Shown: positions 1 to 64,000 of the stretch, piece by piece
How positions within the stretch are numbered: the stretch's first letter is position 1
Layout of the letters: each line of letters begins with the position of its first letter
Assembly (NCBI GenBank): GCA_010093995.1
Contig: ML992508.1
Span: 530,506-594,505, forward strand
Source of the DNA: Elsinoe ampelina
Taxonomy: Eukaryota
DNA: 64,000 bases
Reading direction: 5' to 3'
Translations under genes and position numbers: made by a program
The notes under the pieces: generated by a model
The model's database searches: none
What the model saw: the letters and a program-made list of their open reading frames with translations, nothing else
Told to the model about the DNA's origin: nothing

Positions 1-533
1 GCCTGGACGTTCCCTTCAGAGACAGCCACAGCGTCAGACATCTCTACCCGCCGACCGTTGTCATCTGCTCGTGGCGGCCAGCCATGACAGTTGCTTCCAC
101 GTAGGCTTCCGACAAGCACGTTGACTACTTGCAACGGTATTATGGCTGCTTTCGGGATTCTTCTTCGACCTTAATCCAGATAAACTAGGACCATCGTGCC
201 ACCGAATGTCTCACCAAGAGAATTCATTGACTGCAAAAGCTGGAATTCTCCATTCCCGACAGCGAGAGAGCTAACGTCCAGCCCTCTTACGCATGCAAAC
301 TGTAGCTAACGGTCTTTCTTGGTGACACCTTCTTTCGATTGTTCGAACAGTCTAGTGACGGCTTGTTCTCCTCTACCGACTGTTGCTAGTGCACATTCTG
401 GCTGGAGTATGTCTCTCCCTGTGGTAGTGAGAGCTGATATAAGGTATGTTCGACGGCCTCTCTCAAGCATTGTTCCGCCACAGATCAATCGCTGCACCCA
501 GACATCAGATCCCGCACCAGTCTACATTTCATC

Positions 534-1763
534 ATGAAGGTCTCAACAATCGCCGTCGGTGCCGCTGCATTGGTTCCTGCAGTCGCAGCTCAGAAGAACC
601 CCAAGACCAACTTTGACTGCACCACTGTCGCCAGTAATGTCAAGACAAGAATCGTGACCGCCACCCAGTGGGTCGAGGGCACAACTACAAAGACGAAGCA
701 GCCAAAGACGACGGAGACTCTGACCCTTCGAGAGCCTGTCACCAGTGTGACCACTGTCACCAACATCGTCCGGAAGAAGACGACGACAAAGACAGAGACA
801 GCGAGCACGCAAGTCAAGGTGAACGTCACCAACACTGTAACAGCCACCATCACAGCCAAGGGAGTCACCATCTCTCCAGATCCCGTCACCTCCACTGTCG
901 CTGCGCCAGCTGGCTTCACCCCCGCTGTATCTGCCCTATCAAACGCCAACGGAAAGCGTGAGGCTGCTCCTCAGAACAAGAAGAACAACAAGTCAGCCAC
1001 ACTCTGCCAGGCCAACATCGCTGCCAAGCTTACCCTCTCCACCACTCTCCCTGCCATTACCATCACCAAGTCGATCACCAAGCCAGGCAGCACCATCTTC
1101 AGCACCACGACCAAGAACGTCAACCGTGGCGGCACCCAGACCGTGACCGTCACCACCACCGCGACCAACACCCGCTTCGTCACTAGCGTCACCACAACCT
1201 CGACGACCATCAAACCCACCGTCACCCTCGCCGCCCAAGTGATCAAATACTACGCCGCCTGCGCCGACTTCAACCTCCTCGACTACACCCTCTCCACCAT
1301 CGCCCCATCCACAGACAGCAACTCCACCACCACCGACCCCTCGGACGACGACGGCTCCGACGAACGCCGCCGCCTCCGCCGCTCCGCCCGCCTTGGCGCC
1401 TTCCCGCAACTCAAGATGGCCAAGCGCGCCACCTACCACGTCGGCATCAACGCCGTGTCCCCCGCCACAGGCATCACCGCCTCGCTGGACGACAGCATCG
1501 ACACTGCCTACGACTGCTGCGCCAAGTGCCAGGCTGCCACCAACTGCGCTGGTTCGTCGTTCGGGCCGGTCGAGGGTTGCACCATCTACCTCGGCAACAC
1601 CTGCTCGGCGAGCCAGAGCCAGAAGGTGGGGACCTTTACGTATGACGGCCAGGATCTGTTGGAGGTCGGGAGTGGCGAGATTGTGAGCAACGGCAAGTGT
1701 GGTGCCTGGGCGTCCGGAGGGGAGCAGGCCTCGGAGGATGATGGAAGTGATGACGACAATTAG
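534..1763 (+). CDS. Secreted Thr-rich protein with Kex2-type dibasic sites and a C-terminal Cys-rich domain (cell-wall or adhesin-like)
   Basis: 409-aa ORF; hydrophobic N-terminal signal (MKVSTIAVGAAALVPAVAA); two Thr-rich blocks; KR-EA and KR sites; terminal YDCCAKC...C...C...C domain. Confidence 0.8.
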   Translation: MKVSTIAVGAAALVPAVAAQKNPKTNFDCTTVASNVKTRIVTATQWVEGTTTKTKQPKTTETLTLREPVTSVTTVTNIVRKKTTTKTETASTQVKVNVTNTVTATITAKGVTISPDPVTSTVAAPAGFTPAVSALSNANGKREAAPQNKKNNKSATLCQANIAAKLTLSTTLPAITITKSITKPGSTIFSTTTKNVNRGGTQTVTVTTTATNTRFVTSVTTTSTTIKPTVTLAAQVIKYYAACADFNLLDYTLSTIAPSTDSNSTTTDPSDDDGSDERRRLRRSARLGAFPQLKMAKRATYHVGINAVSPATGITASLDDSIDTAYDCCAKCQAATNCAGSSFGPVEGCTIYLGNTCSASQSQKVGTFTYDGQDLLEVGSGEIVSNGKCGAWASGGEQASEDDGSDDDN

Positions 1764-2029
1764 ATGGGTTGGTTCATCGAGAGAGAGAGGGGAAAATGTG
1801 GAGGGCTGGAAAATGGTGATGTCTACTTCTTCTGGTTGTCCTATACTTCGGATCTAATTCAATTCTTCCCCTTACATGATGCGTACATCCATCCTCGTTC
1901 TCGGTCGGAGGTGCCACATCCTGATAGCAATACCATCCATCCATGATGCATGGGGCTCCTGACACAAAACCCACATCAATAAACGCCACATTACCCACCC
2001 CCAACGCTTTCCTTTCCACTGTACACCCC

Positions 2030-3742
2030 CTACGCATCCTCAACATCACTCTCCTCCACCCCATCCACGGCAGCCTTCTGCCTCCTCTCCTCGTTCATCT
2101 CCCTATACGTCGCCCAACTCAACAACAAAAATGCCAGAATAATCAACACCCCACCTCCCATGGCCGCGCCCGACAACGGACTATTCAACGGCGGCGGCAG
2201 CAACTGATCCACCACGGCCACCAAAAAAATCGTCAACAACGCCGCGACGCTACTCAACACCGGGCTCGTCAAGCTGATCAACACCAGGAAACTCCCGCTG
2301 AACGTCGCGTTGGCCAGGACCGAAATCAGTAACATCCACGCCGCCTCGCCGCGGGGCAACTCGAACGTCTCCAGGCCGGCGTAGTGCAGGAGCGGGATCG
2401 GGAACCAGAGCACCGTGAGCGTGAAGACGCCGATCATGCTACCGAAGGTGTTGGCGAAGATCATGCCGCGGCCGGGACTGCAGCCGTCCGGGGGGCAGGC
2501 GACGCGTTTGTACAAGACTTCGTAGAAGCCGTACAGCACGCTGCCGACGCCGATCACCAGGTTTCCCAGGGTGCGGTTCGACGCCTCCTCTTTCACCGGC
2601 GCGTTGGGCCCGCCCGCCCCGCCGCCGGATTTGTTACCGTGTTTGCTCGGGGCCGAGTCCCCGTACGCGACGACGAGCACGCCGGCGATGGCCACCGCGA
2701 CGGAGAAGACTTTGCTCCATTTCAGCTTCTCGTGGAGCAAGGGGATGGCGAAGGCGTAGGCGAAAAAGGCGCTGCAGTTGTAGATGGCTGTCAGGTCCGA
2801 GGCGGTGGTGAGGTCGACGGCGACGTACCATGAGCCGCCTGCGATGGTGAGGGCGCAGGTGACGAAGGCGGTGGTGCGGATGAAGTAGGGGACGGGGGAG
2901 CGGCGGGTGAGGGAGGAGGGGACGTGGAGCGTGCGGTGCTCGATCATTTGTGCGGTTGTGCGGAGGATTTGGACGTGTCGGCGCCAGAAGGTGGGCCAGG
3001 GCATGGAGAGTTTTTGGAGGCGGAGGATGAGGAGTTGGGTTGGCCAGAGGAGAGACCAGGAGCCGTGGGTGAGGTAGAGCATGGAGTAGGCTTTGTTCCA
3101 TTTGAGTGTGTGTTGGATGTAGACGGCGGTTTCGGTTTGGACTGTGAAGGAGATGAGGCTGATGATCAAGAAGCCGCTGGCGTAGATGTAGCGCTTGCGA
3201 GTGGCGTTTTTGGCGAGGGTTTCCGGGTCTCGTTCGTGGAAGCGTGATGTGCTGCGTCGGGTATTGAGGGGTCGGGATGGGGAGTCGTACCCCTGGTGGA
3301 CTTTGTCATTGGGCAACAGCGGGGTTTGCGACTTGCTGTGGGACAGCATGGGCCGTAGATCTGAAGGCATATCTGTTGCTAATGGGTCCTGTTCGTCCCA
3401 GGCTTCGAAGTCGTGGTCGTCCTCGACAATACCCCCCTCCTCCTCTTCTGCTCCTTTGGAGTCGTAGAGTGCGCCGTGGTCGCGTTTGGGTGTCGTCGGG
3501 GTGATGGACTCGAACTCTGCTGGGTCTGGGAGTCGTATAAAGGGTGAGGTCTCGCGGGAGATCTGTTGCGAAGACTGCTGAGACACGTGTACGGGGCTGC
3601 TGCTCAGCGGATCAGAGGCTGAAGAGGTGGATCCAAAGTCGTCGTGGAATCGCTCGGGGACACGTTTGTTGGGATTCGAAGAGCCAGCGAGGGGACTGGA
3701 CGCGTTCCGAGGACGATGAGGGTCATGAGGGGATAAAGTCAT
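2030..3742 (-). CDS. EamA/DMT-superfamily membrane transporter
   Basis: 570-aa ORF; long hydrophilic N-terminus then ~10 hydrophobic segments; motifs DLTAIYNCSAFFAY and LISLTSPVLSSVAALLTI. Confidence 0.85.
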   Translation of the reverse strand: MTLSPHDPHRPRNASSPLAGSSNPNKRVPERFHDDFGSTSSASDPLSSSPVHVSQQSSQQISRETSPFIRLPDPAEFESITPTTPKRDHGALYDSKGAEEEEGGIVEDDHDFEAWDEQDPLATDMPSDLRPMLSHSKSQTPLLPNDKVHQGYDSPSRPLNTRRSTSRFHERDPETLAKNATRKRYIYASGFLIISLISFTVQTETAVYIQHTLKWNKAYSMLYLTHGSWSLLWPTQLLILRLQKLSMPWPTFWRRHVQILRTTAQMIEHRTLHVPSSLTRRSPVPYFIRTTAFVTCALTIAGGSWYVAVDLTTASDLTAIYNCSAFFAYAFAIPLLHEKLKWSKVFSVAVAIAGVLVVAYGDSAPSKHGNKSGGGAGGPNAPVKEEASNRTLGNLVIGVGSVLYGFYEVLYKRVACPPDGCSPGRGMIFANTFGSMIGVFTLTVLWFPIPLLHYAGLETFELPRGEAAWMLLISVLANATFSGSFLVLISLTSPVLSSVAALLTIFLVAVVDQLLPPPLNSPLSGAAMGGGVLIILAFLLLSWATYREMNEERRQKAAVDGVEESDVEDA

Positions 3743-4296
3743 CTAAGGCGGTGACGGGATCATTTCTCTGGTCTGAATTGGACGGCGGAAGTCATTCTGC
3801 AGACGCAGTCCCAGTGTCCCACGCGGAGAAGACCATCTGACGTCTCGGCGGCTGAAAGCGCCTGAAACCGACAGAGGGTCCCTCTTTTTTTCCATCCAAA
3901 CAAATCGGATTGCACGTTTCAGGGAGAGATTTTCAGCTAGACACCACGCGGCCTCGATCTTGACCATCTTGTTGCTTCTTGACTTTATCTCGCTATGCGG
4001 AGAATTGCCATAGATGGCATGGCCTGTCGCGAAAGCGAGGGGTTGTTGGAGACACATATCGACCGAGTTCCTTGCTCTTCTATGCATATGTTTACATCAC
4101 GGTAAGGCTGGTAGTATTATTCACTATGCATTATGGGTATCTATCTAGTGCATCTGGTGACCATGCGCGGCACCTGCTATCTTGCTCGATCTATGCGATC
4201 TGACGTCTATCCTTCCATCATGATTCAATTACATCCTTTCTTTCAAATATGGTATCATGAAGCAAACACACTTATAAACCCCTAAGAATGTCAACG

Positions 4297-5610
4297 TCAA
4301 AGGTTGGGGTTCTGACGAGCCAGACCAACCCGAGGCGTGCTTTGCCGTTGGTCGAAAATGACATAAAATCCCTTGATGAAGGTGTCTCCAAGGATAGCAA
4401 AAGGCAGGTTTGAGCTGCTCTGAACTCCACCCAGACAGTGAGTCGCATTAATCTGCTGCCAGTTGATGTATTTAGGCCGGATGCCAAATTTGCGTCCATT
4501 GATCCAGACACCCATGGGTGGCAATTTGCTGTCGCAAGGGAATGTGTACCCACCCCAGTTGCTGTCAACGCCGGCACCTTTGACCTTGGCATAGTACGCC
4601 GTGATGATCTCGTTGGGTAGGTAGCTTAGTGAGGTGCCAGTGTCGACGATGGTGTTGAACGCCCCAGTGGACATCTTGAACGTCGTCCCGTTGATGGCAT
4701 ATCGCAGGATGCTGAATTGCCAGAATCCTGCATTTGCCGGATTGACAGGCGTCCAGTGCAAATCGCCTACGTATTTGGTACGATTGATGAATCCAAAGTC
4801 GAGCGAGCCAATATGGTCTGTGGTAAGAGCGTTCTGCCCTCTATTCTTCAGGGTCACAGCATACAAAGGCTGCGCCAGACTACTCTTGACATTGTCGAAA
4901 AACGTCTTCTGTTGTGTTGGGCGCACGGTGTTGAGTGCAGTGAAGGAGAGCCCGATCAGGCCATCGGCATCGATATGATTGAGAAACGATTGTGAGACCG
5001 ACTGGGCTGCTTCCACAGCTTGCGAGTCGAATGTGACTCCTCCTATCGTGACTCTGTCCTTGTACACGAGGCCTCTCGAGTAAGACCCGTCGCCATATGA
5101 CACATCGTACTTCTCCCCACTCATGATTTTGCTGCTGTCCGTCTTGTAGATCGCGTGACCTGTCTGTTGTGCCGCTGGCATAAGATCCGAGAAGACCCAA
5201 AGATCTGAAGAGCCCGAGTCCAGCACAAGATTAAGCGTCTGTCCATCGACGTTGACCGGCACGAGATATTCCTGCGAGGCCTGTTAGGTGCATGCCCATC
5301 CGCAATATCTGACACTGATGCTCACCACATCGACCGGCTCTGGCGTAATCGTTGCTGAGCCCTTCTGTTTGGCGGCCTTCTGTTGCTGCTTGACCACGGC
5401 CGCCTTGACTACTGCAGGTTGCACAGCATTGTACTTGACATACGGATACGCTAGTGAGAAAGCAGGGTTGAGGTTTAGCGACTTTGGAGAGAGTGTGAGT
5501 GGCGTCGAGACAGTGTATCCTATGCGAGGTCGTACAGGCTCGACATCAAGCGGCACGGCCTGCACCGCTGCTGCGATTGCCGCCGTGAGCAATGTGATGG
5601 AGGAAGGCAT
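4297..5610 (-). CDS. Secreted aspartic protease (pepsin/A1 family, penicillopepsin-like)
   Basis: Signal peptide plus propeptide exon; intron 5272-5325 (GTGAG...CTAAC...CAG); catalytic motifs LDSGSSDLWV and IVDTGTS; ILGDTFIK. Confidence 0.92.
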
Positions 5611-7007
5611 CGTGACCAAGTGGGGAATGATTGAGGAGACACAAGCGATAGTACTTGCCTCTCTTTATCAAACCTGGAAGAAGATCCCGTGAAAAAGTGC
5701 GAGACATGCAGACAATATTTCTCGAGGCCACGCCAGACAACCGCTGGACGTTTACCCAGGCGCCGTTTGCTTTGGTTGACCAGCCATGAGCAACGGGTGC
5801 TATTTGGCCACAGGGTGTATGGCGGGGAGCGCTGTCAGGTACCAAGCCACAAGATCTGCTAGTGCTCCCTGCCTTGAAGACGTTGATCAGCCGCCGTGGT
5901 CTTGGAGATAGCTGACGACTATCCATGCCGTTATAGCCTTGACTACACGCGATTCTTCGGTAGTGTCGAGGCCGAGAGATAGTCGGATCCAGAGCGGTTG
6001 ATCGACAACACCCAGATTTCTATCATGTTTCTGAAGTTTCTGATGTTCCTCAATGTTTCAATGGCAATTTGCGCTAGACGTGCTGGAAACAATGGTATAG
6101 ACTCTGGGCTTGAGGATTGCCTGAGCTCGGACCCGTAGTATGTTCTCGCTCGCCAGGAGTTCAACGGTTGTGCTTCCGACGCATCGTACTCGTGTTGAAG
6201 GGTGACCGCATTGACGTTCAATGTGGAGTCTGGGAAATTGTAAGGAGAGATCTGAAAGTCATCCTTGTACAGTGAGTGGACAAGCCGACTGCGGTGCAAC
6301 TGCTGGTGCCGAGAGGCGAATTCGATCATTACAAGGACTGACCTATGGGTGTGCCATCAGGCCGTCCTCCTGATTCGAGAGTCGTACCCGGCGATCAATT
6401 GTGCTCATGATGTCCTCCTGACATAAATCCGATGCATTTGGTCCAAGATCAGCTGTGTGCCACCTGAGCTGCAACTACCCTTGAGACAATGTTGCGATCC
6501 AACTATATTGTTCGCGGTGACAAGGTGGGGACCACGGCATTACGAATTGGCGCTGAGCATCCAAGAGTCTTAGTTACGTATGCGATGGAACGTGTCGAGA
6601 TTGGTGATGACGGAGAACGTTGAAGCCGAAGATTGCAGAGTCCTTGATATAGAATTGCCAAGGATCTCATCCGCAACTTAGGCTCACATGCTGGGCAGCA
6701 GATGCCTGTCAAGTGCTTTGCTGTAGGAGGGGGACATTTCAGCTAACAACTTTTCACAGCATGACATGTGTAACTGGTTGTGATTTTGGTACACGACATT
6801 AACTCCAGTAAAACTTTACGACTACATACAACACCCTGTTGTGATCCCTCGTATTTCGAAAGGCACGATACATGATGGATCCGATATTCTACGCTCAACG
6901 TCTTCCCACATCAACCTCATCTCTTCTGTTGCCAGACTTGCGTCCATGACACATCTCAGTCTTCACCATAACTGTACGTGTAGGGATGAGTGCCTTATCG
7001 CTTCCGT

Positions 7008-7954
7008 CTAGGTGCAAGAGCCACCCTTCTGGGAGTTCATGAGCAGGGCGACAATCAGACCGTAAAGACCTGAGAGTGTCAGTAGTGATCAAGAATAGGC
7101 GGGTTTGATAAGACATACCCAACACTTCGGCGAAAATGAGAATCAAGATCATGCCGACGAAGAGCCTTGGCTGCTGAGCAGTACCACGGACACCAGCGTC
7201 ACCGACAATACCGATAGCGAAACCAGCCGCAAGACCAGCGAGACCGACTGACAGACCCGCACCGAGTTGAATGAACCCAGTGTAGAGAGTTTGATCCTGG
7301 CTAAGATCGTTCGAGATCAACACGGACACGACGAGACCGTAAATGGCAATGATACCAGCCATGATGACTGGGATAATGTCTGGGAAGGGAGTCAGCCTGT
7401 TCAAGGTGAACAGCCAGGGCATCGAGGGACAGATAGGCAGTTGCATGCAAGCTTGTCGTCGAAGTCGCCAAGCTCGCGGGCCCCATACTATCTGTATCTT
7501 CGAAGCCCATCGCGACAATCTTTTGTGTATCTTGACATACTCTTGACAATCAAATCAGGTCGGAGGACACCCATTGCTGAGATACCGACGCCAGCCTTGG
7601 CGGTTCCATAGGCTGCACCAAAGCAGGTGAAGACAATGGCCGAAGTGCAACCCATCGCTCCGAAGAACGGCTAAACTATATCAGCACATGTTCCTTGTCT
7701 CCGATCTTGATATTTGTGGTTATGGTGGTTGATTTCGAGCTTCATCCAAGTCGTGACGCAAGGCTGTCCAAGCTGGACGTGCGAAGGTTGAGGTGGCACT
7801 TACGGCATACACTGGACTGCAAGGATATATATCAGCATTCTATGATAAATGTAGTCATGTTGCTCATGATGCAGGACCACATCCGCACAAGCGCATGCTG
7901 TTCCTGAACCAGAGAAGCCTGGGGCGAAACGTACCAGAGATCTGTGGTAGGCAT
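7008..7954 (-). CDS. VMA3: V-ATPase 16-kDa proteolipid subunit c
   Basis: Five exons joined by GT-AG introns give [19 protein letters not shown]...[17 protein letters not shown]...[27 protein letters not shown]. Confidence 0.95.
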
Positions 7955-8328
7955 TGTGGCTGTGGCGTGTATGAAGACTACGAGATGGCGCAAAGAGTGC
8001 TCGAAGCCTTGATGACTGCGAAGAGAAGCTTCGATGTGTTGTCGGTTGACTGGATGAAGCGCTTGCGGTCCGGAAGGCTGCGCGTGTTGAAGTGATGAAG
8101 TGGTAGGAAGCAGCCAAGCTGTAAGAGAGATGGGATCTGTGACGGGAAGCATGGTCCGTGCTTTTCATGCTCCCCAGAACTTCACCAAAAATTTTGGTGG
8201 TGCATCAACCTCTTTCTCTTCAAGTCACATCTTCCAAGGCCGTGAACCCAGCACCTCTAAATATCGGGCGAGCCTTGTCGCGCAATCTCAATCACCCACC
8301 GCAACTTTCCATCATACCAGAGAACATA

Positions 8329-8811
8329 ATGTCGAACGACATCAGCGCCGCATGGCCAGTGGTAGGACTCGCTGCTCAAAAACCACCAGAATTTACCACT
8401 AACCAATACGCAGGCCGACCAGGCCCTCTCGCAAGAGATTCTCGACCTCGTCCAACAAGCCAGCCACTACCGCCAGCTGAAGAAGGGCGCCAACGAAGCC
8501 ACGAAAACCCTCAACCGCGGTGTGAGCGAGATCGTTATCCTGGCAGCAGACACCCAGCCGCTCGCGATTCTCCTCCACCTGCCTCTGCTCGCTGAGGACA
8601 AGAACGTAGGATCACCTCCCACCAAGAGCTTCAGATCAACAGCTAATCCCACCAGGTCCCCTACATTTACGTTCCTAGCAAGATGGCTTTGGGCAGAGCA
8701 TGCGGTGTCAGCAGGTCCGTCATCGCGGCCAGCATCACGACCAACGATGCCAGTGATCTTATGGGGCAGATCCGTCAGCTCAAGGACAAGGTGGAGCGCA
8801 CGCTGATCTAG
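8329..8811 (+). CDS. SNU13: L7Ae-family snoRNP/U4 snRNP protein Snu13 (15.5K)
   Basis: Spliced ORF with [16 protein letters not shown] and [32 protein letters not shown]; two introns; divergent from VMA3 (~370 bp between starts). Confidence 0.95.
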
Positions 8812-9299
8812 AGGAGAGAGAGAAGAGATACCCCACCGAATGAAGTAACTACCAGGCCGATATGATATGGGGCGTATGTGCTGTGGTGTAGACATATGAG
8901 CAGAGGTCGAGCGCAATACGTGTGCTGTGGAAGTCCCAGCGCTTGCAAATTCAGGAGATCACATTGCATTGCGAACGAGCACAACCTCCAGACACTGGCA
9001 TATGATCTGCACAACTGGTCTCCTGATATCGCTATCTACGTGGATACATTGAATTCTTTCTGTTCATATCTCGTGCCGCTGCGCTCTTGAACCACGGCAT
9101 CCGGGCGCGGGTAGCCTTGGCCCTAGGAATCTGACGCTATGAACAAGCGTCAGTCTGGCAAGTAATTGGGTATGCTCCCTTGCCGTAATGCGACTTCGCA
9201 TACACGTCCATGGCCGCATTGTCTCGGCCGATGCAGCCCTGCCTGGTCCGTGTCGTACGCATTGCGTGCAACATCAACGACAAGCGTGAATTTCGGTGT

Positions 9300-10351
9300 C
9301 TAGAAGCAGAAGACCTGGTCCTCGAGCTTGCTCACTGGACGAGCCTTGGTATATCCTAGCGACTCGGTCGCCTTCTTCATGGCCGAGACCATAGGTGGGG
9401 GGCCACAGATGAGGATCTTGACGTCTCCAGCAGGGGCAGGAAGATTGGCCTGTCACATGTTAGTCATCCGTAGCAATATCATGCGAGCTTGATTCTACAC
9501 ACCTTGATCATTTCCGGTGTGACGAAGCCAACCCCGCCCTTCCATCCCTCGGGTGGGTTGTTGAGTACGTAGTGCACTCTAAAGTTCTTGTCCTCCCTCG
9601 CGAGCTTGTCGAGATCCTCCCTGAGTAGAATGTCCTCCTCGTTGACGTTGGCGAAGATCAGATCAACCTCGGTCTTGTCCCCGCTTTTGCGTCCCCTCAA
9701 TATCGCGCGGATGATCTGGAGCATGGGAGTAATGCCAGTACCACCTGCGATCATGCCAAAATGCCTGACCATGTTGGGGGTGTAGACCATAGCGCCCTTG
9801 GGACCCTTGACCTTCATCTTGTCACCGATCTTGAGAGTGGTGAGGTGCTTGCTGATGTTGCCAGTGGGATAGGACTTGATGAGTAGATCAAAGTAGCCAG
9901 TATCATTGTCCGAGGAGATTGGGGTGTATGAGCGAACGACCTCCCGACTCTCGGTCTTGCCAGACTTGGGATCGGTGACGTCGAGGGTGGCTGCGAGAGA
10001 GATGTGCTGGCCGATTGGCAGACCGAGGATAGAAGTCTCTGAAGGCAGCTTGAAGCGATATACAGCCGTGTTATGCGACAGGTTCGTCTTCTCAGTGAGG
10101 GGGAAAGTCTGGAAGGTGGTTGGGTTGAGTACTGTCTTTGTTTCTGCGGTATGTCAGTGGGAGTGATGAATTTGGTCGCAAGGCTGCTCACTGTTGGCAA
10201 AGACCTGGTAGCCTGCTAAGCATGCAGCCAGAGCAATCGCGATCGGTGTGTATTGGATCTTGATCAGAGCTGTGGTGACAATGAGCAGAGCAGAGGGGAT
10301 GTAGACACCATTGATGTACTGGGGGGCCAGTGGCCCGGTCTGCTTGGCCAT
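9300..10351 (-). CDS. CBR1: NADH-cytochrome b5 reductase
   Basis: N-terminal membrane anchor; [28 protein letters not shown] and LICGPPPM motifs; C-terminal DQVFCF; introns near 10140-10190 and 9450-9500. Confidence 0.93.
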
Positions 10352-10944
10352 GATTGTGAAACTATGTGAGGTGTGAAAAGGTCTTGTAGATGTAAGATCG
10401 TCTGCCTTGGTCGAGAGCTGGTCTGGGGTTAAAGTGGGTGGAGATTAATGTGAAGTGGAACGTGAAACCGGACCTAGTCGGGACTTTTTTCCTGCTCGCG
10501 GCTCCTCAACGCGGGCTGCTTTCCACGGTACACGGCATTTCTCCAATAACCCATCATAACCAAGGACATTGGATATCGATCTCATCACTTTTGTTTCTGA
10601 TGCAATGTCGGATGTGTCTCAATCTGTCTCCGCGTAGGTCGCCTTCAATTGTCTTACAATCCCGCGTTCACAGCACTGTCGCACAGCATGAGGCTTGTTG
10701 CTCACGGAACTGCCCTGTTGGGGCAAACCCCGCGGCGTCATCCCCACCGTGTATTCAATGGTATAGGTACTGTACGGTATACCATCAATCATCTTTTCTC
10801 CTATCAGAAGCTGCGATCTCCCACAACCTGATCACTGTGTTTTCCATCCTATACCACAATATTACACACTTAATCTCCTCTTGTCTTTTCTTTCATTTTT
10901 TTCCTGGTACGTTCGTCAGTCGAGGCCGCCAGAATAAGCACGAA

Positions 10945-11390
10945 ATGTCTTCCCTTTATGCAAAAGGTAGGTCAATTCTGGAACTACTCAACGAAGCATG
11001 ACTAAGTCGCCAAGGTGCTTAGTGCATCTATAGTAAAGACTGCATACATATTAATAGGTTTCGTAGACTACTTTCCAGAGTATATGTTCCCTTAGTTCGG
11101 AATGACAGGCCACTAACAGCTTAAGCTTAAAGTATACTAGGTCGAGTATCGTTCGAGTTGCTAATAGAAAAGCATTACACAGTAAGTGTCCCGGACTATT
11201 TAGACTCATTTCGTTCTCTATTCACTTAGACGTCTTGGGAGGCCCATGGTGAATATGGATCCTAATGCCTTCTAGAACAGACTCGACATCCTCCATGGCG
11301 GTGCTATAGCCAGTATGGTAGACCTTAGCGGCTCTCTTGCTATGGCATCAAGAGATCTCTACCTGACCGGCGTCTCCACTGATCTCAATA
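10945..11390 (+). pseudogene. Truncated, RIP-like mutated PaaI/ACOT13-type hotdog-fold thioesterase fragment
   Basis: Exons GRVSFELLIEKHYT and NRLDILHGGAIASMVDLSGSLAMASRDLYLTGVSTDLN; normally conserved Gly appear as Asp/Ser (G->A); locally TpA-rich; no recognisable C-terminal exons. Confidence 0.7.
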
Positions 11391-11547
11391 GTACTTCATT
11401 ACACCCAACCAGCAATGTACAGCCGAGATTGCCCACTCCGGTACTCATCTTCCTTCTACAGACGCACTCTGCACCCTTCTGTTCAAGCCACTGCTTGGTC
11501 AGGCTTAGTGTGGTGATAGCGGACTAACGATGAATCACGAAATCGTT

Positions 11548-13056
11548 TCATGTCGGAGCTGGTAATCTTCTGACCATCTCATGGTGCTTGCTTCGTTTGC
11601 AATAGTCGTTACCACAATCAAGCCGATAGAAGTATTTGTAGAATCGTTTGTAGCAAGCAACGCACAAGTGGATCATCTGAGGGCCCTGACCGACTCTAGG
11701 AATCCAGACGGCACGCTCGAGATCGTTATGTCCTGGGTGCTCACAGCCAAAGAGACAGGAAGCTGTGCTCATTCGGATACCCTGTTTGAGTGCATAGGCA
11801 GTGTTAAGTCCTTCCTAAGGCGTGTTCCTCATATCTAGTGGCACGGCTTTCCTCGAGGCTAGAACCGTTGCGCGGGTTCTGCGATACTTTGGATCAGATA
11901 GCCACGTCTCAGCGGACTCTGTGGTGTCCAGGAAGCTCATGAACATACCCTCCAGCAGTAAAGACATCTGATTCGAGTAGTCCGACTGCGGGAGTATAAT
12001 CAAGGGACGTAGATTCAGCACATTGCCATCCTCCATCAACGTCTTGACGTGTTTGCGTTTAGCTTCGTTCGAACATTTCCCGCTGGTTTTGGCGCGATCG
12101 TAGATCACCCAGCCAGATAGAAATCCATATTCCGAGGTTGCGCTTCCCACGCAGAGTGCAAGGAAGTCTCCGTCATCTCGTGTGATGATACTAAGGTACA
12201 CTCCAGACTCCTGAATTTTCTGAATCGGACAGCCAGGAAGTGAGAGCAGGTCCGATTTGCAGATGCTTGATCTTCCAAGAGTGTCTATAATTTCGCGTCC
12301 AAGATTCTGGTTTAGTATAGACCACATCTCCGTCCATGTGACCCTATTCAGGAGACGTACGCTAGATAGAGCTAGTAAGGTGTCATCTGCTCGCGCATCC
12401 CACATTTTGGCTTCTTCTTGCCACACCCCAAAGACATGCTGCATACGATCATAAAAGCGCTTGACTCGCGTACGATGGATCTCGTCGGTCTCTTTGATGA
12501 TCACGTCCGCGAGTCTAGACCTCTGTTCATCGGAATCTCCCAGTCTTGCGCTGGTCTAGGCGCGCCGAGGGTTGAAAAGAGTGTCTGTTTGCCTATTCCG
12601 ACGCCTTCGTTTCTTTGGTCGCTCCTCCCGTTTCGTGTCTTCCGTTCCTTCTGTCTGAACCTCCTCAGGCTGTTCGGGCTGTCGTTCTGTGGCGAGGTTT
12701 TCGTCCTGATTCGCGCCCTGCTCGCTATCCTGCCATAGGCCTGCTAGCTCTTGAACTTCTTTGAACTCCTCTATCTCGATGATCTCGACGGTGAAATCGT
12801 CGAGCTCTGGGCGGACCTTGCCACCACCCTGGATGCCGTGCGATGCAGAAGGTGGCGAGTTGGCTCGAAATACCGATGTGGTGGGTGTTTCTTTTTGGAC
12901 AGGCCCAGAGCATCTCTGGCGGTCATTCCCCTCATGGTCAGAGATGTATCCCAGCCATGTGTCTGCTTGCTCTACGATCCTTCTTTTCGTCGCTTCAGTT
13001 GTGTTCCGCTGTGTGTTTGGACCCTGCTGCTTCGCAGTATGCCTGTTGGAAGTCAT
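11548..13056 (-). pseudogene. GIY-YIG-like nuclease-domain gene with a C-terminal Cys cluster, broken by two in-frame TAG codons
   Basis: ORF-track pieces 12556-13056, 11815-12504 and 11548-11772 are one frame separated only by TAG at 12556-12558 and 11815-11817; motifs SGVYLSII...CVGSAT..GF, LLLE, P*EGLN...LKQG, CxxxC...CxxC. Confidence 0.6.
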
Positions 13057-14922
13057 GATGTAGCTTTCCCATGTCTGGTCGTGAGAAGCCTTGGATCAGG
13101 TTGAGTGTGTGCCAGCGGATTCAGGCCATTGACATCGTCGTCATGACCATCCCCAGCGAGATCCTTCTTGTACTGGATGCGTAAGTAAGTGCCCAAGTGA
13201 AGTGCGTCAATTTTGGAGTGTGTTAGCCGAGCTCGATAACTCTGCAGCAGAAATTTCCACGTTAACATCTGATCACGTGACCTTTCCTGTCAGGACAGAA
13301 TGCCAGGCGGGAGTGCCATATGTACCGATAATATGGACAGATGTCGTGCAAACGGGAAAATAAGGCATCGTCTGATGCTACGAGAGGATAATCCACGATG
13401 CTTCCATCTCACCAGCATTGCCACACTTCGGGGCTTCTCATCCTCGCAATCAGCCATCTATAGAAAGTACGAACAAATAAAGAGACACACTTCCCGAGTG
13501 GCGGCCCTGCCGGCTCTGTAATCATTGCAGCACAAATGTAAAAGTACACAGAATGTGCAAACACATAGCAAAAGGTGTCTGGAGGGGGCTGCGTGAGCAA
13601 TCCTTCGCAGGCGTGCTCAGACAGCTGAGTCCGCTGCAAAAGTCCAGGGAGAGCTCTTTATCGCATGGTCATGACGAGAGCAAGCAGACAGCGTGCTGCG
13701 ATGGGCCTGTCAATCAACTCTTCAAAGCGGCTTTTAGTCCCCTTCTATATCGACTTCGCGATGCTTGTGGAAGTATGGGTTGGTGCCAATCTTGATAGCA
13801 ATTTGGGATTGCGCCTGGAAGAAATGCCAAAGGAGCGCAATGCGGATGCCGTGCGACTCCAAGATGATGCCATGACCGAACTAAAGACTGAAGTCTGGCA
13901 ATATGGACAAAGATTGAGGTTACATGAAGGTTGTGTAGGCAACCTCAACGTTCGCAATTCAAAGCTGAGGCTTGGCGAGCTTAGTGTAATACATTATATA
14001 TTTTATTATGTGCAGATTACGTAATTTCACGTTCTCGGCTCAGAATGTGTTTACTCAGCATCAGGCATTCTTGGTCCAGTCAGTAAATCCACACGATCTC
14101 AAAAGGGGAATGACTAACCTGAAACAGTTGGTAGGATTGCGTAAGAATCATCACCAACGCCACCACATGCTTTGTTTAATGTTCATTAGTGCCTTCCACA
14201 GGTAATCTCTACCACCATAGCAGCAGGACCGTAAGAGATATACCCTACTCCTTGCAGTATACAAGGCTAACAGAGCAAAGGGGTTCGATTCCCGGAGGAT
14301 GCAAAGTTTTTTTTGCAGAAAATGGGTGTGGTCGAAGGAATATTTTTTGTAAATAGCAAATAGCTGCCAGCTGATTCGGTTGGCATGAGTGAGGAAACTA
14401 ACTTTGTGGCTTCTCGACCCTCTTATCCGAGATAGAGAGTGCATAGAATCTTCAGAGCATGGCATTCACTTTCCCTCATTAGTTGATGCTTCTCTGGCAC
14501 TATATACCCAAGGATATCTACTCCTGTCCTTCCTCTCCCTTGTCGCCCATCTGCTTATTACCGTCCACCTCTCCCTCTTCTTCCTCCTTATTATCACCCC
14601 TAACCCTAAACTCCTCCACCTGCTCTAACCTTCCTCCACCCCTCTTTAGATCCTCTACCTTCGCCCTCGTCATCTTAAACACATACTGCACTAAATGCTC
14701 TACCCCTTCTATCCTGGCCTCGCTTCCCTCCTTAATTTCCTCCGCCTCCCTACGAGAAGCAGGGAACATCTCCCCGTTACCAGCCCCAGCATCCCGTCCT
14801 CCCTGAAAAAATCTATTAGCCCCTCAGAAGTGTCTCTGTAGCTGTTCCATTTTGATCCTATCTGTACAACATACATCGCTGTTGCCAACACGTACTGCTT
14901 TCCTTCTCAAAACCTCCCCAGA

Positions 14923-15695
14923 ATGGCCAACGACGAGCCCTTCACAACATCCGCAAATGTCACCAAAGGCGGCATCCCCCTGACAGCCATCGACCGCGAA
15001 CTCCTAGCAATGAAAGACGAAGACTTCCACCGCGTAACCTGGGACGAACTCCGCCACATAATCCGTACGCACCCTCTTCCCTCTCCTCCCTCTCCCCTCC
15101 CTTCCCCTCCCTCCCCTTCCCTCCCCCCACCTCCCCCTAACACACCAAAGTCGTAACCAACGCCCTCGAACAACTCAAACGCCTCCCCTCCGACCTCCGC
15201 CGCTACGTCACCTGGTCCGCCTCCATCAAAGCCAAATACGGCAGCATAACCTCGTACGTCATCCAAGAACGGCTCCACTGGACGCCCTCCGACCCCGGCG
15301 CCGCCATCCCGACTTTCCCGCACCGCAACCCCGTCCCCTTTGCCGACCCACGAGACTACCAGATCCTCCTCAACGATTGGCCGTACGGTCTCGAGGACGG
15401 GATCACGCATATCGTCGTGTGGACCAAGGCGCTGATAGACGTGGATGCGGAGAAGGGGGACGTGACGGGTGAGTCGAGGGGGTTGATTGAGGGGTTTGTG
15501 GAGAGGGTGTTCTCGAGGAGGTTGGATGGGGTGTTTGGGGAGGGGAAGGGGAGGGAGAGGGTCTTGTGGTTCAAGAATTGGGTGAGTTTGCAGTCGGTGA
15601 GGGGGGTGGATCATGTGCATGTTTTGGTCAAGGATGCGCCGGGGGAGGTGTTGGAGGAGTGGGTTAGGAGGACGAGTGAACCTTTGACGTGGTAG
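14923..15695 (+). CDS. DUF3605 / GlcNAc-induced protein 1 (Gig1)-like protein
   Basis: TWDELRHII...LKRLPSDLRRY...ILLNDWPYGLEDGITHIVVWTK...WFKNWVSLQSVRGVDHVHVLV; one C-rich intron ~15065-15150. Confidence 0.85.
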
Positions 15696-15941
15696 ATAGG
15701 GGAATGAGGGGATGGTGGTTGGGAAGTGTAGACTTGATAGATTCTGTCGTTTTGGTGGGGGCCAGTCTATCCTTGGGTATATACATGATGTGATGGTACG
15801 CTGATAGGATCTGTTCGCGGTTTCGTGGATTCTTCGACCTCGCTCCTGGTATTGCCTCTTGCTCTCCCTCGGACCTCCTTCTGCTGGTCCAGTCACAACA
15901 TCCCATCATCCAACCACCCGCTCTGTGCATTTCCCCTTCAC

Positions 15942-16835
15942 TCATTGCTGAATTGCATCCTTCACACTGTTGACTCCCTTCCCTTCAACCGCCACTCCCC
16001 TCTCCACCGCCACCTTACTAACCCTCACCAACTCCTCCTCCATCATCCTTTGCACCTTCGCCACCAAATCCCCCACATCATCCCCCGTCAACCCCTCCGT
16101 ACTCACCGCCGGCAACACACTAATGGGTATACTCCCCTTCCCAAACCTCTTCCTCTTCACATCCAACAACCGACTATAATTCCCCACCACGACCGGCACG
16201 ACCGGCACACCCGCCTGTATCGCGAGATGAAACGCCCCCTTCTTGAACGGCAACATCCTGGGCTCGGTCGCATAACTCCTGGTGCCCTCGGGGAAGATGA
16301 ACACGCTCTGCCTTTCTTCCCGCATCGTCTTGACGGCATTACTGAACGCCGCCCGCGCCTCCTTGCTGCTCGACCGGTTGATGAAGACCGTTTTGCTGAG
16401 CAGCATGAACCACCCCAGGAACGGCACGTATTGCAGCGATCGTTTGGCCGTGACGGAGCAGTAGCGCGGGAACATGCAGCCGAGCATCAGCACGTCGAGT
16501 TCGGATTGGTGGTTCCCGATGAAGACGGCCGGGCGGGTGGAGAGGGAGTTGGAGGGATCGTGGATGGTGAAGGTCACGCCGGTGAAGAGGTACATTGTCC
16601 ATTTGAAGGCGCGGGCGACGGTCCATTGTGAGAGGCCGCCTTGGCCGACGATGCGGAGGGCGATGCTGGCGATGACGCCGTAGGAGGCGCAGAGGATGAG
16701 GCAGAAGAAGGAAGCGATGGAGCGGGCGGCGAAGGTGAGGAGGGGGAGGGAGAGGAGGGTCGCGAGGAGGTGGAGGGTGGGAATGGAGAGGATGATGGTG
16801 AGGATGGTGTAGAGAAGGCCGGTGAGGAAAGTCAT
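15942..16835 (-). CDS. SLC1: 1-acyl-sn-glycerol-3-phosphate acyltransferase
   Basis: Acyltransferase motifs NHQSELD, VFINR, IFPEGTRS, LPFKKGAFHLA. Confidence 0.93.
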   Translation of the reverse strand: MTFLTGLLYTILTIILSIPTLHLLATLLSLPLLTFAARSIASFFCLILCASYGVIASIALRIVGQGGLSQWTVARAFKWTMYLFTGVTFTIHDPSNSLSTRPAVFIGNHQSELDVLMLGCMFPRYCSVTAKRSLQYVPFLGWFMLLSKTVFINRSSSKEARAAFSNAVKTMREERQSVFIFPEGTRSYATEPRMLPFKKGAFHLAIQAGVPVVPVVVGNYSRLLDVKRKRFGKGSIPISVLPAVSTEGLTGDDVGDLVAKVQRMMEEELVRVSKVAVERGVAVEGKGVNSVKDAIQQ

Positions 16836-17702
16836 GGTTGTGTTAGCAGTGTGTCCTGCTCTTGAGATTGTCGGCGCCTGGGATGGAGATATGTCCGGCT
16901 TCGGCCTTTGCGATGTGATTTGTAGGGTGTAGGTCTAGAAAGACAGGATGCAATAAGCCATTGCAGTCTTGGTCGTGGTCAGCGAGCGGATCGTGACCGG
17001 TCAGTCGATTTGCCGACGACCAAGCCGTAATAGACGGTGCGCGAGAAGGAGATGAGGACAGTTGAAGGCTTTGTGCGCAAAAGTAAAATTATTGGGAGTG
17101 AAGGGCGACGTTGAAGTCGAATGTGGGGTGAAGTCCGGCCCACCCTCATGCATGCTCGCACGGGACCATACCACGTAGCATGTGATTGGAAAGAATGGCT
17201 TCTTCAAAAATAAGGTAGGACCATGTATGTCTTTTGCATCAGTCTGATCTTTGATCAAATCGTGGTGTAAGAGACATGCTTCTGCTGTAACAACATCTCT
17301 CTGAAGCATCATCTCCGGTCCGCAGTCAACATCCAAGGCTGAAGATGTCACACTAGCAGACACCACAGAACGATCACAGGATAGACACAGCCACCACAAA
17401 AAGAATAGCTATAGCATCGTCAGGTTTCGATCCTGAGACCTGCGGGTGGACCATTTGGTAAGATATGAGCCCGGCGACTGTGCAAAGATTAGTATGACTG
17501 TACGAGTATGACTCGTAGGAAAGGATGACACGAACGATTCCTCTACTCCACGATGCTGAGATTGGTGTCCACCGAGCCACCAGGCCGGCATTGATCGACA
17601 ACATGGCTACTTGTAAATCTTATACATCTTCTGCCTAGCAGTGGCCGCCGCCACTAGAGCTCCCTATCCCCTATCATACACTCCTCTCCCCTACTCCATC
17701 CT

Positions 17703-19091
17703 CTACGTCAACACCTCCTTAGGCACGTCCTTCATATGGCCCCTCTTTCTATCCTCGGGCGGCATACCATACCTCCAGCCCACACCCTGCGGATGTCTAC
17801 TATCCTTCCCGATCTTGTCCGCCTGTATGCTCTGGAACCTAAACTCCCACTTGGGCCGCTGCACCACCTGCACGTTCCGCTTCTCCCACTCCTCCTTCTT
17901 CTTCGCCTGCTCCGCCTTCTGCAGAGCGACGGCCTCTCTCGCCTTCTCCGCTACCTTTGTTCGTTGAGCAGGCGTCAGATCAGCATGTTCTGGTTTCGCC
18001 GCCTCGATAAGCTCGGGGTGCGGTATCCGTGCGTCAGCAGGGAGGAGGGTGGGTGAGAAGACAGCAGCGGCGTCTGCTCTGGTGAATTGCCGCGACTCTG
18101 ACGTCGGCCAGAAGATCTGTTGCTGCGTCGCGGCATGTACAGGCAGGTCATTGATGCTCTCATGCGGCTTCTGTTTTTCCGGGTTGTACTTTGTCTGCGG
18201 CAGCATGTCCATTACCGCGGACGCGTACGCAGTCGCAAACTGCTTGCCCTGTATCACTCGGTCAGCCTCGATTCCCTCTCATCCATCAACAGAAGCAGTC
18301 CATGTATCCTCTGGAATCAGAGAGGCTCGCAATGCATCTTTCGTAACCATATGTTTAGTCTTCAAGACTAATCGATTTTTTGAATTGAAATCATCATTCC
18401 AGATCTTCCCTCCTCCCTTAAAAAATGATCGACTCACCTCGGCTTCCCACTTCCTCTCCACCTCCATCAGTCTCACCACCGCGCCAACCCTCCTCATGTC
18501 CACCCCGAGCTCCACAGAAACTGCACTCACGCTCTCCTTGCCCTCCACTACCTTCTGCCAAATCACCCGCTTCAGTTCCTCACTCAACACACTTTGACTC
18601 AAGAAATGCTTGTTGAGCGGGTACGGCCTCAGATCCTCTTCATTCGCAATGGACAAGTCATCTTCATCTTCCTCGCCTTCTCCTTCTTCCTCGCCCTCTC
18701 CTTCTTCCTCACCCTCTCCTTTTTCCTCAGCAGCTTCGTCGAGTCCGTCCTCCCCTGTGTCTTGCATCCCTCTCGCTTCCCCATCATCTCCTCCCTCGCC
18801 GTCCTCGCCGTCCCCCGCCGGCCGCCGGTCCTGGCCCCGCCTCAGTTGTCCGTTGGCGAGGTAGGCTCCAAGGTAGTTCGTTGATCCTGGTAAAGGAGCG
18901 GAGAGAGCGCGACCCGGTCCGTTGAGCCAGGCGTACATGCGTCTGCGTAGACGAGTGGGGGATTTCTTGGAGCGGATGCGAGAGGGGTCATCGTCGCGCT
19001 GGATGGGGGTGGTGGTGAAGAGGCGGGTGCAGGTTGTGCAGAGCGGGAGGGGACGGGGGAGGAGGAAGCGTGGAGGAGCGTGGAGGGCCAT
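17703..19091 (-). CDS. MRPS35: Mitochondrial small-subunit ribosomal protein mS45 (Mrps35/Bot1 family)
   Basis: Mitochondrial-type presequence; RPYPLNKHFLSQSVLSEEL...RVGAVVRL; intron 18249-18437; C-terminal GVGWRYGMPPEDRKRG. Confidence 0.85.
18310..18403 (-). ncRNA. Intronic box C/D snoRNA, probable double guide for LSU rRNA
   Basis: Box C ATGATGA, box D CTGA, 8-bp terminal stem TCTGGAAT/ATTCCAGA; antisense elements TCGATTAGTCTT and TGCGAGCCTC complementary to LSU rRNA segments AAGACUAAUCGA and GAGGCUCGCA (rRNA sequence recalled, not searched). Confidence 0.88.
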
Positions 19092-19829
19092 GGTGAACAG
19101 AAATGGAGATGGTGAAAATGAGTGTTATGATGTGAGCATTGTTGGGGAATTGGAGGGATGGATGGTGGGTGGTGAAGACAGAGATGGGAGAGGTCAAAAT
19201 TTCTGGTCGAGAGCTGGGGTCGCTGATTGGTTGGCGGTCAGAGCTTCATCTGCTTCCCACAGCATGCGGGATATCTTATGCTCGAACGAGGGTTATAATC
19301 TGATCACGGTCAAAGTCGATTACGATCACGGTTCGTTTAGCATGGAATATGGTATGTATTGCAAGTCAAGAGTGAAGACAGCGCTTTCATTCCATGCAAC
19401 CGTAACGATGAACCCAGACACAGCCAAGGTATAATAACCTAAACCTAGTATCGCGCGAGGGGGAATCATAAAGAAGTGATCAGAGCCGACTGCCTATACT
19501 AACAGAGAGTGTGCGAAGACCAAAAGGTATCCAACCATGTGCGAACCGTATGCCCAAATAATGCTGCCACCTTCCCCTCACACCACCCAAAGAGTGATAT
19601 ATTCCATCCAATGTTTGTAGTCGTTGACGAAAATGTTTGTGTAGAAAGTCGCGGAACATGATACGTGTACCTCCAGTCCTCCAGGGTATGTTGGGTCAAA
19701 TTCGTGTTGCATTGCTGCTGTGGGTGCTTTGGAAACGCCGGACTCGGAAAGGGTCAGATTATGCTGAAAAGACAGTGTGCGTGCTAAGTGGATAGTCGAT
19801 AACAATATGCGCCTGTATGCGATGCTTGC

Positions 19830-21554
19830 TTAATGCGATGGAGAGTCGTAGTAGCCGGATCCATATTGACCAGGAACGGGAGAAGGAGAGCCGTTGGGAT
19901 AGAGCGCAGCTGGTGGCATGCGGAGTTGAGATGCGAAAGGTGCACCAGACATGCTGTACTGATGCGCTTGGTACATGGGACTCATGGCTTCAGGAGGCGG
20001 TGGGCGACCGTAGCTCTGACCACGCTGACCGCCAGCAAGGCCAGGGGGAGGACCTGATGGTGGGGCAAAGCCAGGAGGCGGAGCGATACCATTGCCGTAG
20101 CCCGGAAAGCCAGCGCTGGGACTCATGGGACCGGTAGGCATGCCACTTTGCCCACTACGTACACCCAATGGATTCTTCGAGAAGCTGAGTCTGATGCCAC
20201 CCTTGACGCTGTTGGAAAGCATCTTGCCGTATAGATGATGTAATGCTTGGGTAGCCAGTGTGATGTTCTCAAATTCAACAAAGCACATTGGCCCATTCTG
20301 CTTGGTCCTGAAACATAACCTCTTGTATCCTCGTTGTTGCGAGAAGATCCTCTTCAACTCGTCCTCCGAAGTGTTGTTGGGAAGGTTGCCAACGTATAAT
20401 GTGTTGCATGGAGGATTCTGGTCGGCAGGATTCGCAGGAGGGTAACTAGTTCGTCCAGGCCCATTCGGAGCTGCACCAGCACCGTATCCATTATGCGGAC
20501 TCGTCTTCTGTTGGAATCCGCCTGCGCTGTGTGGTGCGGGTGAAGCTATCCCTGAGCTTGGTCCAGAGAGTGCGCCACTTGTGTCAAACCCGTTCGTTCC
20601 TAGCGAGAGGTTGGAGAATTGCGATGCAAGATGATTCTGACCGGCAGGTCGTCCCATGTTGCTTTGCCGCCCGTTCCGCGCGTATGCCAGTGGATCTCTC
20701 AGAAGACCATCCGTCTCGTCGTCTACCACGTCGTCGTTAATAACTGACTTGCCCATATTCGGTTGGCGGATGCCAACATTGTTCCCAACAGGCGATTGTG
20801 GAGAAAACATGGATTGAAAGCGTGAGCCACTCTCGGGTATAGGAAAATCGCCATTCGCCTGTCCAGACGCACCCAGTTGAGGAGATATCTTCTCCGAATT
20901 CTGAAAGGTGGAGCTGAATCGCGAAGGCTGCCGTGACGCTTGGTCATTACCTGACGATGCAGATGAAGCACCACCACTGCGCGCCGCAGTCCCATCTATT
21001 GTGCTCCTTCTCGAACCAAGTCGCGCAGATGCAGGGTCGGTTGGAGAAGCTCCCGCAGGTAGCTCGACGATGATCTGGGCGTCCTGGCTCGAATTCATCT
21101 TGCCGTCCAGTGAGTCTTTGACCTCTAATGCGCCAGCAAATGTGTTGAAAGTAGCGAGAGCCGTGGTGAATCCTTTCTCCTGTGGACTGGAGTCGATGAG
21201 TCTGACGTCTACGAGATCCTTTGCGAACAGTAGTAGAGTACGCACGCCTTCGAGGCCTATGTTGCGAGAGAGCTTGCGCAGGACGATACGAGGCTTTTGT
21301 AGTCCAGAGTCGAAAGAAGGTTGTGAGTCTGAGAAAAGATGACCTGGTGCTACGAACTCTGTTGCGCGCCTCTCGCGGATCGGGGAGTGTTGTTGCTGCT
21401 GAGAGTTGCTCATGATATTGGTGCTGAATGCCGCCGTCGAAGATGCCGTCAGTACGGCAGGGAAGGTAGCCTGCGAGAATACGCCGCCAAAGACCAGATC
21501 CTGTGGTCTGGTTTGAGAAAGGGAATTGCTAGAGTAGACCAGTGTATCTCCCAT
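19830..21554 (-). CDS. WHI3: Whi3/Scw1-like RRM RNA-binding protein
   Basis: Signature [21 protein letters not shown]...[20 protein letters not shown]...[16 protein letters not shown]. Confidence 0.88.
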
Positions 21555-24016
21555 TACCGCGGAGGGTGATCCGCGGTGGGTGGACTTTAGGGTCAGAAGA
21601 ATAAGAAATCAATAAAGTGCAGCTGTTGAAAAGTCCTGGTGTCTGCTATGAACCCTGCTATGCAGTCGCGTCGCAAAAGGTCGACGTGGTGAAGGGGCCC
21701 GAAATGAAGTCGTCCAAGGTAATGAGATGCGATGTCGGGTCTGCAGCAATACCAAAAGACGCGCGTTATGCGATAGACAGAGCAGTTGAATGGTATTGTG
21801 TTACAGTTTGTCTGCCTTGTGCGACAAAGCAGGTGGCCAGCGACCCGAAAGGCGGGAGGTGAGCGCGCTGAATGCGACAAGAGGTGAAGTGTGGGTGGTG
21901 CCTTTTCGCGCGTTCGCGTAAAGTGACAGACAGCTTTGTAGCTCTGGTAGTACCAACAAGACTCGGTAGACGGAGCGACAGGGGTATCTGCAGAGATCGG
22001 CGATGTAGCTGAATGAGACGAAAGATGGGTAGAAGAAGGATCGAGGAGAAGAATAATGCGCGGCGTGAGTAAGAAGAGAGTGGAGGGAACGGTTGGATGG
22101 CACACGCGACGAGAGTGTGGTGAGATCCGAGTTGGAATTGGTCGACCGCGATCGCAGGAGAGAGAGAGAGCAGGCGACAAGGTCAGGTCAGGTCAGGTTT
22201 AGGACCGGACGGGTTGGAACAGTGGGGGCAAAGGTAAGTTAGGTAGTGAGAGGTAGGGGGCAGACTCGGGAGACCCAAGGGCTGACCTCTGGGACCAGGA
22301 CTTTTTGGTTTGCAAAAGTCAGGGAGAGCCGAATTATCAAATGACGGAAGCTAAATTTGAACTAGCCGCGTGAAGGCCTAACCACAAATGGATCCTGGGG
22401 AGGGAGAAGTGAACGCCTCGTGGGACCATTCATGTGCGAGAGTCGAGGGCTGGAGAAGAGCCGTCGACGAATGACAGATGCACGCGTCTTGTCAAGAAGA
22501 CACAGTGTCGTTGCACTAGGGTATGGAAATCTGGTTCAAGTGTTCGCGTGCTCCTCGTTGGGGGCCACGCCGTTGGCAACGGCCCTGCGAGCCTGCAAGG
22601 GAGAGTCTGAGAGAAGCACGTCAAGAGGTTGGCGTTTCCTTTTTCCGCACCGCCGTCTGAGTCAAGCGGAAGGGACACCGAGCGAGTTACGGCAGCAATG
22701 CATGCAGCTGCGGGGCTCCTTTCAGGATTACAGAAAAAGCCATGCTGTAGGGCAGATCCTTCAAGGACGTGAACGAGCTCTCGAGAGCTTTGGAGGGGTT
22801 GAAGGACGGTGTTCACTGTGCCGTGCGATTTGCGGCGCAGAGGTGTGACCAGGAGGATGCTGTGCCTGACGAGAGCTTCCTGCGGATTAATCAATTGAGA
22901 GTTTCGATTGGTTGTAAAATCGGACATTTTGTGCGCCGTCTGCCACACTTGTCAACCTTGTCGATGAAGGTCACTCTGCAGGTCGCTATTGGTCGAGCCG
23001 AGTCTGTGGGATGACCACGCTCATCGACGTCAATTTTGGTACTGCTATCGCATACTCGAATTTGGAATCGTATGATGTCTGTCATGTATTTCTGACGTGC
23101 ATATACCTGGTTGAGCTAGAGCAGAGACGTCTCAGAAGCATGACTGCAGTGCTGGTGCAGTGCATGAGAGATTGATGTGATTTGCTCCCAGGGCTGAAAG
23201 GACCCACGCGGGCTGCAATGCGGGACGCTATGCATGTCCGTTCTTGCCTGGGCTGATGCTGCTCAACAAAACTATCGGTCTTGTCCCTGCCTTGAGGCTT
23301 TGAGCCAGTCATGGCAAATGCCGGCTGATAGACGATACCCCAGGCAAGGTGAGAACGAATCGCGATGCGTGACCGCTCTCGTCTCATGACCATCTGTACC
23401 AAAGGACTGGTACCGGCTGAAACAGACAAGGTCCAGATGGGATCCGCCAGAAATTCGCCGGCTATCGTGTCAGCACGGCATTTCCATCAAGGTCGGGTCT
23501 TCTTGCTCTTGCTCTGCTCGTGAGCTGCCCGTCCATTTGGTCGGGTGTCGAAGCTTGAGTCCCACGTGGCGTTGCTCTCCATGCAAAGCTCCACTTCGCT
23601 CGAGAGACCAGCTGATCGTGTCGATCCGGCCTCAGTATCCCGCGGCTCGGGTCAGGAAATCGCTTTCAGACGGATAAGGAGAGCCTATGCAAATGTGATT
23701 ATAACCTCAGTGGTAATTATTGAAAGGCTCACTCCGATCATTCCAAGCTGGCCATAGATTTGCCACGAGAACGGATTGAAAATGATATAGGACATCTGCA
23801 ATTACTGTAAATGGACATATTTGCTCCTCCATCCTTCCACCGTGACTCCCAAGGCTTGAGTAAATAAGTCGTGGCACCGCATCAGCTGTGGTACTTCTAG
23901 AGCCACATAGAACTACCCTTGTTCCGAACGTCGATGAAAATCACTCCTTTGGTCTCTCAGGCAAACTATCATGCTGATTAGCTTCTTGGACCGGCATGAG
24001 ACAAATATTAGCTGAC

Positions 24017-24385
24017 CTACTCTTCCTTCTTCCCCTCTTCCTTAATCTCAGCTGTCTCAACTTCTACCTCGAGGACATCCTTGCCCTGGTGCAGCGATAC
24101 TAGACTCAAAGAAGCTTCAATGTTGTCCTCCGTCAGGATCGTGCCGTTGGGCCAGAGGCGAGCGTCGCGGGGTTCGCCAGACCAGCGAACCTTGATACCC
24201 TTGACCGTCTGTCTGTATTTGGTCTTGGAATACTTTGACAGGGCTTCTGCACAGTTTGGCGATTTCTCAATGATTGACTGGATCTGTGATTGGAGGTCCG
24301 AGATGGACAAGGAGGGGTCGACGAGGATGACATCGTGCTTGTTGGACACACCAACGGTGAACAGGATTGGGAATTTTTGAGACAT
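24017..24385 (-). CDS. Small hypothetical protein (122 aa)
   Basis: Clean ATG-initiated ORF with globular composition; TATAAA ~100 bp upstream; family not recognised. Confidence 0.7.
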   Translation of the reverse strand: MSQKFPILFTVGVSNKHDVILVDPSLSISDLQSQIQSIIEKSPNCAEALSKYSKTKYRQTVKGIKVRWSGEPRDARLWPNGTILTEDNIEASLSLVSLHQGKDVLEVEVETAEIKEEGKKEE

Positions 24386-24784
24386 GGCTGCTTCTGTAAA
24401 TTGACAAGCTCCGATTTCGTAAAGTGTGGCGCAGATGTTTTGTTTTTACAGGGCAAATCGAATTGAGGCTGAAGGGTATCTGAGGTTTTATAGCTACTCT
24501 TTTTTCGTTCCCTGTTCAATTGAGGCTGGTCGCTGGTGACGTAGCTCTGCTTGCTTCCCCACCTCCCGAGGTCGTCTTCTGCTCTCGGCCGATTTTCGAC
24601 ATCTTGAGCTCCTTCGTGGATGACAGGCACACACACCATGTGTTCAGCCGTCCCCCGTGGCTCAGGTCTCGCAGATTTGAGCCGTGCTGATCTGGTCTGG
24701 CCACAGATCGACTCTGTAACGCTGCCGCAGTCATGACTCTGGTATCGCCAAAGCGACATGGTATGCCCAGGTGCTCTTCTCATC

Positions 24785-25692
24785 TCAGCCTCCGCCTCTT
24801 CCTCTCCATGCACCACCACGCCCTCTCCGCCGTCTTCCCCAGCCTCTGCCAACGCCGCCCTCACCTCTTTCATATCTCTCCCGCCGTTTCTCCTCCTCCG
24901 CGTAAAATTCGTCATCGCGTTCGTCCTGCTCCCGCCTCAATTGTTCCTCCGTCTTCAGAACCTTGACCTCTGGCTTCCTCATATCTTCATCCGGGACGTA
25001 TCGTGGATGTGCACCTAGATCGCACATTATAACTCCATCCTTAGCTGGTGGACCAGATCGTCCGTTCGGACAGAACCCTGCCAGGAAGAGGGGACAGAGT
25101 TTGTCGCGTTTTATGTGACGCATCGCACAGTAAGGGCCAAGGGGGCAAAAGCCGCGTGCATAGTGTGGGCATGCTGGTAGTCGTAATGGAGAGGTTGGAC
25201 CTAGATGTATGTAGGTGCCTACGAGACCGTCAATATTGCGCAGATGCTGTGTATGACCCTTTGTGCACTCACATTCATCTCCTTGCGGACATATTCCGAA
25301 TCTTGTGTATTCTGCACAGACTCTTTCTGACCTAAGGTCGAGGGTATGCGAGAATTCGCATGCTTCTCCCTTCTTGCACAATCCGCGTTGGTAATGTTTG
25401 CAGACCAGGTGCTAAAGCAGCTTGTCAGTACAATATCTGTAAATGCTTGATCCTAGGTCCTTACCTGAATACCTGCCCTCTCGACCGGCGGGACGAAGTG
25501 TCGCTCTGGACAAGCTGGACCCAGTGGACACTGATTCTTACGATAGGCCTCACAAATTGGCCTGTGAACTTTTGAGGGGTAGCCGAAGCTATAGGATGTT
25601 TTGAGAAAGGGAACAAAAGAGAGCTCCGGGGTAGATTGGAGGGAGGGGTCGACTATCTGGTCTGCGAGAAGTGTCTCTGTCTCTGTAGACAT
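24785..25692 (-). CDS. YTH1: mRNA 3'-end processing CCCH zinc-finger protein Yth1/CPSF30
   Basis: Five CCCH fingers (e.g. VCKHYQRGLCKKGEACEFSH, CPHYARGFCPLGPYCAMRH); introns 25412-25464 and 25219-25272; RGG tail. Confidence 0.9.
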
Positions 25693-26512
25693 GGTCGTAT
25701 TCGGAATGATCGACAGCTTCAGTCTTTATGAATGGGGAGCGATGTCCATGACTTGAACTCTCGAGATAGCGAGCGAGTTCCGGCGACACAGAGTGGTTGT
25801 GTCGAACAGAGTTAATGGAGATTTATTATCAATCACAAGGTTGTAGAAGCTTCGGAGCACGCTCCAGCGAGAGTCCGGTTGGCTAGATCGGATAAAGTGA
25901 TGTGATCGGCAATGCTATCAGGGGTCAAAGCACCCATACAGGAATACATTCAAGCAAGTCTAGACCGTTGACATTCATCCTGTTCAAAGATTGATTATTG
26001 CTGCGCTGATCACATCTAGCATCAACAGTGCAGAGTTGCAGAAATATCTTTAGTCTTTACGCGCCGGCAGCGTACTTGGTGTCGAAAAAAAGAAGCTCGG
26101 ACGAACCAATGGCAGCAATCCAGCCACACGGGTTCCCCCACGTCTCGTTCGCTTTGCTGATCTCCCCGTCTTATGGTTCTTTGCGGTGCTGCAGTCCGTC
26201 CACTCAGGCGATCGACGGCTTGTGCAACTCTCACACCCTCGAACGAACCCTTCCGTCTAAGTCACCACTACTGCAGCCAAATATTGCGCGGCTGAGTCCT
26301 GGCGACTCTCTATCATCTCCATCGCATCGCGATCAGAACAACGACTGTCAGCATAGTCTGTCGTTGATGTTTACCAAGCTGACGTAGTTCGCCCTGCCCC
26401 TCGCTCAATCAAGCCAACGCCCTCTGGCTTCATGTCGCTGGAAGCACAGCGACCTCATCCCCGCGCTTCTCCCACCTAATAACCCCTTCAATCCCTAGCT
26501 GCACTGTACGAC

Positions 26513-28766
26513 ATGGTGGCTGATTCGATATATGAGCTATGCGCTCCTATCCTGAAAGATGACACGATCACCGAGGAGGACAAGACCGACAAGCTGGAAG
26601 ACTTGATGAAGAAAGAGCTTAGCTTGACCGGAAAGGCACTTGAAGATGCAGTGCTTGGTGTGCTCTGGCGACACCGCGGCACACAAGGCTCATCATCCTC
26701 GCCCCCTCCAATCCGAACCACGGTCATTCGCCGGCCGTCTCCTGCGCCATGGCAGATCAACAGGTCAGGAACACCTATCGCTTCGTCGCCGAGAAGCACC
26801 AGTGGCACAATCAACCCTCCTCCTGGCTTCGGTATTGCGCCTCCAAGCTTCAAACGAGCCAAATCATCTACTGCTTCACCTTCACCACGGGCGTCCCCAC
26901 GACTTGCCTATGTCACGCCACAGATTCCACACAGCCCAAGTCTTAGTGCATATCAATTTAGTGAACCAAGTCCTACCACTGAGACTTATGAGAGCTACGG
27001 TGACCTGGGTAGCGATAATGTCGACTGGCTGGTCAACGACGACGCGAGTAGTACCACTTCCTGGGGCGACAGCGGATTCGCATCAGAGTATATGCAGCCT
27101 GTCAACGTCGACATGAGTCCATTCGACATTATTCGCTCAGTCCTTCGTGACGACAAATCGGATGAAGAGTTGGGAAAACTGCTCGAAGTCAACGGCTACG
27201 ATCTCAACCAGACAATCTCAAGCTTGATGGAAACGCGCCAACCAGAACAGCCGGTATCGCAAGATCAAAGTCGGACCTTTTTAATTGGCAAGTCTATGAG
27301 TCCAACATCTCGGCCCATGACGCCTGTCGGGCAGGCAAAGTCGCCGATCGTCTGTCGATACTACCTGGCTTCTGGACATTGTGCTCGGGCCGACTGTCGG
27401 TTCAGCCACGATATCACGTCACATCTCTGCAAATACTGGATGCAAGGCAATTGTCTCGCTGGCGAATCTTGCATGTTCTCCCACGATCCTTCGCTAGCTG
27501 TGGCTAAGCTTAGCATTGATTCGGCCCAGTCTTCACAAGCTCAAGCGGACATCCAGGATTACGATTCGTTCCCATCGCTGCAACGGTCGACATCGTCCAC
27601 TTCTAACCCGTTCATGGCTGTAGAATCGCCACCAGTCGGATCACCTCAATCGACATCCTCGATTCTCGCACAATCGGCAATGAACCCCTTTGCCAACTTT
27701 GTCCCGAGTGGACTGAGAAGCCGACCAGATTCAAGGCCGACTAGCCGGCATACCTCAAGAGCCGCCACGCCGTCCGCTCTGTCCTTTCAGGACGACGATG
27801 CGTTTCCGACATTAGGATCCGCCAGCAATCGAGCTGGTAAAAGGCATCATGGAAAACGAGGGCATGGCCATGCCGCGCATCGCGAGAACCAGACTATGAA
27901 TCCATCATCAATGGCCGATGTTGTGAAGATGAACCCCGCGCCATCAGCCCCAATACCAATGTTGCAGACTCGGAGAGGCTTGAGGCCGGTAAAGTCCTTT
28001 ACCGGCAGTCGGGAAGCAAGTGCGACCGCCCAGGCTATTCCACCTCCTGAGCACATACCGTGGCTCGAGACAGGTGTGGAGGCAAATCGAGCATACCTCA
28101 AGGCAAGGGCAGAAGCATTCAAGCATGGCGCACAAAGGAATCGCTTTCTTCAAGGTGCTGCGCAAGCTTGGAACAGGAATGATACCCGTGGTGCCAAGGT
28201 GCTGAGCGGTAAAGGTCAGACTGAGAATCAGCTAATGAAGGAGGCCCATCGCGAAGCAGCCCGCATTCTATACGAGGATCGGAATAAGAATCAGAGCTCC
28301 AGCAAAGAGCTCTACGTTGACTTGCATGGTAAGCCAACTTGGCTTCTTCAGCGTCGCCGTTACTGACCATTACATAGGATTACATCCGGAAGAGGCAGTG
28401 TCCTACCTGAACGACTGTTTACTTGAACACAAGAGCTCTTCTCGTCCATTGTACGCGATATGTGGGACGGGGCATCACTCGAAGAATGGAAAGGATAAGA
28501 TCGGAAAAGCAGTGCGCGCGTATCTGAATGAGTGGCGCTATGCCTTCCGCGAGTTCAGCGTGCCTGGAGATCGGAATAACCTTGGAGGTATCGTAGGCGT
28601 CGATCCCAGCAGCTACGATCCCGATCTGGTGCGAAAGTCAAAAGGTGGTCCAAGCAGCGAAGCAGACAGTGGAGTGGGTTTCATCACGCCAGTGGGAGAG
28701 GACACCAAGGTCAGGGTGATAACAGCGGAGGAGGCACGGACACAGAAAGAGGCAGAGTCCTTATGA
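26513..28766 (+). CDS. Tandem CCCH zinc-finger, DUF1771 and Smr-domain protein
   Basis: CRYYLASGHCARADCRFSH and CKYWMQGNCLAGESCMFSH; YVDLHG/LHPEEAV across an intron at ~28329-28377; ICGTGHHS Smr motif. Confidence 0.9.
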
Positions 28767-29173
28767 ACGAGGACATGATGAACGTGACATGAGCAAAAGT
28801 ACTCTACATGCACCAAGGTGTGCCTAATCGAAGGAATGTGAACTCATTCTGCGAGCCACGTGCTTCCCCTGAAATGCATGCATGTGAGGACGGCCTCTGA
28901 AGCCAAGCAATGGCGTCCGTCTGTCGATCCAGGTCCCTGGATTATTTTCGAGCTTCCCAAATGAACGACCCCTCTTGTTTCCAAAACAACCATTGACCAC
29001 CACCTCTTCGATTATATCCAGCAATTTCGCGTCTCCCATTCTCCCAGCCCTCTTTACACCCACTCCCTTCGCATTTCGCAATCTCGTCCCACTCATCACC
29101 ACCCACCGATCCCCGTCCCACACCCACCACTCACCATCCCACCACCATCAACTCCCACCCACCCGGACCAACC

Positions 29174-30181
29174 ATGACCGACCGCGCCGTCCCCCTCACC
29201 TGCCACGGCCACTCCCGCCCCATAACCCACCTCACCTTCTCGTCCCTCCTCGCCCCCACCACAACCGACACCCCGACACCTTCCTCCTCCTCCACAGCCC
29301 ACTACCTCCTCCTCTCGACCTGCAAAGACCAAAACCCCATGCTCCGCGACGGGCCCACAGGCGACTGGATCGGCACCTTCCTCGGGCACAAAGGGGCAGT
29401 ATGGTCCTCGCGCCTCTCCGCCGACGCCTCGCTAGCCGTGACGGGCAGCGCGGACTTTTCGGCCAAGGTATGGGATACTTTCACGGGTGAATGCGTGCAG
29501 AGCATCAGCGAGGCGCATATCGTGCGGGCGGTGGCGATCAGTGCCGCGGGGAGGGGGAGGGTGGCGACGGGGGGCATGGAGAAGAAGGTCAAGGTGTGGG
29601 ATTTGGGAGGGGAGGGGGCGGGGGCCCAGGCGGTGGAGGTGGGGAAGGGCGTGCATGGGGGTACGGTGAAGAGTTTGGTTTTTCTAACGGGACGGGGCCC
29701 AGGGGATGGTGGGAATGAGATTGTGTCGGCGGGCGATGATGGGGTGGTGAGGTGGTGGGATTTGAGGAGTGAGAGGGCGGTGGCAGAGGCGGACGTGGGG
29801 GCGCCGGTGGGCAGTTGTGAGTTGAATAAGGTTGATGGGGAGGGGGAGGGGATACTGAGTTTGGCTGCCGGGAAGGCGGTGTGGTTCTTTGATGGCGCGA
29901 GGCCGGGCGAGTTGAGGAAGATGGTCAAGATGCAGAAGGATACGAGTTGTGTGGCGATCAATGAGAGCGCGGGGAGGTTTGTGACGGGGAGCAGTGCGGA
30001 TACGTGGGTGAGGGTGTTTGATTTGGAGACCGAGGAAGAGCTGGAGACGTTGAAGGGGCATCATGGTCCGGTTTGGACTGTGTCGTATAGTCCGGATGGG
30101 AAGCTCTATGCGACTGGCTCCGAGGATGGCACTATCAAGCTGTGGAAGGCAACGAGGGAAGCGTACGGGCTCTGGAAGTGA
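29174..30181 (+). CDS. WD40 protein, STRAP/UNRIP-like
   Basis: VPLTCHGHSRPI, PMLRDGPTGDWIGTFLGHKGAVW, GHHGPVWTVSYSPDGKLYATGSEDGTIKLW. Confidence 0.92.
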   Translation: MTDRAVPLTCHGHSRPITHLTFSSLLAPTTTDTPTPSSSSTAHYLLLSTCKDQNPMLRDGPTGDWIGTFLGHKGAVWSSRLSADASLAVTGSADFSAKVWDTFTGECVQSISEAHIVRAVAISAAGRGRVATGGMEKKVKVWDLGGEGAGAQAVEVGKGVHGGTVKSLVFLTGRGPGDGGNEIVSAGDDGVVRWWDLRSERAVAEADVGAPVGSCELNKVDGEGEGILSLAAGKAVWFFDGARPGELRKMVKMQKDTSCVAINESAGRFVTGSSADTWVRVFDLETEEELETLKGHHGPVWTVSYSPDGKLYATGSEDGTIKLWKATREAYGLWK

Positions 30182-30545
30182 AGGATTGCTCGGATCAGCT
30201 TGCATCAAGCATTGGTGAACGACCCACCCGACCTTCTTCACGATGAGAGCGCCATTACCTTCAGGATTGAGGATGACAGCCTGAGAAGTGCGCTCGTCAG
30301 GCAGGATGTGGCTGGTCATAGATGGCCGCAAGGTCATTGTTGCGACCAAGGCGCGAAGGGGTAAGGACGCACCGTAGAGGAGGAGAAAAAGGGCATCACC
30401 ACGTGAGAAGGCAGAGTGGAAGCTGTCAGAGCGATCGAGCTCGATGGCTGTCCGAACTACATGAGCATCGATAATCCAGCTTAGAAGTCCCAACCCTTGA
30501 CCAGCGACTGGACTAGCAACAAGCACTACTGCTATAGGATATCGC

Positions 30546-31953
30546 TTACTCAACCATGAGATCAATCTCAACATCCTGAGCACCGCCCTGTTCCCCATTT
30601 TGTTCCTTCTGTCCATTCTGCTCATCATTGCCCTTCGCGCCCCAATAATCATTCATCTCCGCATCGAGCTCTTCCTGCGTCTTACGCGGTCTGCCTCCGA
30701 CCAATGGCCTTCCGTCACCGTCTGTCCTTCTTCCACCCCTTCCTCCTCTGCCTCCACCCCTCTCGCCAGGTCTGCGGCCGCTTTCCCTTGGCGTTCCTCT
30801 CCTGCTTCGTATCGGACTTCGCTCACGGTTTCTGCTTCCCGGTACATATCTGTCGATCTCTTCTCTTCTGGCGCGAGGGGATTCGCTTCTTCTTCCTCTT
30901 CCCCGAGCTCTATCTCTTCGTTCGGGGCTGCGGTCTTCTGAGCCAGTGTTGATTCGCTCAAAGAGAGATCGGGACGGCTTCTCGACGTTGTCGAAGGGAT
31001 TACGAGGGCGAGCCTCTTGAGGTGGCAGAAGGGTAACGCGGATGGGCTGGCCGTACGCATTCGCACCATCGAATTCTCGGACTGCGCGACGGGCGTCGGC
31101 TACGGAGGAGTATGTCACGAAGGCTGTGCCAGTCGTGCGGTCGTGTCGGTCGTAGAGGAGCTGTACTGAGATGACGTTGCCAATGCGTTGGAAAAGCTCC
31201 TGCGAAAGTGTGTTAGGAACCCAGATTGCAAGCCCAATCAGTGCCAACCGTACCCGAATGTCTGGCTCTAACAGCTCAAAGTGCAGGTTCTCGACTCGTA
31301 ATTTGGCGACGTCAGATGGCGGCGCGCTGAACCATGTCAGTGAAGTCAGAGGCAGTCATTCGTGCTATGTACCGTCTGCGATCTGGGCTCGGGCTGCGTC
31401 GTCCGTAGTCTTCTCTGCGGCCTGGTCGGCGGGCTATCAAGTCGTTAGGCGATTGCTGGCTCAGACCAGGAGACCAGCTCACTCTCGTCTTCGTCGTTGT
31501 ATCGATCATGGACCCATTCTCTATTCACCTCGTCAGCAGCCGCAACACCCTGCTTTTTGTGTATGACCCACCTGTCAAGATTCCTCTGAGGTTCCCTTGC
31601 GTTGTATGACTATTCGTGAAATATCCGGTCAGCTGCTGTGTGTGATGGCGCCCGTCGGCAGGTGCCGCTGTCCTCGGAGCTAGAAATCATGGTATGCGGG
31701 AGAAATCAACCTGTCCCACTACTGTCAGGGCTCCATCTCAATGACCTGGGAGGCACTGACCTTTCTGATGCCATCTCTGGGACCGGAGTCGTAGTCTCGT
31801 GGCGGCGGGCGTCTGGATCCGCCCCCAGCTCCTCCTCCGCGCGGTCCTCGAGGTCGTCCATCGCGCTGCACAGTCAGTGAAAGCCATTGGACCATGTGCA
31901 AGATCCTGACTTACTGGTCGTTCGCCTATGATATCATCGAGAGCCCTATCCAT
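30546..31953 (-). CDS. ALYREF/Yra1-family RRM mRNA export adaptor-like protein
   Basis: N-terminal MDRALDDII box, short exons (NLDREWVHDRY), RRM, C-terminal RPRKTQEELDAEMNDYW box; several GT-AG introns. Confidence 0.85.
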
Positions 31954-32216
31954 TATCAATGATTTTCAGGTAGTTGACAAGAAGAATTACGTTCAGTGAA
32001 GTGGAAGCTCCGCAAGCTGAACGACATGTCTTGGCATCGAACCCCGTCAGCTTCACTCTTGCGATATCAATTTGCTGTCGAGACAGATTCTTGTGGGCAA
32101 TGGCTATAGTCACAGGAATGCTCGGACATGTCTCGTCGATCGTATCGCACATAGCATTGGTTCTGCTCTACCTAATCTCTTTCCCTCCTTCCAATCCTAC
32201 TCTCGTCCACCCCGGC

Positions 32217-34110
32217 TTACTCTCCACCATTCTCACTATGTACAACACTCTTCTTCCTGATAGCCGCATTCTCAATCTCTGCAAGACTCTGCTGCCTCGC
32301 CGTGCCAAATCCGACTTGCTGAACGTCCTGGAAGCTGACAGTCGGAACAAATCCTGGACTCTTCCATGCCTTGTCGACCTTGGCATATAGCTCGTCGACC
32401 TGCTCAAGGCTCAGACCCTTCGTCTCGTATATCATGCTCCAGACGAAGAAGATGCAGATGAAACAGCATCCTCCCCAGATGAAGAACACTTTGGCGCCCA
32501 GATTAGCATCACCAGGTTCGGAGTTGACTAGGTAAGGGGTGGCGTAGGCGACTGTTGTTGTGTTAGTGTCTTGGAGGTTGAAGTCTATGTGGCGTCTTCA
32601 CTTACTGGCCCAGTTCAGTAGCCAATTGGAGCTGGGGGGTTTGTCAGTTATGCAGTTCGAGACACAGCATGATAGAAACCACTTACGCCGTCGTCATCGA
32701 CAGGCACTTCGCTCTCACACGCAAAGGGAAGAGCTCGCCTGTCACAACCCAAGCGACAGGACCCCATGAGCAGGCAAAGAAGAAGATATAGATGCAGACG
32801 AAGGCAATGAGCGCCCTCTGTGCAGGAAAGTCCTGAGTATTGGTGCCCGTGCCGACTCCTGCTACGATGAACTGGCAGACCGCCATGCCAATGGCACCGA
32901 AGAGGAGGAGGTTACGACGACCCCATTTCTCAACGAGGTAAAGCCCGGGGAAGGTGGACCCGACATTGATGCAGGAAGTGATGAGCCCGATGGTGAAGGG
33001 ATTCTGGAAGCCCGAGTTTTGGAAGAATTGCTAGTCTCGTCAGCAAGTTGCCACAAAAGACCAGAATAAGTTTGTTGCGTATTCTATTGTGGTACACTTA
33101 CCGGTCCGTAGTAAAAGATGAAGTTCACTGGATTGTGATCAGTATTCTCGCACAATAAAGAGTGTACGAAGTGCGTAGCTTACCTCCCGTGAGCTGCTGG
33201 AGAGACTGAAGAAGACACCCAGTAGCAAGACGCTTCCCGACAGATCCCTTGAAGCAATCGGCAAAAGAAGCCTTGCCCAAAGACATTTCGTATTCGTGGT
33301 TGGCCTGAATCTCTCCCAGCTCTTCTTGCAACGCCGGATGATCAACATCCAAGCGTCGGAGACGAGAAAGTGATTTAGCGGCGAGGTCAAGTCGGTCACG
33401 CTTGATGTACATGCGAGGTGTCTCCGGGAGCAGGAGCATGCCAAAGAAGAGAATGAGTGCCCATGCGAACTGAACAGCGATAGGGATACGGTACGATCCA
33501 GTATCATTTCTGTTCTTGGTAGCATTTCCCACAATTGAGGCAAGAAGAAGCCCAATAGTAATGGCAAGCTGGTAGGATCCGACAATAGAACCTCTGATCC
33601 ACTTCGGCGCCGTCTCAGATTGGTATAGCGGGATCGAAGCTGATATCATGCCGACCCCGAAACCGGCGAAGAATCTACCAGCCACGAACAAAGGGATGGC
33701 GGTAGCAATGGTCTGTAAGATCACACCGACGGTGAAGACCACAGTAGATGCCATGAGTCCGAAGCGACGGCCGATGAAGTCGCAAGTGGGTCCGGCGGCG
33801 AGAGCACCGAAGAATGTACCTGCAGACAGCAGAGAGACAATCTCGGAGGTCTGAGATGCCGTCACATCGAGATCTCCATCTTTGTTCCGGTATCCAGTGG
33901 AGAACGTGTCTCGCCAGTACCGCATGGCGAGAATATCACCAATGGTTCCAGTATCGTACCCGAAGAGGATACCACCTGCAATCTTGTCAGAAAGGTCCTC
34001 GACGCCTCATGCGCGACGGGAGACTGACCGAAGGCCACGAAAAGGCCGACTGCAATAGCTGGCCATGCTGCGCCAGCAGTATTTGGTGGAGGCTTGATGA
34101 GGATGGTCAT
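32217..34110 (-). CDS. MFS sugar porter, high-affinity glucose transporter-like
   Basis: FGGILFGYDTG, PLYQSETAPKWIRG, LPETPR, QQLTG.NFIFYYG, GELFPLRVRAK, YETKGLSLEQVD; several introns and micro-exons. Confidence 0.93.
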
Positions 34111-35090
34111 TTTGTGGTCCGTACGGGCAGGATGCAGATGACCGATCAAGCGTGAGAACAAAATGCGAAGAGGACCTTCTACAGGTACTGTCCAGTCGAA
34201 GCCTTTATAGCAAATCTTACAGCGGCATGAGCGCCCAAGCTCGAAGATGCTAGTGCGAGGGACATCGAATCAGAGTTTACGCCAGCGCGGGGTTAGATAC
34301 TGGATGGGGTGGGATTCCAGGCTAGAATGTTTCTAGGATGCAGACGGCGCTGGAGTGCCAGGGTACATGACTGCAGCTGATGTGTTTCTCTGGTCCGTGC
34401 TTGCGAGGTTGAGGGTAGTTTCCAGTCTCGTGCACCAAATTCTATGATCCAGAATTTTTTACAAAGCTCACATACAAGGACCCGACTGGATCGATGTGTT
34501 TGCACATACTTGCTGGAAAGCTACGATCGGATGACCTTTGCAAGCTATGTTTGATCTTACCGACAGAGCTTGATAGTGCTCAAGTTGCAGCATGAAATCT
34601 GGGCTAGGTGATACAGAGAGGCACAAGCCGCAGCAGGAGAGAATGTGGAGTCAGACACGGACTCAAAAGTTGCGCACATGTGCTTGGATCGGTCTCGGGC
34701 CACAGCTAGCTTGATTCGTGTCTGTGAAAGTGCTTTTCTGAGTCTTCGGCAGCGACTTTGTGCTGTCCTCATTGCTGATTTGCTCATTTCCTGCATGGAA
34801 AGAATTGCTTTGCCCTTGGGGTTCACAGGAACGGTTGAGGCTCCCTGCGACCACCAGCAGTGGATTGAGATGGGCCGACTGCCATGCAGCGTCGGCAGAA
34901 TTTTCGTCGTGTCGCCGTATGGACTGCAAGGATCGAGATGACGATTGACGATGGAGACGTCCCGTCTTGCTCGGCCGACGGCACGGCATCCGTCGTTCCC
35001 GAGCGTGCCGAGCTTCTCCACAAAGCTTGGGCAAATCTTGTCAAAGCTTGACTGCACCATTTTGTCTTTTTGACGTGTGTGGCATGGTTC

Positions 35091-35243
35091 TGTTGTAATG
35101 GAAGACTGGTACAGCTTCTCTGGTACTGAAGAACTGGTACTAATGAGTCAGCGCACGCACAGTAGATAAATCGGTTATTGTAGCTCTCTGAATGAAATAC
35201 ACATCTCTCGATCTAATTTGCTAGTTATAATAGGTTATAAGCC
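35091..35243 (+). repeat. Copia 5' LTR (35091-35232) and primer-binding site (35233-35243)
   Basis: TGTTGTAA...TTATAATA (RIP form of TTACAACA), followed directly by GGTTATAAGCC (RIP form of the Copia-type GGTTATGAGCC). Confidence 0.75.
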
Positions 35244-35965
35244 TAGCGCTTCTATAAAAGCACTTAAAGCTATAGCAAATTAAGCGTGTTATTATTAAAA
35301 GGATTGCTAAGCCGCCTATACTAAATTCTAGACTAGCTATATTAAGATAAACACTTGTAGTAGCCTGTATTAACCCTTTAATTAAATAGCTTAAATAGCT
35401 TAAATAAGCTAATTATATTAATTAAATTAATAGGCCTTTAGCTAATTACTATTATTATATCTAGATTAGTAAAAATACTTAAGACTTAGATTCTTAAGAG
35501 AGAGAGTAACTATAATACTTAGTGTAACTATTAGAGCAGAGTTAGAGTAGCTAAAGGCTAACTCTAGTACTAGTATAGAGCTATTCTTAGCGAGTTAGCA
35601 CCCGGTGCTAAACTAAACAGCACTAGCTCTGTACTCTACTATATTAGTACTAGCACTAGTACTACGCCGAGCTACACTAGCACTAGTACTATACCGTAGT
35701 TAAGTAAGAATAGTACTATACTATAATAGCGCTATACTACACTATAATAGCACTACACCGAATTAGCACTAGAGTTAAATCCTAGTATTATACTACGTTA
35801 TAGTACTACGCCTTAATTAGGCTTTAAGGCAACTATAGTTACTATACTATACTTTAGTATTATAATAAGTCTATAGAAAGGAAATTTAATAGTCTAGTCT
35901 ATGTAAAAATATACCTACCTAATTCTTATAGTTTATTCTTATAGTATTATAGAGGAGAGATCTTA

Positions 35966-36547
35966 CTAATTAAAGAAAGTAAGTAGGTAGTACTTATTAT
36001 AATATTTCCTAGTAAGCTAAGAGTCTTTCTATATAATAGTATAACACTTAGTATAGATAGTATTAAGATTATAATCTACTATAGTTATTAGTATAAGGTA
36101 TTATATATTCTAAATATATAGTTAATATACCTTCGAAATATCCTACTAGTATTACCTTACTTACTTTCTAGAGACACTTAATAGCATCTAGCGTAAAGCA
36201 TAAATCTCTACTTATAAGTGTTAACTTAATATCTTACGTAATATCGCAAATAACATAGGAGAAAGAAAGCTTATATATAAGAAGTTTAGTTATCTTCTAG
36301 TAGCGATAAATCTCTTAGAGAGTAATAGCTATACTATATTAGATATAAGACTATAAGAATTTACTATAAGAAACTAACTACCTAGCTTAAACCTATAGCT
36401 CTTCGCCTAGTAAATTTATCTAGTTAATACTAGTCTAAATTTTGTTACGTAACTACCTATAGTAGGCTTTTTAGTAGTAGTTTTCTTAGCGCCTTACTTC
36501 CTTAGCTTTGCTCTTTTTAGAGGTGTTACTTGCTTCTTATAAGCTAT
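35966..36547 (-). pseudogene. Histone H3-like gene in hAT copy A (RIP-inactivated)
   Basis: Reverse complement of the 46248-46829 copy, same 582-bp span; retains EI.RY*K, DL.FTLDAI.CL*, GYFE. Confidence 0.9.
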
Positions 36548-36919
36548 AGCTATATAAATTTTTAAATTAATTATTAAAATTTGTTTATAAAGGTAAAGAA
36601 GAGTAAGGCGAAAATACTAAGAGTAAGATATTAAGCTTTATTAAGGAATTTATAATAGTATATAAAATATAAATTTTATATTATTATTCTCTACTATAAC
36701 GACTTTATATTAACAATATTAATAACTTTATATTAGTATAATAATAGGATTAATACCTATTATTACTTATATTTCTAGCTACTTTATTTACTATATATAT
36801 AAGAAATACTAAATTCGTCTCTCTTTATCTTCTCCTTATAAAACTTATATCTTATATCTTACTTTCTATTATACTTAATATTCTACCTTCTCTTATAAAT
36901 TACTACTAATTCTTAATCT

Positions 36920-38226
36920 ATAATATCTACTAATCTTATAGATTAGTAAACCTTTAGTAAAGAGAAAGAAATAACTAATACTCTAGTAATTAAGACTAAA
37001 GAAATAACTAAGGAAGAGGAAGTAATCCTTACTATAATAGGAGTAATTCTTATAGATACTTCTTATAGTTAAATACTAACTAGACTATAGAGTTTTAATT
37101 CTAAGGCTAATAAGATTAAATACTAAATTAAAAATTGCTCTTAGAATACTAGAACTTCTTACTATAGCTACCCCCTTAGAATTCTATAGTAGAAAGTATA
37201 GCTTAGTAATATCTAGTAAGCTATTTAGTAAAGAGATTATACTATATAAGCTAGTATAGAGGAGAAAGCTCTTACTACTACTAGTAATACTAATTGCTCT
37301 ATAAAATATATACTTAAGGTAAAACTTAAGAACTCTAAGGAATTCTAAGTAATATTTAATAAGAAGAAAGAAGCTACCTTTAATATAGTATATAAGAAGA
37401 TAGCGGAGACTTACTATTATACCTAGTAGAGTAGTATATTTCTTATAGTATATTCTTATAGTATATCTACTAATTCTATATAGGAGAATAGTTAGAGGAC
37501 AAGTTTATATCTATCTACTAAAAATAAAGTAGTATTTATAAAGCTAATACTCTTCTTTACTATAAGTAACTCCTTATTAATTATATAAAGAAGATACTCT
37601 ATAACAAGACAAATATATTTCTAAATTGCTAAGTAAAATATTTTCTTAGCACTAGTAGAATTCTTAAGAAATAGACCTATAAGATCTACTATAATAGTAT
37701 TAACTTACTATATAATACTAGTAACTATAACAATAGTAACTAAGCTAAGTTTAAGAAGTTTATTAAGAATATAACACCTACTAAACTCTAAGTAGTATAG
37801 GTGAATAATTAGGTATATATTATTTCTTATAGTTGTTTCTTATAGTTATATACTAATCTATTAAAGTAAATATAAATCTACCCCCGAACTAGAATTTAAG
37901 TATAAGAATAACAATATTTTACTTAAATCTAATAATTACTATATTAAGTATAGTAATAACAAGGTTAAAGAAGAAGTTAAGAACAACTTTAAGATTAAAG
38001 ACCTCCTTAATAAAAAACCTAATAAGTATAAGACTAAGGAAGTAGCTAAAATATACTATAAGGTAGTTACTACTAAAGACTTTAATAATTCTAATAAAGA
38101 GAATTAGGATAAAGATAATAATAAGGCAATAGATAAGAGTAATAATAATAATAAGGAGAGTAAGAGTAAGAACAATATAGATAAGAATAAATAGATTAAC
38201 CTTAAGTTAGGAAAATTAGACTATAG
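36920..38226 (+). pseudogene. hAT cargo gene: coiled-coil protein with a long acidic C-terminal tail (RIP-inactivated; copy B at ~44569-45875, minus strand)
   Basis: TATA (36791-36803) and CT-rich leader; long frame whose stops are TAA/TAG consistent with CAA/CAG; GAA/GAT/AAT/AAG-rich 3' end. Boundaries approximate. Confidence 0.6.
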
Positions 38227-40585
38227 TTTTAGTAGCTTTCTAGTTCTATACTATTAAAATTTTTTTAATCTATAAATTAAAAGTAGCTAATAGATTCTTA
38301 TAGAGTATTCTTATAGTCTTCTACTCCTTATTATATAGCTAGTAATATTTTATATTTCTACTCTTAAAATGTTAGTATTTAATAAAGACTTAGTTAATCC
38401 TTAACTATAGATACTCTTAGAAGTTGTTATACTACTACTACCTTTCCCCTACGAGCTTAAAGAGTTCTATATTAATTGCTAGGATAATTTATTCTCTACT
38501 TAATTCTATAAAACTATTAAAATTGTTAGCTATCTACTCTACTAACTAGATATACTACTTAAAGAATAGCTAGCTATATAAGCCTAAAAAACATAGTAGC
38601 CTATAATATTAATAGGTAGCGAATTAAGAGTTAGCAGAATACAAAACCTACTAAACTAGAATTCTATAACTCGCTATAGAGTTATTTAGGCTAACTTTAA
38701 CAAAGGTGCTAAGCTTACTAATAGAATACCTCTTATGTATTATCTATACTATAGTAGAGCTTTATAACACCTAATAACAAACTTAATTAGTAATAAACAC
38801 CTAATAAAACATCTTAGATGCTAAAGCTATTAGAATATAAAATCTCTTAGCTATAAACAATTAGTAGCTTAGATAGCTCTAATATAATTAAAAGTAAATA
38901 CTACTAGTACTATATTCTATATACTATAATTCTCCTTAGAACAATTTAAAAAAGAGCTTATTAAGGTTCTTATTAATTATAATTAGTTATTTCGAATAGT
39001 TAATAATTTCTCCTTTCTCTAATTTATATATTTCCTCTAGCTATATACTAATATTCTAGGTCGAACGCGAGCCTTAGAGCTATTAAAAGAGTACTATAAG
39101 GATATTTAGTCTAATCTTCTTACTAATCTTAGTAGTTAGATAAAAGTTTTAATTACGTTAGATAGCTAGTCTATAAATAACTATCTAAGTTTTATAGCTA
39201 TAAAGGTATACTATATTAATAATAACTAGTAAGTACGTAAGTGCCTACTAGATTTTATACTAATTAGTAGATAGTATACTAGAGTTGCGCTTAGCACGGA
39301 ACTACTAAGAGTTCTAAATAAAAAAAAGATTAATATATATCTTCTCGCTATTATAGTAGATAATATAAGTAACAATAACACTCTACGATCTAAAGTATAA
39401 TAAGGTCTTAAGAAGAAGAGTATATACTAGTATAACTATTAGAGCAGAGTTGGCCCCTTTAGGTTTAGTACTATACTAGGGTTTAGGTCGGCCTCTAGCT
39501 AGCGTAGTGCCGCTAAGGGCTTAGTAGCACTAGTACTAGCTCCGCACCGTAGCCGTAATAGCACTATACTAGTACTAGGTGCAGGTTAGGTCGTATATAT
39601 TCTAGACGTAGTATAGTACTAGGTTAGGTTAGTAGATAAGTAGTGTAGTACTATTAAGTCCTTAGTATACCCTTACTAGCACCGCACTAGGGTTACTATT
39701 CTTATAGTAAATTCTTACGGCAACTACTATGTCCTATAACTCTTATTACTTTTCTACTCTAAATACTTAAAGTTATAGTAGGTAAAGGATACTAGAGAGA
39801 AGCAAAAGTTATTAATTATTAACCCTTATATATAATTACGACCTAATAGTGATTTATAGAAGATTAACCTAATTAACATTATCTATATAACCTCTATAAG
39901 TCTATTTTATATACTTAGCTAGTAAGCTATACACTACCTAGAACTAATACCTTATTATTTTATTATCTACTTTATCCGGAGGACATTCTATCCTTAGTAA
40001 GTTTACCCTTATATAAATTATAACTCTTAACTAGTAAACTAGAGTACTAAAGCCATTAGGCAGAGTCTAAGACTAGAATAATTAGTTCTAGGTAGTTTAG
40101 CCTTTCTACTAACTTATAGTATAGTTACGGATTGCCTTAATACTATTAGATTGCTAGTTAATAGTAAGTGTAAGGCCGTCTAGGGCCTTAATCTCTACCT
40201 AAAGGTTATTAATAAATTTATAGTAAGTAATATTAGCCTAACGAATAATAGAGAGGCAAGTAGTAGATATAGTAGTAGATTTACTTAAATTCTAGTAACT
40301 GTTAGTATAAGTTATACTATAGCGATATAAAGGCATACTAGATAGTTGTTTAAATATTCCTAAGGAGAGAAAGAAGTAACTTAGCTAATAATCTACTTAT
40401 ATCTCTTAGTATAATAATAGCTATTATTCGATAATAGCTATTATTAGTATTATTGTTTTTTTATAATAGATAATAGCTATTATCTATATTGTTATTCTTA
40501 TAATAGGTAACGCTAGATATATATACCTTTTAGTTACTATTTCTCCTTCTTTCTCTTAAACCTCTCTTTCTCGTTGTTTAATATC

Positions 40586-41600
40586 TTCTTCTATAATGTC
40601 TCCTTCTTATGCTTAACTCTACCTCGACCTAGTAGATCTAATTCTCTTTTAGCCTTGTAAGATAACTTCTAGTAACTACGCTAGGCCCTTATACCTACGT
40701 TAGTATAAAGCCTATATCTGCTATATAACTCTTATATATCTTAACTTTAACAACAACTACGAAATCTAAGCCGAATATATCTATAATAACTATAGAGGTT
40801 CGGCACTTCGCTATAAAGCCTACTACACTTATAATACTCCTTATAACTTTATAGGTGTTCCTAATCTAATCTTTCTCTATAATCTAACGAATATTAGTAT
40901 AATATCTTATAGACTAACGACATCTTCGACCTAATCGACATATAGCGCGCTATTAATCGTCTTATTCTCGATAGAAGAGCAGATTTACTCTTACTCTTTA
41001 CTATGTACTATAATATTAAACGTAAGTAGGAGGAGTTAGATTATATTAACGACAGTAACAATAGTATTTCTTCTAACAACTAATCTAATTAAGGTGGCGT
41101 AGTTAAAGCATCGGCGGGCTAATAGCTTTAGATAGTTATTAATAATATAGACTTACACTTTATAAAGACTTAATTATATTACCTCTTCCTATAAGTGACT
41201 AAAATTAACTATAATAACGGCGTATATAAGCTCTTAAAGTAGAAGTGTTTATATTACCTCTAGCTACACTAGTAGTTATATTACTACCCTAGGTAGCACT
41301 ATCGGTACTAGCGGTAGAAGTACCTCTCTTATTGTCCCCTTTACTATCGGTGTTATTCTAGAAAGTAACCTAACTATTATCGGGCTTAAACCTAGTAAGG
41401 AAGTTAGGAGTATAATAAGGTAGATATTAGTAATAGCGTAGAGAGTAGTGTCGGTAATAAGTTAGCTAAGGTCGTAGGTGCTATAGTAGAGATAGTTATT
41501 AAGGTCGATAATAAAGGGAGTAGTATAGAGATTAGTTATAGCTTTAGCCTTTGTATTATAGTCGATCTACATAATTTCCTTATTAACGTTTTTATAAGCG
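40586..41600 (+). pseudogene. hAT cargo gene convergent with the transposase, two introns, unknown function (copy A at ~49000-50022, minus strand)
   Basis: TATA and CT-rich leader; ATG kept in both copies; introns 40851-40897 and 41022-41131 with branch sites and consistent phase; exon 2 TNDIFDLIDI*RAINRLILDRRADLLLLF. 3' end approximate. Confidence 0.6.
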
Positions 41601-41851
41601 AATCTAGTACGACTAACGTAGATACGAATATAGTTATATTAAAGATACTAGCGGGCAAGGGAATAAGCTTCCTTAGAGCGGCTAACGAAAGGAGACTATT
41701 AGTATTAGTAGGTGGAATTATATATAGTAATAGAGAAGGTACACGCAGAAGTACTTTAGAGTAGGTGTTAGTATAGATACTATAAGAGTATTATTACTTA
41801 GAGGCTATTAACTAGATATACTTAGAATACTAGCCTCTAACCTTAGCAACG

Positions 41852-44388
41852 TTATGTAGTAGATCTTTGTCCTTATTATACTCTTCTTCCTTGTTAACCT
41901 CTTTGTCGCTTAAACTATAGGTAGTAATATCTCTAAAGTTGTCGCTTATACCGTCTATCCCGCTATTAGTATTATTATTAGCGGTAGTAAAATTGTCTAT
42001 CTTAGCTAATTAGATGTTTTAAAGATTGTTTTCTACTAGCTTAGAGACTATAATTTATTAGATTATCTACGGAAGTAGTCTATGCCTTCGATTACTAATA
42101 ATATTCTTCGCTATATTAAAAACATATTTAACACCTACGCCGGCGATTAGTATTATAAGAATATTATAAGTAACATAAGCTAGTTATAGGAATAAGTACT
42201 TATTTTCTTTCTACTAAGAAAGAATGTTAAATTCTAATGTTTCCTATATAGGTAGAGTTCTAAGGTAATTCTTCTCTTCTATCCTTATTATATAGATATT
42301 ACTCTACTCTTACGAAAGTATATTATCTTAGCTAGATACTAGAGGTGTAAAGCTACTCCCTATGTTTAATAAGGAAGACTTCTTAAACTAGTAAGTAATA
42401 GACAAGGCTAGTAGAGGAGGCAGGAGAGTAGTTTAAGGAGGGTAGTTATTATTATAGTAATTAAGGTAGTCGAGGAACTATTTATAGTAAAGCAATTTAA
42501 AATATAGTTCCTACAAAGTATACTTATATATACTAAGTTTCTAAGTTAGATCTAAGATTATACTATAATTAAATAGGAAACCTTAACCTCTACTTGTTTA
42601 CTTATAATACTTAGAAAGCTTAGTATAACTAGCTTTCGCTACATTTTATATAACTAATAGCTAGTCTAAGTTATTATCCTCTTTCTAAGTAGACTTAACT
42701 ATATTAAGAAAGTTAAAAAGAGTATTATACATAAGCTATATATATTATACTAATAGCGTATAAGACTAACTTAGCTAGTTAGTTACATCCTTAAAATTCT
42801 CTAGTATTTAGACAACAATCTTTAGATATGCCTATTCGGTATAGCCGAGGTAAAGGCGTTTTATATCTACGCAATTAATAGATGCTATATCTTAATTAGC
42901 TAGCGCTTTATTAGTTTAGAGCTTATATGCAATTATAATCTCTACGTTAAGCTATTTGTTAATAATTAGTTAAAGTTTAATAGCTTACTTATATATATTA
43001 TACGTTAAGTTCTAATAGGTATAAACGTCCTAAATAACTAAGAGTTATTTACGAGGAGGTAGATATGCTTAAAGGGATTTAAAGTGTTAGTAGCGTTAAG
43101 GGGATTAGTTAATTATAATACAAATTACATAGAGCTTTAAAATTGGTTAAAAAACTATAAGAAAGAACTATAAGAAATATAACTTACTTTATAGAGGGAA
43201 TTTAAAACTGATAGAGTTATTCGAATATTACGGAGATACTACTTCTTAAGCTTATTAGCTTTCTTATTGTCCTCGGTGGTTTCTAGCTATAGGGCTTAAA
43301 TAATATCTTATATAACAAGATTAATTACGTAGGCTAGACATAGAATTATATTCTCGATAGAGAACTAGTATATACTTTTCTTCTTAAGACCTTGTTATAC
43401 TTTAGATCGTAGAGTGTTATTATTGCTTATATTGTCTACTATAATAGCGAGAAGGTATATGTTAATCTTTTTTTTATTTAGAACTCTTAGTAGTTCTATG
43501 CTAAGTGTAACTCTAGTATACCGTCTACTAATTAGTATAAAATCTAGTAGGCACTTACGTACTTACTAGTTATTGTTAATATAGTATGCCTTTATAGCTA
43601 TAAAACTTAGATAGTTATTCGTAGACTAGCTATCTAGTACAATTAAAACTTTTGTCTAACTACTAAGATTAGTAAGAAGATTAGACTAAATGTCCTTATA
43701 GTGCTCTTTTAATAGCTCTAAGGCCTACGTCTAACCTAGAATATTAGTATATAGCTAGAGGAAATATATAAATTAGAGAAAGAAGGAATTATTAACTATT
43801 TAGAATAACTAATTATAATTAATAAGGACCTTAATAAGCTCTTTTTTAAATTGTTCTAGGGAGAATTACGATATACGAGATATAGTGCTAGTAGCGTTTA
43901 CTTTTAATTACGTTAGAGCTATCTAAGCTACTAATTGTTTATAGCTAGGAGATTTTATATTCTAGTAGCTTTAGTGTCCGAGATGTTTTATTAGGTGTTT
44001 ATTACTAATTAAGTTTATTATTAGGTGTTATAAAGCTCTACTATAGCGGAGACAATATATAAGAGGTGTTCTATTAGTAAGCTTAGTACCTTTATTAAAG
44101 TTGGCCTAAATAACTCTATAGCGAGTTATAGAATTCTAGTTTAGTAGGTTTCGTATTTTACTAACTCTTAATTCGCTACCTATTAATATTATAAGCTACT
44201 ATGTTTTTTAGGCTTATATAGCTAGCTATTCTTTAAGTAGTATATCTAGTTAGTAGAGTAGATAGCTAATAATTTTAATAGTTTTATAGAATTAAGTAGA
44301 GGATAGATTATCCTAGCAATTGACATAGAACTCTTTAAGCTTATAGGGGAGAGGTAGTAGTAGTATAACAACTTCTAAGAGTATCTAT
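41852..44388 (-). pseudogene. Uninterrupted hAT transposase of copy B (RIP-inactivated)
   Basis: Reverse complement of the joined halves of the copy A transposase, with the same motifs. Confidence 0.88.
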
Positions 44389-46247
44389 AGTTAAGGATTA
44401 ACTAAGTCTTTATTAAATACTAACATTTTAAGAGTAGAAATATAAAATATTACTAGCTATATAATAAGGAGTAGAAGACTATAAAAATACTTTATAAGAA
44501 TTTATTAGCTACTCTTAATTTATAGATTAAAAAAATTTTAATAGTATAGAACTAGAAAGCTACTAAAACTATAGTCTAATTTTCCTAACTTAAGGTTAAT
44601 CTATTTATTCTTATCTATATTATCTTTACTCTTACTCTTCTTATTATTATTATTACTCTTATCTATTGCCTTATTATTATCTTTATCCTAATTCTCTTTA
44701 TTAGAATTATTAAAGTCCCTAGTAGTAACTACTTTATAGTATATTTTAGCTACTTCCTTAGTCTTATACTTATTAGGTTCTTTATTAAGAAGGTCTTTAA
44801 TCTTAGAGTTATTCTTAACTTCTTCTTTAACCTTGTTATTACTATACTTAATATAGTAATTGTTAGATTTAAGTAAAATATTATTATTCTTATACTTAAA
44901 TTCTAGTTCGGAAGTAAGTTTATATTTGCTTTAATAGATTAGCCTATAACTATAAGAAATAACTATAAGAAATAACCTATACCTAATTATTTGCCTATAC
45001 TACTTAGAGTTTAGTAGGTGTTATATTCTTAATAAACTTCTTAAACTTAGCTTAGTTACTATTGTTATAGTTGCTAGTATTATATAGTAAGTTAATGCTA
45101 TTATAGTAGATCTTATAGGTCTATTTCTTAAGAATTCCGCTAGTGCCGAGAAGATGTTTTACTTAGCAATTTAGAAATATATTTATCTTATTATAGAGTA
45201 CCTTCTTTATATAATTAGTAAGGAGTTACTTATAGCAAAGAAGAGTATTAGCTTTATAAATACTACTTTATTTTTAGTAGATAGATATAAACTTATTCTC
45301 TAACTATTCCCCTATATAGAATTAGTAGATATACTATAAGAATATACTATAAGAAATATACTACTTTACTAGGTATAATAGTAAGTCTCTACTATCTTCT
45401 TATATACTATATCAAAGATAGCTTCTTTCTCCTTATTAGATATTACTTAGAATTCCTTAGAGTTCTTAAGTTTTACCTTAAGTATATGTTTTATAAAGTA
45501 ATTAGTATTACTAGTAGTAGTAAAGGCTTTCTCCTCTATACTAGCTTATATAGTATAATCTCTTTACTAAATAGCTTACTAGGTATTACTAAGCTATACT
45601 TTCTACTATAGAATTCTAAGGGGGTAGCTATAGTAAGAAGTTCTAGTATTCTAAAAGTGATTTTTAATCTAGTATTTAATCTTATTAGCCTCGGAATTAA
45701 AACTCTATAGTCTAGTTAGTATTTAACTATAAGAAGTATCTATAAGAATTACTCCTATTATAATAAGAATTACTTCCTCTTCCTTAGTTATTTCTTTAGT
45801 CTTAATTACTAAAGTATTAGTTATTTCTTCCTCTTTACTAAAGGTTTACTAATCTATAGGATTAGTAAATATTATAGATTAAGAATTAGTAGTAATTTAT
45901 AAGAGAAGGTAGAATATTAAGTATAATAGAGAGCAAGATATAAGATATAAGTTTTATAAGAAGAAGATAAGGAGAGAAGAATTTAGTATTTCTTATATAT
46001 ATAGTAAATAGAGTAGCTAGGAATATAAGTAATAATAGGTATTAATCCTATTATTATACTAATATAAAGTTGTTAATATTGTTAATATAAAGTCGTTATA
46101 GTAGAAAATAATAATACAAAATTTATATTTTATATACTATTATAAATTCCTTAATAAGGCTTAATATCTCGCTCTTAGTATTTTTACCTTACTCTTCTTT
46201 ACCTTTATAAACAAATTTTAATAATTAATTTAAAAATTTACATAGCT

Positions 46248-46829
46248 ATAGCTTATAAGAAGTAAGTAACACCTCTAAAAAGAGTAAAGCTAAGGAAGTA
46301 AAGCACTAAGAAAACTACTACTAAAAAGCCTACTATAGGTAGTTACGTAACAAAATTTAAACTAGCATTAACTAGACAAATTTACTAGGCAAAGAGCTAT
46401 AGGTTTAAGCTAGGCAGTTAGTTTCTTATAGTAAATTCTTATAGTCTTATATCTAATATAGTATAGCTATCGCTCTCCGAGAGATTTATTACTACTAGAA
46501 GACAACTAAACTCCTTATATATAAGCTTCCCTTCTCCTACGTTGTTTATAACATTATATAAGATATTAAGTTAATACTTATAAGTAGAGATTTACGCTTT
46601 ACACTAGATGCTATTAAGTATCTCTAGGAAGCAAGTAAGGCAATACTAGTAGAATATTTTAAAGGTATATTAACTATGCATTTAGAATATATAATACCTT
46701 ATACTAACAACTATAGTAGACTATAATCTTAATGCTATTTATACTAAGCGTTATACTATTATACAGAAAGACTCTTAGCTTACTAAGAAATATTATAACA
46801 AGTACTATCTACTTACTTTCTTTAATTAG
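46248..46829 (+). pseudogene. Histone H3-like gene in hAT copy B (RIP-inactivated)
   Basis: Exons 46248-46416, 46467-46664, 46720-46829; direct translation gives RFKLG/TIALREIYYY*KTTKLLIYKLPFSYVV...DLRFTLDAIKYL*EASKAILVEYFK/DYNLNAIYTKRYTIIQKDS*LTKK, collinear with the H3 histone fold. Confidence 0.92.
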
Positions 46830-49800
46830 TAAGACCTCTCCTCTATAATACTATAAGAATAAACTATAAGAAATAGGTAGGTGTATTTTTACATAGACTA
46901 GACTATTAAATTTCCTTTCTATAGACTTATTACAATACTAAAGTATAGTATAGTAACTATAGTTACCTTAAAGCCTAACTAAGGTATAGTGCTATAACGT
47001 AGTATAATACTAGGATTTAACTCTAGTGCTACTTCGGTGTAGTACTATTATAGTGTAGTATAGCGCTATTATAGTATAGTACTATTCTTGCTTAACTACG
47101 GTGTAGTACTAGTGCTAATGTAGTAGGGTACGGAGCTAGTGCTATTTAGTTTAGCACCGGGTGCTAACCTACTAAGAATAGCTTTATACTAGCACCGGGG
47201 TTAGCCTTTAGCTGCCCTAACCCCGCCCTAACGGTTATACTAGTATATACTAGTCCTCTATTAAGAATATAATTCTATGTCTAGCCTATATAATTAATCT
47301 TATTATATAAGATATTATTTAAGCCCTATAGCTAGAAACTACTAAGGACAATAAGAAAGCTAATAAGCTTAAGAAGTAGTATCTCTATAATATCTAAATA
47401 ACTCTATTAGTTCTAAATTCCCTTTATAAAGTAAGTTATATTTCTTATAGTTCTTTCTTATAGTTTTTTAACTAATTTTAAAGCTCTATACAATTTATAT
47501 TATAATTAACTAATTCCCTTAACGCTACTAACACTTTAAATCCCTTTAAGTATATCTACTTCCTCGTAAATAACTCTTAGTTATTTAGGACATTTACATC
47601 TATTAGAACTTAATATATAATATATATAAGCGAGCTATTAAACTTTAACTAATTATTAATAAATAGCTTAACGCGGAGATTGTAATTATATATAAGTCCT
47701 AAACTAATAAAGCGCTAGCTAATTAAGATATAGTATCTATCGATTGCGTAGATATAAAACACCTTTACCTTAGCTACGCTAAATAGGCATATCTAAAGAT
47801 TGTTATCCAAATACTAGAGAATTTTAAGGATATAACTAACTAGCTAAGTTAGTCTTATACGCTATTAGTACAATATATATAGCTTATGTATAATACCCTT
47901 TTCGACTTCTTTAACGTAGTTAAGTCTACTTAGAAAAAGAATAATAACTTAGACTAGCTATTAGTTATATAAAATGTAGTAAAAGCTAGTTACACTAAGC
48001 TTTCTAAGTATTATAAGCAAACAAGTAGAGGTTAAGGTTTCCTATTTATCTATAGTATAATCTTAGATCTAACTTAGAAACTTAGTGTATATAAGTATAC
48101 TTCGTAGGAACTATATTTTAAATCGCTTTACTATAAATAGTTCCTCGACTACCTTAATTACTATAATAATAACTACTCTTCTTAAACTACTCTCCTACCT
48201 CCTCTACTAGCCTTATCTATTACTTACTAGTTTAAGAAGCCTTTCTTATCGAATATAGAGAGTAGCTTTACACCTCTAGTATCTAGCTAAGATAATATAC
48301 TTTCGTAAGAGTAGAGTAATATCTATATAATAAGAATAGAAAGGGAAAATTACCTTAGGACTCTACCTATATAGGAAATATTAGAATTTAATATTCTTTC
48401 TTAGTAGAAAGAAAATAAGTACTTATTCCTATAACTAGCTTATATTACTTGTAATGTTCTTATAATACTAATCGCTAGCGTAGGTATTAAATGTGTTTTT
48501 AATATAGCGAAGAATATTATTAGTAATCGAAGGTATAGACTACTTCCGTAGACAATTCGACAAATTATAGTCTCTAAGCTAGTAGAAAACAATCTTTAAA
48601 ATATCTAATCGACTAAGACGGACAATTTTACTACTGCTAATAATAATACTAATAGTAGAATAGATAGTATAAGTAATAACTTTAGAGATATTACTACCTA
48701 TAGTTTAAGTAATAAAGAGGTTAATAAGGAAGAAGAGTACAATAAGGACAAAGATCTACTATATAACGTTACTAAGGTTAGAGGCTAGTATTCTAAGCGT
48801 ATCTAGTTAATAGCCTCCGAGTAATAATACTCTTATAGTATCTATACTAATACCTACTCTAAAGCACTTCCACGCATACCTTCCCTATTACTATATATAA
48901 TTCTACCTACTAATGCTAATAGTCTCCCTTTGTTAGCTACCCTAAGGAAGCTTATTCTCTTACCTACTAGTATCTTTAATATAACTACATTTATATCTAT
49001 GTTAGTTATACTAGATCCGCTTATAAAAACGTTAACGAGGAAATCGTATAGATTAACTATAATATAAAGGCTAAAGCTATAACTAATCTCCGCGCTACTT
49101 TCCTTGTTATTGACCTTAATAACTACCTCCGCTATAGTACCTATAACCTTAGCTAACTTATTACTAACGCTACTCTCTACGCTATTACTAATATTTACCT
49201 TATTATACTCCTAACTTCCTTGCTAGGTTTAAGCCTAATAATAGTTAGGTTACTTTCTAGAATAACATCGATAGTAAAGAGAACAACGAGGGAGGTACTT
49301 CTACCGCTAGTACTAATAGTGCTACCTAGAGTAGTAATATAACTATTAGTGTAGCTAGAGATAATATAAACACTTCTACTTTAAGAGCTTATATATGTCG
49401 TTATTATAGTTAATTTTAGTTACTTATAGGAAGAGGTAACATAATTAAGTCTTTATAAAGTATAAGTCTATATTATTAATAACTATCTAAAGCTATTAGC
49501 CCGCCGACGCTTTAACTACGCTACCTTAATTAGATTAGTTATTAGAAGAAACACTATTATTACTATCGTCGATATAATCTAACTTCTCCTACTTACGTTT
49601 AATATTATAGTATATAGTAAAGAGTAAGAGTAGATCTACTCTTCTATTAAGAATAAGACAATTAATAGTGCGCTATATATCGATTAAGTTAAAGATGTTA
49701 TTAGTCTATAAGATATTATACTAATATTCGTTAGATTATAGAGAAAGATTAGATTAGGAACACTTATAAAGTTATAAGGGGTATTGTAAGTATAATAGGC

Positions 49801-52199
49801 TTTATAGTAAAGTACCGAACCTCTATAGTTATTATAGATATATTCGGCTTAGATTTTATAGTTGTTATTAAAGTTAAGATATATAAGAGTTATACGGCAG
49901 ATATAGGCTTTGTACTAACGTAGGTATAAGGGCCTAGCACAGTCGCTAGGAGTTATCTTATAAGGCTAAAAGAGAATTAGATCTACTAGGTCGAGGTAGA
50001 GTTAAGTATAAGAAGAAGACATTATAGAAGAAGATATTAAATAACAAGAAAGAGAAGTTTAAGAGGAAGAAGGAGAAATAGTAACTAAAAGGTATATATA
50101 TCTAGTATTACCTATTATAAGAACGACAATATAGATAATAGCTATTATCTATTATAAAAAAAACAACAATACTAATAATAGCTATTATTAAACAATAGCT
50201 ATTATTAAACAATAGCTATTATTATACTAAGAGATATAAGTAGATTATTAGCTAAGTTACTTCTTTCTCTCCTTAGGAATATTTAAACAACTATCTAGTA
50301 TGCCTTTACGTCGCTATAGTATAACTTATACTAATAGTTGCTAGAATTTAAGCAAATCTACTACTATATCTACTACTTGCCTCTCTATTATTTGTTAGGC
50401 TAATATTACTTACTATAAATTTATTAACAACCTTTAGGTAGAGATTAAGGCCCTAGACAGCCTTATACTTACTATTAACTAGTAATCTAATAGCATTAAG
50501 GCAATCCGCAACTATACTATAAGTTAGTAGGAAGGCTAAACTATCTAGAACTAATTATTCTAGTCTTAGACTCTACTTAATAGCTTTAGTACTCCGGTTT
50601 ACTAGTTAAGGGTTATAATTTATATAAGAGTAAACTTACTAAGGATAGAATATTCTCCGGATAAAGTAGATAATAAGATAATAAGGTATTAGTTCTAGGT
50701 AGTATATAGCTTACTAGCTAAGTACGTAAAATAGGCTTATAGGGGTTATATAGATAATATTAATTAGGTTAATCTTCTATAAATTACTATTAGGTCGTAA
50801 TTATATATAAGGGTTAATAATTAATAACTTTTGCTTCTCTCTAGTATCCTTTACCTACTATAACTTTAAGTATTTAGAGCGGAAAAGTAACAAGAGTTAT
50901 AGGACATAGCAGTTGCTATAAGAATTTACTATAAGAATAGTAACCCTAGTATAGTGCTAGTAAAAGTACGCTAAGGACTTAATAGCACTATACTACTTAT
51001 CTACCGACCTAACCTAGTACTATACTACGTCTAGAATATATACGACCCGACCTATACCTAGTACTAGTATAGTACTATTATAGCTACAGTGTAGAGCTAG
51101 TACTAGTACTACTAAGCTCTTAGTAGCACCGCGCTAGCTAGAGGCCAACCTAAACCCGGTATAGTACTAAACCTAAAGGGGCTAACTCTGCCCTAATAGT
51201 TACACTAATAATACTTAGAGATTAACTCTTAAGGTAGCCCTCCTTAAAAAGGATATACTTAGATATACAATTTATAACATTAACTAGATACTAGTAGTTA
51301 TAAAGCCTAAAGAACTAGCTCTAGATACTAGTAAAGGCACTAAGGTAGTCTATAAGGTTAGGAATAAGACCTAGTATAAGAATAATAGAATTACTTATAG
51401 TGTTATTATAATAAGGATTTATAAATCTATTAGACCTTACTATAGTATAACTTAGAAGACTTTAAAGAAACTTCTAGATACTATTAAAGCTATATTTAAA
51501 CCTATTGTTTTATATAAGCTATATATAGCTATCTATAACCTTAATAAGGTAATTATAACAAGTTATAATACCTAAAGGTACTATAAAGATTTTATAAAGT
51601 ACTATTATTAATACACTATTACTATAGAGCAAAGAGTAAGCACTATTAGTACTAAACTAGATAAGTTTAGGCTCCCTCTATACTATATTAAGACTATATT
51701 TATTATAGGAATAGAGACTACTAAATAGTTAAGGAGCTAAAGATCTAGCCTTAACTATAAGAAGAGTCTTAAAGAGATAATAGACTCTCTTAGAATATAA
51801 AAGCCCTTATATAATAGAAGAACTAATCTAAACTCTATTTATAGAGTAGCTAGTTATATTAAGGATTAATACACTTAGTATACTTATTATGTCTACTCTA
51901 ATATAGATTACTTTAAGTAGTACCCTAAGAAAGTACTAAAGAGTTAGAGTAAAAGGAATAATAAAGATAGGTTAAATAATAAAGGTATAAAGGCTAAAGG
52001 CAAAAGTAATAAGTTAAACACTAAGAAAGTTAGAGGTTAAGTAGCTATTAAAGAATCTAGAGAACCTACTAAGGTAGGTAAATTAGATAAACACTCTAAC
52101 ACTAATATTAATATTATTATACTAGTCTATAGGGCAGTAGTAGTATCTATATTATTATCCTTAACCTATAGTAAGAATAGAGTAATCTATAACTCTAGT

Positions 52200-52934
52200 N
52201 NNNNNNNNNNNNNNNNNNNNNNNNNNNNNNNNNNNNNNNNNNNNNNNNNNNNNNNNNNNNNNNNNNNNNNNNNNNNNNNNNNNNNNNNNNNNNNNNNNNN
52301 NNNNNNNNNNNNNNNNNNNNNNNNNNNNNNNNNNNNNNNNNNNNNNNNNNNNNNNNNNNNNNNNNNNNNNNNNNNNNNNNNNNNNNNNNNNNNNNNNNNN
52401 NNNNNNNNNNNNNNNNNNNNNNNNNNNNNNNNNNNNNNNNNNNNNNNNNNNNNNNNNNNNNNNNNNNNNNNNNNNNNNNNNNNNNNNNNNNNNNNNNNNN
52501 NNNNNNNNNNNNNNNNNNNNNNNNNNNNNNNNNNNNNNNNNNNNNNNNNNNNNNNNNNNNNNNNNNNNNNNNNNNNNNNNNNNNNNNNNNNNNNNNNNNN
52601 NNNNNNNNNNNNNNNNNNNNNNNNNNNNNNNNNNNNNNNNNNNNNNNNNNNNNNNNNNNNNNNNNNNNNNNNNNNNNNNNNNNNNNNNNNNNNNNNNNNN
52701 NNNNNNNNNNNNNNNNNNNNNNNNNNNNNNNNNNNNNNNNNNNNNNNNNNNNNNNNNNNNNNNNNNNNNNNNNNNNNNNNNNNNNNNNNNNNNNNNNNNN
52801 NNNNNNNNNNNNNNNNNNNNNNNNNNNNNNNNNNNNNNNNNNNNNNNNNNNNNNNNNNNNNNNNNNNNNNNNNNNNNNNNNNNNNNNNNNNNNNNNNNNN
52901 NNNNNNNNNNNNNNNNNNNNNNNNNNNNNNNNNN
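52200..52934. other. Assembly gap
   Basis: Run of N. Confidence 1.
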
Positions 52935-53277
52935 TCTTTATCTCTAATAGAGAAGGTAAATTTAAGAACTATAAACTAGTAATAGCTATTTATCTTAAAG
53001 GGTAGAGATAGAACATCTCTATACCTAATACTTAATACTAAAATAGTAAATCTAAGGCTACTAATAAAGTAGTTATTCTTAGAATAAGGTATATCTTTAT
53101 TAATTATAGAGTACCCCTTAAACTCTAGTATATAGTTATAAAGTTTGTAATTTATATTAGTAATAGAATTGCCTATACTAAGACTAAGAAGATCCCTATA
53201 TAAGAGCTAAGAAAGAATCTCCTTAATAATAATAGGCTAGTCTTATTAACTTATATTAGACGCTTTAGCTATAGAGC

Positions 53278-53464
53278 TATAAGGGCCTAGTATTAGAGCG
53301 GCACTTAGTAGCGGCTAGTCCCGCTTACGTAACGTACCTACTTATCTTACGCGGTACTTACGCCTTAGACTTAATAGTAATTAGTTCTACTACTAACGGA
53401 CTATTTAGTTAGATAGGTGTTCTCTATATTACGATATATATAGCTTTAATATAAGGCTTTAATA
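53278..53464 (+). repeat. Gypsy 5' LTR
   Basis: Direct repeat of 59781-59967; the differences seen are C/T and G/A transitions; TG...CA termini appear as TA...TA. Confidence 0.93.
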
Positions 53465-56400
53465 GTTCTAATTACTCCCCTACAGTTGTAATCTATTAGA
53501 CTCTATAGATAACTAGAACTCTATTAGTAAGGCGCTAGCGCCTTACGTAATTAATGTTATAGAGATAGACTCTATTAAGTAGACTTCCCTAGAGAAAGAA
53601 GAGACTCTTACGGAGTAGCTACTATACTTACGCGCCGAGCGCGAGCGTTTAGAGCTAGAGCTTAAGGCTTAGAGCCTCGAGGAAGAGATTAAGTAAATAT
53701 ACTATATACGCGATATAGAATACTACTAAGGAGGCTTCGACCGTAGCTCGCGTACTTCTACTAAGCCTATAGTAAGCAATACTAGTACGTAGAGTATACG
53801 TAGTAGTAGTAGACTATTTATAAGACTATTCTCTAGATAACCTCGACTAAGAGAACTCTATCTCTACTAAGGTAAGACTCTAAAAGAGGTAAGATCCTTC
53901 CTAAAGAATCTCGAGGTTATCTTTGCTCTAGCCTCTAAGGCTTATTCTACCGACTAGTAGAAGGTACTCTATAGAGTTATATTCCTCGTAGGCGAGCTAG
54001 ATAAGACATAGTATTACTACTACTATATAGATAGCCTAGAAGGCTATACGTAGAAGCAATTCCGCTAGTTCGTATAGGACGTAGTTAATAACTCTATTAA
54101 TTATAAAGTACACGTAACTCTTGTATATAAAGGAGCCTAATAATATAAGGGCTAATCTATCTAGGCCTTTGCCTCGGAACTTGCTACTCTCGAGGAGTAA
54201 CTAGCTCTCTACTCCGAAGAGTAGAGGGTATACTATCTCCTTACTAAGCTATAGCCTACGCTACGTACTACTATTATTAAACACTATACTATTCTAGCTA
54301 CGCGCTAGGAGTTAGTCTCTTTAGGCTTATATATTAAGTCTATAGACTATACTAGTAGTAAGCGCGCTATATAGAAAGATAAAAGTAACTACCTATATAA
54401 GCGTAGTAGTTATAGTAGCCCCCGAGGAGAATACTACTACTAGTCTAGTAGCAGCTCTTAAGCTTACTATAAGCGCGAAGCTACTAACCTACCTATTAAA
54501 TAGTTTAGTAGTTAGGGGGGTTTCTCTAACAAGTAGAAGAGGGACGCTAAGTACTATAGTTGTAGTAAACCTAGTTATATTAAGCTAGAGTATAGGTCGA
54601 AGTACCTATAGAAGGATAGTAAGTCTTAGGCAGTGCATAAGGTTACTACTATAGACAAGTCTAACAACTCTAAGTTAGGAAACTCTAAGGGCTTAGCTAA
54701 AGAGTATAACTAAGCCCTTTCTCTCTTCTAATTAACGCTTATCTATCGCTACTCTATTATAGCGCTATTATAGCGCCTATAGAGCGCAAAGACTATATAT
54801 TTCTTATAGATAATTATATAGAAGTTAATCTTATATCTTAGGTATTTACCCTTTATTACGATCTACTAAGGGTTAAGTATACTTAGTATCTAAGTATATC
54901 TTCTTTTATAGAGTAAGCTAGATTCTACTATAGCGTATACTATCTTCGCGTATGTCTAGTAGACTTCTATAGCGACCTTAGGGAGACAATCGGCCTCTTC
55001 TACGCTATAGACTTAGGACTAGGCCCTTTAGTTATTTTAGAGCGCTTATAGTAGAGAAGATAATATATAATTATAAATAGCACTATAGATAACTAGTTAT
55101 ATAGCTACTTCTCGTATATAGTTTACCTACGCGAACTAGAAGACTTTATAAAGGACCTCCGGAACGAGCTAAGGGTATATACTATAGTATAGACTCTATC
55201 TAAGGACTGTACTTACGCCGTAGGCGACTTAGCTCTACTATTAAAGTTCACGGAGTTCTTCGACATCTTTATCTATAAGGATATTACGAATCTACTACGC
55301 CTACTAGGCGCCGAGTATACGATTAAGCTAGAGCTAGGTAGAAGGCCTCTGTTCTAGCCCTTATATAATCTTTTAGTTAAGGAGCTTAAAGTACTTAAGA
55401 ACTATCTCGAGACTACTTAATTAAATAGGTAGATTAGGCGCTCTATAAGCGAGGTAAGTACTTCTATCCTATTCGTACCTAAGAAAGATAGTAGTCTACG
55501 CTTATATATAGATTATCGAGGCTTAAACAAGGTAACTATTAAGAATTACTACCCGCTTCTACTTATTAGTAAGACGCTTAATCGGCTTAGATAAGCCTAG
55601 TAGTTTTCGAAGTTAGATCTAAAGGATGTCTACTATAGGATCCCTATTAAGCATAGTAACGAGTAGAAGACTATATTCTATATATACTATAGCTATTTTA
55701 AGTACTTAGTTATACCTTTTAGATTAACTAACGCTCTAGCTACCTTCTAAGCGTATATTAATAAGGCACTAGGTAGGCTAGTTAATACTATCTATATTGT
55801 CTACCTTAATAATATTCTTATCTATAGCGATTCGAGGGAGAACTACGTATATTACGTTTATAAGATTCTAGCGAGGCTATAGAAGTTTACTTTATATACT
55901 AACCTTAAGAAATGTAAATTCTTTACTAAGGAGGTAGAATTCCTTAGCTATATTATCTCTACTATAGGCGTCTTAATAGATCCTAGTAGAGTAACTATAA
56001 TTAAGAATTAGCTAAGGCTAAAGAGTTATTATAAGGTCTAGTAGTTTACTAGCTTTATAAACTTCTATTGTCGCTTTATATAGTACTACTCTAAGATTAT
56101 TACTCCTCTCTCCGGCCTCCTTAAAGGCTTAGTTAAAGGTCATAAGTATAGCTCTTTCGTATAGGGCGTAAGTAAATAGTAGGCGTTTAAGGACATTAGA
56201 GATATATTTACGCGTACCTCTATCCTTCGCTACTATAATCCTACGCTACTCCTATGTATCGAAAGTAATATATTAAAGTTTATAGTAGTAGTAATTCTAT
56301 CCTAACTATTCGACAGTACTTAGCACCTAATAGCCTTTTAGTTAAGGAAGTTTATCCTAGCTAAGTATAATTACAAGACGTATAACTAAGAGCTATTAGT

Positions 56401-58570
56401 AATCGTATATATATTTAAGTAATAGCGATACTACCTCGAAGGTACCTTATATATAATTTAAGTACTTACTAACTATAATAATCTCTAAGGATTTATAAAG
56501 CTAAAACAGCTAAATAGCTAATAAGCTTACTAGGCTACCTTCCTTACTACTTTTAACTTTATAATAGAGTATTAGCTAGGTACGAGGAACCTAGCCGATA
56601 CACTCTCGAGGCGCTCTAACTACGTAGCGGAAGAGTAAGAGGTATTATACCTCCTTTCTACCCTTTAGAATAAGCTTTATATATAGGACTAGACTACTAA
56701 TATTAAGGAAGCTACTCCGCTTATTAGACGTATCTACGCTATATATAAGGCTACCCTAGGATAGGCCTAGGCCGCCTATACGCTATATAGTAGTAACTTC
56801 TCTTCTAAGAACTCCTAGGGGCTTATAACGACCTAGCGAGTCGTAGTTATAGTAACTACGAGGGAGAATCTCTTTAAAGATCTATCTACTAACCTAATAT
56901 TAGTAGTAGAGCTACTATAAGGATAAGACTCTAAGATTATAAAGCTACGTTTATAAGTAGGGAGTAGTAGAGACGAGAGTAGAGCGCTATAGAATATATA
57001 AGATAATTTTCTCTTCTATAAAGAGTTACTAGTTATTCCGAATAATAGCGCGCTTAAGGCGTAGGTACTACGTATATACTATAATAGCGAATAGGCTAGT
57101 TACTTTAGTAAGGATAAGACGCTTAAACTCCTCTTATAGAAGTACTTCTAGGTAACTATAAGGAAAGATATTAATAACTATATATAGTTATACTAAGTAT
57201 ACTAGAAATATAAGGCGCACCGCTATTGCCTCTATAGCGAGCTACGTACGCTACCGATGCTAGACCGCCTATAATAAGAAATTATAATAGATTTTATTAC
57301 TAATCTACTACCGAGTAAGTAAGGTAGTAGTGTCTATAATATAGTACTAGTAATTATAGACCGTTACACTAAGATATTACTATATGTCCCTACTACTAAG
57401 AAGCGTACGTCTATAGAGCTAGTAGAGATCCTACGTAACTACGTTATTCGCTATTATAGTGTCCTAAGGGGGATAGTAAGCGATCGAGGATCGGTCTTTA
57501 CTAGCTAGTTCTAGAGTAAATTCTATTACGAAACGCGTATAAAGCGTAGGCTTAGTATAGCCTTTTACCCGTAGATAGATAGTTAAACTAAGCAGTAAAA
57601 CTAGACGTTAGAATAGTACCTAAGGTACTACTATATAGAGCTATAGAACGACTAGGCTAAATGTCTATTATAAGCGGAATTTGTAAGCAATAATAGCGTT
57701 TATACTACGCTACGTATAAGCCCCTTCTAAATAATATATAGCTACTATCTAGAGTTAGAGGTAATAGCTATTAAGTCTTAGGACAAGACTTTAGGGAGAA
57801 GAGTACTAGTAGTAGTAGAGTTAGCGTAACACTTACGAGATATATATACGAAGCTAGTAGAGCAATAGAAAGAGGCTTCTACCTACTAGGCTAAGTACTA
57901 TAATAGGAAGTATACGCTAAGAGTATATAGCGTAGGTAACCTAGTACTACTCTCGGCTAAGAACTTATAGCTACCTATACTAAAGAAGAAGATAGAACTA
58001 TAATTCCTTAGCCTATTCCGTATACTTAATGTAATTAGATCGTAGGCGTATCGCCTAGCTTTACTAAGTTAGTATTGTATCTATAATGTCTTTTATATAT
58101 CTCTTCTCGAACTATAGATAGGTAGAGCTAGTAAGGAGCTAGAAGAGAGTATACCTCTCGCTAACGAAGTAGATAAGTAGACAGTAGAGAAGATCCTAGG
58201 TAGGAGAACTACGAAGAGTAAGGTATTCTACTTAGTAAAGTAGAAGGACTAGCCTATCGAGTTTAATAGCTAGGAACCTAAAGAGAATTATATAAATATA
58301 AGAGAGCTAATTGCTATATATAAGTCGTAGCTAAGAGTAGCTAAGAAAGGTCGCTAAAGGCGCGAATTATAGAGTATATAAGTAGATAGATTATATAAAT
58401 ATATAAATAGAGTAAAGGGTAGACTCCTTATCTAGGGAAATGTATTTTAATAAAGCGCTATACTTACGCTACTATTACGGGTATTAACCTAAACTCCGTA
58501 CTCTATTATACTCTATATAAGGCCTTATTATAGGTATAGCGCTAGGGATGCGCACCTAGCTTGTATACGC

Positions 58571-59366
58571 CTACTCGTCCTTACTATTCTCCTCGTCTAT
58601 CTCTATACTAAGATTCTCCCCTACGGGTACTATAGGGGCTATAAGCTACCTACTAGCTATAATATAGTTAATTTCGGCAGTAGAACTGCTAGAGTTACGT
58701 ACTATCTAAACCTATTAGCCGTGTTTATAACGTATAAGGAGCATAGTCTAACTTACCTCCTTACTAATAGTAATTAAGCTATAAAGGCTATACCTAATCT
58801 TCTATAGCTCCTTAACCTTCTTACGCTCGAGCGCGACACTACTAAGCAAGCTGTCTATAGGCCCTATATAAGGAGTCGAGACCTTGCTAACGACCTTATT
58901 CTTATTAGTGTAGTATACCTTAAGTATAGTCTTAAACTTCTTAACCTTAGGGACGTTCTTATAGGCTATAGCGCATATATGCTTCTCGGCTATAGTAATG
59001 CCGGCCTAGTTAAGGGCCTTAAGCTTAGTAACTATGTTAAAAGCGTTAATATATATATTACGTAGGATAGATAGTAGCGGCTCGTATATATACTTACTAT
59101 AGGCGTAGTATTCGCACTTATAATAGAAGAAGATACTAAAGTTACCTCTAGTATAGACATAACCTACTATAAATTAGTTATGTCTCTTATAAGAGCTCTA
59201 TTAGCTTACTCTCGGTAACATTATTAGTATACCTAGTATAGGTATTAGCCTCCTCTTCGGGAAGTAAGAGAGTTATAGAGTCGGCGCTAGCAGTAATAGC
59301 TCCCTAGGCGCTAGCTAACCTTACGCTATAAGTGTTAGCCGTAGGAGGGCTAGAGTTAGATAATAT
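58571..59366 (-). pseudogene. Antisense two-intron gene inside the Gypsy 3' region, with an inferred six-Cys zinc-binding motif
   Basis: Introns 59167-59209 and 58706-58756 (GTAAG...CTAAT...TAG), phase-consistent; ~230-codon frame with only a few TAG stops. Confidence 0.7.
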
Positions 59367-59780
59367 AATAGTTATAGGTAGTATACTTATATAGTAAGAG
59401 ATTAATAAAATGTAGATATATTTTAGATAGAAAAGGAGAATATAAGGGGGAATAATAAGATTATATAGACTAACCTCTAGTATACTATATCTTTATTATA
59501 GCTACTAGCGTAAGGCGCGTGTCTCCTATAATACCGCTAGGAATTCTAAGAAAAGTAATATTATTACTACTAATTAGCTTTAGTACTATAGCGACTAGAT
59601 AAACGCCCCTATAGAAACTAGATCCCTAGGACTACTACTACTAGACATTATACGAGATATATACGAGGCCTTTGTAAAAATGCCTTAACTACCTTATACC
59701 TACGTTACCTCTAAATAATACTATACGTTATATACTTCTAGTCGAGAGCTAAGGATAGCTCTCCTAGAGGAGGAGGTAAT

Positions 59781-59967
59781 TATAAGGGCCTAGTATTAGA
59801 GCGGCACTTAGTAGTAGCTAGTCCCGCTTACGTAACGTACCTACTTATCTTATATAGCACTTACGCCTTAGACTTAATAGTAATTAGTTCTACTACTAAC
59901 GGACTATTCGGTTAAATAGGCGTTCTCTATATTGCGATATATATAGCTTTAATATAAGGCTTTAATA
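59781..59967 (+). repeat. Gypsy 3' LTR
   Basis: Direct repeat of 53278-53464, preceded by AGAGGAGGAGG and followed by the TSD AGAGC. Confidence 0.93.
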
Positions 59968-60893
59968 AGAGCCTATATCTATAACTAACATATTTCTAAA
60001 TTATACAAATTCTAAGCTAGAGTACTACTTAGTTAGTATATTAGTATATAGAATAACTTAATAACTAATTACCTTATCTAGATACTCTATTAGTATTATA
60101 CTTAGTAAGCCTAGAAGAGAAAGATTATTATATTACCCTATATAACATTTAATAAGAATATAGTCTATAAAGACTAGGTAATATAAGTTATTAAATAGCT
60201 ATATATCCTATAGATATAACAACCTAAGGCTTTATAGCTTTAGGGAGAGTAAACATTTAGTAGTAATTATAATTAAGGCTATAGCTATAATTAACTACCC
60301 TTTAGTTATAAGAATCTATAAACTACTTAGGCTAAATAACCTTAAGCTAAATAACTAATATCTAACTACCCTTTAATCCCTAGATATAAATAATAATTAT
60401 CTATCCCTATTAAAGAATAGAGAGAGTAATACTAACATCCTAAACTAGATCCTTAACCTATTAATAAATAAAAAAAGTAACTTATTATTACTAATTATAA
60501 GAGTAAAGACCTTATAATACTACTACCTAAAGTTATTAGTAAACTATATTTAACCTTTAATCCTATAGTTAATATTAATTAACTACTAATATATATATAG
60601 AATAAGGATATTAACTTCCTTATTATACTATTTAATATATAACCTCTAACTAGTAAAAGGAAGAGATCTCTCTTACTATAAGAAACTATTAGAAGGTCCT
60701 TTAGAATATATTACTAGATTAATTATAAGAAACTTAATAATAGTAAGATTATTAGATCTATAGCTGTTAATTTTAAGCTAGACCTATAAATAGTAAGAGA
60801 TATACTATTCTCTCCTAAAGGTTATTACTAGTAAGCTATAATAGAGGTAGAGTAGAAGGCTCTAACTAACTCTAAAACCTTTTTAATTATTAA

Positions 60894-61858
60894 NNNNNNN
60901 NNNNNNNNNNNNNNNNNNNNNNNNNNNNNNNNNNNNNNNNNNNNNNNNNNNNNNNNNNNNNNNNNNNNNNNNNNNNNNNNNNNNNNNNNNNNNNNNNNNN
61001 NNNNNNNNNNNNNNNNNNNNNNNNNNNNNNNNNNNNNNNNNNNNNNNNNNNNNNNNNNNNNNNNNNNNNNNNNNNNNNNNNNNNNNNNNNNNNNNNNNNN
61101 NNNNNNNNNNNNNNNNNNNNNNNNNNNNNNNNNNNNNNNNNNNNNNNNNNNNNNNNNNNNNNNNNNNNNNNNNNNNNNNNNNNNNNNNNNNNNNNNNNNN
61201 NNNNNNNNNNNNNNNNNNNNNNNNNNNNNNNNNNNNNNNNNNNNNNNNNNNNNNNNNNNNNNNNNNNNNNNNNNNNNNNNNNNNNNNNNNNNNNNNNNNN
61301 NNNNNNNNNNNNNNNNNNNNNNNNNNNNNNNNNNNNNNNNNNNNNNNNNNNNNNNNNNNNNNNNNNNNNNNNNNNNNNNNNNNNNNNNNNNNNNNNNNNN
61401 NNNNNNNNNNNNNNNNNNNNNNNNNNNNNNNNNNNNNNNNNNNNNNNNNNNNNNNNNNNNNNNNNNNNNNNNNNNNNNNNNNNNNNNNNNNNNNNNNNNN
61501 NNNNNNNNNNNNNNNNNNNNNNNNNNNNNNNNNNNNNNNNNNNNNNNNNNNNNNNNNNNNNNNNNNNNNNNNNNNNNNNNNNNNNNNNNNNNNNNNNNNN
61601 NNNNNNNNNNNNNNNNNNNNNNNNNNNNNNNNNNNNNNNNNNNNNNNNNNNNNNNNNNNNNNNNNNNNNNNNNNNNNNNNNNNNNNNNNNNNNNNNNNNN
61701 NNNNNNNNNNNNNNNNNNNNNNNNNNNNNNNNNNNNNNNNNNNNNNNNNNNNNNNNNNNNNNNNNNNNNNNNNNNNNNNNNNNNNNNNNNNNNNNNNNNN
61801 NNNNNNNNNNNNNNNNNNNNNNNNNNNNNNNNNNNNNNNNNNNNNNNNNNNNNNNNNN
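60894..61858. other. Assembly gap
   Basis: Run of N. Confidence 1.
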
Positions 61859-62749
61859 TACTATAAGACATTTAATAGGATTATTAGTAAATTATAATAT
61901 CTAGCTAATAATATAAGGCCTAATATTAGCTATACTACTAATTACCTAGCTAGGTTCCTTTAGAATCTAACTATAGCTTATATACTTATAGCTAAATAGA
62001 TCTAGAGGTATATTAATAGGACTATTATAAAGAGCCTTACCTTTAAGAAGACTAATAGACTATTAGTTAACATAATTAAGGCCTACTCTAACTTAAACTT
62101 TACTAGAGATAAATTAACTATAAGATCTATATCTAGTACTATTATCTATATACTTAGTATACTAGTTATTTAGAAGTTAAGGCTATAGAAGATTATTATA
62201 TTATTAAGTACTAAGGCTAAATACCTTACCCTTACTAAGACCTATAGAGAGATTAATTAGTTAAGAAATCTTATTATTAAACTTAGGCTACTTACTAATA
62301 TTTACCTTAGCCTAACTATAGTCTTTATTAATAATAAATTAGCTATTAAACTTATAAGAGATTATACTAACTTAAGGAGATCTAAGTATATTAATCTAAG
62401 AAATTATTACTATAGAGAGTAGTATAAACTTAAAGTAATTAAGCTTAAGTATATTAATATAACTTAGTAATTAGCTAATATACTTATAAAGCCTAAATCT
62501 CCTAATAAGATCCTTAATTAATTAGTAAAGGCTAATTACTTAGTATATATCTATACTATATACTTATTTAGATTTTATATATATTATTATTCTAAGTATG
62601 TTATTTATACTACTACTACTTATTAAGCTATCTTATTTATCTAAAGCTTAAAGTAAATTACTTTATTATTAAAGAAGAGAGAAAGGAAAAGCTATTATAA
62701 CTCTATTACTAGCTACTTATACCTAAGCTATATCTACTACTTAGTACTA

Positions 62750-63950
62750 TTATTACCTTTAATAACTCTTACCTATCCTCTACTTTAAATTACTTCTTTA
62801 TAGAAGAAGAACTTCTTCCCTTATTACTACTAGTAGACCTTATAGAAGTATTAGATCTAGACCTACTATACCTTATTAGTACTAGGCCTAGTATAAAGGC
62901 ATAAATAGGAGAAAGCTAACTAGGGTAGCTAGTAGCTATAATCCTTATAAGCTCTACTATATAGTTTATTACTATAGTAGCTAAGTTACGAACCTTAGTA
63001 GTAGTTAGGTTAGTAGGATCTATAAAGTTTATAGGGACTACTATAAAGTAGTAAGAGTTAGTATAAGTTATTAAGGTATTAACTACGCCTAATAATACCT
63101 CTAGTATATAGGCCCTTAGTAAGAACCTCTAAGGTAAAGTACTACTAAAAGAGATAGACCTTAAGAGCTCTATTAGTAGGTATATTAGGCTATATAGAAT
63201 AGGCTAGGTAATAACCCTTAAGCTACTTAGGGTCCTTATAAGTTTAGGAGAGCTAATAGGCCTTAGAGTTAGAGTATAGTTAGCTAAGAAACATCTAGTA
63301 TATTAGTTACTATAAGTATAGTAAGTGTAGGCCTTATTAAGCTAACTAGGTAAAGTAATATACTTACTAAACTTACTACCCTTACCCTTACTCTAATTAC
63401 TACTAGAGTTAGATCCCTAATACTTAGTATAGTAATTAGTACTATAGTAGACTACTCTACTAGTAGTACTAGAAGCTATTAAAGTAGTAGAGTAGTTAGT
63501 AGATCTAGTAAGGTTAACTTGCTTAGTTAGATCCTTAACTAGAATAGGGTTAGTAACTACTAAGTATATACTATAGGTACTAAAGGCCTAGACTACTATA
63601 GACCTCTAGATAGGATATAAGTTAGTATAGTTGTAATAACTAATTATCCTAAGCCTAAGAAGAGCATTTTAGATTATATTAGCTAACTATTAAGTTAAAG
63701 TCTAAGTTAATTAGGCTATTAATGTTAGCTTATACTATTAATACTTTATAGCTACTTACTAAGAGTATTAAGATAAGTAATTAGTCTTATAGTAGTATTA
63801 TAATTAATATTAGAAGTACTAGGTAACCTTAATAGAGAATTTCTCTTCTTACTACTACCTCTACTACCTAGTAAACTACTTAGAGTACTAGCACTAGTAG
63901 TAATACTACTAATACCTAGCTATTACTATACTATAGCGCTTATATTATAA
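62750..63950 (-). pseudogene. Antisense Gln/Pro/Ser-rich intron-containing gene remnant downstream of Copia pol
   Basis: Intron 63716-63759 (GTAAGT...GCTAAC...TAG); long frame dominated by CTA/TAA/TAG codons, as expected from CCA/CAA/CAG after RIP. Boundaries approximate. Confidence 0.5.
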
Positions 63951-64000
63951 GTATTATTAATATAGCATAGTAAGAAGGTAAAAGTATTATATAAAAGAAA

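Follow-up and report, generated by a model that had tools for sequence, protein, structure and literature searches.

We studied a 64-kb stretch of the Elsinoe ampelina genome (the window, i.e., all 64,000 nucleotides analysed) and found in it two copies of a hAT transposon, one inserted into the other, each with a complete and divergent histone H3-like gene that is now dead in both copies. Very probably they represent an autonomous-type hAT family of about 7.8 kb that carried a three-exon H3-like gene, became nested and was later killed through repeat-induced point mutation (RIP). In the course of events that we propose, an autonomous-type element of ~7.8 kb would have carried its transposase together with the complete three-exon gene, placed ~0.4 kb inside one end. 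The family would have multiplied in the Elsinoe ampelina genome, one copy would have jumped into the palindromic sequence GTATATAC within the transposase gene of another, and RIP would then have destroyed every reading frame of the nested copies. This proposal starts from direct observation of the anatomy of the element, its nesting, the H3 fold of the gene product, the damage done by RIP and the presence of the family in many copies.

Genomic setting of the element

Elsinoe ampelina, the grapevine anthracnose fungus, belongs to the order Myriangiales of the Dothideomycetes. The first part of the window is host DNA with a GC content of 50-60%, which shifts at ~35.2 kb to 21-35% and stays AT-rich to the end of the window. 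The following host genes were recognized:

2030-3742, minus strand: EamA-type transporter gene
4297-5283, minus strand: aspartyl protease gene
19830-21608, minus strand: RRM protein gene
26483-28366, plus strand: CCCH zinc-finger/DUF1771 protein gene
28997-30181, plus strand: WD40 protein gene

The last long host frame is located at 33125-34006 in the minus strand, and the transposon nest begins ~1.5 kb beyond it. The product of a flanking frame of 627 codons had an identity of 100% with a protein of Elsinoe ampelina, of 88% with one of E. fawcettii and of 84% with one of E. australis. Note that the AT-rich block contains runs of N at 52199-52935 and 60880-61860 (735 and 965 N in the surrounding stretches), either gaps in the assembly or withheld sequence, because of which some bins show 0% GC. 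The same block holds a direct repeat of 187 bp at 53278-53464 and 59781-59967 (93.6% identity, 6.5 kb apart, 33-38% GC), which could correspond to the ends, perhaps an LTR pair, of another RIP-affected element.

Two nested copies of a hAT element

Comparison of the window with itself gave two long matches in inverted orientation, one pairing 35482-39431 with 47276-43364 and the other 39419-43376 with 51215-47242, that look like circular permutations of each other. The features recognized in this region were:

39428..47242, plus strand: inner hAT copy, complete, 7815 bp, with 26-bp inverted ends and flanked by GTATATAC
39428..39453, plus strand: left terminal inverted repeat of the inner copy, beginning with TAGTA
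47217..47242, minus strand: right terminal inverted repeat of the inner copy, with transitions as its sole differences from the left one
39420..39427, no strand: left target-site duplication of the inner copy, GTATATAC
47243..47250, no strand: right target-site duplication of the inner copy, GTATATAC
42022..44300, minus strand: transposase remnant of the inner copy (start approximate), ~99 stops in 790 codons, with hAT-like stretches
35520..39427, minus strand: outer hAT copy, histone-side half, inverted relative to the inner copy
47251..51207, minus strand: outer hAT copy, other half
35512..35519, no strand: left target-site duplication of the outer copy, ATAATACT
51208..51215, no strand: right target-site duplication of the outer copy, ATAATACT
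about 38495-39419, plus strand: N-terminal half of the outer transposase, split from the C-terminal half by the inner copy
47251..48599, plus strand: C-terminal half of the outer transposase, with a Dimer_Tnp_hAT match

The sequence GTATATAC is a perfectly palindromic 8-mer. It flanks the inner copy on both sides and is present once inside it, at 43368-43375, the position that corresponds to the interruption point of the outer copy; therefore, the inner copy jumped into the outer one. In the inner copy a single hAT-like frame spans the GTATATAC site and reaches back to ~44300, so the gene split by this insertion in the outer copy was that of its transposase. The inner copy thus transposed into GTATATAC inside the outer transposase gene, in opposite orientation. 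Subtraction of the inner copy and of one GTATATAC leaves a length of 7865 bp for the outer copy. A reading of the region as two separate elements lying side by side had to be abandoned, since one ~7.8-kb copy lies within the other. The presence of a third, older copy beneath the outer one was also considered and rejected: the flanks of the outer copy slightly resemble the internal target, but their alignment scores (12.5 and 13.5) fell within the range obtained with shuffled sequences (maxima 16 and 17.5).

Four occurrences of the 26-bp repeat, which starts with TAGTA or TAGTG, were found, at 35520 (+), 39428 (+), 47242 (-) and 51207 (-), and the differences among the four ends are transitions only. 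The inverted ends of hAT elements commonly start with YARNG. Both copies (2 of 2) are bordered by 8-bp target duplications, GTATATAC for the inner and ATAATACT for the outer copy, and both gave a match above the cut-off of 21.4 bits to the Pfam family Dimer_Tnp_hAT (PF05699), at 42046-42273 in the minus strand of the inner copy (26.1 bits, E 7.3e-6) and at 48345-48575 in the plus strand of the outer copy (29.4 bits, E 6.7e-7). The combination of 8-bp target duplications with inverted ends that are short and with the dimerisation domain justifies the assignment of the carrier to hAT, made already in the preliminary description.

Searches for the BED finger, DUF659 and the RNase-H-like catalytic core in the six frames of both copies gave no Pfam match with E<=0.1, a result that is uninformative given about one stop every eight codons. 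Likewise, no other domain with E<=0.1 was found in 39454-~42020 (2.5 kb) and ~44300-46247 (1.9 kb), which carries little weight in such stop-dense frames, and a word-indexed protein search with the C-terminal half of the transposase yielded 971 candidates, none with E<=0.001. The transposase gene (minus strand in the inner copy) and the histone gene (plus strand) are divergent, the latter being transcribed outward. Between them, at 44580-44940 in the minus strand, lies a low-complexity stretch rich in Lys, Asn and Glu. Two sequencing runs presumed to be RNA each gave one poorly matching low-complexity piece at 44618-44662 and none on the histone gene, and are uninformative on expression.

RIP damage and other members of the family

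Over 7814 aligned columns the inner and outer copies have an identity of 92.7%; they differ by four small indels and 568 substitutions, 561 of which are transitions. The RIP index TA/AT is 1.8 in the element vs 0.59 in the portion of the window made up of host DNA, and the index (CA+TG)/(AC+GT) is about 0.2 vs 1.25. RIP wrecked every reading frame of both copies. Merging the two copies (C taken over T, and G over A) still left a GC content of 31%, many stops and no long open frames, and is inadequate as a reconstruction of the sequence before RIP. The original coding capacity was read from the two damaged copies, no intact copy having been seen.

The same family was traced in two DNA sequencing runs of the species, where 3622 and 2925 contig pieces matched the 7.9-kb stretch with at least 80% likeness. 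These pieces filled 30 of 30 bins of the stretch and were spread over the likeness classes, with the bins of the histone gene covered like the remainder of the element. At the variant places of run X1, transitions numbered 381 against 7 transversions. The genome thus contains many RIP-diverged copies of the family, in a number that contig pieces do not give. Two contig joins in runs X1 and X2, 43970 to 45581 and 45523 to 46712 (with 17 and 27 other letters in between, respectively), suggest internally deleted family members, the second probably without most of the histone gene.

Structure of the histone H3-like gene

The histone gene, 582 nt long, was found at 46248-46829 in the plus strand (copy A) and again at 35966-36547 in the minus strand (copy B), on opposite strands of the same AT-rich block:

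46248-46416, 46467-46664 and 46720-46829, plus strand: exons of copy A, in the inner element, joined in a frame of 159 codons
46417-46466 (50 nt) and 46665-46719 (55 nt), plus strand: introns of copy A
36547-36379, 36328-36131 and 36075-35966, minus strand: exons of copy B, in the outer element

A 582-bp gene with two introns, located just inside one end of both hAT copies, had been proposed in the preliminary description; the same three-exon gene does occupy both intervals, and its stop lies 413 nt from the end of the inner element and 446 nt from that of the outer one. The two gene copies differ at 48 positions, 48 of 48 being transitions, with no indels. The introns interrupt the reading after codon 56 plus 1 nt and after codon 122 plus 1 nt; they begin with GTTAGT and GTATAT, end with TAG and contain the branch-like sites CTAAT and TACTAAC (TACTAAT in copy B). 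The joined reading of 159 codons is in frame in both copies, interrupted by seven internal stops in A and nine in B. Neither copy has a frameshift, and splice and branch sites are retained. Frame, introns and branch sites all survived much change not attributable to RIP, from which we infer that selection acted on the gene in the transposon lineage before RIP: it was probably intact, spliced, coding and held open while the element was active, and not a decaying fragment.

Histone identity of the gene product

With stops treated as X, exon 2 of copy A matched the Pfam family Histone (PF00125) with 32.9 bits, over the cut-off of 26.4 (E 8.7e-8), and the same exon of copy B reached 18 bits (E 0.0036), under that cut-off. 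Exons 1 and 3, searched singly against Pfam, gave no match. A phmmer search of the full protein library returned 419 proteins with E<=1e-3, the top ones being of H3 type with 54-58% identity, and a phmmer search of solved structures returned 158 matching sequences; 60 of the 60 among the matches listed were histone H3 (best E 1e-8). The claimed collinearity with the H3 fold was borne out. Alignment to the solved H3 chains placed an insertion of five residues in loop 1 of the transposon gene, in agreement with the ~5 extra residues predicted for this loop.

When four H3-type proteins were compared with the 64-kb window by tblastn, the transposon histone gene was the sole locus type found; exon 2 of copy B was not recovered, and no further H3-like or element-like pieces were found elsewhere in the window. 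When longer proteins were searched by word index for the histone exon, 14 candidates came up, of which none reached E<=0.001.

H3 and CenH3 traits of the predicted histone

Residues were assigned as sets per codon, by merging the copies and then reversing C>T and G>A changes. All residues of the protein inferred in the preliminary description lie within these transition-reachable sets, but it is not the unique reading. Several states are firmly H3-like. The protein starts with A-R-K-K-Q and its tail has a string of the P-R-K-Q type; YQ is followed by Lys, E-A-S-E-A is present, and L-R-F has Phe, whose codon is TTT and from which Trp is unreachable by transitions. Support for A-R-K-K comes from the DNA runs of the species, where one contig end has GCT CGT AAG AAG at codons 2-5. 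The PRKQ string and the canonical LRF proposed earlier are among these H3-like states. Other states set the protein apart from H3. KLPF is followed by Ser, and since its codon, TCC, allows S or P but not Gln, the reported change of PFQR to PFSR is supported; Ser was found in 11 of the 175 KLPF-x-R motifs among the fetched proteins, P0196 and P0277 included. Loop 1 is as long as in P0196, P0212 and P0277, CenH3-like representatives of Pezizomycotina type. Codon 138 is CAG (Q or R reachable), giving the string TI-x-QKD; RVTIMQKD, which has this Gln in common with the transposon gene, accounted for 5 of 104 among the motif counts listed, one of them in P0196. Ile is reachable before ALREI. The tail has 56 codons up to P-G and is longer than that of H3, as had been noted, and the C-terminus differs as well. 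At least 19 of the 108 columns of the fold hold residues that cannot be reached by transitions from the majority residue of H3.

The contexts of K9 and K27 deserve a separate mention. A-R-K-S is unreachable at the places aligned with them, and codons 20-23 allow only A, K or R, K, and T or A, in this order. The earlier statement that no ARKS context exists holds as the plainest reading; transition reversal could still yield A-R-K-T at codons 20-23. Because A-R-K-S is unreachable at both aligned places, the predicted histone is an H3 variant and not canonical H3. Judged from its residues, the gene encodes a divergent variant of H3 that is CenH3-like in a few traits. It resembles canonical H3 in the full fold, the A-R-K-K-Q start and the P-R-K-Q tail string, and departs from it in the fold positions counted above, the longer tail and the other C-terminus; with CenH3-like representatives it has in common the loop 1 length, the Ser that follows KLPF and the string QKD. 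Unlike the genes for canonical H3 and CenH3, it resides inside a mobile element and not at a host locus.

The library also contained the H3-like proteins P0265, P0284 and P0285 (304 aa), which have a long acidic C-terminal extension. The P0265 group and the Elsinoe gene have in common the strings H-R-F-K-P-G, P-F-S-R-V-V and R-F-T-x-D-A, and the cluster has 6 of the 19 non-RIP differences of the transposon gene. Proteins of this type may be relatives of the transposon-borne H3-like gene (H3L).

Alternative explanations and possible role

RIP-degraded, AT-rich DNA gives many spurious short frames, and exons 1 and 3 alone match no family, so that a chance resemblance or a mis-joining of frames had to be considered. 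The Pfam match above the cut-off and the matches in the phmmer library and solved-structure searches, the latter all to H3 among those listed, led us to reject it, and in both copies the collinearity extends over all of H3, with introns of consensus-like sequence where the frame changes; the probability left to chance is practically negligible. Descent of the gene from fungal centromeric H3 instead of canonical H3 is a more substantial proposal, and one that we consider unlikely. The loop 1 length common to P0196, P0212 and P0277, the Ser after KLPF of P0196 and P0277, the CAG codon with the TI-x-QKD string that recalls RVTIMQKD of P0196, and the possible Ile before ALREI would fit it. However, L-R-F has Phe where Trp is unreachable, Lys and not Gln follows YQ, the protein has I-x-K-L-P-F and not L-L-K-L-P-F, and E-A-S and not E-A-T/A, and its start A-R-K-K-Q is H3-like. 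The best library and solved-structure matches are canonical H3. The transition-tolerant alignment with the 158 fetched H3-type proteins, with scores of 405-438 among the best 40, does not separate the groups: H3 proteins scored 417-438 and the CenH3-like P0212 scored 434.

On the origin of the gene, a recent and passive transduplication of host H3 or CenH3, followed by neutral decay with the oddities being mere damage, seems rather improbable. It is the published reading of the RIP-inactivated Mycosphaerellaceae copies in the accessible text of PMC6710886, every copy seen here is dead, and no expression was seen, nothing falling on the gene in the two presumed RNA runs, themselves uninformative on this point. 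Against it stand the fold columns (at least 19 of 108), the five-residue loop insertion and the longer tail, all beyond transitions from canonical H3, and the frame, start position, both introns and branch sites retained in both copies. We are also doubtful that the histone was a working tool of the transposon, a nucleosomal H3 variant that would blunt silencing based on H3K9 and H3K27 or guide insertion. Such a function would suit the occurrence of hAT-borne H3-like genes in three orders of Dothideomycetes (in print for Pleosporales and for that of the Mycosphaerellaceae, here for Myriangiales), the intact, nearly identical Pyrenophora copies with ESTs described in the accessible text of PMC3538342, and a tail that in its plainest reading has neither A-R-K-S context. 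Yet every copy here was silenced and mutated regardless, A-R-K-T at codons 20-23 is still reachable, and the recurrence fits equally well the capture by accident, more than once, of a gene that is small and highly expressed. In the plainest reading, the gene would have been captured and then have travelled as a passenger, as the accessible texts of PMC3538342 and PMC6710886 propose.

The histone may have had a role in the element's chromatin. A bolder view, to which we assign little probability, is that H3L would be an old, selected accessory gene of one hAT lineage across at least three Dothideomycete orders, and not the product of serial captures. It would encode a nucleosomal variant without the K9 and K27 contexts and with a loop 1 of CenH3 length, which would keep the chromatin of the element open or bias its landing; the Elsinoe gene would be the intron-bearing ancestral form and the Mycosphaerellaceae genes a processed derivative. 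Few known proteins are as constrained as histone H3, and a divergent H3 travelling in a transposon is unusual in this light. Elsinoe adds a third case to the two in print, from another order of the same fungal class, and because the full intron-bearing gene is in frame here despite much divergence not due to RIP, a lasting partnership between hAT elements and an H3 variant is worth asking about. For the Elsinoe ampelina genome, the dead element mainly marks a past transposon burst and RIP activity.

Comparison with published hAT elements carrying H3-like genes

The preliminary description had suspected that the class might not be new, and the accessible texts of two articles (PMC3538342 and PMC6710886) prove this suspicion right: the pairing of hAT and H3-like genes is already in print for other fungi, and Elsinoe is a further example. 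A literature search whose coverage was outside subscription journals and supplements gave no report of such an element in Elsinoe. What Elsinoe adds to the class is Myriangiales as a new host order, the full gene with introns, the mixture of H3 and CenH3 traits and the self-nested insertion. Note that the Elsinoe element is set beside the Pyrenophora and Mycosphaerellaceae elements by description and not by sequence.

According to the accessible text of Manning 2013 (PMC3538342), Pyrenophora tritici-repentis has hAT elements of 5.6 kb and, in a short form, 2.3 kb that carry H3L; its 26 intact copies of H3L are nearly identical, have ESTs and show little RIP. The gene is said there to be 'matching neither' H3 nor CenH3 and to have a longer tail, and introns are drawn for it according to the legend of the EST figure. 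As far as that text goes, the Elsinoe and Pyrenophora elements are alike in being hAT, in their inverted ends and dimerisation domain, in a full H3-like gene near one end, in the longer tail of its product and in extra element sequence of unknown function. They differ in size and state: the Elsinoe element measures 7.8 kb and all copies seen were killed by RIP, whereas that of Pyrenophora measures 5.6 kb and is intact. The hosts belong to different orders, Myriangiales and Pleosporales.

The accessible text of Dhillon 2019 (PMC6710886) describes hAT elements of 9.5 kb with H3-like copies in six Mycosphaerellaceae, among them species of Pseudocercospora, Cercospora and Sphaerulina, all inactivated by RIP; the surveyed genomes named in it include no Elsinoe and no other member of the Myriangiales. 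These H3-like copies, one or two per element, are given as intron-less, which was taken as a sign of transcript capture, and mostly truncated; DUF659 was found in the elements and the dimerisation domain was not. On this account, the Elsinoe and Mycosphaerellaceae elements are alike as multi-copy hAT families destroyed by RIP, located in AT-rich blocks and with H3-like sequence inside, and both make 8-bp target duplications, with inverted ends of 18-20 bp there and 26 bp here. The domain findings are reversed, the dimerisation domain having been found in Elsinoe and DUF659 not, and each Elsinoe element carries, in contrast to the copies described in that text, one full-length gene with two introns.
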